Shown here: positions 1 to 64,000 of the stretch, in pieces | How the letters are laid out: the number at the start of each line of letters is the position of its first letter | How positions within the stretch are numbered: the first letter of the stretch is position 1 | Assembly (NCBI GenBank): GCA_001792305.1 | Contig: MGGH01000023.1 | Span: 34,347-98,346, forward strand | Origin: Candidatus Woesebacteria bacterium RIFCSPHIGHO2_01_FULL_39_23 | GTDB taxonomy: Bacteria > Patescibacteriota > Microgenomatia > UBA8517 | Length of the DNA: 64,000 nt | Direction of reading: 5' to 3' | The notes under the pieces: model-generated | The model's database searches: none | What the model saw: only the letters and a program-made list of their open reading frames with translations | What the model was told of the DNA's origin: nothing | Translations under genes and position numbers: made by a program

Positions 1-792
1 GTCTTTTCCGAGAAAATGATAGGTGTTTAACCAAAATTCTTTGTTGCCATTTATTTCAAGCGATGAAAGGTAGTTTAGAAGAGCTTCTACCCAAACATAA
101 ATAGTTTGATTTTTGTCCCCTGGGAACTCTATACCCCAAGCAACTTTTTCTTTAGGCCTTGAGATACTAATGTCTTCGATTTTAGTCTCTAGTCTTGAGA
201 GAATCTCTGCCCTTTTTCCTTCGGGGATAATTTTGATTTTGTTTTCCGCAATTAACTTTTTGACGGTTGGAGTATATTTGGAAAGTTTAAAAAAATAATT
301 CTCCTCCTCGATTTTCACTACCTGGTCTGGTCTGTGTAGTGGGCAATGTCCCTTTTCATTTAAGTCAGAGAGCGTAAGAAATTTTTCACAACCATTGCAA
401 TACTTTCCATAATATTTAGACTTGTAAACGTCGTTGTTATGGATCAGTTTTTGAATAAACTGTCTGGCAAAATCTTCATGTTTCGAATTAGTGGTTCTTG
501 CAAAGTAGTCGTAGCTAATGTTTGTTTGTTTAAACGCTTTTTCCCATTCAATTGCCCTTTTGTCTACATATTTTTGAAAAGTTTTTAATATATACCCTTC
601 CTTTTTTGCAGCCTGTTCAACTGTGGTTCCATGTTCGTCAAGTCCTGTCGTAAAAAACACGTTGCTCTTTCCAAGTATTAGACGGTATAACCTCGCTATC
701 ACATCAGCTGCCGTGGTGGTTATAAAATGTCCCACATGAGGTGACCCATTAGCATAATAAATTGGTGTAGTAATATAAAATTTCTTGTTCAT
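1..792 (-). CDS. metG: Methionyl-tRNA synthetase, N-terminal ~264 aa; the rest lies beyond the window start
   Basis: Reverse-strand translation from the ATG at 792-790 gives MNKKFYITTPIYYANGSPHVGHFITTTAADVIARLYRL, with the class I HIGH motif (HVGH) and a CPLH..C zinc knuckle. It is absent from the ORF track because it runs off the window edge. Confidence 0.85.
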   Translation of the reverse strand, partial: MNKKFYITTPIYYANGSPHVGHFITTTAADVIARLYRLILGKSNVFFTTGLDEHGTTVEQAAKKEGYILKTFQKYVDKRAIEWEKAFKQTNISYDYFARTTNSKHEDFARQFIQKLIHNNDVYKSKYYGKYCNGCEKFLTLSDLNEKGHCPLHRPDQVVKIEEENYFFKLSKYTPTVKKLIAENKIKIIPEGKRAEILSRLETKIEDISISRPKEKVAWGIEFPGDKNQTIYVWVEALLNYLSSLEINGNKEFWLNTYHFLGKD

Positions 793-823
793 AAGAAACA
801 AACCCCCCAAGAGAGTTCCGCTT

Positions 824-1180
824 TTATTTCAACCTGGTGACCTTTTTTATTCTTTCTGCCCATTTATTGGCCCATTCTTCAGCCTCCATTTTTTTGATTG
901 CGAGCTTGAATCCGGGTTTATTAAGCATTTCAGAAACTACAGCAATAGTTGCGCTTGATACCTTTAAATTGGTTTTAATGTTTTCGTAATTTCTTTTTTT
1001 AGATAACCAATAACCTATTGCAAGTCTTTTGGATAGAAGTGTAAGTTCCGTATCCGTAAAAAAGTCTTTAATAAAAGTGTTTGATTCTTCTGTAGTTTTG
1101 ATATCTGTTATTACTTGAGCAAAAGTTCCCCTAATCTCATCTTCCAAAAACTTACTGAGTTTGATTTTTGCCGTGCGCAT
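824..1180 (-). CDS. TrpR-like YerC/YecD family small DNA-binding protein
   Basis: 118 aa. The segment TDTELTLLSKRLAIGYWLSKKRNYENIKTNLKVSSATIAVVSEM matches the YerC/YecD pattern T..EL..L..RL.IA..L...Y..I....S.ATI..V. Confidence 0.45.
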   Translation of the reverse strand: MRTAKIKLSKFLEDEIRGTFAQVITDIKTTEESNTFIKDFFTDTELTLLSKRLAIGYWLSKKRNYENIKTNLKVSSATIAVVSEMLNKPGFKLAIKKMEAEEWANKWAERIKKVTRLK

Positions 1181-1213
1181 ATTTTTAGTGCTTTAAAAAT
1201 CAAGTGAAGTATA

Positions 1214-1543
1214 TCAGTAAGATTTTCTAAAGTAAAACTCAAGAGCGGTTAATATTCCGACAATTAATATCAAATTCAGCAGGTTTCCGACCCCGACCAG
1301 TCTAAGGATAAGAAAAAAAGTTACAGCAATAGATATCATTAGTCCTCTTCTGGTATTAAGAAGTATGATGGACAGGGTAAATAGCATTGCAAAGAAAAAG
1401 TTAACAATAAAAATAGGGATTGCAAGGTTGTTCTCAGGATTCACAAAGAAAAAAATGTATAAAAGTGAGATCCAGAAGACAACAGTTAATATAAAGCTTA
1501 ACCTTACTTTTTTTTCAGCAACATTTTTACGTCTTAATTTCAT
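1214..1543 (-). CDS. Hypothetical small integral membrane protein
   Basis: 109 aa with about 3 hydrophobic helices and no recognisable family. Confidence 0.35.
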   Translation of the reverse strand: MKLRRKNVAEKKVRLSFILTVVFWISLLYIFFFVNPENNLAIPIFIVNFFFAMLFTLSIILLNTRRGLMISIAVTFFLILRLVGVGNLLNLILIVGILTALEFYFRKSY

Positions 1544-1647
1544 TTCCTTTAATTCTACTTGTTTTGCCGATATAATTTACAAGTGGTTTCAGAACCACTT
1601 GTACAGGCACATATAAAAAAACTGTATAATTAAGTAGCCTGTAAGCA

Positions 1648-2649
1648 ATGAATGAAATTTTTCTTCTGGTATTAATCTTGGTAACATTTTTGGCAGTTGC
1701 ATTTTATATTTCTAAAAAAATTGAAAACTTGAAAGACAACAAAACTCCACCGGAACTGTTGGAAGTAATTAAAATATTGCAGCAATCTTCAGCACAGGAC
1801 AGAAGAGAACTGCTTTCGGCTCTTCAAAAAAATACCAATTCTTTGAATGAAAGACTTGACAGAGCTGCACAGGTAATAAGCGGAGTGCAAAAAAACATCG
1901 GTGAAATGAGTGAAATAGGTCGCTCAATGCGCGAACTTCAAGAATTCTTAAATAGCCCCAAGCTTCGCGGTAACGTAGGTGAACAAGTCTTGAAGGAGCT
2001 TTTAGGTCAGATGTTACCCAAACAGTCATTTCACCTTCAATATACGTTCCGCTCGGGGGAAAAAGTTGACGCTGCGATAAAAACTGCTGCTGGAATAATT
2101 CCGGTCGACAGCAAGTTTCCGATGGAAAACTTCAGAAAGTTTATGGGTGCCAAAGAGGAACAAGAAAAAAAAGATTTCCAAAAGGCATTTGAGAAGGACG
2201 TTAGAAGCCATATTGATTCAATTTCCAAAAAATATATTCTAACAGAAGAGGGTACGATTGATTATGCTTTGATGTATATCCCCAGCGAGGCGGTTTATTA
2301 TGAAGTAGTAAATGATCTATCGCTTTTTGACTACGCGAGCGAAAAACGTGTTTTGCCCGTTTCTCCAACCACATTTTACGCGTACCTTAGAGCAATACTG
2401 ATGAGCTTCGAGGGGCAAAAGATTGAGGATAAAGCAAGGGACATTTTAAGAATGATCAAGGCCATACAAAAAGATTATTCAGGAGTGGAAGACAATTTAA
2501 GTATTCTCCAGAAACACGTAAGTAATTCCTATAACTCCCTTTCAAACGTGCGTGAAGCTTTTTCTCGGCTTGGAGGTAAGATTTCTTCTGTAGCTAAACT
2601 CGATATCAAAGAAAAAAGACTACCATCAAATTCAAATGAAAAGCAATAA
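1648..2649 (+). CDS. rmuC: DNA recombination protein RmuC
   Basis: N-terminal TM helix, coiled-coil region and a C-terminal RmuC-like core (GNVGEQVLKELLGQMLP...). Confidence 0.65.
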   Translation: MNEIFLLVLILVTFLAVAFYISKKIENLKDNKTPPELLEVIKILQQSSAQDRRELLSALQKNTNSLNERLDRAAQVISGVQKNIGEMSEIGRSMRELQEFLNSPKLRGNVGEQVLKELLGQMLPKQSFHLQYTFRSGEKVDAAIKTAAGIIPVDSKFPMENFRKFMGAKEEQEKKDFQKAFEKDVRSHIDSISKKYILTEEGTIDYALMYIPSEAVYYEVVNDLSLFDYASEKRVLPVSPTTFYAYLRAILMSFEGQKIEDKARDILRMIKAIQKDYSGVEDNLSILQKHVSNSYNSLSNVREAFSRLGGKISSVAKLDIKEKRLPSNSNEKQ

Positions 2650-3307
2650 GTATCCTTCTAAATTAATTTTAGTTCCTACACTTTTGATTTTTGTAATCTC
2701 TATACTATTTTTGGCTCTTGCCGGGTTTGATTATGGTAATCTATCGAATTTTGTAACTTCTTACGGAGTTTGGGGGGCAATTGTTTATATTTTGATGGGT
2801 GCCTTAAGCATTGTTGTCGCGCCGACTTCGGTAATTCCGCTTTGGCCTGCAGTTCTTGGTGCATACGGTTTTTGGGGAGCTGTAAGCCTGACTTGGATAA
2901 GCGGGATGATAGGCGCGGCCGCAAATTATTATATTGCAAAGGTTTTTGGTAGACCGGTTGTAAAAAAACTTGTCGGAGAAAAGGCTCTGATAGAAGTCGA
3001 TAGAATTGCCAAAATTGTCGGCTGGAAAGGATTGGTTGTTGTCCGCACAATCGGCAATGCGTCATTTGACTATGCCTCGTATGCTTTTGGTCTAGCAAGG
3101 TTTAATTTCAAAAACTATTTAATTGTTACAGCAGTCACCACGCTATTTTGGGATATGGCTGTTTTTTATTTTTTAAAGAAAGCTATATCTCTGACACTTA
3201 TCCCGTCAATTGCGGTTATGGTAGGAATGTATTTTCTGGCAGTGTTTGTTGGGATAAAAGTCTGGAGGCGTTATATGAATGTTGAGAAAAAGAGCAGAAA
3301 AGAGTAA
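2636..3307 (+). CDS. DedA/TVP38/TMEM64 family membrane protein
   Basis: 223 aa, multi-TM. The glycine-rich segment VAPTSVIPLWPAVLGAYGFWGAVSLTWISGMIGAAANYYIAKVFGRP is typical of the DedA/SNARE-associated family. Confidence 0.55.
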   Translation: MKSNKYPSKLILVPTLLIFVISILFLALAGFDYGNLSNFVTSYGVWGAIVYILMGALSIVVAPTSVIPLWPAVLGAYGFWGAVSLTWISGMIGAAANYYIAKVFGRPVVKKLVGEKALIEVDRIAKIVGWKGLVVVRTIGNASFDYASYAFGLARFNFKNYLIVTAVTTLFWDMAVFYFLKKAISLTLIPSIAVMVGMYFLAVFVGIKVWRRYMNVEKKSRKE

Positions 3308-3376
3308 AAGTTAATCTATATTTATGAAATATAGAGTTTTGGGTAAAACCGGGTTCAAAGTTTCAGAAGTTGGGAT

Positions 3377-4774
3377 GTGGACGCAGTAATTTTTACAATG
3401 ACAAAATTAGTATCTACAAACCCTGCTAAGAATTATGAAGTGATTGGTGCTGTTGATATTTCCACAAAAAGGGAGATAGAAGTAAAAGTGGCCTCCGCAC
3501 AAAAAGCCAAGTTAAAGTGGAAAGAGCTTGGAATTGTAAAAAGGACACAATTTTTAAGACCGGTTTTCAAAGAATTTATGAGGAGACAGAAAGAACTCGC
3601 ACTTCTTATTACCAGAGAAATGGGGAAGCCTATAAGAGAAAGTTTAGATGATATTGATTGGGATAGAGATTATTTCCAGTGGTTTTTGGACAATGGCGAG
3701 AAATATTTATCAGATGAGATAACTCATGAAGACGAGAAATCAGTTCACAAAACAGTATACGAACCTTTAGGTGTTGCGGCAGTAATTGTTCCTTGGAATT
3801 TTCCTTTTGACATGTTTCTTTGGGGAGTAATTCCAAACTTAATTGCCGGTAATACGGTTGTCTTTAAACACTCTGAAGAATGTCCACTAACAGGGAAATT
3901 GATTGAAGAAGTGATGAACAAAAGCGAGTTACCAAGAGGAGTTTTTTCCGAAGTTTATGGCGACGGAAAGGTGGGTGAGATTTTGGTAAACCAAGACATG
4001 GACCTGATCTGGTTTACGGGGAGTACTAAAGTAGGTAGACACATTTACGAGGTTGCCGGCAAGAAATTTATTAAGGCGATTTTGGAGATGGGCGGTTCAA
4101 ATCCGGCAATAGTTTTTGATGATGTAGACATTGATGGAATAATCGACAAAATTTACTCAAAAAGATTTTTGAACTGCGGCCAAACGTGCGACGCATTAAA
4201 AAGATTGATCGTGCACAAGTCGATTTTTGGTAAGGTAGTGGAGAAGTTGAAAAGGCAAGTTGAGTCAAAGGTGGTTGGCGATCCGGAAGATAGAAATACT
4301 GATATGGGAAGCTTGGTAGCCAAAAGGCAGTTGGAATTACTTGAGTCTCAGGTCAAAGACGCGATCCAAAAAGGAGCAAAAATTGTTACTGGTGGAGGAA
4401 GGCCAAAGAATTTAAAGGGTGCTTACTATCTACCCACTATTCTAACTAAAGTTAAAAGAGACATGAGAGTCTGGAAGGAGGAAACTTTTGGTCCGGTATT
4501 GGTTGTAGTTCCTTTTAAAACAGAGAAAGAAGCTATTAGTTTAGCTAACGACACACTTTATGGCTTGGGTGCACAGATTTATTCAAATAATAAAGCACGA
4601 GCAAGAAGAGTTGCTTCAAAAATTGACGCTGGGACAATCGATATCAATAGTGCGAACCACTGGTTGGCTTGTAATCCATTCGGCGGTTTCAAATATTCGG
4701 GAATGGGTCGTGAGCATGGTGAATATGGTTTTCGTGAACTTACTCAAGTAAAAGTTATCGCGGAGGAAAAATGA
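3377..4774 (+). CDS. NAD(P)-dependent aldehyde dehydrogenase family protein. The track start is GTG; the first ATG is at 3398.
   Basis: ALDH hallmarks are present: VPWNFPF, EMGGSNPAIVFDD, and GQTCDALKRL carrying the catalytic Cys. Confidence 0.85.
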   Translation: MDAVIFTMTKLVSTNPAKNYEVIGAVDISTKREIEVKVASAQKAKLKWKELGIVKRTQFLRPVFKEFMRRQKELALLITREMGKPIRESLDDIDWDRDYFQWFLDNGEKYLSDEITHEDEKSVHKTVYEPLGVAAVIVPWNFPFDMFLWGVIPNLIAGNTVVFKHSEECPLTGKLIEEVMNKSELPRGVFSEVYGDGKVGEILVNQDMDLIWFTGSTKVGRHIYEVAGKKFIKAILEMGGSNPAIVFDDVDIDGIIDKIYSKRFLNCGQTCDALKRLIVHKSIFGKVVEKLKRQVESKVVGDPEDRNTDMGSLVAKRQLELLESQVKDAIQKGAKIVTGGGRPKNLKGAYYLPTILTKVKRDMRVWKEETFGPVLVVVPFKTEKEAISLANDTLYGLGAQIYSNNKARARRVASKIDAGTIDINSANHWLACNPFGGFKYSGMGREHGEYGFRELTQVKVIAEEK

Positions 4775-5361
4775 ATAAGGTAAAGGTCCTGGTTGAAGGG
4801 TATGCGAAGATAAATTCTGATGGGACTTGGGATGCGACTTCGAGCACTACGTTTATTGACACTGGAAAGCTCAAAATTGTCGTTGACCCAGGATGTAGTC
4901 GTGAGCTACTTTTGAAAGCTTTGAAAAATGAAAATTTGAAAACAAGCGATATTGACTGCGTGTTTGTAACGCATTATCACCCTGACCACTGTGCTTTGAT
5001 GGGCATATTTGAAAACGCAACAATTTACGATTCTGTCCAATGGCAAAATGGGCCTCTGGGTGGGGATATTGGTGGGCTTCTGCCCGAAACCGATATTGAA
5101 GTCGTTAAGACACCAGGGCATTCGCCTGAACATGCATCACTTGTTGTCAATACCAATGAGGGAAAATATGTTGTAGCTGCGGATGTTTTCTGGTGGAAGG
5201 CGGGTGAAGAGCAGAAGGTAGATATAGAAAAGCCGGATGATTTTGCATCTGATATATCTGCGCTAAAAGAAAATCGCAGGAAAGTTTTGGAAATAGCTGA
5301 CTTTATAATTCCTGGGCACGGAAAGATGTTTAAAGTAGAAAATGAAGGGTTGGGTGAGTAA
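4771..5361 (+). CDS. MBL-fold metallo-hydrolase
   Basis: HxHxDH motif (VTHYHPDHCA). Its start overlaps the ALDH stop (ATGA). Confidence 0.75.
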   Translation: MNKVKVLVEGYAKINSDGTWDATSSTTFIDTGKLKIVVDPGCSRELLLKALKNENLKTSDIDCVFVTHYHPDHCALMGIFENATIYDSVQWQNGPLGGDIGGLLPETDIEVVKTPGHSPEHASLVVNTNEGKYVVAADVFWWKAGEEQKVDIEKPDDFASDISALKENRRKVLEIADFIIPGHGKMFKVENEGLGE

Positions 5362-5401
5362 AGATCTGAATCTAAGAACCCAAAAGGCAACTGTTGGCAG
5401 T

Positions 5402-5899
5402 TTAGGGGCGGGAAGCGATTTTAAGCGCATACTTCGCATAAAACTTCACGTGTTTTTTGAGATTGTACTTTGGATCATCTAAGTCTCTTTCAGTGAACCA
5501 TTTGTGGTTTGTAACAAACTTATCCTTGGAACCTCTAGGGTCAACATCTGTTGTCAAAAAAAATCGATAAGCGACATGCGTATGTTCTTCAGAAACCTGA
5601 TGAATGTCTGTGAAGGTTGGTGTAACTACAGATCTGCTTTTCATGCCTCCCATATCAGAAAAAATATTCTCTTTTGGCAAGCTATTTCTTGGATCTAACA
5701 GTTCTAATTCGCTTTTTTTGATTCCTGTTTCCTCTTCCATTTCTCTGTAAATTGTGGTTTCGGGGTCTTCGTCTTTCTCAATGTGCCCACCAGGCCCAAA
5801 CCACGAATTGTATTTCTTATTAAAAATCAGAAGAACCTTATCATTTTTAATAATGAAACAGTTAATTGTATATTCAAGAACTTTGTTTGTATGAGCCAT
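5402..5899 (-). CDS. NUDIX hydrolase
   Basis: Nudix box GPGGHIEKDEDPETTIYREMEEETGI. Confidence 0.8.
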   Translation of the reverse strand: MAHTNKVLEYTINCFIIKNDKVLLIFNKKYNSWFGPGGHIEKDEDPETTIYREMEEETGIKKSELELLDPRNSLPKENIFSDMGGMKSRSVVTPTFTDIHQVSEEHTHVAYRFFLTTDVDPRGSKDKFVTNHKWFTERDLDDPKYNLKKHVKFYAKYALKIASRP

Positions 5900-5905
5900 G
5901 GATAA

Positions 5906-6160
5906 TTATAATCTAATATTCTTTATATTTGAAACTGCCATCCATGAGGACATTGATCCAAATCCTGATTTGTTAATACTAAATGGTTTTACTTTTTGAG
6001 GATTTTTGAGAAAGACTAGAATGCAGCATTTTTTATCCTTTCGACCACTTTCTATAAGATTCCGGATAAAAAACTTTATTAAGGGCTTTTCAGTTGTATG
6101 TCGAAAATAAACTGGATATTGAGGCCTGTATATTAATTGCTTAAATGGAAAAAGAACATG
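5906..6160 (-). pseudogene. Orphan 3'-terminal fragment paralogous to the ASCH-like gene at 8964..9395, with no start codon
   Basis: The reverse-strand frame is open from the stop at 6163-6161 down to the stop at 5908-5906 without any ATG. It encodes ...KDKKCCILVFLKNPQKVKPFSINKSGFGSMSSWMAVSNIKNIRL*, versus the intact gene's ...KDKKCCILVFLKNPQKVKPFSINKSGFGAMAAWLTVNNINKIKI*. Confidence 0.6.
5964..6040. repeat. Copy 1 of a perfect 77-bp direct repeat (cctgatttgttaatactaaatgg...gcagcattttttatcctt)
   Basis: Identical to 9022..9098 by direct comparison. The flanks show only partial similarity. Confidence 0.9.
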
Positions 6161-6283
6161 TCAAAGATATTTTTTCTTACGATCTAGGATTTGATAAGCT
6201 ATCTGGTATAAACAAGATTGATCCATGATTTTTTTAACAGTTGGCAATTTATTGGTGGCAAATGATGGGCGAATCGGTTCTAA

Positions 6284-7270
6284 TTAATTAGTATTTTTGA
6301 ATAAATCGGGGTTAATTTTCCAATCAGGAGTTGCGTAGTTATCTCCCCAAACCCCTTCACTGTCAACAGAGTTGAAGTAAAAAATAGTCTTTAAAAGTGG
6401 GTATTTTTTACTGCTATTTATTGCGTCAAATAACCAATTTTTCTGGAAATCTTGGTTACCTGTTACACCAAACTCCGCTATTATCACAGATTTATCATAA
6501 TCTTTCACCATGTTGTATCTGTCAGCGAAAATATTATCGAAACTTCTAGCTTTTCCATAATTGTCTATGTCCCACTGGGGATATTCGAAAACTGATAAAC
6601 CAATAAGATCGACGTAATTCCCTCCAGGCCAATAATTGTTGGCGTTAGTATGGCCAACCGGTGACCAAACGAAATAATTTTTCGAATCTATTTGTCTGCA
6701 ACGGTTTACAAAATACCGATATGAAGCGATGTAACTTTCACTATCCTCTTTTGCCCAAGGATACCTTCCTGTCACATTTTCCATTTCGTGACCCCAGCGG
6801 ATAAATACAGGATTTAGTGAGTCTTTGAAATCTAAGCAGACAGCATCAGTAGCTTCATCGTAACTTCCTTTTAGAATATCTTCAAATAAGGTACTAGTTT
6901 GATCAACAGAGCCATCAAAAGTAAACGGCTCCACAGTTACCATAGTCCATCTGTTATTTTTACTTGCCTCATTGAAAAAATTATCTAATTCCCCTTTTTC
7001 GTATTCGTTCCATTTAATAAATTCGTGCACGATTGATATTGTATTGACGGAATCGAAATTGCCGTTCGGGTCATAAACACCGAAATTGATTTTTATGTTT
7101 TTCCAGTCTATGTTGCAGTTCCTTTTTAAAAATTCGAACGGTGAATTACAAAGAATAGATTTATAACCCCAGGTAATACCATTTATTGCGTCGGACCCCC
7201 TAGTAATAATAGCGGATATGGGGAATAAAAAAACTAATAAACTAAAAGTAATAAATAAGTATTTTTTCAT
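6284..7270 (-). CDS. Secreted clan GH-A glycoside hydrolase, GH26-like (beta-mannanase/endo-glycanase type)
   Basis: Signal peptide (MKKYLFITFSLLVFLFPISAI). IRWGHEMEN matches the GH26 acid/base region (R..HEMN), and IIAEFGV is a nucleophile-Glu strand. Overlaps the upstream GT2 gene by 4 nt. Confidence 0.55.
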   Translation of the reverse strand: MKKYLFITFSLLVFLFPISAIITRGSDAINGITWGYKSILCNSPFEFLKRNCNIDWKNIKINFGVYDPNGNFDSVNTISIVHEFIKWNEYEKGELDNFFNEASKNNRWTMVTVEPFTFDGSVDQTSTLFEDILKGSYDEATDAVCLDFKDSLNPVFIRWGHEMENVTGRYPWAKEDSESYIASYRYFVNRCRQIDSKNYFVWSPVGHTNANNYWPGGNYVDLIGLSVFEYPQWDIDNYGKARSFDNIFADRYNMVKDYDKSVIIAEFGVTGNQDFQKNWLFDAINSSKKYPLLKTIFYFNSVDSEGVWGDNYATPDWKINPDLFKNTN

Positions 7271-8853
7271 AATCTGGATTTACGACTAAAAGATTTATTT
7301 TCATTAAAGTGATTTTTTATGATCATAAAGATAGAAATTGTGTAAGTAATAATATTTAATATTACAAAGTACAAATATCCAGAAACCATAGGAGAACCTT
7401 TTGCATATAAGGAAATATATGACAAAAAGATAATAACCAGGTAAGGTGTTAACATGCCTATTTTTAAAGGGCGATTACCAATTTCACCCTTTGAAGTTAC
7501 TTTAAAAGAAACGTCTTTTCTTGAAATACATACAATAATTCCAGAAAGAACACCAAGTAGCACCCAAGGCCATCTAATTAGTTGAAAAACAAACGTTTCC
7601 CACGAGATAAATTTTGAATTGGATGGTCTAAGCCATCCCCTATTTTTGATCCAAATTATTATGCTAAGTGTAATAATGGAAAGGATCCATGTGTAAAAAC
7701 TGAAAGCGATGTAGGTCACATTGACCCATGGCTTGTTTGTAACCAAAGCAATTATAGGTAGGCTGTACGCAAAAACTATTGTTGTAGAAAACAGAGGATA
7801 CCATAATTCAGAGAACAGAAATTGCAGTTTAAAGCGCGAAGGTAGATTTTTAAGGTATTTAGGAGTTACTGTCAGCAATATTATAATTAGACTCCTGGTC
7901 CATTGGAATTCTTGAAACATACTATCTGTAAAACTTTCTGCTCCGTCACCGTGGGCAATTGCATCTGTTGCGTGGATTCCACGCCACTTGTTCGCGTTCA
8001 TCATAAGTGTTGTTGTATGGTCTTCAGCCAATTCAGGCCCCAAACCTCCAATTTCTTTTAAAGCTTTTGTGCGCACGGCGTAGTGCGACCCGATGCAAAG
8101 AGGTGCCCAGCCGGCATTATACCCAGACTGTAGGGGTCCGTGCAGGGTGGCTTCAGCATATAGCCTTGCCCTTGCTGCCCAGCTTTTCTTTGCATTTGCG
8201 TCGCAAATGCTTGGAGCAGATACATATCCTACTGCCGGGTCTGCAAACGGTCTTAGCATCTCTTCTAAATAACCGGCTTCCGGTACGTGGTCGGCATCCA
8301 TTTGGATTACGAATTCGTAGCGGTAATAGCCGTAATTATCGTAAAAGTAGGCAAGATTGCCTTCTTTGCATTTTGTTTTTCTTGGCCACTTTGGGCGATG
8401 ATATTCTACAGCCCCCTTTCTGGTTGAAACAAAAACTCCATTTCGCTTGCACCACTGGTAGACTTCTTCTGTCGGGTCTTCGTCTGCAAGCCAGGTATCG
8501 TGTGCGTATTTCTGGGAAAGCATAGCTGAAAGCGTCTTTTTGACAACTTCAAAAGGTTCGGATGGGGCTTTTGTAACAACCATGGCTACCAATAGCCCTT
8601 TGGGTATAGGTAGTTTGGGATTGGGTTTTTTCATTTTGGCCACAAAGAAGAAAAAATATGCAGGCATCATCATATTCCAGGCAATCAAGGTGCTGTTTAA
8701 CACAAATCCCAGTCTTCCTACAACATGGCTTTCGTCCAGCCACCATATCCAAAAAACAGCTGCGAAGATAAGCCACAGTGCAAATAAAACGTTAAAGAAT
8801 ACCTTTTGTCTTTGTGTCATTATATCGACCAGATATGGGATACTAATATTCAT
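7267..8853 (-). CDS. Processive family-2 glycosyltransferase, cellulose-synthase-like (BcsA/Csl-type), integral membrane
   Basis: N-terminal TM helices, then LADEDP (D,D), KEGNLAYF (KAG-like), QMDADH (DxD), GPELAEDH (TED-like), QEFQWTRS (Q..RW-like), and about 6 C-terminal TM helices. Confidence 0.6.
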   Translation of the reverse strand: MNISIPYLVDIMTQRQKVFFNVLFALWLIFAAVFWIWWLDESHVVGRLGFVLNSTLIAWNMMMPAYFFFFVAKMKKPNPKLPIPKGLLVAMVVTKAPSEPFEVVKKTLSAMLSQKYAHDTWLADEDPTEEVYQWCKRNGVFVSTRKGAVEYHRPKWPRKTKCKEGNLAYFYDNYGYYRYEFVIQMDADHVPEAGYLEEMLRPFADPAVGYVSAPSICDANAKKSWAARARLYAEATLHGPLQSGYNAGWAPLCIGSHYAVRTKALKEIGGLGPELAEDHTTTLMMNANKWRGIHATDAIAHGDGAESFTDSMFQEFQWTRSLIIILLTVTPKYLKNLPSRFKLQFLFSELWYPLFSTTIVFAYSLPIIALVTNKPWVNVTYIAFSFYTWILSIITLSIIIWIKNRGWLRPSNSKFISWETFVFQLIRWPWVLLGVLSGIIVCISRKDVSFKVTSKGEIGNRPLKIGMLTPYLVIIFLSYISLYAKGSPMVSGYLYFVILNIITYTISIFMIIKNHFNENKSFSRKSRL

Positions 8854-8963
8854 AGAGAAGCAAGAATTATAGAGTATTTAGGGAAACTAAGTCAATCGTG
8901 ATAAGTTGATGCTTATCGATTATACGGTGCTACGTTTAGAATATATTTAAGACTATGTTTGGA

Positions 8964-9395
8964 TCATATCTTAATTTTGTTGATGTTGTTGACTGTAAGC
9001 CACGCAGCCATTGCGCCGAAGCCTGATTTGTTAATACTAAATGGTTTTACTTTTTGAGGATTTTTGAGAAAGACTAGAATGCAGCATTTTTTATCCTTAA
9101 ATAATTTGTAGTAATAATCAATCTTATTTTTCTCAATTCCGTCTGGTCTGTGGAATTTGTTTAATAATTCTTCTACTCTTCGCGGATTTAATTTATCAAA
9201 TTGTAAAACTTTGGATACCTTCGCTTTTACAACAATAAGTTCCCCGGAGTTTTTGAAATAAACAGTGTCACTTGCCTTTACTTTGTCCCAAGGAGCAGAC
9301 TTGTTCTTAAGCCAGCGAGACTCGATATTTTTTGTACCATTGAGGATTTTGGGAATGAGGCCCCAAGATTTTTTCATTATTGCCAGATGATCCAT
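8964..9395 (-). CDS. ASCH/PUA-like domain protein
   Basis: 143 aa. MKKSWGLIPKILNGTKNIESRW...DTVYF...GELIVVKAKV resembles ASCH-domain proteins. The last ~45 codons contain repeat copy 2. Confidence 0.4.
   Translation of the reverse strand: MDHLAIMKKSWGLIPKILNGTKNIESRWLKNKSAPWDKVKASDTVYFKNSGELIVVKAKVSKVLQFDKLNPRRVEELLNKFHRPDGIEKNKIDYYYKLFKDKKCCILVFLKNPQKVKPFSINKSGFGAMAAWLTVNNINKIKI
9022..9098. repeat. Copy 2 of the perfect 77-bp direct repeat
   Basis: Identical to 5964..6040. Lies inside the 3' end of the ASCH-like CDS. Confidence 0.9.
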
Positions 9396-9446
9396 GTTTT
9401 ATGATATGTTTTTCCGAGTGAAAAATGAATTCCCCTATAAAATTAC

Positions 9447-10178
9447 TCAAATTAAATCGACATTCATGGCTATAGCCAAAGGTGAAGCGTTCATTATATA
9501 TTTATACCCTGACAAATAATGTGTAAGTTTTTCATCGTCTAAAGACATTTTGCCGCCGTAAGATGGATCCAATACAACCAACCGATGTTTAGGTTCTCTT
9601 ATTAGAGTTATAAAGTGGTCAGTATGTTCCGCATAACCTAAGTAAAAGTAGTCTCCACGAATCGCCAATGGGCCGACTGTTTGGGTATGATTAACTATCC
9701 AATCTACAGTTAATGGTTGGTACACTAATTCGATTTGTCTTTCTTCATTGTATGATCTAGTCAAGTTATGTTGCGTCCTTGTGTCTGTGTAAAAAGTTAA
9801 TCTCGTGTTTGGGAAATGTCGAACGAAGGTTGCAGCAACCTTAAGCGGATAGTAACCTGGATATACACCGTAGGACTCCATGTAAAGTTCTCTTTGAAGG
9901 CGTTCGAGATCAAAGGGTGTTCTGGTTAAATCGCGTAGCATCATTAAAAGGCAAGCGTTACCACACGTTAAGGCATCTCTTTGATGGTGCACCTCAAAAA
10001 AGCCCTTCCTTTCCTTCATTTCATTTAATCCTCCAATATTTAATTTGACCAAAATAAATGCATAAAGAAAATAAAATTGTAACGAAAAGAGTTGTAAATT
10101 CAGTAAAGAAATAGCCAATATCGACAAGTTCCCCATTTCCTGAGATTCTAAGTGTGAACCCAATGATATAGTTGACAA
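9447..10178 (-). CDS. Standalone peptidase C39-like (papain-fold cysteine peptidase) domain protein. Start uncertain: either the upstream TM-containing start at 10178 or the internal Met at 10019.
   Basis: HHQRDALTCGNACLLMM fits the C39 Q..DCG.ACL active-site pattern, and HTDHFITL supplies the His. No ABC transporter domain is attached. Confidence 0.5.
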   Translation of the reverse strand: MSTISLGSHLESQEMGNLSILAISLLNLQLFSLQFYFLYAFILVKLNIGGLNEMKERKGFFEVHHQRDALTCGNACLLMMLRDLTRTPFDLERLQRELYMESYGVYPGYYPLKVAATFVRHFPNTRLTFYTDTRTQHNLTRSYNEERQIELVYQPLTVDWIVNHTQTVGPLAIRGDYFYLGYAEHTDHFITLIREPKHRLVVLDPSYGGKMSLDDEKLTHYLSGYKYIMNASPLAIAMNVDLI

Positions 10179-10381
10179 GAGGAAAGATGAAGATGGCTAG
10201 TTTCCTTAAGTTCAGGCTGAAATCCTTTGCGAAAGACCTGATCAAAAAGACTGATGCGAAAAGGATTATTATCTCGACAAAAATTGCTTTGGACATAACA
10301 AATTTTCCTTTCTGGTTGGTTAGTGTAGCATTTAAAAAATTTATTATCTTTTAAAAATTTAAGCGTGGTAGAATTGAGCTT

Positions 10382-13324
10382 ATGAGTGAGCAGAAGAAGC
10401 TTAATAAGGAGCAAAAGGAAACCGTGGAGTTTGGGAGTGGGCCGCTTTTGATAATCGCAGGAGCGGGTACGGGGAAAACAACTGTCATAACTGAAAGAAT
10501 AAAGCATTTGATATCTTCCGAACTAGCAAAACCCCAAGAGATTCTTGCGTTAACTTTCACTGAAAAAGCCGCGCGGGAAATGGAAACCAGAGTTGATGAA
10601 ATTATGCCTTATGGTTATACGCAAATGTGGATCATGACGTTCCACTCCTTTTGCGATCGGGTCTTGCGAACTGAGGCACTTCATATTGGTCTTGACCCGA
10701 GGTACAAGTTAATGACAGAAGCAGACGCAACGGCTTTAGTCCGGAAGAGCTTGTTTAAATTTGATCTTGACTATTTCAGACCTTTAGGGAATCCGACGAA
10801 ATTTATTAGCGGAATATTACAACACTTCTCTCGATTGCAAGATGAAGACATATCGCCCGCGGAATATTTCCGCTGGGCTCAAAATCACAACTCCCGCCTT
10901 CGCCGAAGTTACGGCGGGCAAGCAAAACTTAAATCTGAAAATAGTGAAGAAATAAAGAAATGGAAAGAATTAGCTGGGGCGTACAGAACTTATGACGAGG
11001 TCAAAGTTAAAGAAAACGTCATGGATTTTGGGGATTTGATAACAAAGACATTAAAACTTTTCAGAGATAGGCCAAATGTATTGAAAGAATATAGAGAAAA
11101 GTTTAAGTATATTTTGGTAGACGAGTACCAGGATACAAACTTTGCCCAAAACGAACTGGTAAAACTTCTTGCGGGTAAGAAGGGAAATGTAACCGTCGTC
11201 GCAGATGATGACCAAAGTATCTATAGGTTTCGCGGGGCCGCTATTTCAAACATAGTCCAGTTTCGAAAAAGTTTTCCCAAAACCCGTGTTATCACTTTAA
11301 TCCAGAACTACCGCTCTACCCAGGAAATTTTGGATAAAGCATATCAATTGATTCAGAATAACAACCCCGATAGATTGGAAGTTGTAGAAAAAGTTGACAA
11401 GAAGCTTGTTTCGCAAGTCGCCAAAGACGGAGAGTCTATTAAATTTATACATGAAGTTAGGGTTGAAAACGAAGCGGAAGCAGTAGCTAAGGAAGTTACT
11501 AAGTTACTAAGTTACAAAGATATTAAGTATCAGTACAAAGATTTTGCGATGCTAGTCCGCGCAAACAACCATGCAGAGCCGTTTATTAGAGCTTTTCAAA
11601 GACACTTAATTCCCTATCAGTTTTTAGGGCCGGGAAGACTTTTTAGACAAAGTGAGATAGTTGATCTTATTTCGTACTTGCGAGTTTTATATAATTTTGA
11701 GGATTCGGTATCCCTCTATAGAGTGTTGTCTATCGAATATTTTGACATTTCGGCTCGTGATTTAGCAAAAATCGGTAACTTTGCGAAGAGATATAACCTT
11801 TCAATGTTTGAGGCATGCGAGAAAATCGACGAATTATTTGTGACAGACGAGACAAAAGAAAAAATAAAAAATATGGTCGGCTTGGTGAATAAACATTTAA
11901 AGCTGGTTCGAAAGGAAACTGCGGGTCAAATCTTGTATTATTTCCTGCGAGATACTGGACTTATTGAAAAGCTGGTAAATCCCAATTCAGCCGAGGCACA
12001 AAAAGAAGCTCTAAACATTTCAAAATTTTTCGATAAATTAAAATCTTATGAAGTAGATCATGAGGATGCGACTGTTACAACTGTCGTTGATTGGCTCGAT
12101 TTGTCTACAGAACTTGGGGAATCGCCGTTGGCGGCTGATAGTGACTGGACAGATATAAATGCGGTTAATATTTTAACTGTACATTCCAGCAAAGGCTTGG
12201 AGTTTCCGGTTGTTTTTTTGGTCAATTTGGTTGGTCAACGATTCCCATCAACGGAGCGAAGCGAGCAAATTCCGATTCCTGAGGATCTTATAAAAGAGAT
12301 TTTGCCGCAAGGTGATTTTCACCTAGAGGAAGAAAGAAGATTGTTTTACGTTGGGATGACCAGAGCCAGGGAAAGGCTTTATTTTACTGCTAGTGATTAT
12401 TATGGAGAGGGTAAACGGGAAAAAAAGCTCAGTCCTTTTATTTTCGAGACGCTTGGAGACGAAGTAATTGCCAGTGAACAGTCAACTATGGGGACCCAGC
12501 AGTTGTCTTTTTTGGACTATCAATCCGTGAAGCAGATTACTGATGCCCGGCAACCGACAACCAAGCTACATGTTGATTATTTGTCCTACAGCCAAATAGA
12601 AACTTTTAGGGTATGCCCCTTGCATTATAAGCTGGGTTATATACTGCGAATTCCGACTCCCCCCTCCGCTTCACAAAGTTTTGGGACATCAATTCACTCG
12701 GCATTAAAGAAATTTTATGATGGGGTCAAAAATGGTGAAAGTCCGACCGAAAAATATATTTTGTCACTTCTAGATAGTAATTGGGTCAAAGAAGGGTATA
12801 CAAGTCGCGATCATGAAAGGAAATTTTTGGAGAAAGGTAAAGATTATTTGAAAGGGTACTTAAATGTAGAGTTTAATCCGAAAGTAATACCTTCGCTTTT
12901 GGAACAGAGATTTACCATTCCGTTATCTAAAGAAGGCGAACGGCCGTTAAAAATGGGCGGAGTAATTGACCGTATTGATGAAGCCTATGACGGCTCAATT
13001 GAAATAATTGACTATAAAACCGGTGCCAATATCCCTTCGCAACCAGAGATTGATAAAAACCTGCAGATGACCTTTTACGCTTTAGCTTCAACAATGATAC
13101 GCGAGCAACCTTTCAACAAAGGCCCGCAGGAGGTAGTTTTGTCTTTGTATTTTTTGGACAACCAACAAAAAATTTCAACCAAAAGGACAAAGGAACAACT
13201 TGAGGAAGCAGTAAAAGAAATTTTTAAAGTACGTCGCCAAATTGAGGAGTCTGATTTTTCTTGCTCCGGCCACATGTTTTGCAAAAACTGCGAATACAAA
13301 TTAATGTGCAATGTGGATAGCTAA
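10382..13324 (+). CDS. UvrD/PcrA-type SF1 helicase fused to a C-terminal PD-(D/E)xK nuclease with a 4-Cys cluster (AddAB/Cas4-like)
   Basis: Walker A AGAGTGKTTV, helicase motifs TFTEKAAREM and VDEYQDTN. C-terminal EIIDYKTG (nuclease motif) and CSGHMFCKNCEYKLMC (Cys cluster). Confidence 0.8.
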   Translation: MSEQKKLNKEQKETVEFGSGPLLIIAGAGTGKTTVITERIKHLISSELAKPQEILALTFTEKAAREMETRVDEIMPYGYTQMWIMTFHSFCDRVLRTEALHIGLDPRYKLMTEADATALVRKSLFKFDLDYFRPLGNPTKFISGILQHFSRLQDEDISPAEYFRWAQNHNSRLRRSYGGQAKLKSENSEEIKKWKELAGAYRTYDEVKVKENVMDFGDLITKTLKLFRDRPNVLKEYREKFKYILVDEYQDTNFAQNELVKLLAGKKGNVTVVADDDQSIYRFRGAAISNIVQFRKSFPKTRVITLIQNYRSTQEILDKAYQLIQNNNPDRLEVVEKVDKKLVSQVAKDGESIKFIHEVRVENEAEAVAKEVTKLLSYKDIKYQYKDFAMLVRANNHAEPFIRAFQRHLIPYQFLGPGRLFRQSEIVDLISYLRVLYNFEDSVSLYRVLSIEYFDISARDLAKIGNFAKRYNLSMFEACEKIDELFVTDETKEKIKNMVGLVNKHLKLVRKETAGQILYYFLRDTGLIEKLVNPNSAEAQKEALNISKFFDKLKSYEVDHEDATVTTVVDWLDLSTELGESPLAADSDWTDINAVNILTVHSSKGLEFPVVFLVNLVGQRFPSTERSEQIPIPEDLIKEILPQGDFHLEEERRLFYVGMTRARERLYFTASDYYGEGKREKKLSPFIFETLGDEVIASEQSTMGTQQLSFLDYQSVKQITDARQPTTKLHVDYLSYSQIETFRVCPLHYKLGYILRIPTPPSASQSFGTSIHSALKKFYDGVKNGESPTEKYILSLLDSNWVKEGYTSRDHERKFLEKGKDYLKGYLNVEFNPKVIPSLLEQRFTIPLSKEGERPLKMGGVIDRIDEAYDGSIEIIDYKTGANIPSQPEIDKNLQMTFYALASTMIREQPFNKGPQEVVLSLYFLDNQQKISTKRTKEQLEEAVKEIFKVRRQIEESDFSCSGHMFCKNCEYKLMCNVDS

Positions 13325-13893
13325 AGAAGTCTACGTGGAAGGAAATAAATATAGATGGCACTTGAGAAGCACAAGCACGCCATAAGTATGAAGAGTGCAT
13401 TAAAACCAAAAAGCGTTACAACTGTTCCTCCAATTATTGCGCCAAAAGACATACTAAAATAATTAATCGATTCCCAAGCACCCCACTGCCTTCCCGCCCT
13501 ATCCACGCTTAAATGTTTAGAATAAACAGCATCGAAGGAGGGGCTATAAAAAGCTTCTGCTGAACCAATTAACGCCTGGATCAACGACAGAAATATAACA
13601 GAATTTACTTGTGTAAAAAGCAAATACCCCAACCCTATTACTGCGTATCCCGCTGCGACGATCAGCTCATTTTGTTTAATTTTGTCTGCAAATTTTCCTG
13701 CGACTATGGTTGTAATACCTGCTGCAAAAGCAAACGCACCCCCCGTAAGGCTGGCATCCAATAAACTTCCACCAACTTTGTCAACGAACAATGCATAAAT
13801 TGGGGCAAGCATGGCACCTGAAATTAAAATGAACGCATTTGTCCCAAGCATGATCTTTAAAGCTTTATTAAGATGAATATTAAAATTTGGCAT
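13321..13893 (-). CDS. MFS-like 6-TM protein (half-size; possible truncated transporter)
   Basis: 190 aa with 6 predicted TM helices and a motif-A-like loop (GKFADKIKQNEL). There is no partner half within 162 bp upstream. Confidence 0.4.
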   Translation of the reverse strand: MPNFNIHLNKALKIMLGTNAFILISGAMLAPIYALFVDKVGGSLLDASLTGGAFAFAAGITTIVAGKFADKIKQNELIVAAGYAVIGLGYLLFTQVNSVIFLSLIQALIGSAEAFYSPSFDAVYSKHLSVDRAGRQWGAWESINYFSMSFGAIIGGTVVTLFGFNALFILMACLCFSSAIYIYFLPRRLL

Positions 13894-14055
13894 TAATTAA
13901 TAAATTCTACTATTTATTTTGCTGAATTTGGGTGCCGATTATATATGTTTTTGTGATTTGAGTTTAGATGCGATCCGACTTACAGCAATGGGAAACCCAT
14001 TATTCTGTCCGCATCGCGATAAGGATTTTCATTGGTTAATTTCATTTTGACATTC

Positions 14056-14730
14056 TTACTTCAAGAGCTCTTTTAAAGCGTCTTTGGCAATCCAGTTGGC
14101 AGTTTTGTTGTCCATCTTTTGGATTTCTCGGGCGAGTATAATTACCGTCTTTTTAAGATTTTGATTTCTTTTACCTATTTGCCTGAGGGCCCAATTGACT
14201 GCCTTTTTAACAAAATTTCTTTTGTCTTTCGAAGCGTTTTTAATAAGAGGGAGGAATTTTAGGAATTTTTTATCAGCTGCGTTTTTGTCATGCCAGGCAA
14301 GACAAGCCATTAACGCAAAACCTGCTCTTTTTTCAAATTCTTTGTGTTTTTTTGACCATTCTGCGGCCTTATCAAATGCAAAGGGAGTTTTGTCAAATAA
14401 GTTCATGCAAATCTGGTCGCACAGGTCCCAGGAGTTAAATTCTTTTATCCAACTATCCATCTGTTTTTGGGTGACAAGTTCAGGCACATCAATCATCGAT
14501 GCTAAGATTCTCACTTCGTGGATTTTGCTACCCCACAGTTTACTAGCCAGTTTGTGTTTTTCTTGCGACTTATTTTTAAGCTCTTTTTCGATATCCGCAG
14601 CGAGCTTTCTCAATACGGGAACATTTACTCCGAGTGCATACTTTGGATTTATCCCGAATCTCGCCATCCCTTCAACATTTTTGGGGTTTGATAACAATTT
14701 AAGTTTCTTGATGACTTTTTCGATATCCAT
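14056..14730 (-). CDS. DNA alkylation repair enzyme (AlkC/AlkD-like HEAT-repeat glycosylase family)
   Basis: MDIEKVIKKLKLLSNPKNVEGMARFGINPKYALGVNVPVLRKLA is typical of the DNA alkylation repair family. Confidence 0.65.
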   Translation of the reverse strand: MDIEKVIKKLKLLSNPKNVEGMARFGINPKYALGVNVPVLRKLAADIEKELKNKSQEKHKLASKLWGSKIHEVRILASMIDVPELVTQKQMDSWIKEFNSWDLCDQICMNLFDKTPFAFDKAAEWSKKHKEFEKRAGFALMACLAWHDKNAADKKFLKFLPLIKNASKDKRNFVKKAVNWALRQIGKRNQNLKKTVIILAREIQKMDNKTANWIAKDALKELLK

Positions 14731-14765
14731 CTCTATCAGTCTATGCCCACTACTAAGTTATTTTA

Positions 14766-15503
14766 TCAATATTCGATAAATTCTAAAATTTCCCTCGCCA
14801 ATCTTTTCGGATACTTTACTGGAATACTGTGGTTACAGGCAAATGAGATAATTTTCGCGTTTTGGAAATGTTTATAAAGCTCTGTGCCATGAGTTCTGAC
14901 AATTGCCTGATCTTTGGTTCCATAGGCAATTAGGGTTTTATTGATTATGCTCTGTGTTTCTTCTGGCCAATTATGAGCCAAAAGGTCTTTGCAACAGAGT
15001 GCAACCGACTTCGCGTCGCTGTTTTTTAGAAACCCTGGATCCATAGGTATTAGATTTTTGATAACCGTTTTAAGATATTGGTGGTTAGAGTTTAGTATTT
15101 TTTTAATCACACGGTCGACAAAATAAAAGTTGACACCGAGCCAGATTAAAAACTTATAAGAAAGTGGAGACCCTGATTTTGGGTTTCGTAAGGGTACCGA
15201 GATAATGATTAACTTTTCCACTTCTTTTGGGAATCTTATGGTGTATTCCAGGGAGATATAACCGCCAAGCGAATGCCCTACCAAAATAAATGGGGGTTTA
15301 ATATTTATCTTTTTAAGCTGATCTTTAAGATAATTTGGATAGGTCTCAAAATTTAAAGGAACACTGTTGTAATAAGTTCCGTATGGATCTATATCTATTG
15401 CATGACAACTGTATTTATTTTTAGGCAAGGATTGAATTAACTTGTCCCAAAGTTGTTTTGTATAGCCTAAACCGGGAATAAAGACGATTGTTTGTTTTTG
15501 CAT
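14766..15503 (-). CDS. Alpha/beta-hydrolase fold protein
   Basis: Nucleophile elbow ILVGHSLGG. Confidence 0.7.
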   Translation of the reverse strand: MQKQTIVFIPGLGYTKQLWDKLIQSLPKNKYSCHAIDIDPYGTYYNSVPLNFETYPNYLKDQLKKINIKPPFILVGHSLGGYISLEYTIRFPKEVEKLIIISVPLRNPKSGSPLSYKFLIWLGVNFYFVDRVIKKILNSNHQYLKTVIKNLIPMDPGFLKNSDAKSVALCCKDLLAHNWPEETQSIINKTLIAYGTKDQAIVRTHGTELYKHFQNAKIISFACNHSIPVKYPKRLAREILEFIEY

Positions 15504-15506
15504 TAC

Positions 15507-16328
15507 CTAAAATGGTAACAGAAATTTAGAATAGGCGCCGGGATATTCAACTTCTAAACCCCCAAAACTTTTTTTGAAGCGGGAGAAACCGAGCCACGAT
15601 TTTAGAGGGAATCTATCGTCGTAAACACCTTCAAAATCAAAAACCTTGCACTTTAGTTTCTTTGCCAATCTTATCACTTCCCAAGTAACCAAGGTTGGGG
15701 CGAATAGTTTTTTCCCTTCCGGAGTTGCGGCAGCATACATATAGTAGGCGACATAACCTGTTTCAGGCATTAAAATTCCGGCGAGAAGTTTGTTGTCTTT
15801 ATAAGCCAATAAAAGGTGTGAATTTTTTCCAAAAGCGTTGTGTATGGCGTGTATTGATTTGCCGAGTTTTAAAAACTTTCTACTTGGTTGCGCATTTAGC
15901 CAAAGGTCTACGAATCTTTCTATATCTTTTGATTTTTTGACTACTACACCCCTTTTTAGTGCAACTTTTATATTGTATCTGGTTTTATAATGCATTTCTT
16001 TTAGTACCTCTTTTTCCGATTTTGTTAAATCAATGTGAACTGTTTTACTTGGTAAATAAGGAGATTTAGTTAGTTTAAATCCATGCTTTATAAGTGGTTT
16101 ACCCTGAGCGAGGTCGAAGGGTTCTATGACAATTTGAAAGGCTCTATATTTTTTCACAACGCGGTTTATTTGATTAAAGTCGGTTATTTTAGGTCTTTGG
16201 ATTTTGACAAATGATCCGATTACTGGAAGCCTTTTTATAAAGTAATTTACACCACCAACTCTTTCCACGATCCAGCCAATACTTTTCATATATTTTGCAT
16301 ATTCCTTGGTTTGTCGAAGATCAGTCAT
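15507..16328 (-). CDS. FemAB-family peptidoglycan cross-bridge peptidyltransferase-like (GNAT fold)
   Basis: Paralog of 17027..17995: KTRYNIKVALKRGVVVK here versus KTRYNIRLAQKHGVKVIE there. The FemAB-like architecture is common in CPR genomes. Confidence 0.55.
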   Translation of the reverse strand: MTDLRQTKEYAKYMKSIGWIVERVGGVNYFIKRLPVIGSFVKIQRPKITDFNQINRVVKKYRAFQIVIEPFDLAQGKPLIKHGFKLTKSPYLPSKTVHIDLTKSEKEVLKEMHYKTRYNIKVALKRGVVVKKSKDIERFVDLWLNAQPSRKFLKLGKSIHAIHNAFGKNSHLLLAYKDNKLLAGILMPETGYVAYYMYAAATPEGKKLFAPTLVTWEVIRLAKKLKCKVFDFEGVYDDRFPLKSWLGFSRFKKSFGGLEVEYPGAYSKFLLPF

Positions 16329-16345
16329 AATTTAAAAGTCAGCGA

Positions 16346-17023
16346 TTAGTGACTTGTGGTTAGTATTTCTTTGATTATCTCAAAGGTTTCTGGTGAGTTT
16401 ATAATATTCAAGTGGCCTGCAACGTCGATTTTAACGTTCTTCGCCCCTTTGAGGACTAAACTACTATTCGGAATGACAACTTCGTCAAGTCTAGGATAAA
16501 GGTTTGTAAACATTTTATTTACTCTAACCTTTCGGTCAAGATTTTTTATAAGCTTTGAAGAAGGGACAATTTCACCAAGGTTAAATATATTTACATAGCC
16601 TGAATAAGTTCCCTTATAGGGAGAGGAAATGCTAATTACTTTGGAAACGCGGTTTGAATACTTCGAATTTATCAGAAAATATTTAGTTATAACACCACCT
16701 TTGCTATGACTTATTATAAGAGAGTCTTTAATTGCATTTTCGTTAATATAGTTTTCAAGTATTTCCGAGCATTTTTTAATTTTGGCGGTGTTATTTCCTA
16801 ACTTTTTTAGAACATGCACCCTGTATCCAAGACCATTAATAAAATTTCCTATTTTGATTAGGTATGACCAGGTTCCACCAAAACCTTGTACTAAAATGAC
16901 ATTGCCTTCCTTTCCATAAGACCATTTTTCTGGTGGTGTTCGAATAATAAAATTACTAAGTTTTGCAATTGGGTGAGTTAGAATATCCAAAATTATTTCC
17001 AAGGTGGTTTTTAAAATTCTCAT
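16346..17023 (-). CDS. Lipase-like alpha/beta hydrolase (DUF676/PGAP1-like)
   Basis: GxSxG elbow ISHSKGG. About 225 aa. Confidence 0.5.
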   Translation of the reverse strand: MRILKTTLEIILDILTHPIAKLSNFIIRTPPEKWSYGKEGNVILVQGFGGTWSYLIKIGNFINGLGYRVHVLKKLGNNTAKIKKCSEILENYINENAIKDSLIISHSKGGVITKYFLINSKYSNRVSKVISISSPYKGTYSGYVNIFNLGEIVPSSKLIKNLDRKVRVNKMFTNLYPRLDEVVIPNSSLVLKGAKNVKIDVAGHLNIINSPETFEIIKEILTTSH

Positions 17024-17026
17024 AGT

Positions 17027-17995
17027 TTATAAAGAAGTCTTAGTAAGACTAAACTTAGCTTTAGTTCTTAAAACTAGCCAACGGATTTTTTCAGCAATTC
17101 TATAAAGATGATAAAGGGGGTGTGCTACTAAATCCCAACTTCCTAAAAACTCAATAACCTGTGGGTTATATCCCTCTTTAAATTTTGTAAATCCCTTTCC
17201 AGGCTCCCTTCCCCAAAGGTCAAAAATCTTATAACCCCGGCGCTTGCCAAATCTAATTGCCTCCCACATCATAAGGTTATTTGTCATGACATTTTTGTAT
17301 TTGTCGGAACTGGCACCGTATGGGTAGTAAAGAATTTTGTCGTAGGTAAACAAAATCCAGGTTGTGATAATTTCACTTTTATATTTAGCAACCAGAAGAT
17401 GAGCTAGGGGTGATCGGTGTTCGGTGATCGGTGTTCGGTGAAGGTGCTTCCACATAAGGCGGTGATATTCTGGTGTGTGAGCATAAAAACCTTGTCTTTT
17501 AGCTGTCTCAAAAGTCAGTTCCAAATATTTTTCAAATGCTTTATTTGAGTTATCCTCAATCACTTTTACTCCGTGTTTTTGGGCAAGACGGATGTTGTAG
17601 CGGGTTTTACCGGAAAAACTTTTCAGGAGTTCGTCTTCTGGTTTTGTTAAGTCGATTCGGAAAGTTGTAGGAGTAAATAAAGTTTTACCAGGGACAGCGT
17701 TGTTTTTTTTGAATAAATGAATTATTGAATTATTGACCTCACTTTTTATAATATTTGGTTCCAATTTTATAAATATTAGATTTTTTTCTTTAGCAATCTT
17801 TTTTAGAAAAACAAGCATTTCTTGTGTTGGTTTTGGCCCTTTGATAAACATGCCAATTTTCCATGGCGTAAAAGGGATTTTATGAAGAGTAATTACGCCA
17901 TATTTGGTTTCCAAAACCTCATTTCCCCATTCTTGTCGAAACTGCGCCCACTCGTGAGATTGTAAGGGGTGTTTTGGCTCTCTTGTTTTTACCAT
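17027..17995 (-). CDS. FemAB-family peptidyltransferase-like protein
   Basis: Homologous to 15507..16328. The N-terminus is MVKTREPKHPLQSHEWAQFRQEWG. Confidence 0.55.
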   Translation of the reverse strand: MVKTREPKHPLQSHEWAQFRQEWGNEVLETKYGVITLHKIPFTPWKIGMFIKGPKPTQEMLVFLKKIAKEKNLIFIKLEPNIIKSEVNNSIIHLFKKNNAVPGKTLFTPTTFRIDLTKPEDELLKSFSGKTRYNIRLAQKHGVKVIEDNSNKAFEKYLELTFETAKRQGFYAHTPEYHRLMWKHLHRTPITEHRSPLAHLLVAKYKSEIITTWILFTYDKILYYPYGASSDKYKNVMTNNLMMWEAIRFGKRRGYKIFDLWGREPGKGFTKFKEGYNPQVIEFLGSWDLVAHPLYHLYRIAEKIRWLVLRTKAKFSLTKTSL

Positions 17996-18409
17996 TTAAA
18001 CAACCTCGATATATTTTGGATAATTAAAAGTTACTTTAAAGTGGTCGAAGAATCCGTTATTTCCTAAAACGTCGAAGGAGTTTTGTGGTATTTCTTTTGA
18101 AAAAATAACGTTGGTTTCATACTCCTTTCCCGCAACTCCAAATAAAATTTTAAGTTGGTAACCTTTTATTTCCTTTCCTCCAATACCTCTTATTTTCCTT
18201 TTTTTACCTGTTGAGAGCTTAATTCCCAGATATGAAGTTACCAGTTCTTCAAATAGGCAATAGTCTGCTCCTGAATCTACTATTGCTTGATATCCCACAA
18301 TTCTCTTTTTGTTAAGTAGAATTACAGGAATCACTGGCCTGTAGATTATTTTTTTTCTGGGTGTGGCAGGTGAGGGAGTAACTTCAAATTCTTGATATTG
18401 ATATTTCAT
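17996..18409 (-). CDS. Retropepsin-like (clan AA) aspartic protease, single-domain
   Basis: Catalytic triad motif IVDSGADY plus flap motif RGIGGKEIKGY. 137 aa. Its stop abuts the FemAB start, and its start overlaps the upstream small ORF. Confidence 0.75.
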   Translation of the reverse strand: MKYQYQEFEVTPSPATPRKKIIYRPVIPVILLNKKRIVGYQAIVDSGADYCLFEELVTSYLGIKLSTGKKRKIRGIGGKEIKGYQLKILFGVAGKEYETNVIFSKEIPQNSFDVLGNNGFFDHFKVTFNYPKYIEVV

Positions 18410-18633
18410 TATGCATGAAGATTGTACCCAACATATGGCAATGATTCTTTGGGTATCTTCATTAAATAGGGTATTTTTGTGCCGGATTTTGTGGCTTTTT
18501 CTGCTGCCTCTTTTAGCGTTTTCCCCACACCAGCGACAGTAACAAGATCTTCTTTAAATGCGACCCATTTTCCGGGGTATTTCCTCTGAACCTCAACTCT
18601 ACTGATCGGTTTCATATTTTTATTATACACCAA
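18409..18633 (-). CDS. Small protein partner of the retropepsin. The likely true start is the ATG at 18615, giving 68 aa (the track starts at a TTG). It resembles the ~70-aa DUF5678-like family recalled from memory; unverified.
   Basis: MKPISRVEVQRKYPGKWVAFKEDLVTVAGVGKTLKEAAEKATKSGTKIPYLMKIP, i.e. the pattern GKWVA..D..V.AG.TL.EA.EKA.K.G. It overlaps the protease gene by 1 nt. Confidence 0.55.
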   Translation of the reverse strand: MVYNKNMKPISRVEVQRKYPGKWVAFKEDLVTVAGVGKTLKEAAEKATKSGTKIPYLMKIPKESLPYVGYNLHA

Positions 18634-18721
18634 CTAAAACTCCACACTTTCCCCACCCCCTTCGAAACTCCGCCCACTCGTGAGATTGAAGTGGATGAGT
18701 TGATGATTCGGTTGATTCCAT
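18632..18721 (-). pseudogene. Duplicated 5' fragment of a FemAB-family gene: start codon plus 31 codons, then a stop
   Basis: Reverse strand from the ATG at 18721-18719 encodes MESTESSTHPLQSHEWAEFRRGWGKCGVLVGV*. The intact gene at 17995 encodes MVKTREPKHPLQSHEWAQFRQEWGNEVL. DNA identity is 26/27 between 18662-18688 and 17936-17962. Confidence 0.65.
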
Positions 18722-18798
18722 GTTTTTATGGTATATGCTAATCATACAATGAAAGTAATTGTACATAAATTTATTTCCGACTTTGGTACAATCTGAGT

Positions 18799-19497
18799 AT
18801 GTCAGGTGAACCGACAGGCGAGGTAAGACCTGAAAATAGCGATGCTTCGATTAAAGTACGGGTAGTTTCTCAAAATGAACTATTTAGAATGAGCAATAGA
18901 GCACTGGATCTGGTTGAAGTAGATATCGAGAAAAACGTATATTGGCTAGAAACAGATGGGAAAACGCCAATTTTGAATAAGGGAGCTGGGCCCTGCTTAA
19001 TAATGTTTGTCAAAAATATTGGTGATGGCACTATAATTTCAGGACACTTTTCGGGTAGAATTGCTGACCATCAACTTAGCCAAGAAATATTAAAAACGCA
19101 TCTTAAAAAAGTACAAAAAGAGATTCCTAACGAGGGAGACGAAATATTAATTCATAGCCAGCAAGAACTTGATAATCTTGCGATTTCAGATAAAGAAATG
19201 TACAGGTCTTATTTGGCTTTGCTTGATAGAATTAAAGAGTTTTGTTCTGAGGCAGGAGAAGCCAGGATTGAAATATATCTTTTTGGTCAAAATTATTGGA
19301 GGTTGGTTTCGGAACCGGACGAAATTGGAGGATTAACGGAAAATATAATTCAAAGGCAAAATGTGGTGACTGATTTGGAGAGGTTAGGTGTTAAACCCCC
19401 AAGAATATTTGATTACAGGGATCTGAAGAGATTGGAGGGAACAGACGACACATTGTTTCTGCCCGAAGAAGATGTAATTTTACACGCTACTGGATAA
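18799..19497 (+). CDS. Hypothetical protein
   Basis: 232 aa with no recognisable motifs. Confidence 0.4.
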   Translation: MSGEPTGEVRPENSDASIKVRVVSQNELFRMSNRALDLVEVDIEKNVYWLETDGKTPILNKGAGPCLIMFVKNIGDGTIISGHFSGRIADHQLSQEILKTHLKKVQKEIPNEGDEILIHSQQELDNLAISDKEMYRSYLALLDRIKEFCSEAGEARIEIYLFGQNYWRLVSEPDEIGGLTENIIQRQNVVTDLERLGVKPPRIFDYRDLKRLEGTDDTLFLPEEDVILHATG

Positions 19498-19505
19498 GAC
19501 TATTT

Positions 19506-21351
19506 TTATTCAAAATTGTACTCTGTTATTCTTTTTTTAATGTAGCCGTTATCAGTTTCGATTAACTCCTCCGGAATATCAGTCAAAAACCGGCTGGGGG
19601 GATTTGAGGACGTTTGGCCGAAATAAAGACGGCGGGAGGCGTAAGTTAGATAAAGAATTTCTTTTGCGCGAGTGATACCTACATATGCGAGCCGCCTTTC
19701 TTCTTCCATCCCGTCTTGTTCCCATAAAGATTGTGCATGTGGGAAAAGTCCCTCTTCCATACCGATAATAAATACAACTTTAAATTCCAGTCCTTTTGAA
19801 GCATGTAATGTCATTAGGGTAACAGCATCTTTATTTTTTTCGCCATTTAATGGATCATCTGGCAGATATTCTTGTTGAACAAGTGCGACGTTTTCCAAAA
19901 AGTCGTGGATTTTGGGAAACTCGCTAGCAACGGACCTGAGCTCTTTGATGTTTTCAAGGCGCGCATAGTCTTCGGTTGATTCAGGATTAAATTTTTCTAA
20001 ATATCTTGTGATACTCACCACTTCGTCCATCAGCTCAAGGGTGGTTTTGGCGTTTAAAGGTTTAATTTTTACAGAGTATTTTTTAAACTCATCAAATCTT
20101 CTTTTACCGATTTTTTCTACCCGCTTGGTTGAAACATGATCTTTGGGGTTAACAAGCAGTCGTAAATAGGAAAGTACGTCCTTTATTTCGGCCCGCTCGT
20201 AAAATTTCACACCACCAACCAGTACGTAAGGAATTCCTGCGTGCAAAAAAGCTTCTTCCAAAACTCGTGATTGGGCATTAGTCCTGTATAAAATTGCTAT
20301 GTCTTTATAGCTTAAATTATTTTTTAAAATTTCATTGATTATATATGTCGCTTCTTCCGACCCGCTTCTGGCAGAATAGATTTTTATTTTTGGTCCGCCC
20401 TTTTTCTTTGTCCAAAGTTTCAAGACCGGGTGAGTTGTATTTTTTGAAATAACACTGTTTGCCGCAAGCAGAATGACTTCTGAAGACCTGTAATTTTCCT
20501 CAAGATTGACAATTTTGATACCTGGAAAGTCATTAATTAAATTTGCAATGTTTCGGAAATCTGCGCCTCTCCATGAATATATTGATTGGCTTGCATCGCC
20601 TACGGCAGTTATATTCTTGTTTTTTGATACAAGCAATTTGGTGAGCAAGTATTGTATTTTGTTTGTATCCTGCCATTCATCCACTAAAACATAAGTGAGC
20701 CTATTTTCCCATTTATTTAAAGTAGGCGGATCATTTTTTAGAAGATCGACTGTGTGCAGTAGAAGGTCATTAAAATCCAGTGCGTCGGCTTTTTTGAGAG
20801 CTTTTTCGTATTCAAGATAAATTTTGAAAGTTTTTTCCTGCATTGGTGTTTTTGCGATCTCCGCATACATAAGGGGGGTCAACATTTGGTTCTTCGCCGA
20901 ATCTATGGAGGAAAGAACCGATCCGGGACTCACGGATTTATCCGAAATATTTAAGACTTTTATAATGTCTTTTATTAAGTCCTTTTGATCTTGTGTGTCA
21001 TATATGATGAAGTTTCTGTTTATTCCTATTTTTTCCCCGTCTATGCGAAGCAGCCGTGCGCAAAAAGAGTGGAAAGTTCCCGTAAAAAATGGAAAGGTGC
21101 CGGTAATTTTTTCTACTCTTTCTTTCATTTCCCCCGCAGCTTTGTTAGTGAAAGTTAGAAGTAACAAGTTTTCTGGTCTTGCCCATTTTTGCGAAAGCAC
21201 ATATGCGGCTCTTTGTGTTAGTACCCTTGTCTTGCCGCTTCCAGCACCAGCGAGGACCAGTAGTGGTCCACTGCCGTAACTTACAGCTTCTTGTTGTGCA
21301 GTATTGAGTTGATCTAAAATAGATTTCGTTATACGTTTTTGATTGTAACAT
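19506..21351 (-). CDS. UvrD/PcrA/Rep-family SF1 helicase. The N-terminal ~50 codons, including Walker A, are reachable only through a 1-nt frameshift in a T5/A5 run at 21336-21340.
   Basis: The track ORF 19506..21200 starts at LLLLTFTNKAAGEM, which is helicase motif Ia. The same frame continues upstream through GPLLVLAGAGSGKTRVLTQRAAYV to a stop at 21360-21362 with no start codon. An ATG at 21351-21349 lies in the +1 frame (MLQSK...). Deleting one A joins them as MLQSKRITKSILDQLNTAQQEAVSYGSGPLLVLAGAGSGKT. Confidence 0.7.
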
Positions 21352-22405
21352 GGCGAGATCTAAATTTTTCTTTACAAAATTCAAGCGAAAATTTTTGAGC
21401 CACTTGTGGTTGGCAAGGATTATAATTATTTTGGGGGTGTTGTGTGTGGTGTTCCTGGGTGTTGTCGGGATTGCCTCGGTTGTTAAGAAGACCCCGCTTT
21501 CAGACTATATCGATATTGTGACTGCTTTTGTGTTTTCACCAAAAGACAAAGTGAAAAATTTTGACGGTAGGACAAATATTTTGATTCTTGGCAAGGGTGG
21601 TGAAGGCCACGAGGCACCAGATCTTACCGACACCTTAGTTTTAGCCTCAGTCGATTTTGATAAAAATGCAGTTTCGTTTCTATCTATTCCTAGAGACATT
21701 TGGATAGAGTCTTTGAGGATTAAGTTGAATAGTGCTTATTATTGGGGAAACGAAAGACAAGAAAATGGAGGACTGATTCTTGCTAAATCATCTGTCGAGG
21801 AAATCATTGGTTCACCAGTGCACTACGCCGTGGTTATTGACTTTGTTTTATTTAAGGATTTGATTGACGAGGTGGGTGGAATAGAAGTGGACGTGGAGGA
21901 TTCGTTTGTGGATCATCGATATCCCATTCCTGGGCGGGAAAATGATGAGTGTGACGATGATCCTAAGTTTTTGTGTAGATATGAAACAATCGAGTTTAGG
22001 AAAGGCTTGCAATTTATGGATGGTGATACTGCTCTAAAATTTGTCCGTTCAAGAAATGCCGAAGGGGACGAGGGGACGGATATTGCAAGATCCAAGAGGC
22101 AGCAGAAGGTGATTTTGTCTTTAAAAAACGAAATTCTAAGCTGGAACATTATTTTCTCATTCAATAAGTTGTCGAACATAAAAGAATTGGTGGGATCAAG
22201 GACGGAAACAGATATGGATACAATTGCGTCGGTAATTGTTGCAAGGAAGATTTTTGACGCGAGAAATAACTTTAGGACTTTAAGCATTCCCGAAGAATTC
22301 TTGGAGGTAGCGCCAAAGTCTCCCGACTTCGACAATCTTTACGTATTCATACCGAGTGCTGGTAATTGGATGGAACTTCAAAGGTGGATAAAAAGCAATA
22401 TCTGA
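21350..22405 (+). CDS. LytR-CpsA-Psr (LCP) family cell-envelope polymer transferase
   Basis: N-terminal TM helix, then DTLVLASVD...SIPRD, the LCP signature. Confidence 0.75.
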   Translation: MARSKFFFTKFKRKFLSHLWLARIIIILGVLCVVFLGVVGIASVVKKTPLSDYIDIVTAFVFSPKDKVKNFDGRTNILILGKGGEGHEAPDLTDTLVLASVDFDKNAVSFLSIPRDIWIESLRIKLNSAYYWGNERQENGGLILAKSSVEEIIGSPVHYAVVIDFVLFKDLIDEVGGIEVDVEDSFVDHRYPIPGRENDECDDDPKFLCRYETIEFRKGLQFMDGDTALKFVRSRNAEGDEGTDIARSKRQQKVILSLKNEILSWNIIFSFNKLSNIKELVGSRTETDMDTIASVIVARKIFDARNNFRTLSIPEEFLEVAPKSPDFDNLYVFIPSAGNWMELQRWIKSNI

Positions 22406-23880
22406 TTTTAGCAGTAGTTTGTTTACTTTACCTTATTTTCCGATTAGGGTGGCAAGATACTATTGAGTTTGGATATGACCAGCCGCTGTTGGCTTCTAAG
22501 GTTATTGAATTTTTTAAAAACCCTAACTGGATTGAAAGTTATGAATTTGTTGGGACAAATCCCTGGGGGTTTCCATCTTGGGGGCCGATGCAACTCTTTT
22601 TCTGGGTCCCTTTTATTTTGATGTCCCGAGACCCAATAATTCTTTCCTTGTCGGCTGCGGTTTTTAATATGTTAAGTATTATCCTTATTTTCATAATCGG
22701 GAAAAGATATTTTTCTTTGAAAGTTGCTGTTTTTTCCTCACTTTTTCTGGCTATTCACCCTTGGTGGGTGGTTTTCTCGAGAATGATTTATGAACCTACG
22801 CCCGTGCCCACTATTATTGCTTTTTCAATACTCTTAAGTTTTTATGTTTTTGAGAAAAAGAAAACTTCAGTGGTTGTGTTGCTTATTATTTCATGGGCAG
22901 CTCTTATACAAATATATATTCATACGTTTTCTTTTGTGGTGACAAGTGTTTTGTTTTTACTCGCCAGCATAAAGAAAACTTCCAAAAAGTACATGGTCCT
23001 TGGATTTTTATTATCACTCCTCCTTTTTCTGCCTGTTTTTCATTACTACGTCAAATATCCTGATCGTAGTCTTGATCTATTAAAGGTTTTGGAAGAATTT
23101 AACAAGGGGGATTTGGAGTCAGGGCATTCCACTCGAGACGTTTTACCCGAATTTTTAAAGACAATTTCAGGAGATGGATTCGAATGGCAACTTGGCTATG
23201 CATATCCCGAGTTTCAGAAAGAATTGAAAATTGCTGCCCCTGCTATTTTAGCCACAATTACAACATTGGCCGTATTAATCTATGGTTTTATCAGCGTTTT
23301 CGAAAAAGGTTACGGAAAACATAAAACAATACTTCTTTTATTGTGGACTCTGGCTCCGGTCTGGTTTCTCTTTTTGATAAATACGCCCATTGCACTTCCG
23401 CGCTACTTTTTAATGAGTTTGCCACCTTTATCAATTCTTTTTGGCTTAGCAGTCGAGAAGTTTTATACCAAAGTAAAATATTTTACTTTGATTGCCGCTC
23501 TTTTTGTGTTATTTTGGTGGCTGGTGTTTAATGCTATTTATTTATCGTTTATAGGGAATTACAAATACCCGAGCGGCTTTTTGAGTCATTATTCGGATGT
23601 CCCTTATCTGTTTTTAAAAGATGCGGTATTGTGGATTATTGAGGATTCAGCAAAGAAAGGATACATTGAGTTTACCATTAGTAACGATATTAATAAACCC
23701 TACGAGTTCAGCCTAAATGCAGCAACAGAATATGTTTTGAAGTATGTTTACGAAATAGAATTTAGAGATGCTGGAAGTATGAATATTGGACATTATTTGT
23801 TGATTTATTCGAACGAATCTATTGACGTAACTGTTCTAAAACAATTTGGTCCTTATATAGTAGCTTACCCAAAAATATAG
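22366..23880 (+). CDS. GT-C fold membrane glycosyltransferase (ArnT/PMT_2-like)
   Basis: 504 aa, polytopic, with the general ArnT/PMT_2 architecture. Confidence 0.45.
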   Translation: MDGTSKVDKKQYLILAVVCLLYLIFRLGWQDTIEFGYDQPLLASKVIEFFKNPNWIESYEFVGTNPWGFPSWGPMQLFFWVPFILMSRDPIILSLSAAVFNMLSIILIFIIGKRYFSLKVAVFSSLFLAIHPWWVVFSRMIYEPTPVPTIIAFSILLSFYVFEKKKTSVVVLLIISWAALIQIYIHTFSFVVTSVLFLLASIKKTSKKYMVLGFLLSLLLFLPVFHYYVKYPDRSLDLLKVLEEFNKGDLESGHSTRDVLPEFLKTISGDGFEWQLGYAYPEFQKELKIAAPAILATITTLAVLIYGFISVFEKGYGKHKTILLLLWTLAPVWFLFLINTPIALPRYFLMSLPPLSILFGLAVEKFYTKVKYFTLIAALFVLFWWLVFNAIYLSFIGNYKYPSGFLSHYSDVPYLFLKDAVLWIIEDSAKKGYIEFTISNDINKPYEFSLNAATEYVLKYVYEIEFRDAGSMNIGHYLLIYSNESIDVTVLKQFGPYIVAYPKI

Positions 23881-23881
23881 T

Positions 23882-24943
23882 TTAGAAAGCCCATCTTCCA
23901 AGGTAGAAAGCGTTGGTATAAAAAATTAGAAGGATAGAGGACAATAATACCCAAACGACTTTAAATAGCTTATATTTCAAAAGTAACTGGAGAATTATAA
24001 GGAAGGGAAACATAGATAAAATATATCTCGGGGCACTTAGTATAAATCCCGTGGAGGTAAAAAGCAGAGTACTCAAAAACATAAAAATAAAATAAGCAAA
24101 GTTAATATTGGATCTTTTAAATAGTGTTAATAGACTAAAAATCCAAGCTAAGAAAGACGAAAGACCCTCGAAAAGACCTGCTGTGACCCTTTGATAGGTA
24201 TCCCAGTCGAAGTGGGTCATTAGTTTAAAGCTTTTAGTAATTCCTTCCCAGGGCAATGCAAAAGACTTTTGCCAGTAGTTTTTAAGAAAAAGTGAGAAGG
24301 AAAAAGGATCCTGGTTCAATTTGAAATTTAAGTATAAATAATAAATCGGGAAAATTAATCCCGGCAAGACATAAATCAATTTACTAATATTTTTTGTCTT
24401 AAGAAGGAGATAAAGAATTGCCGGAAAGATAAATATTCCCGTTGGTCTTGTAATCGATGCCAAGCCTGCAAATAAAAAACCCAACAAAAAATTACTTTTT
24501 CTGGCAAAATAAAAAGAAACCGCTGTCAAAAACAAAAAAAGTGATTCCGGATACCCGGCTGAAAAAAAGTATGAGGTGGGAAAAAGCGAAATTAAGATTA
24601 CAACTTCTTTTGAAAACTTCTCTTCGTAATCAATTTTAAGTAACTTATATAAAATTAGACTACCTAGGATAAAGAAAATGTTTGATACAAAAAAGGCGAT
24701 GGTCTCCGTTTGCAGTCCCAAAAAACTAAAAAATCTCAAAATAGTTGGAAACAAAGGTAGAAAAACTATAAACTCGCTACCGACGAGGTTTTGTGGGACA
24801 TAACCGTTTTCGGCTATAAATCTATAGCTATTTCCGTCCCATCTCTCACCCAGAGTCGATATTACAAACTCACCATTTATGAAAAATAGCGAGACAAAGA
24901 GCACAAGCCTTGTTGATATTAAAAATATTAATAACTTACCCAT
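23882..24943 (-). CDS. GT-C membrane mannosyltransferase-like protein (PIG-V/GT87-like)
   Basis: GERWDGNSYRFIAENGY matches the WD..Y..IA..GY motif of PIG-V-type GT-C enzymes. Polytopic. Confidence 0.45.
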   Translation of the reverse strand: MGKLLIFLISTRLVLFVSLFFINGEFVISTLGERWDGNSYRFIAENGYVPQNLVGSEFIVFLPLFPTILRFFSFLGLQTETIAFFVSNIFFILGSLILYKLLKIDYEEKFSKEVVILISLFPTSYFFSAGYPESLFLFLTAVSFYFARKSNFLLGFLFAGLASITRPTGIFIFPAILYLLLKTKNISKLIYVLPGLIFPIYYLYLNFKLNQDPFSFSLFLKNYWQKSFALPWEGITKSFKLMTHFDWDTYQRVTAGLFEGLSSFLAWIFSLLTLFKRSNINFAYFIFMFLSTLLFTSTGFILSAPRYILSMFPFLIILQLLLKYKLFKVVWVLLSSILLIFYTNAFYLGRWAF

Positions 24944-26082
24944 CCGAATTTATTTATCCAAAGAACTCCCCAAAAGTTAACTCCAACCGAAATGAAAAGT
25001 AGTAGCCAATGGTGCCACTTAAGGTCAGTCTTTGTAACATTTTTAATTATTAGAAAGATTAGGAAAGGGTAAAAGTCTACCGCAAAACGGTAGCCGAATT
25101 GAGCAAAGCCTGTGGTGCCGTGCATAAAAACAACAGATGCTATTGCCAAAATTGTCAGCCAGAAAGGCACGGCCCATTTTTGTCTAATAGTTTTTATTGA
25201 ATAAATGAAAGCGGGTGTGGTGATCCAGATGGCCATACCTGACCAGGACGGTTGAATGTAGGGGAAAGTGTTTTTAATAACAGGGAGTCCTTTAAATATA
25301 ACTTCCAAATGCCTGCCAATGTATGAGGGGTGAAATAAACCGTTTTGGTACCATGGTTCCTCGAAAATTTCAGGGATAAGTAGATATCCTTTATCCCAAA
25401 TGACTCCAAACCGGGCATAGTTATACAAAGAATTAAACATTAGAAACGGCAGAAAGCCAACTACAATCTGAAAAACATCTTTAAGAAAGGAACTCTTTCT
25501 GTCCTTTGCGATAAGATAAATAAATAAAGGCAGTGCGAGGACTGTGTGGATTCTTGATAGATACGAGGCACCAAGAAATGTTCCAATTATTAGCCCTCTT
25601 TTTTTACCCGCTACCTCAAGGAGTGCAAACAACATGAAAAACATCGCGGATATTTGTCCCAGATACCACGACGATCCAACTGATGAAAGAAACCAAACAA
25701 CACTTCCAAGCCCAACTAAAGTACCTGACCAAAAGGCAACTTTGTAGTTGCTTTTGATTCTCAATGCAAGCTTGACTGTTAATAAGACTATACCTGCACC
25801 CATCAGGTGGGCTAGAATTTGCTGAGGAAAATCCTTTCCAAAAATGGCGACAAAGGGAAGAGAAGCTATAGCTGGCATTGGCGGATAAACGATGTAAAAT
25901 TTGTTTGAGCCGCCTGGAACCAATTCGGACAGCCAGGGTGGATTTTCGGCTATCCAAAACTGTCCATTTAGAAAAGCAGCTGAAAGTCTCGTAAAATAGT
26001 TATAGGGAGTGTTACCTACTGGTCCGAACAATTTATAAATGACAAAAGTAAGTATAAAAATCGGCAAGAAAAGTTTTTTCAT
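24928..26082 (-). CDS. GT-C fold membrane glycosyltransferase (ArnT-like)
   Basis: 384 aa, polytopic. Its start overlaps the start of the divergent gene at 26039 by 44 nt. Confidence 0.4.
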   Translation of the reverse strand: MKKLFLPIFILTFVIYKLFGPVGNTPYNYFTRLSAAFLNGQFWIAENPPWLSELVPGGSNKFYIVYPPMPAIASLPFVAIFGKDFPQQILAHLMGAGIVLLTVKLALRIKSNYKVAFWSGTLVGLGSVVWFLSSVGSSWYLGQISAMFFMLFALLEVAGKKRGLIIGTFLGASYLSRIHTVLALPLFIYLIAKDRKSSFLKDVFQIVVGFLPFLMFNSLYNYARFGVIWDKGYLLIPEIFEEPWYQNGLFHPSYIGRHLEVIFKGLPVIKNTFPYIQPSWSGMAIWITTPAFIYSIKTIRQKWAVPFWLTILAIASVVFMHGTTGFAQFGYRFAVDFYPFLIFLIIKNVTKTDLKWHHWLLLFISVGVNFWGVLWINKFGWVSY

Positions 26083-28537
26083 TAGTAATATTTTACTATT
26101 AATTTTTGCTGCGTTTATAATCCGGATTTTATTATCACCATTTGGTACCTTGGATCTTGACCAAAATACATTTATTGCCTGGAGTAATATTTTAACCGAA
26201 GGTGGTTTTAAAAGCTTTTATAATAGCTGGTCGGATTATCTTCCAGGATACCTTTATGTTTTGTGGTTTTTGGCTAAAATTGGAAATCTCCTGCCCATTC
26301 CAACGGAAGTGCTGTTTAAACTTCCCGCGCTTATTTCCGATCTTGCCACAGGCTACTTAATTTACCATATTGTAATGAGATTAAAAGGTGAAAAGCTAGG
26401 GTTTGTTGCCGCGTCAATTTTTTTGTTTAACCCTGCAGTATTGTCTAATTCTAGCCTCTGGGGTCAGATAGATAGTCTTACCTCTTTATTTTCTCTTCTT
26501 TCGATTTTATTTTTTGGAAAAAATATTTACCTTTCGGCTTTTTTCTTGTCGTTTGGGTTTATGGTTAAACCCCAAGCTGCATTAGCAGCACCTGTTATTT
26601 TGTTTTTAATGGCTAAAAATAGGTTTGCTGCGAAAAATTTTTTTCTTTTTTCAGCTTTAGTTTTAATATTTTTGACTCTGGGATTTTTGCCCTTTTTCTC
26701 GGGCGGGAACTTAGCTGAATTTATTATTCAAAGGGTAAAGATGACTTTGGGTCAATATCCGTATAGTTCGATTAATGCTTTCAACTTTTGGGGTTTGCGT
26801 GGTTTTTGGAAAAGCGAAGGTGAGGGGATATTCACAACAGGTTTTTGGGGCTTGCTTTTTTCGGGTTTTGTCGGTTTGGTCTCCATTTTCAAGCTTGTGC
26901 GATCTAAAAAACCAGGAGGAGAGTACTACTTAGCTGCGATACTTTTTATATCTAATTTTTTGTTTTTCAGCCGAATGCACGAGAGGCATCTTATGCCCTC
27001 ATTTGCCTATCTTGCTATTGTCTCCGTTCTTGACTGGAGAATTGTTTTTTCATACATCGCTCTTTCTTTTACCTATATTATGAATACAATATATTCTTAT
27101 ACATGGATAGTCGAAGACTTTAAGGAAATTTTTACAGGTGATTTAGTAAAAGTTTTTATTATTGGAAACCTGCTGGTTTTTGGTAACCTGATTCTGCAAG
27201 GTTTTAAGAAAAAAAGCGATCAATTTCCAAGTTTTAATATATCTACTCCCTTCCGGAAAAAACCAGTTGATATTAAATTTGGCGATATAGCCAAAAATAC
27301 GGCTTCAAAGCTGGTGCTTCTTATTCTTTTGTTTTCCGCCATAACAAGAATATTTTATCTTCACCAACCGCAAAAAGAGTATTTTGATGAAGTCTATCAC
27401 GCCTTTACGGCGAGGCAGATGCTCTCTGGTAATACTTTTGCCTGGGAGTGGTGGAATCCTCATCCCGAAGGCTTTGCTTACGAGTGGACACATCCGCCTA
27501 TGGCAAAGCTAATTATGGCAGCCGGGATGTACATTTTTGGCGTGAATCAGCTTGGTTGGAGATTGCCTGGAGCGATCTTTGGTGTGCTTGCAACACTTCT
27601 AATTTTTTTGATCTCAAAGTCAATTTTTAGAAACAGGAGTATTGCAGTACTTAGTGCATTCATTTTTTCACTGGAGGGCCTACCTCTGGTCATGAGCAGA
27701 ATAGGGATGAATGATATTTACTTTCTTACTTTTATGTTGCTCTCAATTTACCTTTTCATTAAGACCAAAAATTTTGCGTCAAGTATTTCTTTGGGGCTCG
27801 CTGCCGCCTCAAAATGGAGCACACTGTGGGCTTTACCTATTTTTCTAATCATACACTTTGCCTTGAAGAAAAAAATTAGGCTGTCTTACTTGTGGTTTTT
27901 GGTGATGCCGGTTTTGGTTTATCTGTTATCTTATTCGCCAATATTTTTAAGTCCAAAAATTCAGAGAGAATATGTTGAAAACACTGGTTACCAAAGAAAC
28001 ATTGACGAAAAGATCGGAATTATTCCTTTGGATATGTTTATTGATACACAGAAGCAAATGTGGTGGTATCACACTAATTTAAAAGCAACTCATCCTTTCA
28101 CTTCTCCATGGTGGAGCTGGCCGTTTTTAAGCCGTCCAGTGTGGGTTTATACTGGAAGCGAAGAGGGTGGTGTAGTAAGTAATATTTATATAATGGGTGA
28201 TCCTCTTGTGTTTTGGTTTGGTATTGTTTCTATTATCGCATGTGGATATTACGCTTTGAGTGAAAGAAATAAAAAGCTCGGGCTAATTGTTTTTTCGTAC
28301 GTTATCTTTTTTGCTCCCTGGGCAGCATCCCCTAGAATTATGTTTTTGTACCATTATCTTCCATCTGTACCGTTTATGGTAATTGCCATAAGCTATGTAC
28401 TTAAAAGAAATTCAAAGTATTTAGTCCCTGTTTTAATAGTATTTGTTTTAAGTTTTATCTATTTTTACCCGCGTTTCTCCGGTATCCCAGTACCACCCCA
28501 ACTAAATGAATCATACAGATGGTTTGATGGTTGGTAA
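26039..28537 (+). CDS. Two-module GT-C protein: an N-terminal GT-C (DUF2029-like) domain fused to a C-terminal PMT/GT39-like protein O-mannosyltransferase domain
   Basis: The C-terminal half has YFDEVYHAFTARQ...WTHPPMAKLIMAAGM, the PMT/GT39 DE..H / HPP.AK signature. The N-terminal half is a separate 10+ TM GT-C-like module. Confidence 0.55.
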   Translation: MTKVSIKIGKKSFFISNILLLIFAAFIIRILLSPFGTLDLDQNTFIAWSNILTEGGFKSFYNSWSDYLPGYLYVLWFLAKIGNLLPIPTEVLFKLPALISDLATGYLIYHIVMRLKGEKLGFVAASIFLFNPAVLSNSSLWGQIDSLTSLFSLLSILFFGKNIYLSAFFLSFGFMVKPQAALAAPVILFLMAKNRFAAKNFFLFSALVLIFLTLGFLPFFSGGNLAEFIIQRVKMTLGQYPYSSINAFNFWGLRGFWKSEGEGIFTTGFWGLLFSGFVGLVSIFKLVRSKKPGGEYYLAAILFISNFLFFSRMHERHLMPSFAYLAIVSVLDWRIVFSYIALSFTYIMNTIYSYTWIVEDFKEIFTGDLVKVFIIGNLLVFGNLILQGFKKKSDQFPSFNISTPFRKKPVDIKFGDIAKNTASKLVLLILLFSAITRIFYLHQPQKEYFDEVYHAFTARQMLSGNTFAWEWWNPHPEGFAYEWTHPPMAKLIMAAGMYIFGVNQLGWRLPGAIFGVLATLLIFLISKSIFRNRSIAVLSAFIFSLEGLPLVMSRIGMNDIYFLTFMLLSIYLFIKTKNFASSISLGLAAASKWSTLWALPIFLIIHFALKKKIRLSYLWFLVMPVLVYLLSYSPIFLSPKIQREYVENTGYQRNIDEKIGIIPLDMFIDTQKQMWWYHTNLKATHPFTSPWWSWPFLSRPVWVYTGSEEGGVVSNIYIMGDPLVFWFGIVSIIACGYYALSERNKKLGLIVFSYVIFFAPWAASPRIMFLYHYLPSVPFMVIAISYVLKRNSKYLVPVLIVFVLSFIYFYPRFSGIPVPPQLNESYRWFDGW

Positions 28538-28541
28538 AAGT

Positions 28542-29063
28542 TTACAAGACTAGTGCAATTGCAAAGATGAGAAGTAATCCTCCAAGGCCTATGCCGACCA
28601 AGGTTGGTAAACCGACTCCCGCTTGAGGCAATTCTGGTTGACTGGTTGGGCTTTGGGATGGCGCACTTGTACTCGGTGTTGATGTCGAGCTACTTGTAGG
28701 AGTTGATGTTGACGAACTCGTTGGTGTTGCGGTTGATGAACCGGTGGGTGTACTTGTTGGTGTGTCTGTAGGTGTACTCGTCGGCGTGCCAGTTGGTGTC
28801 GCAGTTGGCGAACTGGTGGATGTACCTGTCGGTGTAGGAGTAGCAATTGTAAATGTCAATTTTGTACAAGATCCGTATTCACACGGAGTTGATGTTGGCG
28901 AGCCTGTTTCCGCATGGGGCTCGCTGGATGGTGCAGTGGGTGCAACAGGCACGCTACGGAGTTGATAAAGCCTTATAGCAGTAAAAATTGCAACACCAGC
29001 CAAGACAATAGTTGCAATTGTGATCGCGAAAGTCAATCCGTTTTTCTTTATAAAGTCCTTCAT
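28542..29063 (-). CDS. Pro/Thr/Ser-rich (mucin-like) cell-surface protein with an N-terminal TM helix and a C-terminal LPQAG-plus-hydrophobic tail
   Basis: About 100 aa of (S/T)PT repeats (TPTGTSTSSPTATPTGTPTSTPTDTPTSTPT...), then ELPQAGVGLPTLVGIGLGGLLLIFAIALVL. Confidence 0.6.
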   Translation of the reverse strand: MKDFIKKNGLTFAITIATIVLAGVAIFTAIRLYQLRSVPVAPTAPSSEPHAETGSPTSTPCEYGSCTKLTFTIATPTPTGTSTSSPTATPTGTPTSTPTDTPTSTPTGSSTATPTSSSTSTPTSSSTSTPSTSAPSQSPTSQPELPQAGVGLPTLVGIGLGGLLLIFAIALVL

Positions 29064-29084
29064 TTTATATCAAAATTCTCTCAA

Positions 29085-30764
29085 CTACATCCACTGATCT
29101 AATTCATTATGATGAACTTGTGCGTTAACTTCAAAGCTATATGTATTGTCTGGCACTTCATATGAATAGTAAAATTCCTCGCTTCCGGGCTTTTTACTGG
29201 TTACTTCTGTATCCCAAGTGTTTGAATTTACTCTAAATCTGGCTTTATCTATAGTTCCCGAAGATGTGGTGCCCAAAACAGTGAAGTACACTTTATCTCC
29301 TTTTTTAAGATTCGAAAGATCAGCGCTTGTCAGAGCTTCCCAATTTGAAGGATCAGTTACACTTCCCGTAACCGAGTAAGCTTTGATGTCCACACATTGA
29401 GCGTTAATGCAGGTAATTGGGGTAGCCGTAGGTGTTGGAGTCGCTTCCTGCTTTTTAACACAAACATTGAAATTCGAACTGTCTCCGCCGTTATCAAAAA
29501 TCATCTGGGTTGCAGTTTTATCCAACTTCTGGGAAGCCCATTTATTACCACCCGTTACTGTTAAACTTATGCCGTTTATTGACCACGGTTGCTCTCCTGA
29601 TTTGGGGTCGTTATCAAAAATCAAAGCTGTGTCGAGAAGCACAGAACTTGGAAAGTCGACAGTGATCTTTTTACAATATTGTGCCAAGAGTACCCCGTTT
29701 TTGGAGATTACAGTACATGATCCTTGCTGTGAACTTATTGTGCCTCCCTGGGCAACAGTACCCCCAACACGCAGTTGTTGTCCTAAATTAGAGAATAACA
29801 ATTCAGTACCAGATGGGCAGGAAAGATTTGGAGTCGAAGTTGGAGTCGGTGACGGTGTACCACAGTTGGATGGGTAATGCTCTCCTTTTATTCTACCTTG
29901 GCCTGACACATCTATATACATAAGTGTTACATTGGGCGTTAGATCTCCTTGCCAGTTCTGACTTGCAGATTCACCTGGGCCAAGACTAAATTCCTTTTTA
30001 AAGTAGGGGTCAAACTGTTCAAATATACCGCTTATTTTATGATTATCATTGTCATCATTGTCATTATTATTATCATCATCGTCATCATCCGATGTGTTTT
30101 TAATAAAAGCTCCGCTGCAATCTATCCGCGTCTCGTATTTAGGAGGTTTTGGAGTTTCTTTCGGTCCGTAAGTTCCACTGTCGCTGCAATCTTTAGAGCC
30201 AATTACTTGCCAGCTAAAACCGTTGTCAGGGACAGAAACGTTACCTAAAGTTGATTCTTCGTCTGATTTCAAATTTGGTACATCAAAAGTAGCGACCTCA
30301 ACTGAATTTATAAAAACTTTAGCTTTTTGCAGTGGCTCGTCCATACTAGAGTCATTTTTGACAGTAACAACCCCGTCTTGACTGACCCTGAAATTATATT
30401 TTTCGCAGTCCCAGGCGCTTGTGCGAAACTGGGTGGGCTGGCGTACAAGAACAACCCCAGCGCCAACACCAAGGACCAATAGTGCTATTCCAAGAATTGT
30501 CGCAATTATCCTTCCACTTGAACTACGACTACGCCCACCGGAGGTGGAGCCTGAGCCCTCGGCAATTACTGTGTGATTGTCAATAAGTGGAGGCGACTCT
30601 TCAATTGGGATATTGGGTTTAGACAAAGGTGTTACCGTACCTTGGCTTTGGCTTAAGGTTTTGTCAGCTGGTTGGGTCGGGTTACTTTGGGGTAGTGGGG
30701 GTGGAGCCATAAAATCAGCGCCATTCTGATTCTGATCACTTGGACTTGTTATTTTTGGGTCCAT
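29085..30764 (-). CDS. Large surface-anchored hypothetical protein with an Asp/Asn-rich tract
   Basis: Pro-rich N-terminus, one TM helix (IIATILGIALLVLGVGAGVVLV), an extracellular body, and DDDDDNNNDNDDNDN. Confidence 0.5.
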   Translation of the reverse strand: MDPKITSPSDQNQNGADFMAPPPLPQSNPTQPADKTLSQSQGTVTPLSKPNIPIEESPPLIDNHTVIAEGSGSTSGGRSRSSSGRIIATILGIALLVLGVGAGVVLVRQPTQFRTSAWDCEKYNFRVSQDGVVTVKNDSSMDEPLQKAKVFINSVEVATFDVPNLKSDEESTLGNVSVPDNGFSWQVIGSKDCSDSGTYGPKETPKPPKYETRIDCSGAFIKNTSDDDDDDNNNDNDDNDNHKISGIFEQFDPYFKKEFSLGPGESASQNWQGDLTPNVTLMYIDVSGQGRIKGEHYPSNCGTPSPTPTSTPNLSCPSGTELLFSNLGQQLRVGGTVAQGGTISSQQGSCTVISKNGVLLAQYCKKITVDFPSSVLLDTALIFDNDPKSGEQPWSINGISLTVTGGNKWASQKLDKTATQMIFDNGGDSSNFNVCVKKQEATPTPTATPITCINAQCVDIKAYSVTGSVTDPSNWEALTSADLSNLKKGDKVYFTVLGTTSSGTIDKARFRVNSNTWDTEVTSKKPGSEEFYYSYEVPDNTYSFEVNAQVHHNELDQWM

Positions 30765-31816
30765 TATTCTCTTATCTTTCTACCCACATAAACACCTATT
30801 AAAAATAGGCTTACTCCCATGATAGGGGCGACAAAAACTGGTGTCAAGTCGCTTAAAGTTTTATTTTTACTACTGGAATCTGTTTTTGAGGGTGTTATTA
30901 ATGTATAAGAGTTATCGCTGGTTGTAAGCTTTTCGAAAACAGGCTCTGTTGTGGGAGTTGTTGTTGACTCGGGTATCTCCAAAGTCTCAATTTCGTTGTC
31001 CGAGTTCTCGACGGAAAACCCTGAAGGTTGGGTTTCATTTTTTGAAAGATCAATTTTTGCTCTTGTGATTTCGAGTGTTGGCGAAGTCGATTTGTCCCTA
31101 AAATCTTGTGCTTTACCAATGACAATGGGTGGAATTGGGTTTGCATTGCCGGTGTAGAAAACGGCTGAGGCAATTCCATCGCTACCTGTGTGGACAAAGA
31201 CTTCAAGTGTCCTTCTGGAACCGATGTCAAAATATGAAAGTAGATCTTGTTTTCTTGATATAGATAAGGGAATAAACCAGTTACCATTATCGGTGGTAAT
31301 AGTCGAAAGAGGGCTAATATTTTCTCCAGACAAAAGAACCAAGGCCTTTGATACTGGAGCGCCGTTTTCGTTAATGACAGATCCCGATATTATCTCGGTA
31401 TGTTTGGGTGGGGGAAGCGGGGGGGCAGTTTTTACTTCCCAAGATTTCCCGGCGCTATCGAATTCAATGTCTCCTGAAACTATTTTAAATGAGTACATGG
31501 TGTCTGGCGACAAATTGTTGATGGTGATAAAATGCACCATTTCAAATGTAGGAGGGTTGTTTCCTGTTACATTTTCCAACGTATTTTCTTTTCCCCAAAC
31601 CAAAAACCCGCTGGTTTTTGCGTTAGTTAACCATGACACTGTGAAAGAGCTGTCTGTGATGTTTGTGATCCTTATATCTTGTGCGGTGACACCCTCGCCT
31701 ACTTTAGTAGTATAGCCTTGAAGATATTTAATAAGGAGCGCTATCCCTACAAAAGTAACGAACATGATTGGTAACGCCAAAATAGTTGGGATTTTAAATG
31801 GCCCTTTCTTTTTCAT
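30764..31816 (-). CDS. Surface protein with FN3-like and carboxypeptidase-regulatory-like domains, TM helices at both ends
   Basis: ITDSSFTVSWLT is FN3-like. ISGSVINENGAPVSKALVLL is CarbPepD_reg-like. N- and C-terminal hydrophobic helices. Confidence 0.45.
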   Translation of the reverse strand: MKKKGPFKIPTILALPIMFVTFVGIALLIKYLQGYTTKVGEGVTAQDIRITNITDSSFTVSWLTNAKTSGFLVWGKENTLENVTGNNPPTFEMVHFITINNLSPDTMYSFKIVSGDIEFDSAGKSWEVKTAPPLPPPKHTEIISGSVINENGAPVSKALVLLSGENISPLSTITTDNGNWFIPLSISRKQDLLSYFDIGSRRTLEVFVHTGSDGIASAVFYTGNANPIPPIVIGKAQDFRDKSTSPTLEITRAKIDLSKNETQPSGFSVENSDNEIETLEIPESTTTPTTEPVFEKLTTSDNSYTLITPSKTDSSSKNKTLSDLTPVFVAPIMGVSLFLIGVYVGRKIRE

Positions 31817-31822
31817 TAGTAG

Positions 31823-32116
31823 TTAGGATACCTCCGTGTTTTCCTGCTCTTCTGTTGTTGGTGGTTCAGGAGTTGGTTTTGGTTGTGGTTTGAAGACATT
31901 AAGCTCATCTTCGTTTAGGTAAACTCTTTTTTCAAGCTTGTCAAGTAATAAGGTATCTAAAGTCGGATTAAGTGACTCGAGAACCTGGGGCGGTACATCC
32001 GGCTCCGGCTTGGATATTACAATTCTAACAACTTCGAATCCCACCCAAAGAATTGTTGTGATAAGCGTTAGTGCCATAATTGTGACAAGCCCTGGCACTT
32101 TTATTCTTTTTCTCAT
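31823..32116 (-). CDS. Small bitopic membrane protein with a Pro-rich tail
   Basis: 97 aa with one TM helix. Overlaps the upstream PilO-like gene by 4 nt. Confidence 0.35.
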   Translation of the reverse strand: MRKRIKVPGLVTIMALTLITTILWVGFEVVRIVISKPEPDVPPQVLESLNPTLDTLLLDKLEKRVYLNEDELNVFKPQPKPTPEPPTTEEQENTEVS

Positions 32117-32784
32117 TCTTTTACCCCTTCTCCCTCAAATGCTACGCGGCCTTTTAGCATCAAAGATCTTGTGCTACCCTCGTCAGTTTCGATCAGAATT
32201 AAATTTGTTTCGTCTATCCAGATTGGTCTTCGAAGATTTTCGATATTCTCAAGAAAAGCGATTAGTTGGGAATAGTTACCATTAGCTGAGCTTGAGAATG
32301 AAAATCCACTAGACCCGGGTGGAAGTTCTTCAAGCTCTTCGGTTTTTGATTTCTGGACCGGCTTCTGGGCCCCTTTTATTGTGGTTTCCTCGATTTTGAG
32401 GTTGGTGAGAAGCACATTGCTTTTTAACGATATTGATTCGATTTGTCTCACATATTTTTCAACCTCTGTGTTTTTAGGAACACTGTCATCGAGAAGCAGA
32501 ATCCTGTCGATTTGTTGATTATAAAGATTTTGCGCCTGGTCAAGGTTATCTCTTTTTCTTTTGAGAGTTTCTAAAGTTTCTTCTTTGGTGCTGATATCTT
32601 TAAGTATATGGGTGATGGTAATAATTGTTGGTCTTAAAGCAAAGGCCACAAAAAAAGTTATTGTTGCCAGAGATAGGATTATTTCTAAGAATGCTTTAAC
32701 ATCGTCTCTGTTTTTGTATACTGCAAAGAGATTCGAGAAATAGCGCTGGTATCTTACGTAGTCCTTTCGCCAGCCTACAGCCAT
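32113..32784 (-). CDS. pilO: Type IV pilus assembly protein PilO-like
   Basis: Bitopic with a coiled-coil periplasmic domain. Immediately follows pilN with adjacent stop and start. Confidence 0.45.
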   Translation of the reverse strand: MAVGWRKDYVRYQRYFSNLFAVYKNRDDVKAFLEIILSLATITFFVAFALRPTIITITHILKDISTKEETLETLKRKRDNLDQAQNLYNQQIDRILLLDDSVPKNTEVEKYVRQIESISLKSNVLLTNLKIEETTIKGAQKPVQKSKTEELEELPPGSSGFSFSSSANGNYSQLIAFLENIENLRRPIWIDETNLILIETDEGSTRSLMLKGRVAFEGEGVKE

Positions 32785-33345
32785 TTAAATGTTTTCCTCC
32801 TTTTTAATTTTTGAACTGATTGAAAAATCTATAAATGGAGACTCTTGCTTGGATGATATTTGTGTAAGGTTAATCTCTGTTAATTTGCTTGTGGAGTTCA
32901 GATTTGAAATAAACTGGGCGATTGATTGCTCTGTAAAACTTGAGCCCTGGATGTCGATTTCCCCTCTTGATATTGAAATACTTTTAAGCAGAATATCTGA
33001 TGGGAGGTATGGTGTAATATAGTTCTTGATTGTATCGGAATGTAGGGGACTTGTGGTAAATTGTGCAAACACTCCCAGTCTTTTTTGTGTATTCCTGAAA
33101 ACCGCTTCGAAATCACTGTAGGATTCAACTATTTCTCTTTCGTTATCTACCTCGTCTGTTAAGTCGTTTGATTTTATATCAAGCCAAAACCTAGATAAAA
33201 AAGCAATGATGACTATCATTTCGGTCAGGATAACAATCATTCTGAAGGTAGAAAGCACCCAAGCTAGAACACGGCCGGTTGTTGATGCGGCAAATTGTTC
33301 TTGGGGGAGTAAGTTTATTTCTTTGTTTTTTTTACGAGCAGCCAT
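32785..33345 (-). CDS. pilN: Type IV pilus assembly protein PilN
   Basis: Conserved N-terminal INLLP motif (KEINLLPQE) followed by a TM helix. Confidence 0.55.
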   Translation of the reverse strand: MAARKKNKEINLLPQEQFAASTTGRVLAWVLSTFRMIVILTEMIVIIAFLSRFWLDIKSNDLTDEVDNEREIVESYSDFEAVFRNTQKRLGVFAQFTTSPLHSDTIKNYITPYLPSDILLKSISISRGEIDIQGSSFTEQSIAQFISNLNSTSKLTEINLTQISSKQESPFIDFSISSKIKKEENI

Positions 33346-33485
33346 ACTCTAGATCTCAATATAACACATGGTAGATCAGGAAATATACTCTTCTTACTCG
33401 AGTTTACAACTCTCGTAAGAGATTATGATCCCCAATTTTACTATTATTAACTTCAAGTTAAGGTAAAATTGGTATAAATGAAGAG

Positions 33486-33776
33486 TTATTTCTTTTTGGA
33501 ATTTTTAGTTTTTTGGGGAAGAGATTTTTTAACCCTCGGCTTTCTGGGTAGTAGTCTGGACAAAGAAGATTTCATACGTGCTGCCTTATTTTTGTGAATA
33601 ATATGTTTTTTTGCTGTGCGGTCGATCGTCGACACCGCAGCGATAATATCCTTTTCTTTCTTACTCTTTTGCGCAACCCGCAGTAAGACTTCAAGTTTTG
33701 TGACTAATTTTTTGTTAATGTTTTCTTTTCTTTTACTGGATCGCTGCGCCCTTTTGGCCGTTTTAGTTACAGGCAT
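33486..33776 (-). CDS. rpsT: 30S ribosomal protein S20. The track ORF extends to 33842; the true start is the internal Met.
   Basis: MPVTKTAKRAQRSSKRKE...HIIHKNKAARMKSSLSRLL. Confidence 0.8.
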   Translation of the reverse strand: MPVTKTAKRAQRSSKRKENINKKLVTKLEVLLRVAQKSKKEKDIIAAVSTIDRTAKKHIIHKNKAARMKSSLSRLLPRKPRVKKSLPQKTKNSKKK

Positions 33777-33812
33777 GAGTGAAGTATAATTCAAGGAAGG
33801 TTTTATTTCAAT

Positions 33813-35540
33813 ATGAACACGATACTTAAAAAAGGAAAGCAAATTCTTCTCTCACAGCAGTCCAGTGTGATCTCTGCTGCCAGTGTTATCATGCTGATGG
33901 TTGTCGCCTCAAGAATATTGGGTTTAGTTCGCCAAAGAGTTCTGGCACACTTCTTCTTGCCCGAGGAACTTTCATTGTTTTTTGCTGCATTTAGACTTCC
34001 TGATCTTCTTTTTGAAGTGTTGGTTTTTGGGACATTCTCCTCAGCGTTTATTCCAGTTTTTACCAAGTCGTTAAAAAAAGGAGACACCCTTGCTTGGGAC
34101 ATAGCGGGACGAGTGGTTAATATTGGTCTGGTTATCTTCATCCCGATAGCTATTATTTTTTCTTTTAACGCAGAGGCAATATATTCATATGTTGCTCCGG
34201 GATTTTCAGTTGAAGAGATACAAATAATAGCATCCATTGCCAGAGTATTGTTCGCTGCACAAGCCTTTTTTGTGGTTAGCTACGTATTAACTGGGGTACT
34301 CGAGTCTCTAAGAATTTTTTTAGTACCTGCTTTGGCGCCGGTTTTTTATAATCTTGGGATAATAGCTGGAACTGTGCTTTTTACCAATAGTTTGGGGCTT
34401 TTTGCTCCGGCAGTTGGTGTGCTTCTTGGAGCAGCCTCACATTTTTTTGTCCAGCTTCCAGCCTCAGTTAAGTTAGGTTTTCGATTTAGTAATCAAGTGC
34501 GACCAAATGATGAAGTCAGAAAAATCGGGCGGCTTGCTTTACCTCGTGTAGTCGATCTTTCTTTCCAGCAAGTAGCCAAAACTGTTGAGCTTTATTTTGC
34601 GTCGCTTATCTCAACAGCTTCCTACACTTATTTTACTTTTGCAAATACTTTACAGCTACTGCCTGTTGGACTTTTTGGAATATCAATTGCAAAGGCAGCG
34701 CTCCCTACCCTTTCAAGAATAGAAAATGATAGTGCGGAGTTTAAAAAGACTTTGTTTTCAATATTTAACCAAATGATATTTTTGATCACCCCTTTTGCCA
34801 CAATGTTAATAATAATAAGGATTCCTTTTGTTCGCTTAGTTTATGGTACAGATATTTTCGGTTGGGAGGCTACAGTGCAGACCGGAATGGTTCTGTCGTC
34901 TTTTGGTGTGGGGGTGGTTTTTCAAGCAGCTGTTGCCCTTTTGTCAAGAGCTTTCTATGCACTCCATGACACGAAGACTCCTGTGGTTGCTTCAGTTATT
35001 AGTATTTTTTTTAATGTTTTTGCAAGTTTTTATTTTATTAAAATCTTAAAATTTGAAGTCTGGTCGTTAGCCTTGTCATTCTCGCTCTCAATGATATTGC
35101 AGACCGTTTTACTCTTTTACCTTTTGGTAAAAAAGGTTAATCATACAGACTGGAAAAAGCTTTTTATACCTTTATCTAAAATTTTTGCCGCCGCGTCTAT
35201 TTCCGGATTTGTAATGTATTTTCTGCTCAAGTTTTTTGACCGTTACACTTGGGTAAAAAGGCTTTCATTTTTGGAAAGAATTGATGCGGAGTCTATTGCT
35301 TTTGAAAAGTTCGTTTTGGATACCCGTTACACGTTAAATCTTTTATTTTTGACGGTAGCGGTTGGGCTTATAGGATTTATTGTTTATATTTTTGTTTCCT
35401 GGATTTTGAAATCTCAAGAACTTAAAGTCTTTGTTAGCCTGGCTAGAAAGTTCACACTCAAAAGTACTGCTTTTTTGTCAGGTGCTTCAATGCCTCCCAA
35501 GGAACAGGAACCTATTACAAGTACAGATAGTGACTCTTGA
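33813..35540 (+). CDS. murJ: Lipid II flippase MurJ (MviN)
   Basis: ASRILGLVRQRVLAHFFLPEELSLFFAAFRLPDLLFEVLVFGTFSSAFIPVF is the MurJ N-terminal signature. 14 TM helices. Confidence 0.85.
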   Translation: MNTILKKGKQILLSQQSSVISAASVIMLMVVASRILGLVRQRVLAHFFLPEELSLFFAAFRLPDLLFEVLVFGTFSSAFIPVFTKSLKKGDTLAWDIAGRVVNIGLVIFIPIAIIFSFNAEAIYSYVAPGFSVEEIQIIASIARVLFAAQAFFVVSYVLTGVLESLRIFLVPALAPVFYNLGIIAGTVLFTNSLGLFAPAVGVLLGAASHFFVQLPASVKLGFRFSNQVRPNDEVRKIGRLALPRVVDLSFQQVAKTVELYFASLISTASYTYFTFANTLQLLPVGLFGISIAKAALPTLSRIENDSAEFKKTLFSIFNQMIFLITPFATMLIIIRIPFVRLVYGTDIFGWEATVQTGMVLSSFGVGVVFQAAVALLSRAFYALHDTKTPVVASVISIFFNVFASFYFIKILKFEVWSLALSFSLSMILQTVLLFYLLVKKVNHTDWKKLFIPLSKIFAAASISGFVMYFLLKFFDRYTWVKRLSFLERIDAESIAFEKFVLDTRYTLNLLFLTVAVGLIGFIVYIFVSWILKSQELKVFVSLARKFTLKSTAFLSGASMPPKEQEPITSTDSDS

Positions 35541-35547
35541 CAACTAG

Positions 35548-35574
35548 TTAGCACTCGTGATATATAAGTGCTAA
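35548..35574 (+). promoter_or_regulatory. CIRCE operator (HrcA binding site) upstream of hrcA
   Basis: TTAGCACTC-gtgatatat-AAGTGCTAA, one mismatch from the consensus TTAGCACTC-N9-GAGTGCTAA. Confidence 0.85.
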
Positions 35575-35611
35575 CCCTTCGGCTAACGCTCAGGGTAAAT
35601 TATATAATCAT

Positions 35612-36340
35612 ATGAAGGATAACCTGACGGTGAGGCAATTACAATTGCTTAAAGTTTTGATAGATGAGTATATCGAAACAGCTGAGCCTGTTGGTTCTCA
35701 AGTACTTGAAAAAAAGTACTCCCTTGGGATTTCTTCAGCCACAATCAGAAATGAGATGGCGGCTTTGATAGACAAAGGTTTCCTAAAGCAGCCTCACACA
35801 TCAGCGGGCCGCGTGCCGACTCCTAAAGCCATGAAGTTTTACATAGATCAGCTTATGGAAGAGAAACACTTGAGCCTGACAGACGAGGTCAGGGCAAAAG
35901 AAGAAATAGCTACCCACAAAGGTGATATTGAGGGGATAATTGATGAGGCTACGCATGGTTTGGCCAAGCGAACTCATACACTAGCTGTTTCCGCACTAAA
36001 CGATGGGAGTACTTGGCATGCGGGTTATGCCAGTTTATTTGGAAACCCCGGATTTTCAGATCTATCAGTTTGCAGGAGCGTCTTTGGACTGATTGAAGAA
36101 ACTAAAAAGATGCACGAGCTTTTCTTTGAAAGGCTTGAGTTTGAGTCTCCTGTTGAAGTTTTGTTTGGTGAGGAACTGGGGTGGAGATTTTTTGAGCCGG
36201 TGGGCGTAGTCGCCAGAAGGTTTAACGCAGGAGGAAAAACTGGCGCAATTGGAGTTATTGGCCCACTTGGGTTTGATTATCCGTATATAATACCGACTGT
36301 CAGATATTTTGGCGATCTGATTGAAGAGTTGTCCGTGTGA
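35612..36340 (+). CDS. hrcA: Heat-inducible transcription repressor HrcA
   Basis: RQLQLLKVLIDEYIETAEPVGSQVLEKKY...SSATIRNEMAALIDKGFLKQPHTSAGRVPT. Confidence 0.85.
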   Translation: MKDNLTVRQLQLLKVLIDEYIETAEPVGSQVLEKKYSLGISSATIRNEMAALIDKGFLKQPHTSAGRVPTPKAMKFYIDQLMEEKHLSLTDEVRAKEEIATHKGDIEGIIDEATHGLAKRTHTLAVSALNDGSTWHAGYASLFGNPGFSDLSVCRSVFGLIEETKKMHELFFERLEFESPVEVLFGEELGWRFFEPVGVVARRFNAGGKTGAIGVIGPLGFDYPYIIPTVRYFGDLIEELSV

Positions 36341-36825
36341 TGAAAAAAGACAAGATAAAAAACAAAGAAATAGTAGCGGAACTTAAGGGGCAACTAGCAA
36401 GAGCACTAGCAGATTACGACAACTTAAGAAAAAGGACTGAGGAAGAACGCCAGGCACTTTACAAGTATTCTAGCCAGAGAATAATAGCCAGGTTTTTGCC
36501 GCTTTTTGATATGTTTGAGGCTGCCCAGAATCACATTAACGATTCCGGATTAGCAATTGCGATTAAGGAATGTAGAGACCTGCTTAAAGAGGAAGGTGTT
36601 AATGAAATTCAGGCAGGAGAAGGAGAGCAATTTGATGAAAATACTCAAGATGTGGTAGAGGTTGTAGAAGGTGGTCAAAAGGGTAAAATTAAGGAAGTTG
36701 TTTTAAAAGGTTACAAATATAGCGACGGCTACATAATAAGGCATGCTAAAGTAAAAGTATATGGAGGTTTGACAGAAAAGCAAAAAGACGAGAATATAAA
36801 AAAGGAGGAAAAAAATAATGGGTAA
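36337..36825 (+). CDS. grpE: Nucleotide exchange factor GrpE
   Basis: [13 protein letters not shown]...[14 protein letters not shown]. Confidence 0.85.
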
Positions 36826-38740
36826 AATAATTGGTATTGATCTCGGAACTACAAATAGTGTTGTTGCCGTGATGGAAGGCGGCAGACCAAAAGTTATTGC
36901 AGCGGCGGATACTGGACGAAACATTACACCATCTGTTGTCGAGCCTGTCAAAAACCTGGTCGGAGATGTGGCTAAAAGACAAATGATCTTAAACCCCAAA
37001 AATACAATTTATTCGATTAAAAGACTAATGGGAAGAAGGAAGGGAGACGACGAGGTAAAGAGGACAGAGAAAATGGTTCCCTACACAATTACTTCAGGCA
37101 AAGATAGCATGGCGGCGGTTGAAGTGGAAGGAAAGACTTACACTCCCCAGGAAATTTCGGCAATGATTTTGGCTAAGCTTAAGAAAGACGCCGAAACTCA
37201 TCTTGGAGAAAAAGTTGAGCAGGCAGTAATTACAGTCCCCGCCTATTTTGACGACAGCCAGCGCCAGGCAACAAAACAAGCAGGAGAGATTGCGGGCCTT
37301 AAAGTTGAGAGGATAATTAATGAGCCTACAGCAGCTGCTTTAGCATACGGGCTTGATAAGGGAAAATCGGAAAAAATTGCAGTGTATGATCTTGGGGGTG
37401 GAACTTTTGATATTTCAGTCCTTGAGCTGGGTGACGGGGTTTTTGAGGTTAAAGCAACAAATGGAGACACTCATCTTGGTGGAGATGACTTCGACGCAGT
37501 GATTGTTGACTATATAGTAACGGAATTTAAGAAAGAAAACGCGGTTGACCTAAAGGCCGATAAACAAGCGTTGCAAAGAGTCAGAGATGCTGCTGAGAAA
37601 GCAAAGATTGAGCTTTCCGCGGCCTCCGAAATCGAAATAAACCAGCCTTACATTACTCAAAAAGACGGCAACCCCCTTCATTTAACAATGAAGCTAACTC
37701 GTGCCAAGCTCGAGAGCTTGGTTGAAGAGTTAATTGAGAAGACCTTTAAACCAGTTGAATCTTGTCTTAAGGACGCAAAACTTGACCCCCATGACATAAA
37801 CGAAGTGATCTTGGTTGGTGGTATGACCAGGATGCCAAAGGTAATTGAAAGAGTAAAGGAATATTTCGGCAAAGAGGCCAATAAATCAGTCAATCCGGAT
37901 GAAGTAGTTGCAGTGGGTGCAGCGATTCAAGCAGGGGTTTTGGCTGGGGATGTGAAAGATATATTACTTTTGGATGTGACACCATTGACTTTGGGAATAG
38001 AGACTTTGGGGGGAGTTGCGACTCCGATGATAACTAGAAACACGACAATTCCGGCTTCTAAGACTGAAACATTCTCAACTGCTGCTGATAATCAAACTCA
38101 AGTTGAGATTCATGTAACTCAGGGTGAGCGTCCGATGTCGGCCGATAATAAATCATTGGGAAGATTTATTTTGGACGGAATTCCGCCTTCGCCTAGGGGA
38201 GTACCTCAAGTCGAGGTCACATTTGATATCGATGCATCTGGGATACTCAAAGTTACTGCAAAAGATAAAGCGACAGGTAAGAGCCAAAACATTACGATAA
38301 CAGGTGCTGTTGGTTTATCTGATGACGAAGTCAAAAGGATGCAGGAAGAAGCGGAGAAGCACAAAGACGAAGACACTAAAAAGTCGGAACTAATTACTGC
38401 CAGGAATCATGCTGATGCAATGGTAGCTACAGCTGAAAAAGCCTTGAAAGATGCTGGGGATAAAGTCGCCAAAGAAATTAGAGAAAAAGTTGAGGAGAAA
38501 ATTAAAGCAGTTAAGGATGTAAAAGATTCTGATAAGAAAGACGAGATTGAGTCTAAAACAAAAGATCTTTCCGAAACTCTTTCACAAATTGGTCAAGCGA
38601 TGTATTCCTCCACAGCTAAAGCTACGGAGGACAAGGGGGCTACAAAGGGGAAAACCAACGGTCCTGAGCCAGCCGAAGGAAAGAAAGCTCCAAAAGACGG
38701 CGACAAAGCCGAAGCGGAAGAAGGGGAGGTAGTATCATAG
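36818..38740 (+). CDS. dnaK: Chaperone DnaK (Hsp70)
   Basis: [26 protein letters not shown] and the C-terminal lid. Confidence 0.95.
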
Positions 38741-38741
38741 T

Positions 38742-39620
38742 GTGGCAGCAGCGAAAGCAGACTACTACGATATCCTTGGAGTATCAAAAAACTCTTCTCA
38801 GGACGAGATAAAGAAAGCCTATAGAAAGCAGGCTCTGGAATGGCACCCGGACCGCCATAAGGACGACAAAGAGGCAGCAGAGAAGCGCTTCAAAGAAATT
38901 AACGAGGCTTATCAGGTATTATCTGATTCCAAGAAACGTCAGACTTATGACCAATTTGGTCATAGTGCATTTTCTCCTGGAGGTGGATTCGCTGGTCAAG
39001 AAAGTCCTTTTGGACAAGGCGGACAGTATGGGCCATTTACCTATACTTATTATTCAAGTGACGGCGGAAAGGGTTCGCCTTTTGCAAGTTTTGATTTTGG
39101 CGATCCGTTTGACATTTTCGAACAATTCTTCGGAGGATCGCCTTTTAGGCGTGCCCGCGCAAAACCCCGTTATAGTATGACGATTGCTTTTGATGACGCG
39201 GTACGTGGGGCAACAAAGGAAGTTCAGATAGAAGGCAAGAAAAGAAAAATTAAAGTCCCCGCAGGAGTTGATGATGGTTCAAGAATAGAATTTGATGATT
39301 TTATTCTTTCAATAAACGTTAAACCAGATCCGAAATTTGAGCGAGACGGAGCAGATATTTATTTTAGAGAGAATATCAGTTTTACGACAGCCGCATTGGG
39401 CGGAGAGGTCGAAGTGCCAACTGTTGATGACAGGGTGAAACTTCGAATCCGCCCAGGGACAAAGTCGGGTACGATGATTCGTCTTCGGGAAAAAGGGATG
39501 CCTAATCTTCGCGGGTCTGGTCGTGGCGACCAATATGTTCGAATTACAGTCGACGTCCCCGAAAGACTCACTGGTGGCCAAAAACGCCTTTTGGAAGAAT
39601 TGAGAAGGGAAGGAATATAA
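38742..39620 (+). CDS. dnaJ: J-domain co-chaperone (DnaJ/CbpA-type) without the Cys-rich zinc-finger domain; GTG start
   Basis: DYYDILGV...HPD, a G/F-rich region and C-terminal domains. There are no CxxCxGxG repeats. Confidence 0.8.
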
Positions 39621-39685
39621 TTTTAAATTGACTTGTGTAATTAAACGATTTAAACTATAGCAGGTTTTGTGGATCAGGAATAATT

Positions 39686-39707
39686 GGTGGGGTGACCCAC
39701 CTTTTTT
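39686..39707 (+). terminator. Rho-independent terminator-like hairpin between dnaJ and nusA
   Basis: GGTGGG-gtga-CCCACC followed by TTTTTT. It ends 8 nt before the nusA ATG. Confidence 0.5.
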
Positions 39708-39715
39708 AATAATTT

Positions 39716-40765
39716 ATGGTAGCGCAAACAGCCAGAACAGAATTTGCTCAGGCTCTCAAAGCAGTTGCTACAGAGCGTGGGCTTGACGTGGAAGTGATCT
39801 TGGAAACAATCAGGCAGGCGATTATTGCTGCTTATAAAAGAGACGCTCGGGAGCAAGGAGAGGAAGGAGAGGAAGCAGAAGAGCTTCAGTACGAAGTAGA
39901 GATTGATCCGGTTAGCGGCGAGGCAAAAATATATTCTTATGAGGAAGGAAAGCATAATAAAAAGAAGGATATTACACCTCCTGGATTCGGGCGGATTGCG
40001 GCCCAAACCGCAAAGCAGGTCATTCACCAGAAAATCAGGGAAGCTGAGAAAGACGCTGTTCTCGAGGAATTTTCCGACAGAGTTGGCTCCTTAATTTCCG
40101 GCATGATCCTTCGTTTTGATGGGCCTAATGTGAGAGTTGATATGGGTAGGACCGAAGGTCTGATGCCAGCCGAGGAGCGAGTACCTAATGAGAGACTTTC
40201 CTTAAGCCAAAGATTGACGTTTTTACTTAAAAATATTGTTGAAGGTCCAAGGGGAAAAGAAGTTATTTTGTCACGCGCGGACCCTGAGTTTGTCAAAAAG
40301 CTTTTTAGCCGGGAAGTGCCGGAGTTGTCATCTGGAAGCATAGAAATAAAGGCAATTGTCAGAGAACCTGGAACCAGGACCAAAATTGCTGTTGTTTCCA
40401 AGCAATCTGGGGTTGACCCCGTTGGCTCTTGTGTCGGCCAAAAAGGTGTGCGGGTGCAGGCAGTTACCAATGAGCTAAACGGTGAGAGAGTAGACATTAT
40501 TCCCTGGACTGATGATCAAAAGGAATTGATTAAGGTAGCCTTGTCCCCCGCCGAAATAGACTCAATCAGTATCATTAAGAGTACTAACACTGCCAAGGTA
40601 GTAGTGCCTGAAGATCAACTTTCAATAGTAATTGGTAAAGAAGGTCAGAATGTGCGCCTGGCAAGTAAACTTGCTGGCGTTAAAATTGATGTAATTTCGT
40701 CAGGAAAGGTTTCGAACAAAAAGCCTGTTAAAGAGAAGCAAGAAGAAAAGCGGAGAGCTAGATAA
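39716..40765 (+). CDS. nusA: Transcription termination/antitermination factor NusA
   Basis: N-terminal EFAQALKAVATERGLDVEVILETIRQAIIAAYKR, then S1 and two KH domains. Confidence 0.85.
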   Translation: MVAQTARTEFAQALKAVATERGLDVEVILETIRQAIIAAYKRDAREQGEEGEEAEELQYEVEIDPVSGEAKIYSYEEGKHNKKKDITPPGFGRIAAQTAKQVIHQKIREAEKDAVLEEFSDRVGSLISGMILRFDGPNVRVDMGRTEGLMPAEERVPNERLSLSQRLTFLLKNIVEGPRGKEVILSRADPEFVKKLFSREVPELSSGSIEIKAIVREPGTRTKIAVVSKQSGVDPVGSCVGQKGVRVQAVTNELNGERVDIIPWTDDQKELIKVALSPAEIDSISIIKSTNTAKVVVPEDQLSIVIGKEGQNVRLASKLAGVKIDVISSGKVSNKKPVKEKQEEKRRAR

Positions 40766-40780
40766 AGAACATGTATCTAG

Positions 40781-42205
40781 GTGCAGAAAGAAATTACTTT
40801 AAATATGAAAAGACCAAGACCACCAATTGTGACTGTTTTAGGCCATGTAGACCATGGAAAGACCACTCTTCTTGACTACATCCGAAAGACATCTCTTGCC
40901 AAAAAGGAAGCCGGTGGAATAACTCAAAATATTGGTGCTTCAGTTATAACTACCCAAAAAGGTCTGCCTCAAGGGGTAGGTAAAGAAATAACTTTTATAG
41001 ATACCCCCGGCCACGCTGCATTTTCGAACATGAGGTCGCGGGGGGTAAAATTGGCTGACATAGCAATTTTAGTTGTCGCTTCAGATGCTGGGGTGAAACC
41101 CCAGACAGAAGAAGCGCTAAATTACATAACAGAAGTTAATGCCCCGTTTATAGTTGCTTTAACAAAAGTAGATTTGCCAAGTGCAGAGATAGAAAAAGTT
41201 AAAGGTGAACTTGAAAAGTTGGGAGTATTATTTGAAGGACGTGGTGGGAATGTTCCGTTAATTGCTGTTTCGGCAAAAACTGGTCAGGGAGTGAATGAAC
41301 TATTGGAAACTATTAGTTTAATGGCTGATGTTGGAGAAATATCTGGAGACGATAAGGCTTCCTTGGAAGCGGTAGTGATTGAAACTTTAAAAGATAACCG
41401 CGGGGTGCTGGTTTCGGTAGTTGTTAAAAACGGCTTGCTTAGAGTTTCAGATACTGTATTTTGCACTGATATCAAGGCTAAAGTAAGGGGTTTATTTAAT
41501 TTTCAAGGGAAAAGCGTTCGAGAAGTTTTTCCCGGGTTTCCCTGCCAAATTTTGGGTTTTTCCCACCTTCCCGAAGTTGGGAGTTTAATAACGACCGAGG
41601 CAACAAAAGTCGAAAAGAAACAATTAGATACTTTTACAGAAGGAACTTTAAACGAAGGTCTACCGATGATTATTAAAGCTGACAATAGCGGCAGTTTAGA
41701 GGCAGTCGTCTCAAATCTTCCCTCAGGAGTGCACGTCGTCTCAAAAGGTGTGGGTGATGTAAATGAGGGTGATATTTTTTTAGCTAAAACCTCAAAAGCG
41801 AATATTTTTACATTTGAAGCCAAAGCAAATAGTAGTGTTCGGAAACTCGGTGAAACAGAAGGGGTTAAAATTTTTGAATTCAAGATCATTTATGAGCTTT
41901 TTGAAGCGTTAGAGAAATTAATTGAAGAAGGAATAGAAAAGATTCTGGGTAAAGCTCGGATTTCGGCAAGCTTCCCTTATGAAAGGAAAAAAGTAGCTGG
42001 TTGCAAGGTATTGGAAGGGAAAATATCAAAAGCGAGTAAGTTAAGGCTTTTTCGTGATGATAATGCTTTGGGGAATGTAAGGGTGATTTCTCTCAAAAAG
42101 GGCAAACTTGACGTTGATGAGGTTGGCCAGGGGGAAGAATTCGGAGTAATTTTTGAGCCCCAGCTTGAATTTAAACCTGGTGATGTGTTACTATCGGTGC
42201 AATAA
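40781..42205 (+). CDS. infB: Translation initiation factor IF-2, compact form
   Basis: [30 protein letters not shown]. Only 474 aa, with no long N-terminal extension. Confidence 0.85.
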
Positions 42206-42207
42206 CT

Positions 42208-43062
42208 ATGGGTGGTCAACTTAAGCCAATTATTGATGGGAGTAAATCGGTATTGCTTCTTTTGCCGGTTAATCCCACTTTTGATACTGTTGCCGGAGGA
42301 CTTGGGATGTATTTGGCCTTGCAATCTCAAAAAGAAGTAAGCATCGCCTGCGAAACGCCCATGACTGTCGAACATAATCGTCTGGTTGGGGTAAATAAGA
42401 TATCCTCGGAAGCTGGCGATAAGAACTTAGTGATAAGATTTAAAAATTACCACGCAAACAATATCGAAAGGGTTAGCTACGATATTGAAAACGGAGAGTT
42501 TCGTTTAACAGTGATACCAAAACCCCGTAACAGCGCCCCTCAAAGAGAACACGTTCATTTGACGTACTCCGGGGTGGCTGCCTCTACACTGTTTCTTATT
42601 GGTGGATCTCACGAGGAACACTTTCCCATGCTTAAGTCTTCGGACGCGGCTAATCTTAAGAAAGTTCATATAGGTGTTCGAAGTTTAAATGTTACAGGTG
42701 GTCAAAATATTATGTCTCTAGCCAGACCCGCTTCATCTGTGTCAGAGCTTGTTGTTCACTTGCTTCGCGAAGCCGAATTTGGCTTGGAGGCGGATGTCGC
42801 GACGAATTTACTCATGGGAATTGAAGAGGAAACTAATAGTTTTACAACACAAGAGGTAACATCCGAGACTTTTGAGATAGTTTCGTATCTTTTGAAATCG
42901 GGTGGACAGAGAAAACCCAAAAATCTTCCGGATTCTAGATTTTTCCCGCCAGGTGCGATTCCCGGAGAGAAACTCCATCCATTGGAGGAAGCGGAAAAAG
43001 GAGATATCCCCAAAGCCTGGATGGAAAAACCCGCGGTTTATAAAGGAACGAGTATCAGTTAG
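42208..43062 (+). CDS. Hypothetical protein, possibly a degenerate DHH/DHHA1 (NrnA/CnpB-like) phosphoesterase
   Basis: Positional analog of the DHH gene that follows infB/rbfA in other bacteria. Motifs are weak (FDTVAGG, GGSHEEH, LKSGGQ). Confidence 0.3.
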   Translation: MGGQLKPIIDGSKSVLLLLPVNPTFDTVAGGLGMYLALQSQKEVSIACETPMTVEHNRLVGVNKISSEAGDKNLVIRFKNYHANNIERVSYDIENGEFRLTVIPKPRNSAPQREHVHLTYSGVAASTLFLIGGSHEEHFPMLKSSDAANLKKVHIGVRSLNVTGGQNIMSLARPASSVSELVVHLLREAEFGLEADVATNLLMGIEEETNSFTTQEVTSETFEIVSYLLKSGGQRKPKNLPDSRFFPPGAIPGEKLHPLEEAEKGDIPKAWMEKPAVYKGTSIS

Positions 43063-43104
43063 TTTGAATTTAACTTAATCTGGGAAAATCTCTCAACTAT
43101 ACAA

Positions 43105-43437
43105 CTATAAAAGCGACGATAGTTTTCTTGTGTCTTTCAAGTTATCGCAATAGCTTTCGTAACGCTTAATTGCTTTATCGCTTTTTTCAATAATCCGGCT
43201 TACTTTATCCGCAATATTATCTCTTCTTTGTTTCAAAGCCTGCATTTCTTGAACGCTGAAAGCTTTGTATTCAGTTTCGCCTGAAACCTCATCCAGTAAA
43301 AAATTAAATGAGCGCTCCGCCGTACGAAGTTGGGCAACGAATTTCGGTTCCGGCGCGTTTTCGGCCTTATCGACCAATCTTTCGAGAAGAGAAATGTAGT
43401 TTTCCAAAAATTTCCGATAAGAGTCTATTTTATCCAT
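43105..43437 (-). CDS. Hypothetical alpha-helical protein (island ORF 1)
   Basis: 110 aa, no recognisable family. Confidence 0.4.
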   Translation of the reverse strand: MDKIDSYRKFLENYISLLERLVDKAENAPEPKFVAQLRTAERSFNFLLDEVSGETEYKAFSVQEMQALKQRRDNIADKVSRIIEKSDKAIKRYESYCDNLKDTRKLSSLL

Positions 43438-43520
43438 GCAGCAACATAATAAAGTTTTACGGGGTGGAAATCAATATTGATATGCTTTAAAATTTAGTCA
43501 ATTGTTTAGCGTAGACGGCT

Positions 43521-44276
43521 ATGAGTTCAAAATACGTTCAGTTTGTTTTTCCCCAATTTCCCAAACGCTCACTGGGTGGAAAACATGGTTCCGAATTTAT
43601 CGACTCATTAAAAAAACTACTTCCCAAAAAAGCTAAAACAAGTTTATTTCTACCTTTCCCTAAAAACTCCTCAACACCTGTATTTCAAGAAAGTCCAACC
43701 ACGGCCGAGATTTCCCCAGCGATTATCAGTAGCGAGCTTGGTTATGTCCAAGTTAGTGTTGGCTTAGATAAAAACGATTTATTTGGAAGAGTATTTTCGG
43801 TCAGAGATGGAGTTTCCGACGGCCTGCACCGTCTTAATTTTTATCTTATTTTCTCGTTTAATGATATCGTTCATTATTCCAGTCAGACCAACCCACGGTT
43901 CTTTGACAAAGGGGGCATGAGTCCCTTAAGAATAAATCCGCCAGTTCGGGAGTATGCAGTAATTTCAGACAAGGTTAACAATAAGGATTATCATTTTCCA
44001 CCCGTTCCCGGCTTGGCAGAATTCTCCGATTCCACATTCGACGCCGAAGCTTACAGTTTGGAATATATGGATGCCAGATACGGCACATCATCAATAATGC
44101 ATGAAACTATCAAGTCGGGATTATATTGTTTAACTGTCGAACTGGATTTTTCCCCCAAAAGTCAGCTCCTAGCCTACTCCAAGCAATTTGAAGAAATTTT
44201 AATACCCCTGTTTGGAGATGATTACGTTCTGGTTCCCAAACCCCCCCAATCCGAGTTTTCTAAAATCACTCCCTAA
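43521..44276 (+). CDS. Hypothetical protein (island ORF 2)
   Basis: 251 aa, no recognisable motifs. Confidence 0.4.
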   Translation: MSSKYVQFVFPQFPKRSLGGKHGSEFIDSLKKLLPKKAKTSLFLPFPKNSSTPVFQESPTTAEISPAIISSELGYVQVSVGLDKNDLFGRVFSVRDGVSDGLHRLNFYLIFSFNDIVHYSSQTNPRFFDKGGMSPLRINPPVREYAVISDKVNNKDYHFPPVPGLAEFSDSTFDAEAYSLEYMDARYGTSSIMHETIKSGLYCLTVELDFSPKSQLLAYSKQFEEILIPLFGDDYVLVPKPPQSEFSKITP

Positions 44277-44327
44277 GTGCCACCCTAGTTGTTTTATAAC
44301 ATAAGTAGTGAAATAATTTGATAGGGA

Positions 44328-44591
44328 GTGAAAGTGATGGAAGGAGGAGACGCGGGAGTTAGGGAAGGTTTGGGGAGTGGTCAAGAAACTGCTCGTGAAA
44401 CTCGGGCGAGGGTTGACGCTGGAGCGAGGTTGAGAGATGCCGCGGATTTTGATCTCAGTCGGGCTCAAGCACGGCTCGCTAAACCTGACTTGAATGCGAC
44501 AATTAGAGTTGGCCGAACGCCAACTGAAACGGGTAAACTGCAAAGATTATCTCAAGCTCTTAAGATGTTGGTTCAAGGAAATAGAGGCTAG
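44328..44591 (+). CDS. Hypothetical Arg/Ala-rich low-complexity ORF in a locally GC-rich segment. Coding status is uncertain; it could be a structured RNA.
   Basis: 87 aa. MKVMEGGDAGVREGLGSGQETARETRARVDAGARLRDAADFDLSRAQARLAK. Local GC is roughly 55-58%. Confidence 0.25.
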   Translation: MKVMEGGDAGVREGLGSGQETARETRARVDAGARLRDAADFDLSRAQARLAKPDLNATIRVGRTPTETGKLQRLSQALKMLVQGNRG

Positions 44592-44638
44592 GATTTTGTT
44601 CGTGATCTTTAAGCAGCGGGCTATACTTTAAAATGTAA

Positions 44639-44983
44639 ATGGCTTACGATATCCATATCACTCGCAGAAATAATTGGTTTGACAAAGAAGGGCCGGTTAT
44701 TTCTGAAGAAGAATGGAAAAGGCTAGTCGGTGAGGATTCTGAATTAAAACTTACAGATTATGCCGAGTCCTCACTGAAAAATAAACCGTTTGAAATAGTA
44801 AGACTAAAAAAACACCTCATGGGGCTGTTGAGTGACCCAATAACAAAAAAAGACTTTTATTTTGTATATTCTCCAGAGAAAATAACTGTGTCGGATGCTG
44901 AAAGGAATGTCGTTGAAAAAATGAAGCAGGTTGCTCAAAAGTTGGATGCAAAAGTACAGGGAGATGAAGGAGAACTCTATTAA
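44639..44983 (+). CDS. Hypothetical protein (island ORF 4)
   Basis: 114 aa. MAYDIHITRRNNWFDKEGPVISEEEWKRLVGEDSEL. Confidence 0.4.
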   Translation: MAYDIHITRRNNWFDKEGPVISEEEWKRLVGEDSELKLTDYAESSLKNKPFEIVRLKKHLMGLLSDPITKKDFYFVYSPEKITVSDAERNVVEKMKQVAQKLDAKVQGDEGELY

Positions 44984-45068
44984 AGATCTGATTTGATACG
45001 ACCTGGAAAATTTTAGCCGAAAGGTTGGGTCGGTGTGAAAGTGCGGAGTAAGGTTGATATTTAAGGCA

Positions 45069-45548
45069 CTAGAATTTATAAACAACTCGCATCAGGTGAG
45101 TTGGCGTATCTTCAGCTTGCGAACCGATAATTCTTCTTAAGGCTCTGCGAGCCGGGTTTGTTTCAGGATTTTTGTCGCTGTGTTCACCGTCAATTGTTCC
45201 GTGATTTCGTAAAGCTAGAGTGGTTATCTCTCCTGAAGCTTCTATAATCAGATTGAAATCATCTCCATACAGTTGTACTTCTCTGCGTGCTATTCCCTGC
45301 ATTTTATCTCTTTGAATACCTGTAAGTATCTGTTCGCTGGCCATTGCACCTACTATGTCTCCTTCTCTAAATTCGTCTTCCTGAATGCCTTGATACAATT
45401 CTGCTTCGTCTGGGTCATGAATTTGGATTTCGGCCCCTTTTTCTCTCCACTCCGGAATAATTCCAACCACGGCACTCTCAAAAGTAACTGCGTTTTGCTG
45501 GCTCTCAACGTGAGGTAAACTGAATTCTCCCGACGAATCTAGATTCAT
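45069..45548 (-). CDS. Hypothetical protein (island ORF 5)
   Basis: 159 aa. Overlaps the upstream ORF 6 by 4 nt, so probably an operon. Confidence 0.4.
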   Translation of the reverse strand: MNLDSSGEFSLPHVESQQNAVTFESAVVGIIPEWREKGAEIQIHDPDEAELYQGIQEDEFREGDIVGAMASEQILTGIQRDKMQGIARREVQLYGDDFNLIIEASGEITTLALRNHGTIDGEHSDKNPETNPARRALRRIIGSQAEDTPTHLMRVVYKF

Positions 45549-46339
45549 TGTAGTGAAGATTTTAGTGTCTCAAGACTTTTGATTCTGACATCTGTCGTGT
45601 TGATGGTGTGCATTAACCTACCCCGTTCTGTTGTCGATTGCAGAGCTTTTAGCCGTAGGATTTCAGCGTTAATTGTTAAAATTTGTCCTGTTTCAGTCAT
45701 ACCTTGTTTTGATGCCTTAAGCCTTGCGATTTCTTGTTTTAACCTTTTGTATTCGTCATCTCCGGGTAGTTTTCCGATTGGTTTTAGGCTACCCCTTGCC
45801 GCATCAAATCTTGCTTTTAATTCCCCAATCTCTCTTTCAATCTCCAGTTTTACTGGTTCACGATTTCCCATTCTGAGGTTTGATGCCATATTGGTTAATC
45901 GTGCAAGTTCTGTTTTTGCGGCACGATCATTTGGGTCCATTACCGAGTCCGCCAAGGCTTGAAGCCGTCTTTGTTCCAAATAACTTTCCGGGGTAGATAA
46001 ATTAGGAAGAGGTCTGCGTTCTGATGCTCTAGGCTGTGATACTTCCGGCTGTCTGCTTAAATCGACCACATGTCTTTCTCCACCTTCATAATAGTAGCCC
46101 TTCCCTCTTCTCTCGTCGTCATCAAAGGGAGTTACATTTACTCGTTTCCCGCCGATTACCATCTCGACTCTTTCTGTTGGTATTGAACCAGCGGCTGATG
46201 GGGCACCCGATCTTGGGGATTCAACCACTGAAGGTCGGGGAGTTACTTCTCTTATTTGATCGCCTCTGACCTCGACTGTTATAGGTCTGGGTGGGCCTTT
46301 TGTTGGGTCCCATTCTGTTTGAGAATCGATCGTCGACAT
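45545..46339 (-). CDS. Hypothetical Pro/Arg/Glu-rich coiled-coil protein (island ORF 6)
   Basis: 264 aa. Higher GC than the window background. Confidence 0.4.
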   Translation of the reverse strand: MSTIDSQTEWDPTKGPPRPITVEVRGDQIREVTPRPSVVESPRSGAPSAAGSIPTERVEMVIGGKRVNVTPFDDDERRGKGYYYEGGERHVVDLSRQPEVSQPRASERRPLPNLSTPESYLEQRRLQALADSVMDPNDRAAKTELARLTNMASNLRMGNREPVKLEIEREIGELKARFDAARGSLKPIGKLPGDDEYKRLKQEIARLKASKQGMTETGQILTINAEILRLKALQSTTERGRLMHTINTTDVRIKSLETLKSSLQ

Positions 46340-46487
46340 ATTTTATGCTTTATAAGCGACTGTACCAATTGGTTGATTAGAATTATAAACTATTTTGTAT
46401 TTTTAAAAAAGTGTGATATCATTCCAAGTGTTGTTTGACTAGGGATACGGACTGTCCGACCTACTACTTGGTTTTACAACAATAAAA

Positions 46488-46754
46488 ATGGCATTATCAA
46501 AGGACGAAAAGCTTGATATTATAAAAAAGTTTGCTATTGAAAAAGGCGACACTGGTTCTCCTGAAGTACAAGTGGCTCTTCTTTCGGCTCAGATAGAAAA
46601 GCTTGCCAAGCATTTGAAAGATCACGCTAAAGATGTACACTCAAGAAGAGGACTTTTGTCGATGGTCGCCAAAAGAAGGAGGCTTCTTAATTACCTTCTT
46701 AAAAAAGACGAGGCTCGCTACAAAGAGCTTGTCAAGAAGCTTAAATTGAAGTAA
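46488..46754 (+). CDS. rpsO: 30S ribosomal protein S15
   Basis: [57 protein letters not shown]. Confidence 0.9.
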
Positions 46755-46762
46755 TAATTTTT

Positions 46763-49024
46763 TTGATGAAAGAATTAAAAGAAAGTATTGAAATTGGAGG
46801 GAAAACGCTCACCCTCTCTACAGGAAAATTGGCGGGTCAGTCAAATGGTGCTGTAGTTGTTTCTATTGGTGAGACAGTAGTACTATGCACAGCTGTTTCC
46901 TCGGTTATGGATACTGACCGCGACTATTTTCCCTTGACTGTTGACTACATGGAGAGGCTTTATGCAGGGGGTAGAATTAAGGGAAGCCGTTGGATAAAAA
47001 GGGAAGGCAGGCCCACCGATGAAGAAATATTGACCTCAAGGCTTATTGACCGCTCCATAAGGCCGCTCTTCCCCTACGCTTATAAAAAAGAAGTGCAAGT
47101 GACTGCAACTGTTTTATCAGTCGATTTGGTCAACAGTCCTGACATTGCAGCCTGTATAGGTGCCTCAACGGCTATAGTGATTTCTGATATTCCGTTTAAA
47201 GAGCCAGTTGTGACCGTAAGAGTTGGCAAGGTCAACGACAACCTTACTCTTTTCCCGACGGTTGAAGAAATAAACAAGGGAGAATTGGATGTAACTGTTA
47301 GTGTTACTAAAAATGCTGTTGTGATGATCGAGGCTGGAGCCAAAGAGGTCGACGAAAAGACTATTGCGAAGGCAATCGACTTAGCCGTTAGCGAAGGCGG
47401 AAAAGTTATTGACCTTATCGAAAAGTTTGCCAAAAAAGCAGGGAGTGCCAAACAGAAGTACTCCAACGATAAAGTTGACTTGGAAACTAAAAAAAGAATC
47501 GAGAAAGTGGTTGGCAACAAACTTGCCTCCCTTGTGACCAAAATGGCGACAAAAGAAGGGAGTTTTGCTGATTATGAACAACTAAGAAATGCGGTTGTAG
47601 ACGAGTTTGGAAATGAAGAAAAAAGTAAAGCAATTGAGGGTTTTGAAGATCTTTTTAAAGAAAGGGTTAGGCAAATGATTTTAGCTGGAAAGCGGCCTGA
47701 CGGCCGTAACCACGACCAAATTAGAGATTTAACCAGCGAAGTGTCAATTTTGCCAAGGACTCATGGCTCGGCAGTTTTTGCCAGAGGCCAGACACAAGTC
47801 TTAAGTGTTACTACTCTTGGATCGCATACTTTCGAGCAGTTGCTGGAAAGCGCTGAGGGTGAGGAGTCCAAACGCTACATTCATCATTACTCTATGCCTC
47901 CTTACGCAACGGGAGAAGTGGGAAAGGTTGGTTATCCGAATAGGCGGGAAATTGGCCACGGAGCACTTGCTGAGCGCGCCTTGATACCTGTGATTCCATC
48001 AGAAGAAGACTTTCCCTACACAATTAGAGTGGTTTCGGAAGTAACAAGCTCTAACGGCTCAACTTCAATGGCCTCGGTTAGTGGTAGCACGTTGTCATTG
48101 ATGGATGCGGGAGTTCCAATAACTAACCCCGTATCTGGGATCGCAATGGGGCTTGTTATCGAAAACGACAAAAAATACGCCGTCCTGACTGATATTGTGG
48201 GAATTGAAGATATTAGTGGTGACATGGATTTTAAAGTAGCGGGCACCAAAAACGGAATTACTGCGCTGCAATTGGATGTGAAAACTTTAAAGTTGACATT
48301 ACCGATTCTCGAGGCCGCTTTAAAACAAGCAAGGAAAGCAAGAGAGAAGATTTTGGAAGCGATGCTTGCGACTTTAGCTGAGCCAAGAAAGCAGGTTTCT
48401 AAGTTTGCACCCAAGATAAAAGTCATAAAGATCGATCCTTTCAAAATTGGAGAGCTTATTGGCCCTGGTGGAAAGACTATCAAAGGCATAATCGCGAGAA
48501 CAGGTGCTGATGTGGATGTTGAGGATGACGGCACAGTGCATGTAACTGCAGTTGATGAATCTGCAATGCTTAAAGCAATTGATGAAGTAAATAAGCTTAC
48601 CAAAGAAATTTTGCCAAACGAAATTTATGAAGGCCAGGTCAAAAGAGTGGAAAATTATGGAGCGTTTGTGGAGATTCTGCCGGGAAGAGAAGGATTGGTT
48701 CATGTTTCAGATATGTCGGAAGCTTTTGTTAAGGATCCCTCAACCCTGGTTAAAGTTGGCGACAAAGTAAGCGTGCGAGTCAAAGGGATTGATAATTTAG
48801 GGAGGCTTAATCTTTCAATGGTGATGGATCCCTCGTTTGATAAGCAGAAAGAAGAAAGGGATCACGACAGAAGCCGAGGTAGGAGTGGAATGGACAGGGG
48901 AAGGGGTCGCGAGGAGAGGTTTGGAAGAAGAAGGGATGGTGGTTTCAGGGACCGTACTGGGGGACCACATTTTCCCGCCAGTAACCTACTCGAACCCAAA
49001 GAGCGCAGAAACTTCCGAGAATAA
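46763..49024 (+). CDS. pnp: Polyribonucleotide nucleotidyltransferase (PNPase)
   Basis: Two RNase PH domains, KH (GPGGKTIKGI) and S1 domains, and an Arg/Gly-rich tail. Confidence 0.9.
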   Translation: MMKELKESIEIGGKTLTLSTGKLAGQSNGAVVVSIGETVVLCTAVSSVMDTDRDYFPLTVDYMERLYAGGRIKGSRWIKREGRPTDEEILTSRLIDRSIRPLFPYAYKKEVQVTATVLSVDLVNSPDIAACIGASTAIVISDIPFKEPVVTVRVGKVNDNLTLFPTVEEINKGELDVTVSVTKNAVVMIEAGAKEVDEKTIAKAIDLAVSEGGKVIDLIEKFAKKAGSAKQKYSNDKVDLETKKRIEKVVGNKLASLVTKMATKEGSFADYEQLRNAVVDEFGNEEKSKAIEGFEDLFKERVRQMILAGKRPDGRNHDQIRDLTSEVSILPRTHGSAVFARGQTQVLSVTTLGSHTFEQLLESAEGEESKRYIHHYSMPPYATGEVGKVGYPNRREIGHGALAERALIPVIPSEEDFPYTIRVVSEVTSSNGSTSMASVSGSTLSLMDAGVPITNPVSGIAMGLVIENDKKYAVLTDIVGIEDISGDMDFKVAGTKNGITALQLDVKTLKLTLPILEAALKQARKAREKILEAMLATLAEPRKQVSKFAPKIKVIKIDPFKIGELIGPGGKTIKGIIARTGADVDVEDDGTVHVTAVDESAMLKAIDEVNKLTKEILPNEIYEGQVKRVENYGAFVEILPGREGLVHVSDMSEAFVKDPSTLVKVGDKVSVRVKGIDNLGRLNLSMVMDPSFDKQKEERDHDRSRGRSGMDRGRGREERFGRRRDGGFRDRTGGPHFPASNLLEPKERRNFRE

Positions 49025-49050
49025 ACTTCTTTGTGTTAATATAATTTGAA

Positions 49051-50097
49051 GTGGCATCAAACGTACTTAGTGAACTGAATAAAATTGGTGAAAGTGTAAA
49101 GTCAGCTGATATTCCGCAGGGGCTTCAAGATGACATTTTGACCAGAATCAGCCAGCTTGGCAATCTTGTCGAGTCGTCGACTTTTCTGCCGGAGTTTGAT
49201 CGCTTGAATAGTTATATTGACTGGGTAGTAAATCTTCCCTGGAATAAAAAAAGCGAGGAAGTGCTTGATTTGGTCCGCGCCAGAGAGATTTTGGACAAAA
49301 ACCACTACGGTTTAGACGAAATTAAAGATAGAGTTTTGGAATATATGTCCGTAATGAAGCTAAATCAGGAAAACAAAGAAAATATTGCTCATGCACCCAT
49401 TTTGTGTTTTGTGGGCTTGGTCGGAACTGGTAAAACTACAATAGCCAAATCAATAGCCGAGGCAATGGGTAGGCGCTTTGTGAGAATTCCTTTCGGAGGA
49501 ATGGGGGACCCTCTCGACCTTCGCGGGCAGTCTCGGATGCACCCGGAGGCAGAACCTGGAAAAGTTATAAAAGCAGTAAGGTCTGCTGGGACTAGAAATC
49601 CAGTGATACTTTTAGATGAAATTGACAGAGTTACAGATGAAGGAAGATCGTCGATTATGGGTGTTTTGGTTGAGCTTCTTGATCCCCAGCAGAATTATGC
49701 GTTTGTTGATCATTATATGGATTATCCTTTTGACCTCTCCGATGCTTTGTTTATAGCTACAGCCAACAACACGACAAAAATTTCGACTGCAGTCTTGGAC
49801 AGGCTTGAGCCTCTGATGATGCCGTCCTACACAGATAATGAAAAAATGACAATAGGCCAAAAGTACATTTTTCCAAGGGTAATGAAGGAATCTGGAGTTC
49901 CAGAAAACGCTTTGACAATTGCGGATGATATATGGCCAAATATTGTTCGGCCTCTTGGATTTGATGCGGGGATCCGGACATTACAGCGAACAATTGAAGG
50001 AATTGTCAGGAAAGCCGCAAAAGAAATTGTTGAAGGTAGAAAAGAGAGGATTGAAGTAAAAAAAGATAACGTCAAATATTATCTACCACCGTTGTAA
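49051..50097 (+). CDS. Lon-like AAA+ ATPase module lacking the S16 peptidase domain and most of the Lon N-domain
   Basis: DKNHYGLDEIKDRVLEYM...ILCFVGLVGTGKTTIAKSIAEAMGRRFVRI...VILLDEIDRV...FIATANN...LDRLEP aligns with the Lon AAA+ core. The ORF ends at 348 aa and the next gene begins 8 nt later. Confidence 0.65.
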   Translation: MASNVLSELNKIGESVKSADIPQGLQDDILTRISQLGNLVESSTFLPEFDRLNSYIDWVVNLPWNKKSEEVLDLVRAREILDKNHYGLDEIKDRVLEYMSVMKLNQENKENIAHAPILCFVGLVGTGKTTIAKSIAEAMGRRFVRIPFGGMGDPLDLRGQSRMHPEAEPGKVIKAVRSAGTRNPVILLDEIDRVTDEGRSSIMGVLVELLDPQQNYAFVDHYMDYPFDLSDALFIATANNTTKISTAVLDRLEPLMMPSYTDNEKMTIGQKYIFPRVMKESGVPENALTIADDIWPNIVRPLGFDAGIRTLQRTIEGIVRKAAKEIVEGRKERIEVKKDNVKYYLPPL

Positions 50098-50105
50098 TTT
50101 AACAA

Positions 50106-50618
50106 ATGAAAGTAGCGGTATTGTCAGACATACACGATCATATTTGGAACTTGGAAAAAGCAAAAAAAATTATTAAAAAAGAAGGCTCGGGAGCTGTAAT
50201 TTTCTGTGGTGATATGTGTGCTCCCTTTACGACAAGTTTACTATCCGAAACTGGGCTCCCTACGTATACTGTTTGGGGTAATGTTGACGAAGATCACTGG
50301 GCGATGGTTCAAAAAGGAGGGGAGAACCTTATAGCTGTCCCCCTTACACAAGAGTTTCATGAAGTGGAGCTGAATGAGCGTAAAATTGCATTTTGTCACT
50401 ATCCAATGCTTGGAAAGTTGTTGGCTGAAACTAGGTATTACGATGCAGTTTTCCATGGCCATACGCATATGCAGTATCACAAGATGGTTGGAAATACATT
50501 AGTTGCAAACCCAGGAGCGGTTTGTGGAATTGTCAAAGGCCGCGAGGGTTTGGCTAGTTTCATGATTTATGACACCGATAATAACACTGTTCAATTATTT
50601 AAACTAGGCAATGGGTAA
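50106..50618 (+). CDS. Metallophosphoesterase (YfcE/MPP family)
   Basis: VLSDIHDH...FCGDMC...GHTH. Confidence 0.7.
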   Translation: MKVAVLSDIHDHIWNLEKAKKIIKKEGSGAVIFCGDMCAPFTTSLLSETGLPTYTVWGNVDEDHWAMVQKGGENLIAVPLTQEFHEVELNERKIAFCHYPMLGKLLAETRYYDAVFHGHTHMQYHKMVGNTLVANPGAVCGIVKGREGLASFMIYDTDNNTVQLFKLGNG

Positions 50619-51243
50619 AAAAGAAAAACTTGACGAGATAAGAAAAAGAATGAATGAGGATAAAAGTTTGCCTCTGCGGTCAGGTGCCACCCAGCTTGTT
50701 TTCGGTGACGGAAATCCGGAAACTGACATTTTATGTGTTGGTGAAGGACCGGGTTACTTCGAGGATCAAAAGGGTTTGCCTTTTGTGGGGAATGCAGGGA
50801 AATTATTAGATCAGCTGCTTGAGGGAGCCGGGATGACAAGAAAAAATGATGTTTATATAACAAATGTAGTTCACCACCGGCCACCCGAGAACCGTGACCC
50901 TCACCCACAAGAAATAGCCTCATACGGCGTTTATCTGGATGAAATTATTGAGACAATTGATCCCGAAGTTATAATTACTTTGGGTAGATTTTCAATGAAC
51001 AAGTTCCTGCCGAGTGCAAAAATAAGCAGGATTCACGGCCAGGAGCAGGTTTGTAGTTTCAAAGGAAGAGAGGTAATCGTTGTCCCGATGTACCATCCTG
51101 CAGCAGCTCTTCGAAGCAGTGAAGTAATGCTTCAGGAAAGGGAAGATTTCGCTAATTTGCCAAATATCTTGGCTAAGATCAGAAATAAAAAAGACGCTAG
51201 CGATGAACAAAAGAGTGTCGGTGAGCAAATGCAGCTAGTTTAG
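50611..51243 (+). CDS. Uracil-DNA glycosylase, family 4/5 type
   Basis: GEGPGYFEDQKGLPFVGNAGKLLDQLL. Confidence 0.75.
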   Translation: MGKKEKLDEIRKRMNEDKSLPLRSGATQLVFGDGNPETDILCVGEGPGYFEDQKGLPFVGNAGKLLDQLLEGAGMTRKNDVYITNVVHHRPPENRDPHPQEIASYGVYLDEIIETIDPEVIITLGRFSMNKFLPSAKISRIHGQEQVCSFKGREVIVVPMYHPAAALRSSEVMLQEREDFANLPNILAKIRNKKDASDEQKSVGEQMQLV

Positions 51244-51253
51244 AAATTAATAT

Positions 51254-52903
51254 ATGTTACGTTTTATTGTAATATCTGGGACAACCGGGGTAACTGAGAA
51301 TTGTTTTATTTACGAGTGGAACGGTCAAATGCTGATTGTGGATTGTGGAGTGGGATTTCCCGACCCCGAGATGCTTGGGGTGGATCTTGTGATCCCAGAC
51401 TTTACTTATATAAAGAAAAACAAAGAAAAATTAAAAGGTATCCTTATTTCCCACGCCCATGAAGACCACTTAGGGTCATTACCGTTTCTTTTTAAAGAAG
51501 TGGAAGCTCCTATTTACTCGACAAAATTAGTTGCGGGTTTCATTGAAGACAAGTTTGCTGATTACGGTATGAAAATTCCCAAAATAAACGTATTTAATCC
51601 TGAAAGAGACTCCTTTACTGTTGGGCCTTTTAAAATAAATCCTTTTAGAGTTTCTCACTCTGTTCCTGATGGAGTAGGATATTCAATTGACACACCGGTA
51701 GGCAGAATTTTCCATGTCCCTGACTATAAATTTGACTGGACACCTGTCGATGGTAGACCTTTTGATATTTCAAAAGCAGCAGTACTTGCAAGTGGTGGTG
51801 TTTTAGCCTTAGCCTCGGACTGCTTGGGATCAACGACGGAAGGTTATACAAAGTCGGAGAAAGAAATCGAAACAAAAGTTGAAATTATTGCGAAGTCTGC
51901 CTCAAAAAAAATCCTTTTCACGACAATATCCTCCAACATTTCAAGGATTAAACAAGCCTTTAACGTCGCGGCAAAACTTGGTAGAAAAGTAGTAATTGTT
52001 GGCAGATCCATCGAAAAGAAAGTGGAAATTGCTCGAAGGTTAGGTTATTTGGACTATCCGAAAGACTTGATTATTTCACCAAAAGACGCGAAAAGACTTC
52101 CCGAAAATGGTGTGTTTTATGTGATATCGGGTAGCTATGGACAAATTGGTAGTGCTTTGTATAGGGTCGCGATTTCAGATCATCAATTTATTAGTGTTAA
52201 CGCAAATGATGTAGTAATTTTTTCAGGCGATCCTGCTCCTCCCGGATCGAAAGACAATGTGGATTTTGTGGTAGACAGGTTAATTGAGCTTGGGGTCGAC
52301 GTGCATTATTATGATACCCAGGATGATCTTCATGTCTCCGGTCACGGCTCGCAGGAGGACATAAAAACTCTTTTTGGAATTGTTAGGCCAAAATACTTTA
52401 TACCAATAGGGGGTACAATTAGGCACATGCGAGCCTACAAAAGCATAACTCACGATTTCGGGTCTCCTCGAGATAATGTTTTTGAACTAAAAGACGGCGA
52501 AGTACTTGGGATTGACAGTAAGGGTGCGAGACTTCTACCTGAAAAGGTTCCTTCAAAAAGCGTAATGGTTGACGGGCTTGGGGTTGGAGATGTAGGTAAC
52601 ATAGTGCTCCGGGACAGAAATGTTCTTGCCAATGAAGGAGTTGTAATTGTTGTTATAGGGGTTGCTAAAGACACTAAAAAGTTAAATACGACCCCAGATA
52701 TTATTAGTCGTGGATTTGTTTTCAAAGGCGCAAAAGAGTCGCTACTGCGGGATGCCAGCTTTGGTCTAAAAAAAGAGCTTGAGAGAATGAAAGATTTAGA
52801 CGCAAAACTTGCAAGAAATGTAACAATCGATTTTTTGGAAAAGTTTTTCCACAAAAAAATTGCCCGCCACCCCATGATTTTACCAGTCGTAGTTGAAGTT
52901 TAA
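51254..52903 (+). CDS. rnj: Ribonuclease J (MBL/beta-CASP)
   Basis: ISHAHEDHLGSLPFL, a beta-CASP region and a C-terminal domain. 549 aa. Confidence 0.8.
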   Translation: MLRFIVISGTTGVTENCFIYEWNGQMLIVDCGVGFPDPEMLGVDLVIPDFTYIKKNKEKLKGILISHAHEDHLGSLPFLFKEVEAPIYSTKLVAGFIEDKFADYGMKIPKINVFNPERDSFTVGPFKINPFRVSHSVPDGVGYSIDTPVGRIFHVPDYKFDWTPVDGRPFDISKAAVLASGGVLALASDCLGSTTEGYTKSEKEIETKVEIIAKSASKKILFTTISSNISRIKQAFNVAAKLGRKVVIVGRSIEKKVEIARRLGYLDYPKDLIISPKDAKRLPENGVFYVISGSYGQIGSALYRVAISDHQFISVNANDVVIFSGDPAPPGSKDNVDFVVDRLIELGVDVHYYDTQDDLHVSGHGSQEDIKTLFGIVRPKYFIPIGGTIRHMRAYKSITHDFGSPRDNVFELKDGEVLGIDSKGARLLPEKVPSKSVMVDGLGVGDVGNIVLRDRNVLANEGVVIVVIGVAKDTKKLNTTPDIISRGFVFKGAKESLLRDASFGLKKELERMKDLDAKLARNVTIDFLEKFFHKKIARHPMILPVVVEV

Positions 52904-52940
52904 AGATTTTACCTTCAGAGCAGGTAGGCTATAATAGCCC

Positions 52941-53720
52941 TTGATGAAAGTCAAAAGAGCCACTAAAAAACTGGTAATTGTTGCTGACGATTTTGGGTTG
53001 GCCAAGGAAATTAACGAGGGGATACTTCGGGCATGTCGTGAAGGTTTTGTTACCGAATTTTCGTTGATGCTTAAGTCTCCGTCTACCCAACACGCCGTCG
53101 ATATTATTAAAAAATGTAAGCTAAGAGATGTAGGTATTCATCTTCTTTTAGTGGGTTTTGACGATATCAAAAGGATGTTTAGACGAAGTGATTATGTTGA
53201 ACTTTTTAAAAACAAAAACTATCAAGAAATTCAGAAACTGGCAGAATTGGAGTTACGGCTTTTTGAAAAGCTGATAGGCAAAAAACCAACACATATCATA
53301 CCGCAGTATGGTATCCACGGTAATCTAAAACTACTCGATTTTTTGTTGGGATACGCAAAGAAATACGATATACCCATGCGGCTGCCTCGGACAACTTTGG
53401 GAGAAAAATTTGGAGAAAATTATGCAGCAGAGATAATGCTTAGAAGAAGTGGAGTAAGAACGACAAAATATCTTTTTGGACATGTTTTGGGTAGTAATTT
53501 GTTGAGAATTGAGAGAGAGTTTATTGACGAACTTGCCAGAGTAAAAGGTGGTGAAAGCGCCGAGGTTCTTACTCACCCGGGGTATTTTGATGAAGAAGTG
53601 CTTAAGCTCACCTCTTTGAATTATGAACGTGCTCGCGATTTAGCCATGTGTTTAGATAAAAAATTTGAAGAGAAGATATTAAATTTAGGATATCATTTGG
53701 TTAGTTTCAGCCAAATATGA
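52941..53720 (+). CDS. YdjC/ChbG-family carbohydrate deacetylase-like protein (paralog 1)
   Basis: LVIVADDFGLAKEINEGILRACREGFVTEFSLM. Confidence 0.6.
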   Translation: MMKVKRATKKLVIVADDFGLAKEINEGILRACREGFVTEFSLMLKSPSTQHAVDIIKKCKLRDVGIHLLLVGFDDIKRMFRRSDYVELFKNKNYQEIQKLAELELRLFEKLIGKKPTHIIPQYGIHGNLKLLDFLLGYAKKYDIPMRLPRTTLGEKFGENYAAEIMLRRSGVRTTKYLFGHVLGSNLLRIEREFIDELARVKGGESAEVLTHPGYFDEEVLKLTSLNYERARDLAMCLDKKFEEKILNLGYHLVSFSQI

Positions 53721-54520
53721 AGAAGAAATTAATTATAACGGCACATGACTTTGGATACTTTGATTCAATAAACAGAGGAATAATTTACTCTTTGAAACAT
53801 AAGAATAACATAATAACGGAGTTGTCCTTGCTCGCAAACACGCCTGGAAGTTTGGAAGCTGCCAAGTTCTCTAGAAGTACAAAAATCTCAGTAAGTTTGA
53901 ATACTAACTTTACATCTCAAAAACCCCTGTCAAGGGGTGTCCCTTCTCTGGTTGGTAAAGACGGCAACTTTTTGAAAGTAGACACTAAAACATGGGACTT
54001 TTCGGTAATTGATCGATTTAATGAAAAAGACGTTACTAGGGAGCTAGATGCCCAATGGGATTGGTTTACCGAAAATGTTGGCAGGAAACCAAGCGCTATT
54101 TTATCTAAAAAAAACGAGTACGGAGACCCAAAAATACTTATGCCTGTTGTATCGAAAGCAAAAAAAGAGGGTGTACCTATTCGGGTTCCCGTTTGGATGT
54201 GGAAGGAGAATTACGGAGCCCAGTCTTATGTGGAACAGGAAGGGGTTAAATCTACCCAAAACATTTTTCTAGGACTTAAAGAGTGGAAAGGAAAATTTGG
54301 CTATGATTTGATAGAAGATATTGACCAGTTAATTGCTGACATCAAGACTAAAGAAGGTGTATCTGAATTGCTGGTATTTCCAGGATTTGTAGACAAAGAG
54401 CTGATGGATAAAAGTACTTTGAATTGGCAGAGAGGACAATTTTTGCAAGTATTGGACAACAATGAGGTTATTAGTAAAATCAAAGATAACTTCGAACTAA
54501 TTAGTTTTAGGGATTTGTAA
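53717..54520 (+). CDS. YdjC/ChbG-family protein (paralog 2)
   Basis: LIITAHDFGYFDSINRGIIYSLKHKNNIITELSLL. Overlaps paralog 1 by 4 nt. Confidence 0.55.
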   Translation: MKKKLIITAHDFGYFDSINRGIIYSLKHKNNIITELSLLANTPGSLEAAKFSRSTKISVSLNTNFTSQKPLSRGVPSLVGKDGNFLKVDTKTWDFSVIDRFNEKDVTRELDAQWDWFTENVGRKPSAILSKKNEYGDPKILMPVVSKAKKEGVPIRVPVWMWKENYGAQSYVEQEGVKSTQNIFLGLKEWKGKFGYDLIEDIDQLIADIKTKEGVSELLVFPGFVDKELMDKSTLNWQRGQFLQVLDNNEVISKIKDNFELISFRDL

Positions 54521-54605
54521 TTAAGGTCTGGTGCATACTCCTTCTCCTTTTTGGGTAAACAAGGATATAGCAACTTCCCTGACAAGTTGGGTATAATGGT
54601 GTGGT

Positions 54606-56726
54606 ATGGCTAATTTTAAGAGGAAGAAAAGGGGGCGAGTTCCCAAAAAAAGTTTTAAGATACGGCTTAAAAAAGCTACGGTTTATTCAATTGCCCAAGT
54701 TGTCTTTTTTTCCATAGCGATTCTTTTAATTGTTTCATTTTCTAGACAGGGGTTGATATTGGTCAAGATTAATGATGCCTTGGTCGAACTTTTTTCTTGG
54801 ACTGCAATATTTTTGCCTTTTATCTTTTTGTCCTTTGGCTTCATGATCTCAAAATTTAAAATTCCTTTGTCCCAGCCCAATGTGGTCGTGGGGGGAATTC
54901 TGTTTTTACTCTCCATCGCAAGTGTGGCCAAAGCTGGGTTTGTAGGAAGATATATTTGGGATGGGATAGAGACTTTAGTTACTCCGGGAGGTGCATATGT
55001 CATAATGCTTGGTGCAGCATTCGTTGGAATAGTCGTACTGTTTAACACCTCTGTTGACCGAATTTTATTTTTAGTAACTACGTTTCTGATCCAAGTACGA
55101 AGGTATTTGGTCGGCGAAAAATCGCAACTTCTAAGTATTAGAAAAAACTTTTCCAAAGATAAGTTACTACCCCGCCGCGAAATAAAAGTTACAGGCTCGG
55201 GTGATCAAGCCAACCAACAACTTACAAGGAAGCCAGAACTGGGGAGTAAGGGAGGCACTTTTTCCCAACAGCTGGTGAGTAACATCCCCGGACAAGACAA
55301 ACTTTGGGAGTATCCACCTCTTTCACTTTTATCAGAAGACGGTGTGGGTAAAGCAGATAGAGGAGACATTAAGAGAAATGCCGATGTCATTGAAAAAACT
55401 CTTGAGTCTTTTGGAATAACTGCGAGGGTAGTAGAGGTCAATCTTGGTCCCGCTGTGACGCAGTACGCATTGGAAGTGGCGCTTGGTACGAAACTTTCCA
55501 AAATCACCGCTTTAGAGAGGGATCTTGCGTTAGCACTGGCTGCTCCGACCGGAACAATCAGAATTGAGGCGCCAATTCCTGGAAGGTCTTTAGTTGGGAT
55601 AGAGCTTCCAAACAGGATTCCTGAATTTGTGCCTTTAAAGAAAATGCTTGATTCCGATATTATGAAAAATTCAAAGTCAAAGCTTACTTTGTCGTTGGGG
55701 CTTGATGTTTCGGGTAAACCTCTTGTGGCTGATCTTTCCCGCATGCCTCATGTTTTAATTGCTGGCCAAACTGGTTCCGGCAAAAGTGTTTGCATTAATG
55801 CGTTTTTGACATCAATGCTGTTTCGTGCATCGCCAAGTGAGGTTAAATTTATATTGGTTGATCCTAAACGTGTGGAGTTAACGATCTATAATGGAATTCC
55901 TCACCTTTTATCTCCTGTGATAGTTGATCCTGATAAAGTCGTGTCAGCTCTTCGTTGGATCTTAAGCGAGATGGACAGTCGTTATAAACTGTTTGCTCAG
56001 GCGGGTGCAAGAAATATCGAGAGTTACAATGAAATGAGCGGGTTTCAGGCACTTCCGTATATAGTTCTCATTATTGACGAGCTTGCTGATATTATTCTCT
56101 TTTCACCAACTGAGGTCGAGGATTCGATAACTAGAATTGCCCAAATGAGCAGGGCAACTGGAATACATATGATTCTTGCTACACAGCGCCCCTCAGTTGA
56201 TGTGATAACAGGCCTTATTAAAGCAAACGTCCCTTCGCGTATCGCTTTTGCAGTTTCTTCGTTGGTTGATTCCAGAGTAATTCTTGATACTGGGGGCGCA
56301 GAAAAATTACTTGGAAGAGGGGATATGCTATTTTTGCCTCCCGAGCAAGCTAAACCAGTCCGGATTCAAGGAGCGTTTCTTTCCGACAAAGAAATAAACT
56401 CTCTTATTTCATATTTAAAGGGAAGAGGTGTCAATCCTCAATATACTGAGGAGGTAACCCAGATGCCTAAGTCTTTTATAGCAGGAGGTGCTTTAGGTGA
56501 TACGGATGAGCTTTTTGAGGATTCGGTGCGTTTGGTTTGTCAATTTGGCAAGGCTTCGGCGTCACTACTTCAAAGAAGATTGTCAGTTGGTTATGCCAGG
56601 GCAGCAAGAATTATTGATCAGTTGGAAGCGGCGGGGGTAGTGGGGCCAACGGATGGGACTTCAAAACCCAGGGAACTCTTGATCCGAGATGCAGAGAGCT
56701 TTTTAGCTTCTCGAAAAAGTGAGTAG
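54606..56726 (+). CDS. ftsK: DNA translocase FtsK/SpoIIIE
   Basis: N-terminal TM helices, AGQTGSGKSVCINAFLTSML, and a C-terminal gamma winged-helix domain. Confidence 0.9.
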   Translation: MANFKRKKRGRVPKKSFKIRLKKATVYSIAQVVFFSIAILLIVSFSRQGLILVKINDALVELFSWTAIFLPFIFLSFGFMISKFKIPLSQPNVVVGGILFLLSIASVAKAGFVGRYIWDGIETLVTPGGAYVIMLGAAFVGIVVLFNTSVDRILFLVTTFLIQVRRYLVGEKSQLLSIRKNFSKDKLLPRREIKVTGSGDQANQQLTRKPELGSKGGTFSQQLVSNIPGQDKLWEYPPLSLLSEDGVGKADRGDIKRNADVIEKTLESFGITARVVEVNLGPAVTQYALEVALGTKLSKITALERDLALALAAPTGTIRIEAPIPGRSLVGIELPNRIPEFVPLKKMLDSDIMKNSKSKLTLSLGLDVSGKPLVADLSRMPHVLIAGQTGSGKSVCINAFLTSMLFRASPSEVKFILVDPKRVELTIYNGIPHLLSPVIVDPDKVVSALRWILSEMDSRYKLFAQAGARNIESYNEMSGFQALPYIVLIIDELADIILFSPTEVEDSITRIAQMSRATGIHMILATQRPSVDVITGLIKANVPSRIAFAVSSLVDSRVILDTGGAEKLLGRGDMLFLPPEQAKPVRIQGAFLSDKEINSLISYLKGRGVNPQYTEEVTQMPKSFIAGGALGDTDELFEDSVRLVCQFGKASASLLQRRLSVGYARAARIIDQLEAAGVVGPTDGTSKPRELLIRDAESFLASRKSE

Positions 56727-56739
56727 TCAGAAATAATAT

Positions 56740-57363
56740 ATGAGAACAATAGGCAAGACATTAAAAGACGCGAGAATCCAAAAAGGAATAGTTCTTACGG
56801 ATTTGGCGAAGATAACCAAGATTAAAAAAGATTTTTTGGTGGCCCTTGAAAAAGAAGATTGGAGTAAGCTTCCGGAATATCCAGTGGTCGCTGGTTTTGT
56901 AAAAACTCTGGGGAATTTTTTTGGACTTGGGGAAAAGCAGGCAATGGCACTTTTACGTCGTGATTATCCGCCTAAAACTTTGTCAGTTAACCCTAAACCT
57001 GACGTTGAAAATAAATTCATTTGGAGTCCGAGAAAATCGTTTTTCACTGGGATTATGATCGTATTTGTTTTTGTTGCGGGATACCTCCTTTTCCAATACA
57101 CGAGGTTTGTTAGTCCACCGGTTCTTCGAGTTTCGGAACCACTTGAAAATTATTCAACTAAGGAAACAGTAGTGAGGGTTATAGGGGTGACAAATCCTTC
57201 AAGTGCTGTTAGAGTCAATAATCAACCTGTAACTGTTGACGACAATGGCAATTTTGAGACAGAGCTTGAAGTTCTACCGGGGGAATTTAGAATAATGGTA
57301 AAATCTGTTTCCAGATCTGGCAAAGAAACTGTGGTTGAAAGGACTATTAAAGTGGAGGAGTAA
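56740..57363 (+). CDS. rodZ: RodZ-like HTH cytoskeleton protein
   Basis: N-terminal HTH (IGKTLKDARIQKGIVLTDLAKITKI), a TM helix and a C-terminal beta domain. Confidence 0.55.
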   Translation: MRTIGKTLKDARIQKGIVLTDLAKITKIKKDFLVALEKEDWSKLPEYPVVAGFVKTLGNFFGLGEKQAMALLRRDYPPKTLSVNPKPDVENKFIWSPRKSFFTGIMIVFVFVAGYLLFQYTRFVSPPVLRVSEPLENYSTKETVVRVIGVTNPSSAVRVNNQPVTVDDNGNFETELEVLPGEFRIMVKSVSRSGKETVVERTIKVEE

Positions 57364-57605
57364 TGGAAAGTGTGCAGGTAATACTGGTTATAGTTGTGGT
57401 TTCGTTAACAATTTTACTTCTTGCTGTCGGTGTAGAGGTGTTTCTTATAATGCTTGATCTAAAGCGAGCGGTCAAAAGACTGAATTCATTACTTGAAGAT
57501 TCCATTATTGGTGGTGGACTTCTTCGCCCTGAAAAGCTGACGAGCATTCTTGAAATCTTCAAAAGAAAAAAAGTCTCCGACACCCGCTCTAAAGGAGAAA
57601 GTTAA
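57363..57605 (+). CDS. Small membrane protein, hypothetical
   Basis: 80 aa with one TM helix. Confidence 0.3.
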   Translation: MESVQVILVIVVVSLTILLLAVGVEVFLIMLDLKRAVKRLNSLLEDSIIGGGLLRPEKLTSILEIFKRKKVSDTRSKGES

Positions 57606-57976
57606 TCTTTGTACTTTGAATAAGTTTTTAAAAGCTTCTTATCAAAACTTCTAAGTTGGGATTCTGAGTTTAGAACTTCGGCCACTAGTAGAGAATCATA
57701 AAAACTTATATTTTCGCTTTTGTATATATTTAGTGCCAAATGCACGAAGGAAGAAGTTGAAATGTTAGACTGTTTTACCAGTGAAATTAAAATGTCACAC
57801 AGCTCGTTCTTGTTTGCTTTGTAGTGTGTCTCAAGAATATAAACCGTTTCAGCCAGCACAATATTAGCTATGTATATCTTATCTTTTTCAATAATTTTCT
57901 TTGCGATTTGTGCCTGGACTTTTATATCTTCGGTTAGAAAGCGTACGATATAGTTTGTGTCCAAGTAGGTAGCCAT
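57602..57976 (-). CDS. vapC: PIN-domain toxin VapC
   Basis: YLDTNYIV carries the first acidic residue; further acidic residues in LAETVY and FYDSL. Confidence 0.65.
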   Translation of the reverse strand: MATYLDTNYIVRFLTEDIKVQAQIAKKIIEKDKIYIANIVLAETVYILETHYKANKNELCDILISLVKQSNISTSSFVHLALNIYKSENISFYDSLLVAEVLNSESQLRSFDKKLLKTYSKYKD

Positions 57977-58025
57977 TTTATACCAAAAATACCTTAATCT
58001 GCATTAGAAATAGCATTTTTGGGGA

Positions 58026-58307
58026 TCATAATCTCTTGCGAGAGTTATAAACTCGAGTAAGAGGAGTATATCTATCTGAAAATAGACCTTTATTTATTAA
58101 ATCGCCCATTTTCTTGGATGAAATCGGCTTAACTTTTGTGTTTTTTAGCGATCCATAGAGTTGATCGATTGATAGAAGTTTTTCAATAACGAATTTACCT
58201 CCGACTTTATTAAAAATGATCCTGTCGGAAGGTTTAACGTTTAGCTCTTTCCTTATATTAATCGGAAGAGTAACCTGTCCTTTAACAGTTAAGGTGGATG
58301 TTAACAT
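58026..58307 (-). CDS. vapB: AbrB/MazE-type antitoxin (VapB-like)
   Basis: TLTVKGQVTLPINIRKELNVKPSDRIIF is a SpoVT/AbrB swapped-hairpin fold. Confidence 0.6.
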   Translation of the reverse strand: MLTSTLTVKGQVTLPINIRKELNVKPSDRIIFNKVGGKFVIEKLLSIDQLYGSLKNTKVKPISSKKMGDLINKGLFSDRYTPLTRVYNSRKRL

Positions 58308-58418
58308 ATACTGACATATTACAATAAGTATTACTTTTTGTCAATAGTAATACCTGAAATGAAATTAAAAGAGAGATTGTTTTGGGAGAAAGTTAAAACA
58401 GTGTGTTAGAATTCCTAT

Positions 58419-59249
58419 ATGAGTAGTGAACCTGGAGTCGGAGAGTTTTCTCTAACTGTTGACACGAAATTCAGGTTTAAGAATGGTGAACCATTAGAAA
58501 CTAAATCAGGACCTCTTTCGAATTTATTTGCTGAAATTACACAAAGAGCTCTTGAAGTTTTAGAAGTAAAGTCTGTTGTTTTAGTAGCCGGACCTTCGGG
58601 GATAGGTAAAACAGAGTTGTTTTTGGGTAATTTAGGAATAGGTGCTTCTCCAATTGAAGCAGGAGGGATTGCAACAGCATTATCGAGAAAAGGAGTTACT
58701 TGGTGGTACGAAAATTTGCAAACGAGAGATGAATATCTTCAATGCGCTGCGTTTGGTAGACCTGTGGATAGTGAAGGTGAAGAGATAATTAGAAATATTA
58801 GACGAGCACAAATTTTACTTTTGGACGAAGGTGGATTGTTGGCAGTTAGTGAGGAGCTGTCGGCTGCGGTTGTAAAATTTGTTGGTGATGGTAAAAAGTT
58901 TGTTATTGTAGGTGGAAGTACGGCGTCTTCAAGTGAACAACTGGATGCTATGAGTCAATCATTGGTTGGAGTTGGATTGGAGATTGGTGAGGATCAAAGA
59001 ATTAAACTTGTTCCGAACCTTTTGACTCCCAGTCAGGCTGAAGAATTACTGATGGCCAGGGGAGGAAGAATGAATCAAGAAGCCGCTCGAGCAATAGTGC
59101 AAAGGTATGGGGAGTTGGGAGTGCCATTAATGTTTAGAACTGTATGGTATGCACAATATCTGTTACCGGACATGTCTATACAGCACGCAGTAAAACTTAT
59201 TGACAAATATAGTCTACTTGAAGTGGTTAGACACGTAGAAAAGATTTAA
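58419..59249 (+). CDS. Uncharacterised P-loop NTPase
   Basis: Walker A VLVAGPSGIGKTE and Walker B ILLLDEGG. 276 aa with no further family assignment. Confidence 0.45.
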   Translation: MSSEPGVGEFSLTVDTKFRFKNGEPLETKSGPLSNLFAEITQRALEVLEVKSVVLVAGPSGIGKTELFLGNLGIGASPIEAGGIATALSRKGVTWWYENLQTRDEYLQCAAFGRPVDSEGEEIIRNIRRAQILLLDEGGLLAVSEELSAAVVKFVGDGKKFVIVGGSTASSSEQLDAMSQSLVGVGLEIGEDQRIKLVPNLLTPSQAEELLMARGGRMNQEAARAIVQRYGELGVPLMFRTVWYAQYLLPDMSIQHAVKLIDKYSLLEVVRHVEKI

Positions 59250-59273
59250 ATTTAAAGCTATAATTGCTTCACA

Positions 59274-61031
59274 ATGACTTCAAACGAAGTTCGGAAAAAA
59301 TATATTGATTTTTTTGTAAAAAGGGGGCATGTAGAGATTCCACCAGCGCCCTTGGTTTTGGAAAATGATCCAACCACACTTTTCACCTCAAGTGGTATGC
59401 AACCATTGGTCCCGTATCTTATGGGCGAGCCTCATCCAAAAGGGAAAAGATTAGTAAATTCCCAACCTTCGATTCGAGTGCAGGATATTGAAGAAGTCGG
59501 TGACAATCGGCACATGACATTTTTCGAGATGTTAGGTAATTGGAGCTTGGGTGATTATTTCAAAGCCGAGCAATTGCCTTGGATCTGGGAATTTTTAACC
59601 AAAGAATTAGTTCTTCCCAAAGATCGGCTTTGGGTGAGCATCTTTGAGGGGTCAAAGGAAGTTCCGCGCGACGAAGAATCTGCGAATATCTGGAAAAAAC
59701 TTGGTGTTCCAGAGAGTAAGATATTTTATTATCCCGCAGAGAAAAATTGGTGGAGCAGGTCAGGAACACCAGAAGAAATGCCGACAGGCGAAATCGGTGG
59801 TCCCGATTCGGAGGTGTTTTATGAATTTGCGCAGGTAAAGCATGATCTGAGATTCGGCGACAAGTGCCACCCAAATTGTGACTGCGGAAGGTTTTTGGAG
59901 ATAGCTAACTCCGTCTTTATTCAATACAGAAAAGGTAAAGATGGAAAGCTTGAGGATTTGCCCCAAAAAAATGTTGATTTTGGCGGAGGGTTGGAGAGAA
60001 TAGTTACTGCAGTTAATAATGATCCGGACAATTTTAATATCGATCTGTTTCAAGGTTTTATCAAAGAGGTTGAGAAGGTAAGTGATATACCCTATGGTAA
60101 AAATCCCGGCGGTGACAGAAGCTATAGAATTGTAGCAGATCACCTACGAGCTTCAGTGATGTTAATATCAAGTGGTGTTTTACCGTCAAACAAAGGTCAG
60201 GGATACGTTTTAAGAAGGTTAGTTAGAAGATGTGTTTTTCACATTTCAAAAATAAAGGGATCTACAAAGCTGCCAGTGATTCGAAATTTAGATAAGTTTG
60301 AATACCCCTTGAAGCTGAAAAGCTGGTCAGAGATATCAAGTGTTATTGATGACGAAGCAAATAAATTTTCGAAAACAATAGACAGAGGGTTAAGGTTAGT
60401 TGGTAAAATAAGTCCGTTTGGTTTGTTCCAGACTTATGGTTTTCCACTTGAATTAATAGAGGAAGCTTTAGCTGAAAAGGGACAAAAAGTTGATAAAAAC
60501 GTATTCAAAAAAGAATTTGAGAAGCATCAAGAAAGGTCAAGAACCGCCTCGAAAGGGATGTTTAAAGGCGGGCTTGGGGGACATTCGGAAACCGAAATTA
60601 AATATCACACGGCGACTCATCTTTTACACCAAGCTCTTCGAAACGTTTTGGGAGAGCACATTCATCAAGCAGGAAGTAATATTACAGCCGAAAGGCTGCG
60701 GTTCGATTTTACTCACCCCTCTAAATTGACAGACGAAGAAATAGAAAAAGTTGAGGGTGAAATAAATAAGAAAATAGACGAAAATTTGAAAGTAACTCGG
60801 GAAAAAATGCCGAAAGAAAAAGCATTAAAAGAAGGTGCTTTGGCCTTTTTTCCGGAAAGATATCCAGATATAACCTCTGTGTATACAATTGGCCCTTTGG
60901 ATAATTCGTACAGCAAAGAACTATGTGGTGGGCCGCATGTCGCCTACACCAGGGAGTTGGGTCGTGTTAAGATAGAGAGGCAAGAATCTGTTGCTCAAGG
61001 GGTGCGCCGGATTTATGCAGTATTAGAATAA
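59274..61031 (+). CDS. alaS: Alanyl-tRNA synthetase, compact form (catalytic plus editing domains; no long C-terminal extension)
   Basis: LFTSSGMQPLVPY, FFEMLGNWSLGDYFK, editing HTATHLLHQAL and CGGPHV motifs. 585 aa. Confidence 0.85.
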   Translation: MTSNEVRKKYIDFFVKRGHVEIPPAPLVLENDPTTLFTSSGMQPLVPYLMGEPHPKGKRLVNSQPSIRVQDIEEVGDNRHMTFFEMLGNWSLGDYFKAEQLPWIWEFLTKELVLPKDRLWVSIFEGSKEVPRDEESANIWKKLGVPESKIFYYPAEKNWWSRSGTPEEMPTGEIGGPDSEVFYEFAQVKHDLRFGDKCHPNCDCGRFLEIANSVFIQYRKGKDGKLEDLPQKNVDFGGGLERIVTAVNNDPDNFNIDLFQGFIKEVEKVSDIPYGKNPGGDRSYRIVADHLRASVMLISSGVLPSNKGQGYVLRRLVRRCVFHISKIKGSTKLPVIRNLDKFEYPLKLKSWSEISSVIDDEANKFSKTIDRGLRLVGKISPFGLFQTYGFPLELIEEALAEKGQKVDKNVFKKEFEKHQERSRTASKGMFKGGLGGHSETEIKYHTATHLLHQALRNVLGEHIHQAGSNITAERLRFDFTHPSKLTDEEIEKVEGEINKKIDENLKVTREKMPKEKALKEGALAFFPERYPDITSVYTIGPLDNSYSKELCGGPHVAYTRELGRVKIERQESVAQGVRRIYAVLE

Positions 61032-61041
61032 AAACCTGTCC

Positions 61042-63213
61042 ATGACTTTGATTAAGTTTGGTTTAGATAGTAAAAACCAAGAGTATTATTGGACCCTGAT
61101 CATTGAAGAGGGCTGGGTTCAAAGTGCCATTTGGAAAATAAACGAGGAAAAAGAAGAGTCTGTTGTAGTTGCAACAAGCTCTCCAGTGCGATGGGAAAAC
61201 GATGAAAATCTGATTGAAACCTCGGACACTTCACTTTCGGCAACGATTCAAAATTTGCCTGAAGGCGTACCTGAACCTTCAAAGACTGTATTTGGCGTTC
61301 CTTCGTCGTGGGTAACTGAAGGTCAAATTAGCCCGGGATACTTGGAGAAAATAAGGCACATCTGCTCAAAACTGTCGTTGGAACCGACCGGTTTTGTAGT
61401 TCTTTCTGAAGCTATAGCGTTTTTAGTTAAGACAAAAGAAGAGTCGTCGTTAAACGCTGTTGTTATAGGTTTGTCAGCGAACCACTTAGAGTTGAGCGTT
61501 TTTAAATTCGGTAAACTTGTCGGTAGCACTAAAGTAGCCCGAAGTGTGTCTTTATTTGATGATACGGTAGAAGGCCTTTCAAGATTTGCCGATGGAAGTC
61601 CAATACCATCTCGCTTCTTGATTTACGACGGGAAAGAAGGAGAGCTCGATGAAGCTAAAGAGGCACTCGTTTCTGCTGATTGGTTGGATGGCTTACCTGA
61701 AAATATCAAATTTGTACACTCTCCAAAGGTAGAAACAATTGATCCTAATGATAAGGTTTTAGCAGTGTCCCTTGCCGGGTCATCCGAAATAGGAAAAGTA
61801 AAAAGTGTGGTAATGGGCGCAAAAAGCGAATTTAATGACGAAGAAAAGGATGGTGAAAAAGTAAAAGTTGTGGAAGTTGTAAGTAACATTAAGGAGCCTG
61901 AAGATGAAGTAAGTCCAGAGGAATTTGGATTTGTACGGGACGGTGATGTAAGTGCGAATGTAGACGAAGAAAGGATTAAGGTTTTTGAAAAAAATAAGGC
62001 CTCGATTGTTTCCAGACTTATCGGTTTAAAAGATTTGCTTTCGTTACCTGGGTTTAAGATCAACGCACCAGGTTCGAGAGGAAAAAAGACTTTGGTTTTT
62101 GGTTTTTCTGCATTTTTTGTGATTGTTTTAACCTTTTTGGTTGTTTGGTGGTTTCTTCCCAAAGCTACAGTTAATATATTTATTTCACCCCGCATCTTGC
62201 AGGAAAAAGACACGATTTCAGTTGACATAAATGCAGTGAAAAGCGACCTTGATGCAAAAGTTATTCCTGGTAATGTTAAAAAGGTAAATGTAGACGCTAG
62301 TAAAACGAAATCAACAACTGGCACAAAGGTGATAGGAGACAAAGCAAAAGGAGTAGTAAAACTTCGAAATGGCACGCCTACAGACGTCAGTTTTTCAGCA
62401 GGGACTGTATTGGAAGGGTCCAATGGTCTCAAATTTAGTCTAGATGAATCTGTATCTGTTTCAGCTGCAATTTCCCCTACCTCTCCAGGTAATTCTAGTG
62501 TACCAGTAACTGCCGAAGCTATTGGTTCCGAATATAACTTGGCTAAAGATGAGACTTTTAAAGTAAGCAATTATCCTAAAAGCGAAATTGACGCTATTTC
62601 CGAATCTGATTTCTCAGGTGGAACCAGCCGTGAGATAGCAGCGGTATCTGAGAAAGATGTCAATATTCTTAAAGAAGAGTTGACAGAAGAGTTGAAAAAT
62701 GAGGCGGAAGAGAAAATTAAAAGTATCCTTTTGGCTAACGAAATATTTATCGAGGGAGCAGTTACGTCAAATGTTTTAAAGAGCGATTTTAGCAATAAAG
62801 TTGGAGACGAAGCTTCTACTTTGGAACTTTCCTTGTCTTTGGAGTTTGGTGGTTTGGTTGTTGATGAATTAGAGTTGGATAACCTTGCCTCAAAACTTCT
62901 GGAAGATGAAACCCCACAAGGATTTTTATATAGGAGAGAACAAATAGATAAAACTTTTAAACTCGAAAGTCAAAAAGACAGTATTTATCAAATTACTGTG
63001 AGTTTTGTTGCCAATCTATTGCCGGATTTAGATATCGACGATATAACGTCCAAAATTGTCGGGAAAACACCGAGTGTCGCAAGTGAATTTCTTCAAACTA
63101 TTCCCGGTTTCAAAAGGGCAGAGATACATATAACCCCCAGATTTCCTGGTAAACTTGGTACTTTACCTAAAGTCAAAAATAATATATCTATAGAAGTCTC
63201 AGCGGTAAAATAG
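61042..63213 (+). CDS. Hypothetical bitopic protein: cytoplasmic N-domain, one mid-protein TM helix, large extracellular C-domain (PilM/N- or GspL-like topology?)
   Basis: 723 aa. FGLDSKNQEYYWTLIIEEGWVQSAIWKI, then a TM helix LVFGFSAFFVIVLTFLVVWWFL around residue 360. Confidence 0.35.
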   Translation: MTLIKFGLDSKNQEYYWTLIIEEGWVQSAIWKINEEKEESVVVATSSPVRWENDENLIETSDTSLSATIQNLPEGVPEPSKTVFGVPSSWVTEGQISPGYLEKIRHICSKLSLEPTGFVVLSEAIAFLVKTKEESSLNAVVIGLSANHLELSVFKFGKLVGSTKVARSVSLFDDTVEGLSRFADGSPIPSRFLIYDGKEGELDEAKEALVSADWLDGLPENIKFVHSPKVETIDPNDKVLAVSLAGSSEIGKVKSVVMGAKSEFNDEEKDGEKVKVVEVVSNIKEPEDEVSPEEFGFVRDGDVSANVDEERIKVFEKNKASIVSRLIGLKDLLSLPGFKINAPGSRGKKTLVFGFSAFFVIVLTFLVVWWFLPKATVNIFISPRILQEKDTISVDINAVKSDLDAKVIPGNVKKVNVDASKTKSTTGTKVIGDKAKGVVKLRNGTPTDVSFSAGTVLEGSNGLKFSLDESVSVSAAISPTSPGNSSVPVTAEAIGSEYNLAKDETFKVSNYPKSEIDAISESDFSGGTSREIAAVSEKDVNILKEELTEELKNEAEEKIKSILLANEIFIEGAVTSNVLKSDFSNKVGDEASTLELSLSLEFGGLVVDELELDNLASKLLEDETPQGFLYRREQIDKTFKLESQKDSIYQITVSFVANLLPDLDIDDITSKIVGKTPSVASEFLQTIPGFKRAEIHITPRFPGKLGTLPKVKNNISIEVSAVK

Positions 63214-63216
63214 AAA

Positions 63217-63906
63217 ATGCGTAAAACACTCTCGAGGATTACATCTTTCGTAATGGGTATTGTAGGGATTTTTATTCTAACTTCCACGCTATTTCCTATT
63301 CTTTCTTATGAATTTTCCTCGTTGGATTCTTTTTCCAACTACCTGTCACCAGTGCCAGAAAAGGACCTAACCGTAATTGAAAAAAGTGGCGATGACCTGA
63401 CTCTTGCTAGTAACTGGTTTGAAGGAGGAGCTAAAAAGGAAGATTTTACTAAGTTGGGCAACATTGACTATTATACATTGTCAATTCCCAAGTTTAAAAT
63501 CGAAAATGCCAAGGTATCGGTTGGAGGAGAGGACTTATCGGAGAATCTCATTCAATACCCAGGCACCGCCTTGCCTGGGAGAATGGGTAATACCGTCATT
63601 TTTGGCCATTCTATCTTACCGCAATTTTTCAACCCTAAAAACTATTTGTCGATCTTTTCTCGCTTGCCAGAGTTAAAAAAGAATGACGAGATAGAGATTT
63701 ATTATGACGGAATATCATATCTTTACAGGGTTGTTGACTTGGTTGAGGTTTACCCAGATGACATTGAAGTACTGGAGCAGCGATGGGGAGATTCTTATTT
63801 AAGCCTTGTTACTTGTGTCCCGCCTGGAGATCCCAGAAAGCCAAGAAGGTTAGTGGTTCGGGCAAAAATTGTCCCACCAGGCGAGGAAACTTTAAGCAAA
63901 ATTTAA
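63217..63906 (+). CDS. Sortase (class E-like transpeptidase)
   Basis: N-terminal TM helix, catalytic His in VIFGHS, catalytic Cys in LSLVTCVPPG (TLxTC-type), and a downstream Arg. Confidence 0.75.
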   Translation: MRKTLSRITSFVMGIVGIFILTSTLFPILSYEFSSLDSFSNYLSPVPEKDLTVIEKSGDDLTLASNWFEGGAKKEDFTKLGNIDYYTLSIPKFKIENAKVSVGGEDLSENLIQYPGTALPGRMGNTVIFGHSILPQFFNPKNYLSIFSRLPELKKNDEIEIYYDGISYLYRVVDLVEVYPDDIEVLEQRWGDSYLSLVTCVPPGDPRKPRRLVVRAKIVPPGEETLSKI

Positions 63907-64000
63907 ATGAAGCTTCTAGGAGTTGACTTTGGACGCAAAAAAATCGGGATTGCCTTTTCAGAGACGAAAATTGCAAAGCCATTGGTTGTCTTGAAAGGCG
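63907..64000 (+). CDS. ruvX: Holliday junction resolvase-like RuvX/YqgF, N-terminal fragment; continues beyond the window
   Basis: MKLLGVDFGRKKIGIAFSETKIAKPLVVLKG. Confidence 0.75.
   Translation, partial: MKLLGVDFGRKKIGIAFSETKIAKPLVVLKG

Follow-up and report, generated by a model that had tools for sequence, protein, structure and literature searches.

A repeat-flanked surface-glycan module, present in only some members of an aquifer population of Candidatus Woesebacteria and probably shaped by homologous recombination

The 64,000-nt stretch of DNA analyzed here (the window) derives from a Candidatus Woesebacteria (CPR) population from aquifer groundwater. On its reverse strand lie an ASCH-family gene, a two-gene glycan cassette, an orphan fragment of the ASCH 3′ end, and a NUDIX hydrolase gene. 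The coordinates of these features are listed in Table 1.

Table 1. Features of the ASCH–NUDIX locus, in window coordinates
Feature	Position	Strand	Remarks
ASCH-family gene, 5′ part (99 codons)	9099..9395	-	ORF 8964-9395; common to filled and empty alleles
Core copy 2	9022..9098	-	Perfect 77-nt repeat within the intact ASCH gene
Tail v2, FGAMAAWLTVNNINKIKI*	8964..9021	-	Tail of the intact gene; close to the family consensus
Spacer I	8854..8963	-	Between ASCH and GT2; 110 nt
GT2 processive glycan synthase (528 aa)	7267..8853	-	Pfam PF13506, PF13632, PF13641
GH26-like hydrolase (328 aa)	6284..7270	-	PF02156; hydrophobic N-terminus
Spacer X	6041..6283	-	243 nt; 32% GC
Core copy 1	5964..6040	-	Perfect 77-nt repeat; start of the orphan ASCH 3′ fragment
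Tail v1, FGSMSSWMAVSNIKNIRL*	5906..5963	-	Orphan tail; functional tail in the empty allele
NUDIX hydrolase gene	5402..5899	-	PF00293; 6 nt downstream of the orphan stop
Recombination breakpoint	5100..5300	.	Inside a metallo-beta-lactamase-fold gene (4771-5361)

The initial annotation of this DNA reported a perfect 77-bp direct repeat, and on rechecking, positions 5964-6040 and 9022-9098 are identical at 77 of 77 nucleotides. A search of the window revealed no further copy of this core, nor of any 20-mer within it. The core is the proximal part of a longer duplication of the 3′ end of the ASCH-family gene. The whole ungapped repeat comprises 136 nt with 23 mismatches (5905-6040 versus 8963-9098), every one of which is located in the distal 59 nt (P = 2e-10 under uniform placement). 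The confinement of the mismatches to the region distal to the core marks a conversion or crossover boundary at that point. The direct repeats at the two ends of the cassette rebuild the 3′ end of the target gene, with the intact gene at one end and the orphan at the other.

Core copy 2 falls in the final 45 codons of the intact gene (143 aa; 8964-9395, reverse strand). Copy 1 encodes the same peptide, KDKKCCILVFLKNPQKVKPFSINKSG, and then continues in frame into a diverged C-terminus, FGSMSSWMAVSNIKNIRL, where the gene has FGAMAAWLTVNNINKIKI. These endings are termed v1 and v2, respectively. The orphan stop codon (5906-5908), described earlier as abutting the NUDIX start, is 6 nt ahead of the NUDIX ATG (5899-5897). 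The first nucleotide of core copy 1 is the exact point where homology to every ASCH gene sets in. Upstream of it the frame is open to position 6160 with no Met codon and no ASCH homology, and in all these particulars the initial annotation holds. The open frame is not conserved, since it is broken in strain L006 by a 1-nt deletion at the core edge. The missing start codon and the frame break in L006 rule out a functional gene spanning spacer X and the orphan.

Tail v2 and that of L022, the nearest relative, agree at 14 of 18 positions, whereas v1 agrees with the L022 tail at only 8 of 18 and is atypical for the ASCH family. The exact v2 tail was sought in possible donors among the best 120 homologs and was found in none; it is simply consensus-like. 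Differences between v1 and v2 number 7, 3, and 13 at the first, second, and third codon positions, and this coding constraint suggests that both tails resided in functional genes until recently. A promoter-like match, by consensus only, is present inside tail v1 (5933->5905). The window's 143-aa protein itself has no Pfam match at E ≤ 0.01. However, PF04266 (ASCH) is matched by 27 of 40 close homologs scanned at 59-93% identity (best E 4.8e-6), and several homologs are annotated by JGI as ‘ASC-1-like (ASCH) protein’.

The 2981 nt between the cores hold two co-oriented genes with a 4-nt overlap, as first annotated, and also contain the 58-nt gene tail, the 110-nt spacer, and the 243-nt spacer. 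For the GT2 protein, PF13506 scores 50 bits and PF13632 scores 43 bits, with PF03552 just under its cut-off. The GH26-like protein matches PF02156 with 27.3 bits against a cut-off of 20.2. The Pfam matches of both exceed the curated cut-offs, and the adjacency of the pair is conserved in L016, L021, and L022, where GH26-like orthologs of 65-66% identity adjoin GT2. Proteins P0176 and P0216 are GT2–GH26 fusions. In L010, GT2 is frameshifted. The GC3 of the cassette is 34-37%, versus 35-39% for the flanks, and a foreign composition of the cassette can be dismissed because its GC and GC3 equal those of the flanks. The GC content rises locally to ∼0.49 in the middle of GT2.

Spacer I carries a sigma-70-like promoter match (8895->8866, TTGACT-18-TATAAT, 11/12), which is a consensus match only. 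The promoter scan returned single strong matches of this kind, yet the total number of sites was not above that in shuffled sequences. Weak similarity to L021 and L022 is seen over the ∼45 nt of spacer I that immediately precede the GT2 start. Spacer X is retained at 93.4% identity in L006. Otherwise it has no homolog anywhere, and neither ASCH 5′ sequence nor the intergenic DNA of relatives is detectably homologous to it. No terminator-like site was found in it.

The occupied form of the locus, hereafter the filled allele, is represented by nine full contigs from independent assemblies (most with k=141) that share the same structure. Seven of the nine carry both exact cores at a spacing of 3058 nt. 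The initial annotation predicted that an empty site would join the ASCH gene, a single core, and the NUDIX gene. Such an arrangement, consisting of the ASCH 5′ part, one core, the orphan tail, and NUDIX, is found in L011, L012, L013, and L111. The flanks of the empty-site contigs are 99.9-100% identical to the window when the 13-nt tail overlap is discounted. The ASCH 5′ part is identical in L011-L013, and tail v1 is identical in these and in L111. The product of the empty allele, P0001, comprises the ASCH 5′ part, the core, and v1 in an intact reading frame of 143 aa, with NUDIX next. ASCH–NUDIX adjacency is observed in L011-L013, L014, and L022, and the two genes constitute an operon in relatives as well as in the empty allele. 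Thus, the repeat marks the boundaries of a real insertion/deletion polymorphism in which the ASCH gene is intact in both states.

One concern is that the repeat or the empty allele could reflect a mis-traversed graph node common to two strains. The length of 77 is a default SPAdes k value, and the empty-site contigs have a short length of 1.1-3.4 kb, with L011 and L013 terminating at 5332-5334. An assembly artefact had been named at the outset as a possible refutation. However, the same 3058-nt spacing is obtained with MEGAHIT at k=141 in several samples and in separate JGI assemblies. Because a 141-mer is long enough to bridge the 77-nt repeat, real reads are required for the filled and the empty junctions alike. 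Furthermore, strains L006 and L105 have the same architecture with different repeat sequences. We therefore reject this reading of the structure and consider an artefact exceedingly improbable.

The ≥99.9% identity of the flanks to the window would suggest a recent deletion as the source of the empty allele. This argument is weakened by L111, whose empty allele adjoins a right flank that is only ∼75% identical. Near position ∼5200, identity to L111 and L006 drops sharply from ∼100% to ∼75%. More generally, strain comparisons are mosaic, with identities between 86% and 100% within a few kilobases.

The point at which the two repeat copies diverge is not constant among strains. In L105, positions 9021, 9018, 9015, and 9014 of the gene copy carry orphan-type bases, which extends the tract of 100% identity between gene and orphan to 90 nt, compared with 77 nt in the window. 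The switch from shared sequence to v2 therefore sits 13-15 nt further 3′ than in the window. In L006, a strain diverged by 3.5%, the two cores are only ∼87% identical and differ at ∼10 of 77 positions. The orphan core of L006 has nine substitutions and the 1-nt deletion relative to that of the window (87% identity), and its orphan tail is a third allele. Core copy 2 differs by a single SNP in L006 and L010. Thus, no fixed strand-exchange position is evident in the core, and the tracts range from 77 nt in the window and 90 nt in L105 to an unconverted or mosaic state in L006. This variable exchange point indicates gene conversion and general homologous recombination, and we regard gene conversion between the copies as demonstrated.

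The nearest relatives (L016, L021, and L022) have orthologous GT2–GH26 pairs, at 60-73% amino acid identity, in the same neighborhood. The closest GT2 homologs beyond this population are 73% (L021 and L022) and 60% (38_9) identical. This range of 60-73% compares with 70-85% for the flanking helicase, a flank-like divergence. Among 5.8 billion proteins, no copy of the cassette was found elsewhere at 73%-100% identity. The cargo was found neither to be foreign to the locus nor to occur in other genomic contexts; its orthologs are resident and its GC and GC3 are flank-like. From these sequence comparisons, the module appears to be a long-term resident of the neighborhood and not a mobile element.

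The gene order is Heli|GT2|GH26|ASCH|NUDIX in L022, whereas in 38_9 it is ASCH|adh|NUDIX remnant|GT2|GH26|LactB. Three permuted orders, GT2-GH26-ASCH-NUDIX, ASCH-′NUDIX-GT2-GH26, and ASCH-GT2-GH26-′ASCH-NUDIX, could be alternative losses from an old tandem duplication of ASCH-NUDIX-GT2-GH26. If so, the orphan would be what is left of another complete ASCH copy, with gene conversion having since produced the 77-bp identity and deletion the empty allele. The NUDIX 3′ remnant directly upstream of GT2 in 38_9 and the demonstrated conversion fit this scheme. Searches with blastn (word size 7) and tblastx, however, detected no ASCH 5′ remnant in spacer X and no NUDIX remnant in spacer I. A nonfunctional 136-nt fragment is also unlikely to have outlasted the divergence of these lineages (helicase 70-75% aa). 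In addition, the tail of the NUDIX-adjacent ASCH gene in L022 resembles v2 rather than v1, and the coding constraint between v1 and v2 suggests that both tails were recently functional. For these reasons, an ancient tandem duplication seems improbable to us.

The initial annotation interpreted the repeat as an att-like insertion signature. The part of this claim that stands is that the repeat bounds a real presence/absence difference with an exact empty site; site-specific integration is unsupported. Under this interpretation, the cassette would be an integrative element that lacks an integrase, such as a CIME-like or decayed island remnant. The 77-bp core would represent attL and attR, and attB would lie in the ASCH 3′ end. 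The recombinase would be encoded elsewhere or since lost, and the element would carry a replacement 3′ end, as e14 does for icd. Several observations are as this model predicts. The repeats reconstitute the 3′ end of the target gene, the tail of the empty allele is the orphan tail, as an attB would look, and the joint between spacer X and the core is shared even by the filled strain L006. There are also precedents in e14 with icd/icdC (PMC13626634) and in CIMEs (PMC5704250).

Other results do not favor this model. As first annotated, no integrase is encoded inside the cassette, and a Pfam scan of the cassette, the locus genes of the first ∼19 kb, and 36 large ORFs from 16 to 64 kb detected no integrase, resolvase, or transposase. 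A handful of the scanned ORFs have no Pfam match of any kind. The window contains no tRNA or tmRNA gene that could indicate a tRNA-linked island. An excised-circle junction (the exact 117-nt v2-core-X sequence) is absent from JGI metagenome contigs, which are a weak test for such a junction, and the core is absent from IMG/VR viral contigs. Given also the varying junction position, the host-like composition, the apparently vertical inheritance of the cassette genes at the locus, and the lack of near-identical copies elsewhere, an attL/attR mechanism is unlikely. Moreover, no other 3′ orphan was found among 88 ASCH loci.

One 5′ orphan was observed among the 88 loci: in L072, a PemK toxin gene is bracketed by a duplicated ASCH 5′ end. 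This arrangement could be counted in favor of an integrative element. A broader possibility is that the ends of ASCH genes are recurrent landing pads in CPR bacteria for integrase-less cassettes, each bringing a substitute gene end that keeps the target intact. The glycan cassette at the 3′ end in the window and the PemK toxin gene at the 5′ end in L072 may then be two instances of one general route of gene gain in these reduced genomes. Capture may be due to a dedicated trans-acting recombinase or to short-homology Campbell-type integration of circularized DNA. We view this generalization as doubtful.

The explanation that probably best accounts for the data is a repeat-flanked presence/absence polymorphism of a surface-glycan module, shaped by homologous recombination. 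The 136-nt partial duplication of the ASCH 3′ end would flank a 3-kb module made up of GT2, the GH26-like hydrolase, and an apparent promoter of its own. General homologous recombination, presumably of the RecA type, would act on the two repeat copies. Gene conversion would homogenize their proximal parts, and crossing-over between them would delete the module and leave a chimeric intact ASCH gene (5′ part, core, and v1 tail) that is joined again with NUDIX in an operon. The ASCH gene would thereby remain functional with and without the module, which may re-enter by recombination through the homologous flanks. We infer that the empty alleles are mostly deletion derivatives. The duplication itself may go back to a single event, an illegitimate or Campbell-type joint linking two related lineages, one with ASCH(v2)-GT2-GH26 and the other with ASCH(v1)-NUDIX. 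Several points weigh against this explanation. The topology is exactly that of site-specific integration at a gene 3′ end by an insert carrying a replacement tail, and a trans-acting integrase may be encoded elsewhere in the genome. The event may also have been an insertion: the empty-site contigs are short and stop near the ∼5200 breakpoint, and L111 is linked to a very divergent right flank. Any origin proposed for the duplication is tentative, given that spacer X is without a homolog and tail v1 is atypical.

If this recombination-based explanation is correct, then the locus provides a natural example, in an uncultivated CPR bacterium, of a short partial duplication that allows a surface-glycan module to be gained and lost with the neighboring gene unharmed. 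Both alleles, together with gene-conversion intermediates, are visible within one aquifer population, and the locus shows active recombination in these bacteria. The polymorphism bears on cell-surface variation in ultra-small episymbiotic bacteria, and hence on host attachment and phage exposure. Our findings also caution that an ‘att-like’ repeat with an exact empty site is not on its own proof of a mobile element. The locus reveals no new mechanism and can be compared with several known systems.

Prophage e14 is inserted in the 3′ end of icd and is accompanied by the icdC pseudogene (PMC13626634). As in the window, an alternative 3′ end carried by the insert keeps the target intact, the displaced original 3′ end is an orphan at the far junction, and loss of the insert yields a chimeric gene. 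Phage 21 is likewise integrated in the icd 3′ end, and the integration of e14 and phage 21 at this site was reportedly described by Hill and colleagues in 1989. In contrast to the window locus, with its resident two-gene module, varying exchange point, and lack of a recombinase, e14 is foreign DNA that encodes both an integrase and an excisionase and whose excision occurs at a defined site. CIMEs, such as those at the 3′ end of fda in Streptococcus, are decayed ICE or IME remnants that retain attL and attR (PMC5704250). They resemble the window cassette as integrase-less segments between direct repeats at the 3′ end of a protein-coding gene. However, CIMEs stem from identifiable ICEs or IMEs, with a cognate integrase in related elements, whereas the window locus shows no sign of such an element or integrase, and its cargo appears to have been inherited vertically.

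Homology-facilitated illegitimate recombination and Campbell-type single crossovers occur during natural transformation in Acinetobacter and Streptococcus. A partial duplication of the kind observed could result from a homologous joint within ASCH or the beta-lactamase-fold gene combined with the abrupt nonhomologous joint between spacer X and the core. By this analogy, an event of either kind would be a plausible origin of the duplication.

In Escherichia coli LTEE lines, recombination between manB and cpsG deletes the rfb O-antigen cluster with variable junctions (PMC13626634). There, as in the window, homologous segments in direct orientation flank a glycan-synthesis cluster, and recombination leaves one intact chimeric gene. 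Crossover positions vary in both cases, in E. coli between lineages. The E. coli system involves full paralogous genes and a 23-kb deletion observed in the laboratory, whereas the window locus involves a 136-nt orphan 3′ fragment, a 3.06-kb deletion, and alleles that coexist in a natural CPR population. Three features typical of the manB–cpsG system, namely directly repeated segments, a deletion allele with an intact frame, and differing exchange points, are all found at the ASCH locus.

The 77-nt repeat (the core) is identical at 77 of 77 positions in its two copies. Neither a further copy nor any 20-mer derived from the core occurs elsewhere in the 64-kb window. The pair as delimited by a repeat finder is 136 nt long, at 83% identity. 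Its 23 mismatches are confined to the 59 nt distal to the core (P=2e-10 for uniform placement), so the repeat passes abruptly from perfect identity to strong divergence. Copy 2 falls within the final 45 codons of an intact 143-aa ASCH-family gene. The 26 residues encoded by copy 2 recur in copy 1, where the reading frame leads on into another 18-residue tail, FGSMSSWMAVSNIKNIRL (v1), compared with FGAMAAWLTVNNINKIKI (v2) in the intact gene; each tail ends at a stop codon. The NUDIX start codon is located 6 nt beyond the v1 stop. The repeat, the intact gene copy, the orphan 3′ fragment and the two-gene content reported in the initial annotation are confirmed in the window sequence.

Features of the repeat-flanked locus and other regions of the window
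Feature	Position	Length	Strand	Remark
Core copy 1	5964-6040	77 nt	minus	orphan ASCH 3′ fragment
Core copy 2	9022-9098	77 nt	minus	intact ASCH gene
Extended repeat pair	5905-6040; 8963-9098	136 nt
v1 tail	5906-5963			tail of orphan
v2 tail	8964-9021	58 nt		first element between cores
Spacer I		110 nt		between v2 tail and GT2
GT2 synthase gene	7267-8853			between spacer I and GH26-like gene; Pfam
GH26-like hydrolase gene	6284-7270			overlaps GT2; Pfam
Spacer X		243 nt		last element between cores
ASCH-family gene	8964-9395	143 aa	minus
NUDIX gene	5402-5899		minus	Pfam
Metallo-beta-lactamase-fold gene (LactB)	4771-5361
Promoter-like site, spacer I	8866-8895		minus	TTGACT-18-TATAAT; consensus match only
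Promoter-like site, orphan tail	5905-5933		minus	consensus match only
Glycosylation cluster	21350-28537
Baseplate_J-like protein gene	61042-63213	723 aa		weak match
Sortase gene	63217-63906

The NUDIX, GH26 and GT2 assignments are backed by Pfam. The 143-aa protein has no Pfam match of its own, and PF04266 (ASCH) is matched by 27 of 40 close homologs. Homologs of this small protein (loci L022-L101) show 55-68% identity in many CPR phyla, as well as in MAGs attributed to DPANN archaea (Woesearchaeota, Nanoarchaeota). This points either to unusual conservation of the protein or to its exchange between these two groups of ultra-small organisms. The Gammaproteobacteria, Methanosarcinales and Spirochaetia labels on some ASCH-bearing MAGs look like binning errors. 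By consensus match only, strong sigma-70-like sites are present just upstream of GT2 (11 of 12 positions) and just upstream of NUDIX (10 of 12), and the overall count of such sites shows no excess over shuffled sequences. The candidate NUDIX promoter may place a constraint on the unusual v1 tail.

The repeat marks the ends of a true 3058-bp presence/absence polymorphism. An identical ASCH protein is found in 43 blocks of the assembly collection, with records from aquifer Candidatus Woesebacteria (NCBI accessions include EKD57479.1, OGM22712.1 and OGM63406.1). Nine contigs have the filled allele, with its GT2-GH26 cassette, complete. They come from separate samples and were built by different assemblers (MEGAHIT k=141; JGI), and seven of them have both exact cores 3058 nt apart. 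An artifact arising from a SPAdes k value of 77, equal to the repeat length, is ruled out because a 141-mer spans the repeat. The initial annotation predicted an empty site with ASCH, one core and NUDIX adjacent, and this arrangement exists on four contigs. Three of these, all short and each from a separate sample (L011, L012 and L013), encode P0001, a protein 93% identical to the ASCH protein that consists exactly of the ASCH 5′ part, the core and the v1 tail, with NUDIX 6 nt after it. The fourth (L111) was found by searching with the core sequence. On both sides the empty-site contigs are 99.9-100% identical to the window, discounting a 13-nt overlap into the tails. ASCH is intact in filled and empty alleles alike, and it also adjoins NUDIX in the more distant relatives L014 and L022. 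On one JGI contig (L110), positions 1-33 are an inverted copy of sequence ∼40 nt further in, probably a contig-end assembly artifact.

The initial annotation interpreted the repeat as attL/attR, left by site-specific insertion of a mobile cassette. This interpretation holds in part, since the indel boundaries leave the gene intact and the empty site exists. A site-specific mobile element is not supported, however, and the repeat is unlikely to be an att site. Genes for an integrase, resolvase or transposase are missing from the cassette, its neighboring genes and 36 further large ORFs of the window, and the window has no tRNA genes. The core is absent from viral contigs. JGI metagenome contigs, a weak test, yielded no v2-core-X junction of the kind that circular excision or tandem copying would create. 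Moreover, the site is not recurrent: at 88 other ASCH loci from genomes and metagenomes, close relatives aside, there is neither a 3′ orphan nor a nearby GT2 or GH26 gene. The window is core chromosome, encoding DnaK/DnaJ/GrpE, NusA, IF-2, PNPase, FtsK, AlaRS and MurJ. Within this otherwise core chromosomal DNA, a sortase gene has as its neighbor the gene for a 723-aa protein whose Baseplate_J-like match is weak (E 1.5e-5).

A mirror image of the 3′-end case occurs in L072 (CAYIJU010000014.1, a MAG labeled Saccharibacteria; 4213-5335). There, a 102-nt direct repeat with 96% identity (4213-4314 and 4900-5001) duplicates the ASCH 5′ end and brackets a gene for a 133-aa PemK/MazF-type toxin (4358-4759). 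The toxin gene is absent at that place in L106-L109, a relative whose ASCH is 88% identical. This case hints that ASCH gene ends might be recurrent landing pads for integrase-less cassettes in CPR, a generalization we consider improbable. Upstream of ASCH in L106 (1973-3266) and in L107-L109, a LAGLIDADG-type ORF apparently interrupts a myo-inositol-1-phosphate synthase gene and appears to be an intein or homing endonuclease.

Also against a mobile element, a foreign origin of the cassette is not supported by comparison with relatives. In the closest ones available, the GT2-GH26 pair occupies the same neighborhood, between a UvrD/PD-(D/E)XK helicase gene and LactB. The gene order is helicase-GT2-GH26-ASCH-NUDIX in Woesebacteria 42_20 (L022) and in L021, and ASCH-adh_short-NUDIX 3′ remnant-GT2-GH26-LactB in Woesebacteria 38_9 (L016-L020). 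Identities to these relatives are 73%, 73% and 60% for GT2 and 65-66% for GH26, compared with 85%, 75% and 70% for the flanking helicase, so the cassette has kept pace in divergence with the genes around it. In GC and GC3 it equals the flanks. No GT2 homolog between 73% and 100% identity exists among 5.8 billion proteins, and thus there is no sign of recent spread into other genomes.

In Woesebacteria RIFCSPHIGHO2_02_FULL_38_9 (L016, 6754-11125), a 35-codon remnant of the NUDIX 3′ end (7851-7955) lies directly upstream of GT2, and an opposite-strand adh_short gene occupies the place expected for the remaining NUDIX. PIN/MazE and YafQ/RelB modules and a DDE_3 transposase are close by, and this neighborhood is a rearrangement hot spot in the clade.

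The existence of fused GT2-GH26 polypeptides (P0176, 880 aa; P0216, 879 aa; GH26 domain PF02156) argues that the synthase and hydrolase would act as a unit. On one contig (L010, 3329-4916), a 1-nt indel splits GT2 into 233-aa and 244-aa ORFs, which suggests that the cassette is dispensable and is decaying in some cells. The window also holds a glycosylation cluster with LytR_cpsA_psr, two PMT_2-type (dolichyl-phosphate-mannose-type) glycosyltransferases and a PIG-V-like mannosyltransferase. The region is rich in surface-glycan functions beyond the variable GT2-GH26 module.

A further point against an att site is that the exchange point between the repeat copies is not fixed. In the filled contig L105, which is 99.6% identical to the window, the gene copy has the orphan's bases at 9021, 9018, 9015 and 9014 and then returns to v2, so that gene copy and orphan are 100% identical over 90 nt. 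Clustered as they are, and each matching the orphan exactly, the four changes point to a gene-conversion tract. In L006 (96.5% identical overall), the orphan and gene cores differ at ∼10 positions, including a 1-nt deletion in the orphan core, and the orphan tail is a third allele (e.g., AGT versus TCC for the same serine). Perfect identity over 77 bp thus characterizes one lineage and does not mark a conserved site.

Identity between L006 and the window is 98.5-100% from helicase through GT2, 94% in GH26, 93% in spacer X, 86-87% in the orphan, 99.6% in NUDIX and 90% in LactB. Between the core and ∼5200, a stretch that includes NUDIX, the empty-site contig L111 matches the window at 100%; beyond it, identity is ∼75% through an aldehyde dehydrogenase gene. 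This divergent right-hand allele is common to L006 where the two overlap. The sharp recombination breakpoint falls at ∼5100-5300, within LactB, and the empty-site contigs L011 and L013 stop at 5332-5334. We read these strain mosaics as the signature of frequent homologous recombination among strains.

General homologous recombination acting on a partial gene duplication is the explanation we favor for the locus, with fair but not strong confidence. Gene conversion would keep or make the proximal part of the copies identical. Crossing-over between the copies would delete the 3058-bp segment and rebuild an ASCH(v1)-NUDIX operon, and a lost cassette could be regained by recombination through the flanks. 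In the filled allele, ASCH(v2) is followed by the cassette, which has its promoter-like site in spacer I, and then by the orphan and NUDIX. Inter-strain recombination is the same process needed for copy conversion, cassette loss and regain.

Differences between v1 and v2 number 7, 3 and 13 at the first, second and third codon positions, and this third-position bias suggests that both tails evolved within functional genes. The simplest origin of the duplication is a single joint of two related lineages, ASCH(v2)-GT2-GH26 and ASCH(v1)-NUDIX. In one of two versions, a Campbell-type single crossover in the core would have brought the cassette, with a v2 tail, into an ASCH-NUDIX genome. In the other, an ASCH-NUDIX-LactB fragment (6040 to ∼5200) would have entered an ASCH-GT2-GH26-LactB genome, with LactB homology as the anchor and an illegitimate joint between spacer X and the core. 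The order it requires is that of 38_9, and the breakpoint near 5200 fits it. An old tandem duplication with differential loss would account for the three gene orders. However, it is disfavored, since spacers X and I hold no remnant and the NUDIX-adjacent ASCH of L022 has a v2-like tail.

As a repeat-flanked cassette polymorphism giving a chimeric gene, the locus is of a kind already known, and it provides a population-genomic case in a CPR bacterium. Among the closest published parallels are the manB-cpsG deletions, in which the rfb glycan cluster is lost and the crossover points vary (PMC13626634). The placement of e14 between icd and icdC (PMC13626634) resembles the window locus in topology only.

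What the first reader, a model, noticed from the sequence alone, without database searches (positions are those of the whole stretch)
5906..18721. Recurring architecture: two unrelated two-gene cassettes, each flanked by a duplicated terminal fragment of the adjacent host gene
Within 13 kb, two accessory cassettes (GH26-like plus GT2; retropepsin plus small protein) are each bounded by a short duplicated piece of the neighbouring gene's end. In one case the 3' end is duplicated with a perfect 77-bp core. In the other the 5' end is duplicated with about 90% identity. Both cassettes have tightly abutting or overlapping gene boundaries. This looks like a common cassette-shuffling mechanism targeting gene termini rather than random rearrangement.
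Basis: inference. Interest (0 to 1): 0.55.

Follow-up and report, generated by a model that had tools for sequence, protein, structure and literature searches.

The report
Displaced gene-end relics beside strain-variable gene pairs
In a tiny-genome groundwater bacterium (Woesebacteria), two optional gene pairs each sit next to a leftover fragment of the neighbouring gene's end; these look like scars of ordinary recombination with related DNA rather than the work of a dedicated cassette-moving machine, and one scar's 77-bp perfect repeat now lets the gene pair drop out cleanly in some strains.

Summary
A 135-nt copy of the ASCH gene's 3' end (77-bp perfect core plus an in-frame but 60%-identical tail) lies 3,058 bp downstream of the intact gene, beyond GT2+GH26. 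A 99-nt copy of the FemAB gene's 5' end (its own ATG, about 25 homologous codons) lies upstream of DUF5678+retropepsin. More than 20 independent assemblies reproduce both, so they are not artefacts.

Both gene pairs vary between strains. Three contigs equal the window minus exactly 3,058 bp. One 97%-identical strain lacks the DUF5678/retropepsin pair.

Both relics are displaced ends of diverged alleles, not fresh target duplications. I found no recombinase in the window and no motif shared by the repeats. Other copies of the DUF5678-retropepsin pair have no relics, and about 45 related loci with other insertions in the same gaps have none either. A third example, a BrnT/BrnA pair between two copies of an aldo/keto-reductase 5' relic, occurs in the sister species.

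Best reading: homology-anchored plus illegitimate recombination (HFIR, "end displacement" as in rhs and T6SS loci) in an accessory-gene hotspot, with selection keeping flanking expression signals. The 77-bp repeat then mediates deletion. Modest interest.

The parts
5402..5899 (-). NUDIX hydrolase gene, the conserved downstream partner of ASCH
   Evidence: Pfam NUDIX E=1e-16. ASCH-NUDIX abut or overlap in L021, in L173 and in the empty-site contigs.
5906..6040 (-). Relic A: the displaced 3' end of an ASCH gene. It comprises the 77-bp core (5964-6040) plus tail A (5906-5963) and has no head. It reads KDKK...FGSMSSWMAVSNIKNIRL*.
   Evidence: Homology of relic+NUDIX to L021 ASCH+NUDIX starts exactly at 6040. 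Tail A has 7 of 18 residues that are rare in the family.
5905..5933 (-). Promoter-like site (TTCAAA-17-TATAAT, 10/12) inside tail A, ending 6 nt before the NUDIX ATG
   Evidence: This is a consensus match only. The total number of sites in the region is not above the shuffle expectation.
6041..6283 (-). Spacer sp2 between the GH26 stop and the relic. Its origin is unknown.
   Evidence: No homology in L021. There is a weak, non-significant match to the retropepsin family N-terminus.
6284..7270 (-). GH26-like glycoside hydrolase (328 aa)
   Evidence: Pfam Glyco_hydro_26 E=3e-6. It is paired with GT2 in 58 of 80 metagenome loci.
7267..8853 (-). GT2 / cellulose-synthase-like glycosyltransferase (528 aa)
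   Evidence: Pfam and NCBIfam hits. It is broken into two ORFs in strain L010/L159.
8854..8963 (-). Spacer 'sp' between the ASCH stop and GT2. It carries the best promoter-like site of the region (8866-8895, TTGACT-18-TATAAT, 11/12).
   Evidence: Only the last 18 nt before the GT2 ATG are homologous to L021.
8964..9395 (-). Intact ASCH-domain gene (143 aa) with core 9022-9098 and tail B 8964-9021
   Evidence: 750 homologs at about 60-65% identity in Patescibacteria, some of them named ASCH. All tail B residues are typical of the family.
9447..10019 (-). C39-peptidase-like gene (190 aa as called by others; the ORF runs on to 10178). It is absent from L021.
10021..10296 (-). 91-aa membrane protein. 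Its ortholog in L021 lies between GH26 and ASCH.
   Evidence: 75% aa identity, E=1e-49.
17027..17995 (-). FemAB-family gene (322 aa). Its first ~237 nt (about 17758-17995) are a different allele from the empty-site strain (about 75% identity); the next stretch is about 97.5% identical.
17996..18409 (-). Retropepsin-like aspartic protease (137 aa). Its stop abuts the FemAB ATG.
   Evidence: Weak Pfam hits. The family has 13 clusters with a conserved DSG motif. It is always preceded by DUF5678.
18409..18615 (-). DUF5678 small protein (68 aa from the ATG at 18615). A TATAAT box conserved with L063 lies at 18616-18631.
18623..18721 (-). Relic D: the displaced 5' end of a FemAB allele (MESTESSTHPLQSHEWAEFRRGWGKCGVLVGV*). 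FemAB homology ends at about 18634.
   Evidence: It is 90% identical to the L006 FemAB 5' end.
18799..19497 (+). hyp232, an accessory gene of unknown function on the opposite strand that borders relic D
   Evidence: It is absent from the UvrD-FemAB gap in about 30 species. A 239-aa gene of unknown function occupies the same position and orientation in L063; homology was not tested.
3324..3389 (+). A third relic of the same kind: a 21-codon remnant of an aldo/keto reductase 5' end, just upstream of the aldehyde dehydrogenase gene
   Evidence: It is duplicated around BrnT/BrnA in L021, and the intact AKR gene is present in L043.

Best explanation
The two structures are independent scars of general recombination in a strain-variable accessory-gene hotspot of a Woesebacteria (CPR) genome. 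They are not products of a dedicated cassette system.

How each relic arose (inferred):
- DNA from a related lineage recombined using the conserved neighbouring gene (FemAB or ASCH) as a homologous anchor.
- The other end joined illegitimately inside the resident copy of that same gene.
- The incoming DNA supplied a complete gene end. The resident gene end was pushed to the far side of the gene pair and survives as a relic.
- This is HFIR-type 'end displacement'.

Why the relics persist (inferred):
- They carry the start or upstream signals of the next gene. Relic D keeps the FemAB operon's ATG. Tail A holds a promoter-like site for NUDIX.

Locus 1 in particular:
- The relic is old. Its tail drifted under relaxed constraint.
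- Its 77-bp core was recently made identical to the working copy. The mechanism is inferred; gene conversion is the simplest.
- That perfect direct repeat now supports precise RecA-type deletion of the 3,058-bp GT2-GH26 unit. This gives the observed empty-site strains, whose ASCH gene carries the old tail.

Locus 2 in particular:
- The repeats are only 78% identical, and no such deletion variants are seen.
For: Shown:
- Both repeats and both relic reading frames, reproduced in many assemblies.
- Conserved backbone RmuC|HEL980|Fem273|Fem322|UvrD|LytR in about 30 species, with different accessory genes in the same gaps.
- Locus 2 empty site in L006. Relic D is 90% identical to L006's FemAB 5' end, against about 80% for the working copy. 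The window/L006 FemAB identity jumps from about 75% to about 97.5% after nt ~237.
- The boundary of the incoming segment lies between 18631 and 18634. It is marked by DUF5678 upstream sequence shared with L063.
- Locus 1 empty site equals the window minus exactly 3,058 bp in three samples.
- These contigs carry 0-3 SNPs on at least two haplotypes and are nested within cassette-bearing diversity.
- ASCH-NUDIX is a conserved abutting pair in L021 and L173.
- The core is 77/77 identical between the copies but only 52/77 identical to L021. The tails are 35/58 identical to each other.
- Versus L021's tail, tail A shows 18 nt and 10 aa changes, while tail B shows 15 nt and 4 aa changes. Tail A occurs in no other of 120 homologs except the deletion-type protein.
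- Mosaic short patches separate strains.
- No deletion variants at locus 2 among 23 contigs.

From the literature:
- HFIR and end-displacement models (PMC5361080; PMC2935791).
- Competence and homologous recombination genes are widespread in Patescibacteria (PMC12455944; PMC10633639).
Against: - No donor genome with ASCH-GT2-GH26 or with DUF5678-retropepsin abutting FemAB was found, so microhomology at the illegitimate junctions could not be checked.
- The origin of the perfect 77-bp core needs an extra step (gene conversion, or donor and recipient identical there).
- L006's relic differs from the window's at about 16 of 51 positions, although the flanking DNA is 92-100% identical. No simple history explains this.
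- The direction of the locus 1 polymorphism (deletion or insertion) is inferred from nestedness and tail drift. It is not proven.
- Three relic-flanked pairs within one ~20-kb region of two sister species is more than relatives show elsewhere. Only one comparable case was found in 716 kb of related loci.
- Only 64 kb of this genome was examined for recombinases.
Confidence: 0.6

Rival explanations
1. Reverse direction at locus 1. The empty site (ASCH with tail A directly followed by NUDIX) is the older state in this species. The 3,058-bp unit [core-tail B-GT2-GH26-sp2] entered as a circle by a single homologous (Campbell-type) crossover in the 77-bp core, as proposed for rhs tips. It can excise again.
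For: - ASCH-NUDIX is the conserved arrangement elsewhere.
- A perfect repeat that equals the insert boundary is the direct product of a single crossover.
- Tail B resembles the sister species' tail, as expected if it came from a relative.
- The rhs model invokes this same mechanism.
Against: - The empty-site contigs are a small minority: 3 contigs against 43-45 collection blocks carrying the cassette-type ASCH/NUDIX proteins.
- They lie on at least two haplotypes nested inside cassette-bearing diversity.
- The 3%-diverged strain L006 has the same sp2|core junction.
- Tail A is atypical at conserved positions and is unique to this relic, as expected for a long-untranslated sequence.
- A circle with a core identical to the recipient's presupposes the structure it is meant to explain.
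Confidence: 0.2
2. Purely intragenomic rearrangement with no foreign DNA. A segmental duplication of the [91aa-ASCH] block, or a transposition of GT2-GH26, within an L021-like ancestor was followed by partial deletion of one copy. At locus 2, a local duplication of the FemAB 5' end occurred.
For: - The sister species has the same genes in the order GT2-GH26-91aa-ASCH-NUDIX, so the window differs by a block interchange.
- GT2-GH26 divergence from L021 equals backbone divergence.
Against: - The tails are 60% identical, as diverged as the two species, while the core is 100% identical. A single duplication cannot give both.
- Spacers sp and sp2 have no counterpart in L021.
- At locus 2, the working 5' end and the relic are different alleles, and the cassette is absent from about 30 species at that site.
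Confidence: 0.1
3. One reading: a dedicated cassette-shuffling system that targets gene termini (an integrase acting in trans, integron-like or DGR-like). The repeats would be its attachment sites.
For: - Three relic-flanked two-gene units occur in one small region of two sister species.
- The excision-like empty site is precise.
- Integrase-borne islands are known to restore target-gene ends (own knowledge).
Against: - No recombinase or reverse transcriptase was found among the window's recognisable proteins.
- The repeats share no motif.
- Repeat lengths and identities differ widely: 77 bp perfect, 55 nt at 78%, 53 nt at 85%.
- The relics are diverged alleles rather than identical attachment sites.
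- The mismatches involve all base types, unlike the true DGR in L022.
- Other DUF5678-retropepsin copies, and other insertions in the same gaps, lack relics.
Confidence: 0.06
4. Assembly or binning artefact: a chimeric join at a k-mer-sized repeat (77 is a SPAdes k value).
For: The perfect repeat is exactly 77 bp.
Against: - The identical structure appears in MEGAHIT k141, JGI and Logan assemblies from many samples. At k=141 the k-mer is longer than the repeat, so the repeat is spanned.
- The relic junction is also present in the diverged strain L006.
Confidence: 0.01

Closest known systems
Homology-facilitated illegitimate recombination (HFIR) during natural transformation (de Vries & Wackernagel 2002; Prudhomme et al. 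2002; Meier & Wackernagel 2003; as cited in PMC5361080)
   Same: - One end of the incoming DNA is anchored by homology in a conserved gene.
- The other end joins illegitimately nearby.
- Foreign genes are trapped next to the anchor.
- No element-encoded enzyme is needed.
- Locus 2 fits this well: a diverged 5' FemAB segment is contiguous with the cassette, followed by near-identity to the empty-site strain.
   Different: - The events are inferred from natural variants, not observed.
- The donor is unknown, so junction microhomology is unverified.
- Here the illegitimate joint fell inside the anchor gene itself, so a gene-end relic was kept.
- Locus 1 needs an extra homogenisation step.
C-terminal displacement and orphan tips in rhs, CDI and T6SS effector-immunity loci (Jackson et al. 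2009, PMC2935791; Kirchberger et al. 2017, PMC5361080)
   Same: - An intact gene with a new 3' tip, followed downstream by a displaced 'core fragment + old tip' that shares a conserved stretch with the main gene.
- Recombination between the repeated core stretches can delete or swap the intervening DNA.
- A circular intermediate has been proposed.
   Different: - ASCH is a small housekeeping-type protein, not a polymorphic toxin.
- The tip is only 18 residues, with no immunity partner.
- There is a single relic, not an array.
- Locus 2 and the L021 case involve 5' ends, not C-terminal tips.
Integrase-mediated genomic islands that integrate into a gene end and restore it (tRNA, tmRNA or dusA-type targets) - own knowledge
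   Same: An insert bounded by direct repeats made of a duplicated gene terminus, with a precise empty site.
   Different: - No integrase lies in or near the inserts.
- The repeats are diverged alleles, apart from the 77-bp core.
- The inserts are plain two-gene operons.
Deletion between short direct repeats by homologous recombination or slippage (general bacterial genetics) - own knowledge
   Same: The empty-site variants equal the removal of one repeat copy plus the interval. This occurs only at the perfect 77-bp repeat and not at the 78%-identical one.
   Different: Nothing unusual; this part is textbook.
Toxin-antitoxin-like mobile two-gene modules
   Same: - DUF5678-retropepsin and BrnT/BrnA are small, overlapping two-gene units.
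- They show a patchy distribution and varying neighbours, and sit in accessory hotspots.
   Different: - No toxin or antitoxin activity is known for DUF5678 or the retropepsin-like protein.
- There is no significant PADLOC hit.

Membership tests
HFIR / homology-anchored end displacement | A homologous anchor in a conserved gene, contiguous with the foreign segment | tested here: met
   Locus 2: the window and L006 FemAB are about 75% identical for nt 1-237 and about 97.5% after that, and the diverged part is contiguous with the cassette. Locus 1: the ASCH head and core are identical in cassette-bearing and empty-site strains.
HFIR / homology-anchored end displacement | An illegitimate joint at 3-10 bp of microhomology between donor and recipient | tested here: inconclusive
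   The junctions were located at 18631-18634 and at 6040/6041. No donor sequence is available for comparison.
HFIR / homology-anchored end displacement | The displaced recipient sequence is of the recipient (resident) allele type | tested here: met
   Relic D is 90% identical to the empty-site strain's FemAB 5' end, against about 80% for the working copy. Relic A plus NUDIX is collinear with L021 ASCH plus NUDIX from exactly position 6040.
HFIR / homology-anchored end displacement | A DNA uptake and RecA pathway is present in the organism | not tested
   Only literature for Patescibacteria in general (PMC12455944, PMC10633639). com and recA genes were not looked for in this genome.
rhs-type C-terminal displacement | A main gene followed by a dissociated 'core fragment + alternative tip' that shares a conserved stretch | tested here: met
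   The 77-bp core is shared and tails A and B are alternative tips.
rhs-type C-terminal displacement | A polymorphic toxin with a variable toxic tip and a cognate immunity gene | tested here: not met
   The gene is a 143-aa ASCH-domain protein with an 18-residue tail. The downstream genes are GT2/GH26 and NUDIX.
Integrase-mediated island in a gene end | A tyrosine or serine recombinase in or beside the element | tested here: not met
   No recombinase Pfam domain was found in any gene of the two inserts, or among the Pfam-annotated genes of the window. Several ORFs with no Pfam match remain. The rest of the genome was not examined.
Integrase-mediated island in a gene end | Identical attL/attR core, plus an empty site and a circular form | tested here: inconclusive
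   An identical core and an empty site exist at locus 1 only. At locus 2 the longest identical run is 18 nt. A circular form could not be searched for.
Integron cassette | An IntI integrase, attI and attC sites bounding the cassettes | tested here: not met
   No integrase (see above). The repeats are coding gene ends that share no motif. The inverted-repeat scan found no attC-like pairs at the insert boundaries.
Diversity-generating retroelement | A reverse transcriptase, and TR/VR pairs whose mismatches fall at TR adenines | tested here: not met
   Mismatches of all base types: 23 in repeat 1 and 12 in repeat 2. In the true DGR of L022, 11 of 12 are from adenines. No RT was found in the window.
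Type II toxin-antitoxin module (for DUF5678-retropepsin) | Two small co-oriented overlapping genes with a patchy distribution in varying contexts | tested here: met
   The pair is conserved in all contexts seen and overlaps by 1-17 nt. There are 13 clusters only, with at least three different neighbourhoods.
Type II toxin-antitoxin module (for DUF5678-retropepsin) | Demonstrated toxin activity that is neutralised by the partner | not testable with these tools
   No experimental data. The only paper containing the term 'DUF5678' is an unrelated plant study.

The most novel reading that the evidence does not exclude
In streamlined CPR genomes that largely lack classical mobile elements, homology-anchored end displacement could be the main route by which small accessory operons enter and leave conserved operons.
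- The displaced gene ends would be retained because they carry the promoters or starts of the next gene.
- Once homogenised, they would act as portable recombination handles. These would let units such as the 3,058-bp GT2-GH26 block excise as circles and re-enter other strains.
- The result would be an integrase-free, population-level cassette pool, as hypothesised for rhs tips.
- A weaker variant of this reading is that the faint retropepsin-like remnant in spacer sp2 links both loci to past DUF5678-retropepsin insertions.
Probability: 0.12. Interest if true: 0.55.

Novelty: new member of a known kind. Interest (0 to 1): 0.3.

Why it matters
- The locus documents, at nucleotide resolution and with natural "before/after" strains, how accessory genes are gained, repositioned and lost in an uncultivated CPR bacterium that has no visible mobile-element machinery here.
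- It shows that short gene-end relics can be read as markers of past recombination events.
- It shows that a perfect 77-bp relic makes a polysaccharide-synthesis gene pair unstable within natural populations.
- For annotation, it warns that such mini-ORFs and headless gene ends are scars, not new genes or attachment sites.
- It does not reveal a new molecular machine.

Tried and rejected
1. Assembly artefact at a 77-mer. Rejected, because the structure is reproduced by MEGAHIT k141, JGI and Logan assemblies.
2. Simple insertion of GT2-GH26 as foreign DNA. Rejected, because L021 has the pair nearby at backbone-level divergence, and the nearest other GH26 homologs are at most 51% identical.
3. 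DGR. Rejected on the mismatch spectrum and the absence of a reverse transcriptase. The only DGR found is in relative L022.
4. Integron or integrase. No recombinase domain was found and the repeats share no motif.
5. The DUF5678-retropepsin pair as a self-inserting element that duplicates 5' ends. Four other copies have no relic.
6. A retropepsin relic in spacer sp2. The profile hit is 6.6 bits and the pairwise score was reached by 3 of 500 shuffles. This is not significant after multiple testing and was left as unexplained.
7. A search for an intact FemAB allele with relic D's N-terminus. None was found among 120 homologs.
8. A search for a donor arrangement ASCH-GT2-GH26. None was found. P0002 has a convergent PIN-domain gene downstream of ASCH, and P0003 has NUDIX.
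9. P0137's apparent 5'-truncated FemAB. This was only a start-codon call.
10. Defence-system membership of the cassette genes. There are no significant PADLOC hits.
11. Further relics in the window. The only others are the aldo/keto-reductase 5' relic and a vapB 3' fragment.

Full report
WHAT IS THERE

The window comes from a Woesebacteria (Microgenomates, CPR/Patescibacteria) genome. The retropepsin-like protein is identical to a protein of Candidatus Woesebacteria bacterium RIFCSPLOWO2_01_FULL_39_21. The nearest species-level relative is RIFCSPHIGHO2_02_FULL_42_20 (locus L021), with 75% aa identity in the 980-aa helicase. All genes of interest are on the minus strand.

Locus 1, in transcription order:
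- a 91-aa membrane protein (10296-10021)
- a C39-like gene (10019-9447)
- an intact 143-aa ASCH-domain gene (9395-8964)
- a 110-nt spacer 'sp'
- GT2 (8853-7267), overlapping GH26 (7270-6284) by 4 nt
- a 243-nt spacer 'sp2'
- a headless copy of the last 44 codons of ASCH (6040-5906, 'relic A')
- 6 nt later, NUDIX (5899-5402)

The two ASCH 3' ends share an exact 77-bp core. Their 58-nt tails are only 35/58 identical, yet they keep the same frame, length and stop position: FGAMAAWLTVNNINKIKI* versus FGSMSSWMAVSNIKNIRL*.

Locus 2, in transcription order:
- a 32-codon ORF with its own ATG (18721-18623, 'relic D': MESTESSTHPLQSHEWAEFRRGWGK...), whose codons 8-25 match the FemAB N-terminus
- DUF5678 (ATG 18615)
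- a retropepsin-like gene (18409-17996)
- abutting it, the 322-aa FemAB gene (17995-17027)

The nucleotide repeat is 55 nt at 78% identity, with a longest identical run of 18 nt.

IS IT MORE THAN CHANCE OR ARTEFACT?

- In a scan of all 68 window proteins against all intergenic DNA, the two relics are the top hits (E=3e-25 and 4e-9).
- At nucleotide level they are the only direct-repeat self-matches in 64 kb.
- The 77-bp length equals a SPAdes k-mer, so I checked for an artefact. The complete architecture is present at 99.4-100% identity in more than 20 contigs from different samples and assemblers, including MEGAHIT with k=141, which spans the repeat.
The only correction is that repeat 2 is 78-85% identical, not about 90%.

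COMPARATIVE CONTEXT

I made one scan of species-representative genomes with the helicase that lies between the two loci, followed by tblastn with the window's proteins. About 30 Woesebacteria/Microgenomates share a backbone: RmuC | HEL980 | Fem273 | Fem322 | UvrD | LytR | PMT. The window carries accessory genes in every gap of that backbone. Other lineages carry different accessory genes in the same gaps:
- L063 has a gene of unknown function in hyp232's position, DUF5678-retropepsin, an inositol phosphatase and HicAB.
- L147 has an MBL-fold protein, a 96-aa protein and an ABC ATPase.

So this region is an accessory-gene hotspot.

LOCUS 1 IN DETAIL

Gene order in the sister species:
- L021 has the order GT2-GH26-91aa-ASCH-NUDIX. 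ASCH sits exactly where the window has only relic A.
- Nucleotide homology of the window's relic+NUDIX to L021's ASCH+NUDIX starts precisely at 6040.
- The window's 91-aa gene is the ortholog (75% aa) of L021's.

ASCH-NUDIX is the conserved arrangement:
- The two genes abut or overlap in L021 and in an unrelated CPR context, L173.
- Splitting of that pair in the window is therefore the derived state.

GT2-GH26 is not foreign to the clade:
- It is 73%/66% identical to L021's pair, like the backbone genes.
- It is a widespread functional pair, adjacent in 58 of 80 loci.

The decisive find was P0001:
- It is a full-length ASCH whose first 125 residues are identical to the window's. Its last 18 are identical to relic tail A.
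- Its three contigs, from three samples, equal the window minus exactly 3,058 bp, that is, one core copy plus the interval.
- ASCH(tail A) is directly followed by NUDIX.

Direction of the polymorphism (inferred):
- Apart from the tail, these contigs differ from the window by 0-3 SNPs.
- They lie on at least two haplotypes, and they are nested inside the diversity of cassette-bearing strains (10-133 SNPs).
- Tail A has 7 of 18 residues that are rare (≤11%) in the ASCH family. Tail B has none.
- Relative to L021's tail, tail A has 18 nt and 10 aa changes, while tail B has 15 nt and 4 aa.
- Tail A occurs in no other of 120 homologs.
- I infer that tail A evolved for a long time as untranslated relic. 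I also infer that the empty-site genes are recent, possibly recurrent, deletion products of recombination between the 77-bp repeats.
- The cassette appears dispensable. In one strain GT2 is broken into two ORFs.

The perfect core:
- The core is only 52/77 identical to L021, so its 77/77 identity between the copies (P<1e-13 at species-level divergence) must be a recent copying event, whereas the tails are ancient.
- Gene conversion from the working copy is the simplest explanation, but it is not proven.

An unexplained detail:
- In strain L006 the relic has the same sp2|core junction. It also has a 1-nt deletion and about 16 differences in 51 nt across the right half of the core and the start of the tail.
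- The flanking DNA is 92-100% identical. I cannot account for this with a simple history.
- L006 also shows other short diverged patches, so mosaic recombination is frequent in this population.

LOCUS 2 IN DETAIL

- In about 30 species, FemAB follows UvrD within about 100 nt.
- Strain L006 (97% identical overall) is an empty site. The hyp232 start and the FemAB ATG are 48 nt apart, with no DUF5678/retropepsin pair.
- L006's FemAB 5' end is 90% identical to relic D but only about 80% identical to the window's working 5' end.
- Along the gene, window/L006 identity is about 75% for nt 1-237 and about 97.5% thereafter.
- Relic D's FemAB homology ends at about 18634.
- From 18631 onward, the sequence upstream of DUF5678 (GTATAAT...ATGAAACC) is shared with the DUF5678 gene of L063.

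This is the pattern expected if a segment [DUF5678-retropepsin-FemAB 5' ~240-350 nt] from a related lineage replaced the resident codons ~30-80. One crossover would be homologous, inside FemAB. The other would be an illegitimate joint inside the resident FemAB 5' end. That is homology-facilitated illegitimate recombination.

All 23 contigs with the identical hyp232 carry the cassette. This fits repeats that are too diverged for efficient homologous deletion. It contrasts with locus 1.

DOES THE ARCHITECTURE RECUR?

Within the window there are two more scars.
- A 21-codon remnant of an aldo/keto reductase 5' end (3324-3389) lies just upstream of the aldehyde dehydrogenase gene.
- A 96-nt fragment of a vapB 3' end plus the vapB-vapC spacer lies at 33383-33478.

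In L021, the same aldo/keto-reductase relic is present twice (53 nt, 85% identical), flanking a BrnT/BrnA toxin-antitoxin pair. The intact reductase gene survives in L043 (Pfam E=2e-51). So a third 'two-gene unit between duplicated gene-end fragments' exists in the sister species.

Against a general mechanism:
- About 45 related loci with insertions in the same gaps have no second FemAB 5' end or ASCH 3' end.
- A self-comparison of 38 related loci (716 kb) found only the L021 case and a genuine DGR in L022.
- Four other copies of the DUF5678-retropepsin pair lack any relic of their downstream gene.
- The three repeat pairs share no motif beyond chance.
- No integrase, transposase or reverse transcriptase is recognisable in the window.

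MECHANISM

Shown:
- the structures
- the strain polymorphisms and their exact breakpoints
- the allelic relationships of the relics
- the hotspot context

Inferred:
1. The relics arose when homologous-but-diverged DNA integrated with one crossover in the conserved neighbour gene and one illegitimate joint within the resident copy of that gene (HFIR-type end displacement).
2. Relics persist because they hold expression signals.
   - Relic D keeps the operon's first ATG and ends 7 nt before the DUF5678 ATG.
   - The second-best promoter-like site of locus 1 lies inside tail A and ends 6 nt before the NUDIX ATG.
   - The best lies in 'sp', upstream of GT2. These are consensus matches only.
3. The 77-bp core was homogenised recently.
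4. It now mediates precise deletion.

The literature describes the same logic:
- HFIR and effector-immunity displacement in Vibrio cholerae (PMC5361080)
- rhs C-terminal displacement, with core-fragment-plus-tip units proposed to insert and excise by homologous recombination through a circle (PMC2935791)
- Patescibacteria are reported to have competence and homologous recombination genes (PMC12455944), and natural competence has been shown experimentally in Saccharibacteria (PMC10633639).

COMPARISON AND NOVELTY

- Functionally this works like HFIR and end displacement. It is not a member of the rhs, CDI or T6SS families, because there is no toxin or immunity pair.
- It is not an integrase island, an integron cassette or a DGR. 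Defining features of each were tested and not met.
- I rate it a new instance, in an uncultivated CPR lineage and at housekeeping-type genes, of a known kind of recombination scar.

What remains open:
- the exact origin of the perfect core
- L006's variant relic
- the source of spacers sp and sp2
- whether three such scars in one ~20-kb region of two sister species is just the signature of a very active hotspot

VERDICT

- Interest is modest (0.3).

Noticed in passing
window 3324-3389 (+); L021 2936-2998 and 3643-3705; L043 3655-4698: A 21-codon mini-ORF (MKYRVLGKTGFKVSEVGMWTQ*) upstream of the aldehyde dehydrogenase gene is a relic of an aldo/keto reductase 5' end. The sister species L021 has it twice, flanking a BrnT/BrnA toxin-antitoxin pair. 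The intact reductase gene is present in L043.
   Followed up: yes
window 33383-33478 vs 57977-58071 (inverted): A 96-nt, 83%-identical copy of the 3' end of a MazE/AbrB-like antitoxin gene plus the spacer to its PIN toxin gene. It lies between a pilus-like gene and rpsT. The second hairpin shows compensatory changes (CCAATTTTAC/GTAAAATTGG vs CCAAAAAT/ATTTTTGG), so it may be a structured element rather than mere debris.
   Followed up: partly
L022 1277-1382 (VR), 1781-1886 (TR), 1885-2232 (-), 2213-3217 (+): A diversity-generating retroelement in a related Microgenomates genome. 11 of 12 TR-to-VR mismatches are at TR adenines. An Avd-like gene and a reverse transcriptase (YADD motif) lie next to it.
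   Followed up: partly
window 6041-6283 (-), spacer sp2: In the frame that runs into the ASCH relic core it reads ...KQLIYRPQYPV...LIESG. This weakly resembles the retropepsin family N-terminus up to the catalytic DSG (6.6 bits; the pairwise score was reached by 3 of 500 shuffles). It is not significant after multiple testing.
   Followed up: partly
L006 12043-12148 (relic A of a 97%-identical strain) vs window 5935-6040: The same sp2|core junction, but with a 1-nt deletion and about 16 differences in 51 nt across the right half of the core and the start of the tail. The flanks are 92-100% identical. This third allele patch is unexplained.
   Followed up: partly
L010 / L159 (ERZ27254738), corresponding to window 7267-8853: In this strain the GT2 gene is split into 233-aa and 244-aa ORFs by point changes. 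This suggests the cassette is decaying in part of the population.
   Followed up: no
window about 11400-11600 (HEL980): A 21-nt indel polymorphism among strains (980 vs 987 aa helicase) in L006 and L008.
   Followed up: no
L050 3574-4652; L056 8241-9193: The HEL980 ortholog is interrupted after residue ~279 by about 1 kb in two relatives. This could be an intein, an intron or a homing-endonuclease insertion.
   Followed up: no
window 8001-8500: A GC content of 48.6% inside the GT2 gene, against about 37% for the surroundings.
   Followed up: no
L046 14084-14940: The Fem322 ortholog appears in three frame-shifted pieces, so it may be a pseudogene in an Amesbacteria genome.
   Followed up: no

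Follow-up and report, generated by a model that had tools for sequence, protein, structure and literature searches.

Here we describe two overlapping genes of an ultra-small bacterium of the Candidate Phyla Radiation (CPR), found in a 64,000-nucleotide stretch of Candidatus Woesebacteria DNA (the window), that very probably constitute a minimal synthase-dependent extracellular polysaccharide module. The best explanation as a whole, to which we assign a probability of roughly 0.7, is a synthase of the ApsS type coupled to a trimming hydrolase of the ApsE type, with an arabinose polymer as the most likely product. Judged by sequence, the pair is orthologous to ApsS and ApsE of Sinorhizobium meliloti, the core of the APS system cut down to two genes. 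That a synthase should have its own cognate hydrolase is a well-known logic, and the closest relative has been named in the literature. This kind of module is known but poorly characterised; its polymer is unproven, an arabinan being the likeliest candidate.

The features on which the analysis rests are collected in Table 1. The original prediction had described two reading frames overlapping by 4 nt, and both frames, the overlap and every motif it named are present in the sequence. The overlap suggests translational coupling of the GT2 and the hydrolase. The promoter candidate upstream ends 12 nt before the GT2 ATG and is a consensus match only; promoter-like sites show no enrichment in the region. 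Beyond the 3' end of the hydrolase gene no intrinsic terminator was detected.

Table 1. Features of the gene pair and its flanks, in window positions
Feature	Position	Strand	Basis
ApsS-like GT2, 528 aa	7267..8853	(-)	ORF, Pfam, pSymB identity, AF2 model
ApsE-like GH26 hydrolase, 328 aa	6284..7270	(-)	ORF, Pfam PF02156, pSymB identity, AF2 model
ATGA overlap, 4 nt	7267..7270	(-)	Direct sequence read; GT2 stop TGA and hydrolase ATG
Sigma-70-like promoter candidate, TTGACT-18-TATAAT	8866..8895	(-)	11/12 consensus matches
DAD (DxD), D186 to D188, predicted metal and nucleotide-sugar binding	8290..8298	(-)	Alignment; same as DADH of BcsA
AED, TED equivalent of BcsA; D278 presumed catalytic base	8020..8028	(-)	Alignment to BcsA
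QEFQW, family variant of QxxRW	7900..7914	(-)	Aligns with QRGRW of BcsA
FKVTSKG gating loop, FxVTxK type	7486..7506	(-)	Aligns with RFAVTAKDE of BcsA
N-terminal hydrophobic helix of hydrolase, MKKYLFITFSLLVFLFPISAIITR, signal peptide or signal anchor	7199..7270	(-)	Hydropathy and model
HEME, E162 predicted acid/base	6779..6790	(-)	Aligns with HE of CtLic26A
AEFG, E266 predicted nucleophile	6467..6478	(-)	Aligns with IIAEF of CtLic26A
Repeat copy A, decayed C-terminal fragment (~44 codons) of orf143 paralogue	5905..6040	(-)	77% aa identity to orf143 residues 100-143
Intact orf143, no Pfam family	8964..9395	(-)	3' end is repeat copy B (8963-9098)

The GT2 matches the Pfam families Glyco_transf_21 (top match), Glyco_trans_2_3 and Glyco_tranf_2_3, and a profile search of the PDB with its family returned cellulose synthases as the only matches. 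The AF2 model (pLDDT 91, pTM 0.90) fits best onto BcsA (TMq 0.70-0.71), followed by plant CesA and hyaluronan synthases. It contains two N-terminal TM helices, about four to five C-terminal TM helices and interface helices; hydropathy and model agree in placing hydrophobic helices on both sides of the catalytic domain. At the codon level the protein reads KEGN at residues 163-166, DAD at 186-188, CIGS at 253-256, AED at 276-278, QEFQW at 314-318 and FKVTSKG at 450-456, bearing out the KAG-like, DAD and AED/TED-like motifs and the flanking TM helices of the original prediction. In the family alignment D124, D186-A-D188 and A276-E-D278 are conserved or invariant and align with BcsA, LAEDH occurs in 84 of 88 family sequences, and CxGS is conserved as well. 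The gating loop has T453 and K455 as invariant residues, with F450 and V452 almost invariant. The processive reading had been staked on the gating and TED-equivalent residues, and both AED and FxVTxK are there. The GT2 thus carries the GT-A motifs, the FxVTxK loop and the TM channel helices of BcsA-type enzymes, though not QxxRW, and on its motifs and predicted fold we identify it as a BcsA-type membrane-integrated synthase/translocase.

The Q..W motif already noted as atypical reads QEFQW and is invariant across the family, with Q314, E315, Q317 and W318 unchanged throughout alignment A3. Gln317 stands in place of the Arg, and a nearly invariant R320 follows; the longer form QEFQW(S/T)R was recovered in 71 of 88 extracted sequences, the remainder being mostly regex or ORF-extraction misses. 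In BcsA-type synthases QxxRW lies on interface helix 2, and in BcsA its Arg contacts the UDP diphosphate. With Gln at this position, neither the nucleotide binding mode nor processivity should be taken for granted from the sequence.

The hydrolase is assigned to GH26 by Pfam (PF02156, 27.3 bits against a cut-off of 20.2, E 3e-6). A profile built from 72 homologues ranks the CtLic26A lichenase first among GH26 structures (5e-26), then a beta-1,3-xylanase (2.7e-14) and the mixed-linkage xylanase AlXyn26A (5e-9), with mannanases at 1.9e-6 or worse. The AF2 model (pLDDT 92.8) gives the same order, CtLic26A being the best fold (TMt 0.76, Foldseek E 7e-17). The nearest GH26 relatives of the hydrolase are therefore the lichenase and beta-1,3-xylanases rather than mannanases. 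Its model is a (beta/alpha)8 barrel with one Glu after strand 4 and another on strand 7, the arrangement expected of GH26: E162, within IRWGHEMEN, lies just past beta-strand 4 (155-159) and E266, within IIAEFG, lies on beta-strand 7 (261-269). Neither residue varies among all 83 partner hydrolases. The expectation of a GH26-like, clan GH-A enzyme rather than a GH8, with the R-WGHEMEN and AEFG motifs, was confirmed. The N-terminal hydrophobic helix, where a signal peptide had been expected, covers residues 5-23 by hydropathy and 2-24 in the model and is a signal peptide or a signal anchor; in the natural GT2-GH26 fusions P0056 and P0096 its equivalent forms an internal TM linker. Sequence and model together point to a retaining GH26 (clan GH-A) endoglycanase that would act outside the cytoplasm, either anchored or secreted.

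Evidence that the two proteins belong together comes from their distribution. Relatives of the GT2 occur in at least 537 species-representative genomes, and the hydrolase subfamily comprises 486 clusters (50% identity) at E <= 1e-30. We drew 80 loci from the 537 GT2 relatives, using one-genome-per-species contigs, and found a GH26 partner within the flank in about 77, spread over many phyla. Only L014, L028 and L080 have none, and the L014 contig stops just past the GT2. In loci from CPR, Bacteroidota and Planctomycetota the GH26 gene is usually directly downstream of the GT2 on the same strand, and several homologues are natural fusions of the two. The pairing is far beyond chance. Together with the TM linker of the fusions and the invariance of E162 and E266, it argues for functional coupling of synthase and hydrolase, in line with the synthase plus dedicated extracytoplasmic endoglycanase that had been proposed. 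When the surroundings of 31 loci with less than full uxs/uxe linkage were searched without bias for a third conserved gene, only the GT2 and the GH26 came up; a GalE/Uxe-like epimerase was present in five of these loci and a sulfatase in five.

The closest known system was found on a plasmid. In a tblastn search of plasmids the GT2 query found its match on pSymB of S. meliloti 1021, with 97% of its length aligned at 53% identity. The matching gene occupies the apsS position (53% identity over 515 aa), and the one at the apsE position is the counterpart of the hydrolase, with 32% identity over 261 aa (E 3e-50). The pSymB locus reads, in order, a divergent AraC-type regulator, an SDR at the uxs1 position, an SDR at the uxe position, GT2, DUF995, GH26 and DUF995. 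The published APS operon on pSymB is uxs1-uxe-apsS-apsH1-apsE-apsH2 with a divergent cuxR, and its product is reported as an arabinose-containing polysaccharide (PMC7902896, PMC12560781). Since the gene order matches this operon and the identities reach 53% and 32%, we regard the window pair as apsS and apsE orthologues. Schaeper 2019 reportedly describes APS as solely or mainly arabinose. We know of no determination of the APS linkage structure or of ApsE activity.

The window pair and the APS system (SMb20458-63 with CuxR) agree in the order of synthase and hydrolase, in the QEFQW(S/T)R motif and gating loop of their GT2s and in the catalytic Glu pair of their GH26 enzymes. They differ in that the window GT2 is about 120 aa shorter, lacking the N- and C-terminal extensions of the gene at the apsS position, and in their hosts, a diderm alphaproteobacterium and a CPR bacterium. 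Neither DUF995 proteins (ApsH1/ApsH2) nor a CuxR-type AraC c-di-GMP regulator has a homologue in the 64-kb window, and among the sampled loci DUF995 is confined to those of alphaproteobacteria.

The GT2 shares with BcsA a membrane-integrated architecture with DxD, xED, FxVTxK and interface helices, and the fold agrees at a TM-score of about 0.70 but at only about 18% identity. Both systems have a dedicated extracytoplasmic endoglycanase, yet BcsZ is an inverting GH8 enzyme with an (alpha/alpha)6 fold, whereas the window hydrolase is a predicted retaining (beta/alpha)8 GH26. The Bcs system also has PilZ, BcsB and QxxRW. In the window GT2 no Pfam match to PilZ was found, the protein ending after its last TM helix, and no BcsB lies next to the module, whose neighbours are orf143, a C39-like ORF and a NUDIX gene. 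A clostridial cellulose module, CcsA/CcsZ, is described as a monoderm synthase with a cognate hydrolase of a non-GH8 family (PMC7710045), and as far as that description goes its layout resembles that of the window pair. BgsA (bgsBA), the mixed-linkage beta-glucan synthase of S. meliloti, is another c-di-GMP-linked GT2 (PMC9495663). Its partner is a membrane-fusion protein, and that of the window GT2 a GH26. At E <= 1e-8 the pSymB record matches the window GT2 in one place only, the apsS position. If bgsA is on pSymB, as its locus tag (SMb20391) indicates, BgsA stands much further from the window GT2 than does the apsS-position gene. Among hydrolases the closest solved structure is CtLic26A, the GH26 domain of C. 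thermocellum endoglucanase H (PDB 2bvd, 2vi0), with aligned HE and AEF catalytic motifs. Its identity to the window hydrolase is only about 22%, and it is a degradative cellulosomal lichenase, not linked to a synthase; its substrate specificity is not transferable.

The identity of the polymer, which the original prediction had left open, is narrowed by the orthology with apsS and apsE, pointing to the arabinose-containing APS, and the product itself is still unproven. An arabinose homopolymer as for ApsS is the most likely product, though we hold this particular assignment tentatively, at slightly under even odds. A tblastn search of the 64-kb window found no homologue of Uxs1, Uxe or UGD, nor were Uxs, Uxe or UGD found beside the module in the sampled CPR, Bacteroidota, Planctomycetota and Verrucomicrobiota loci. 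The supply of a UDP-pentose donor is thus unproven for this organism.

In lineages without linked uxs/uxe, this CPR genome among them, the same machine might instead use a common UDP-hexose, UDP-Gal or UDP-Glc, and make a beta-galactan or beta-glucan trimmed by the GH26, which we consider unlikely. UDP-Gal is the hexose analogue of UDP-L-Arap. The missing pentose genes just described speak for such a donor, as do cyanobacterial L010 and L011 and Saccharibacteria L032, which carry a GalE/Uxe-like epimerase (40-51% identity) without a decarboxylase, and so does the fact that the nearest solved GH26 is a beta-1,3-1,4-glucanase. However, sugar-nucleotide genes need no linkage to the module, and the synthases themselves do not divide by linkage. 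When 56 uxs/uxe-linked GT2s were compared with 29 unlinked ones over residues 85-335, no catalytic-domain residue was found to separate the groups. Identity between the groups (68.5%) is not below that within the unlinked group (66.9%), and for the window GT2 the average figures are 70.8% against the linked group and 68.6% against the unlinked one. Moreover, Caballeronia has uxs, uxe and UGD directly upstream of a minimal-type GT2-GH26 pair. Taken together, the absence of a separating residue, the similar identities and the Caballeronia locus make the same donor likely in linked and unlinked synthases.

A cellulose synthase in which GH26 replaces the GH8 BcsZ is very improbable. Although BcsA and plant CesA provide the only sequence-level PDB matches and the best folds, and several homologues are named 'cellulose synthase (UDP-forming)', a JGI annotation carried by many, the orthologue of 53% identity sits in an operon with a reportedly arabinose-containing product (PMC7902896, PMC12560781). 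The GT2 scores 57.8 bits against the NCBIfam TIGR03030 CelA equivalog, whose cut-off is 699.1, and falls under the gathering threshold of Pfam Cellulose_synt; PilZ, BcsB and GH8 are lacking and QxxRW is altered.

A beta-mannan or mixed glycan was the original suggestion, and a synthase of beta-mannan or glucomannan partnered by a mannanase of GH26 is, in our estimate, a shade more improbable still. Most characterised GH26 enzymes are mannanases (CAZy), some database homologues are auto-named beta-mannanase, and in locus L005 a GH130 gene and another GH26 gene occur at a distance of 4-8 kb. The beta-mannan part of the suggestion is nevertheless disfavoured, for mannanases trail the lichenase and the beta-1,3-xylanase in the profile search (1e-6 or above, against 5e-26 and 3e-14) and in the fold ranking, and GDP-mannose genes are linked in no examined locus. 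As a possible precedent for a mannan synthase we considered GmsA of R. leguminosarum, a rhizobial glucomannan lead, and rejected it: gms is a UPP/holdfast-like cluster of the Wzx/Wzy type, syntenic with Agrobacterium uppA-F, RL1661 was cloned together with wcaJ, the initiating transferase, and the cluster is unrelated to the window GT2.

A non-processive GT2 acting on lipids or small acceptors (GT21 or HpnI-like), with an unrelated GH26 beside it, deserves almost no credence: the top Pfam match, a weak NCBIfam HpnI match and the missing QxxRW Arg are outweighed by the BcsA-like architecture with interface helices and C-terminal TM bundle, the conserved FxVTxK, the near-universal pairing and the fusions.

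The module had also been taken for the cargo of a repeat-flanked cassette. The direct repeat is real, with 83% identity over 136 nt and about 76 nt at its core perfectly identical, but it is a remnant of an orf143 copy. In Woesebacteria orf143 is conserved beside the module (homologues with 65% identity in L089-L091 and 64% in L001), and three lineages of the group share the module's syntenic position. GC3 of the two module genes (0.374 and 0.343) resembles that of the genes around them, and no tRNA gene was found in the 64-kb window. On these observations we reject recent horizontal transfer and a mobile cassette. The ENA contig k141_837163 (ERZ27254869) matches part of the window at 99.5% identity. 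A GC bump at 7.5-9 kb falls in the conserved catalytic domain. The window further encodes FemAB, LCP (LytR-CpsA-Psr) and MurJ proteins, which would fit a monoderm-type envelope needing no outer-membrane exporter.

From homology, motifs, predicted folds, pairing, fusions and synteny we infer processivity, topology, a trimming role and the product as follows. The GT2 would be embedded in the membrane, its GT-A domain facing the cytoplasm. With a UDP-sugar as donor, it would extend the chain at the non-reducing end and, like BcsA, push the growing polymer out through a transmembrane channel of its own. The gating loop would close over the active site; a PilZ domain and a BcsB-like partner are absent. 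The GH26, presumably coupled translationally to the synthase, would be placed outside the membrane by its N-terminal hydrophobic helix and, as a retaining clan GH-A enzyme, would trim or release the emerging chain, the counterpart of the role of BcsZ for cellulose. The product may be an alpha-L-arabinopyranan made by the inverting GT2 from UDP-beta-L-Arap; for such an arabinan, genes for UDP-xylose synthase and a 4-epimerase would be needed at other places in the genome.

A search of the literature on GH26 with GT2, on GH26 in synthase-dependent systems and on GH26 in CPR found no description of the module. The only match in the literature on GH26 in EPS was an Actinoplanes Wzx/Wzy cluster. 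A bolder reading, which we regard as possible but rather doubtful, is that of a self-sufficient two-gene machine, present in many phyla, which makes and trims a polymer of pentoses or of galacto configuration (e.g. alpha-L-arabinopyranan), always with Gln for the supposedly essential QxxRW Arg, or whose CPR version uses a hexose donor. On this reading the window module would be, to our knowledge, the first synthase-dependent exopolysaccharide system reported from CPR. If the polymer is a pentose one, it would be an unusual substrate for a machine of the cellulose-synthase type; if the CPR version takes a hexose donor, the family would switch product without visible change in its active site.

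Our analysis ties a previously anonymous pair of CPR genes to an exopolysaccharide system of rhizobia that has been studied genetically, and presents the synthase and GH26 core of the APS system as a widespread two-gene unit. It also offers biochemical handles in the invariant QEFQW variant, a GH26 subfamily apart from the mannanases and natural fusions that fix the topology. For the biology of CPR bacteria, the module points to a cheap route to a surface glycan, and such a polymer, if made, may serve attachment to hosts or surfaces.

The GT2 synthase gene and the GH26 hydrolase gene lie exactly where the original prediction had placed them, and all the motifs that it had named in both proteins were found at codon level. 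The two ORFs have the four bases ATGA in common, with the TGA of the synthase overlapping the ATG of the hydrolase. NCBIfam gave no specific family for either protein. A tblastn search of plasmids with the GT2 gave a match on pSymB of Sinorhizobium meliloti that covers 97% of the query at 53% identity, and matches at about 52% on Rhizobium plasmids. The pSymB locus consists of a divergent AraC-type regulator, two SDR enzymes, GT2, DUF995, GH26 and DUF995. The annotated operon of Rhizobium sp. CCGE532, which also has an AraC regulator nearby, reads UDP-glucuronate decarboxylase, GalE-like epimerase, GT2, UDP-glucose dehydrogenase (UGD), DUF995, glycosyl hydrolase and DUF995. Weaker tblastn matches to the GT2 (E <= 1e-8) occur in 123 E. 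coli plasmid records. [quoted passage not shown] The gene in the position of apsS, the synthase, is 53% identical to the window GT2 over 515 residues, and that in the position of apsE, the hydrolase, is 32% identical to the window hydrolase over 261 residues (E 3e-50). The general reading of a synthase with its hydrolase holds; the module belongs to the ApsS/ApsE kind and is not an unknown system.

Features of the module, its surroundings and sampled locus L005
Feature	Position	Strand	Detail
GT2 synthase ORF	7267-8853	-	528 aa
Synthase motif KEGN	residues 163-166		codon-level reading
Synthase motif DAD	residues 186-188		codon-level reading
Synthase motif AED	residues 276-278		codon-level reading
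Synthase motif QEFQW	residues 314-318		codon-level reading
GH26 hydrolase ORF	6284-7270	-	328 aa
Hydrolase motif HEME	including E162		codon-level reading
Hydrolase motif AEFG	including E266		codon-level reading
Sigma-70-like promoter candidate	12 nt 5' of synthase ATG		TTGACT-18-TATAAT, consensus match only
Repeat copy A	5905-6040		
Repeat copy B	8963-9098		3' end of orf143
orf143	8964-9395	-	
Peptidase_C39-like ORF	9447-10178	-	243 aa, between orf143 and helicase
Two FemAB-family, one LCP and two PMT-like membrane glycosyltransferase genes	15507-16328, 17027-17995, 21350-22405, 22366-23880, 26039-28537		within 20 kb of module
Sulfatase-family gene (PF00884), L005	6282-7565		adjoins module
GH130 gene and second, strong GH26 gene, L005	13610-14776, 17077-17689		4-8 kb 3' of module

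The synthase matches the Pfam GT2 group (Glyco_transf_21, Glyco_trans_2_3, Glyco_tranf_2_3), with Cellulose_synt slightly below threshold and the NCBIfam cellulose synthase equivalog at 57.8 against a cut-off of 699.1. The only solved structures matched, by the single sequence and by a 51-sequence profile, are cellulose synthases, namely BcsA of Rhodobacter and E. coli followed by plant CesA. In the alignment with BcsA, KEGN pairs with KAGN, DADH with DADH, LCIGS with FFCGS, AED with TED, QEFQW with QRGRW, and FKVTSKG with the gating loop FAVTAKD. Q314, E315, Q317, W318, T453 and K455 are invariant in the family alignment, and the arginine of QxxRW is systematically replaced by glutamine. Taken together, the invariant residues and the aligned motifs place both a gating loop and a catalytic base in the synthase; their absence would have spoken against the original prediction. 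The AlphaFold2 model (pLDDT 91, pTM 0.90) shows a GT-A domain preceded by two N-terminal transmembrane helices, then a long interface helix, which bears QEFQW, and a helical bundle at the C-terminus. Its best Foldseek match is BcsA (TMq 0.70-0.71), with plant CesA and hyaluronan synthases ranking next. The chain stops after its last helix, and no PilZ domain was found in it. Two homologues of 656-659 aa (P0024, P0032) carry an added LysM domain (PF01476).

The hydrolase scores 27.3 bits with Pfam GH26 (cut-off 20.2), and its closest structures and folds are GH26, bearing out its proposed assignment to GH26 rather than GH8. Its nearest solved relative is CtLic26A, the GH26 lichenase of C. thermocellum (4e-8 with the single sequence, 5e-26 with a 72-sequence profile), followed by a Vibrio beta-1,3-xylanase (2.7e-14) and the mixed-linkage xylanase AlXyn26A (5e-9). 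Mannanases match at 1.9e-6 or worse, and the fold ranking of the model (pLDDT 92.8; CtLic26A TMt 0.76) agrees with that order. The hydrolase therefore sits on the non-mannanase side of GH26, which speaks against the suggested beta-mannan. In the model the two glutamates are placed as in clan GH-A, with E162 after strand 4 and E266 on strand 7, and both are invariant in 83/83 partner hydrolases extracted. The subfamily comprises 486 cluster representatives (50% identity, E <= 1e-30), among them proteins with GH26 in tandem and several fusions of ~850-1170 aa. Many relatives of 550-577 aa have two GH26 stretches.

More than 3000 GT2 relatives at 52-73% identity occur in CPR (Woesebacteria, WWE3, Saccharibacteria, Microgenomates, Taylorbacteria), cyanobacteria, Bacteroidota and others. 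A scan of one genome per species gave 537 relatives, of which we took the best 80 loci for a tblastn census. Only three of these 80, namely L014 (whose contig is cut off right after the GT2), L028 and L080, have no GH26 partner in the flank. In CPR, Bacteroidota, Planctomycetota and one gammaproteobacterium the partner is mostly 3' of the synthase on the same strand, at ~250 nt or less and often <120 nt, and no sugar-nucleotide genes were found in the flanks of these pairs. Alphaproteobacterial loci carry the full set of uxs, uxe and DUF995 genes, sometimes with UGD; Caballeronia has a minimal-type pair with uxs, uxe and UGD directly upstream; two cyanobacterial loci and one Saccharibacteria locus have a GalE/Uxe-like epimerase only. 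At 31 loci lacking the full alphaproteobacterial operon, unbiased clustering of neighbouring ORFs revealed no conserved third gene. A sulfatase-family gene adjoins the module in five Bacteroidota/Planctomycetota loci (L005, L016, L020, L022, L023), which could be coincidence in genomes rich in sulfatases or a hint of a sulfated polymer; the GH130 and second GH26 genes of L005 (7-Mb genome) look like a nearby mannan-utilisation cluster.

Two GT2-GH26 fusions are found among the GT2 relatives listed, P0056 (Taylorbacteria) and P0096. In these single chains of ~880 aa a hydrophobic segment separates the domains and is followed by GxDAxxGITW, as at the start of the free hydrolase. P0212, P0225, P0326, P0329, P0333 and P0350 (853-1173 aa, C-terminal GH26) are probably fusions too. 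Since a BcsA-like topology leaves the C-terminus in the cytoplasm, the extra helix of the fusions would carry the GH26 domain outside. This argues that the hydrophobic helix at residues 5-23 of the free hydrolase does likewise.

Uxs1 and Uxe of S. meliloti have reportedly been characterised by Gu et al. 2011, and APS is said by Schaeper et al. 2019 to be solely or mainly arabinose. Between 56 synthases linked to uxs/uxe and 29 unlinked ones, only residues 74 and 493, both in membrane segments, are fixed differently, and across catalytic residues 85-335 the window synthase shares 70.8% identity with the linked group and 68.6% with the unlinked one. Nothing in this comparison points to a shift in donor specificity, which leaves the product of ApsS as the default. 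An inverting GT2 using UDP-beta-L-Arap would give an alpha-L-arabinopyranosyl linkage, whose glycosidic-bond stereochemistry is that of a beta-D-galactoside. From established GT2 and GH-A chemistry, such a chain could plausibly serve a retaining clan GH-A enzyme as substrate; GH26 also includes pentosan-active xylanases. A hexose donor stays a live alternative, since tblastn found no Uxs, Uxe or UGD homologue in the 64-kb window, which is only part of the genome.

The module had also been proposed as the cargo of a repeat-flanked cassette. The direct repeat spans 136 nt at 83% identity, with a perfectly identical core of ~76 nt and the rest diverged. Copy A, when translated, is a pseudogene remnant, the decayed C-terminal 44 residues of the orf143 protein (77% identity); orf143 matched no Pfam family. 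The perfect core is suggestive of recent gene conversion or recent partial duplication. Woesebacteria contigs that are closer to the window (hydrolase 66% identical) have an intact orf143 homologue (65% identical) 3' of the hydrolase beside NUDIX; in a further Woesebacteria genome the homologue is placed upstream of the synthase, and in the window the intact gene is upstream and the remnant downstream. All three lineages have in common the order RmuC, VTT, aldehyde dehydrogenase or MBL, module, UvrD-PDDEXK helicase and MFS, and the GC3 of both genes is like that of their neighbours; the module is therefore resident at its locus in this clade, and the reading as a recently inserted cassette is not supported. 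The repeats could still mediate deletion of the module. A 5286-nt metagenome contig (L088, ENA ERZ27254869 k141_837163) is 99.5% identical to 5175-10460 of the window and includes both repeat copies, so the arrangement is not due to misassembly in the window's source. The Peptidase_C39 match of the 243-aa ORF is borderline (22.6 bits against a cut-off of 22, no stretch passing alone), and this ORF is absent from the same position in the closer contigs L089-L091.

The closest relatives of the window are Woesebacteria MAGs. Beside housekeeping genes (DnaK, DnaJ, NusA, IF-2, PNPase, RNase J, FtsK, MurJ) it encodes FemAB, LCP (LytR-CpsA-Psr) and PMT-like proteins, envelope-glycan functions typical of monoderm bacteria. 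From these we infer an envelope of monoderm type, in keeping with a module that has no outer-membrane export parts. The design of the module is a familiar one, and an orthologue already bears a name; the ApsS/ApsE family is widespread and barely characterised, and has an unusual active-site motif.
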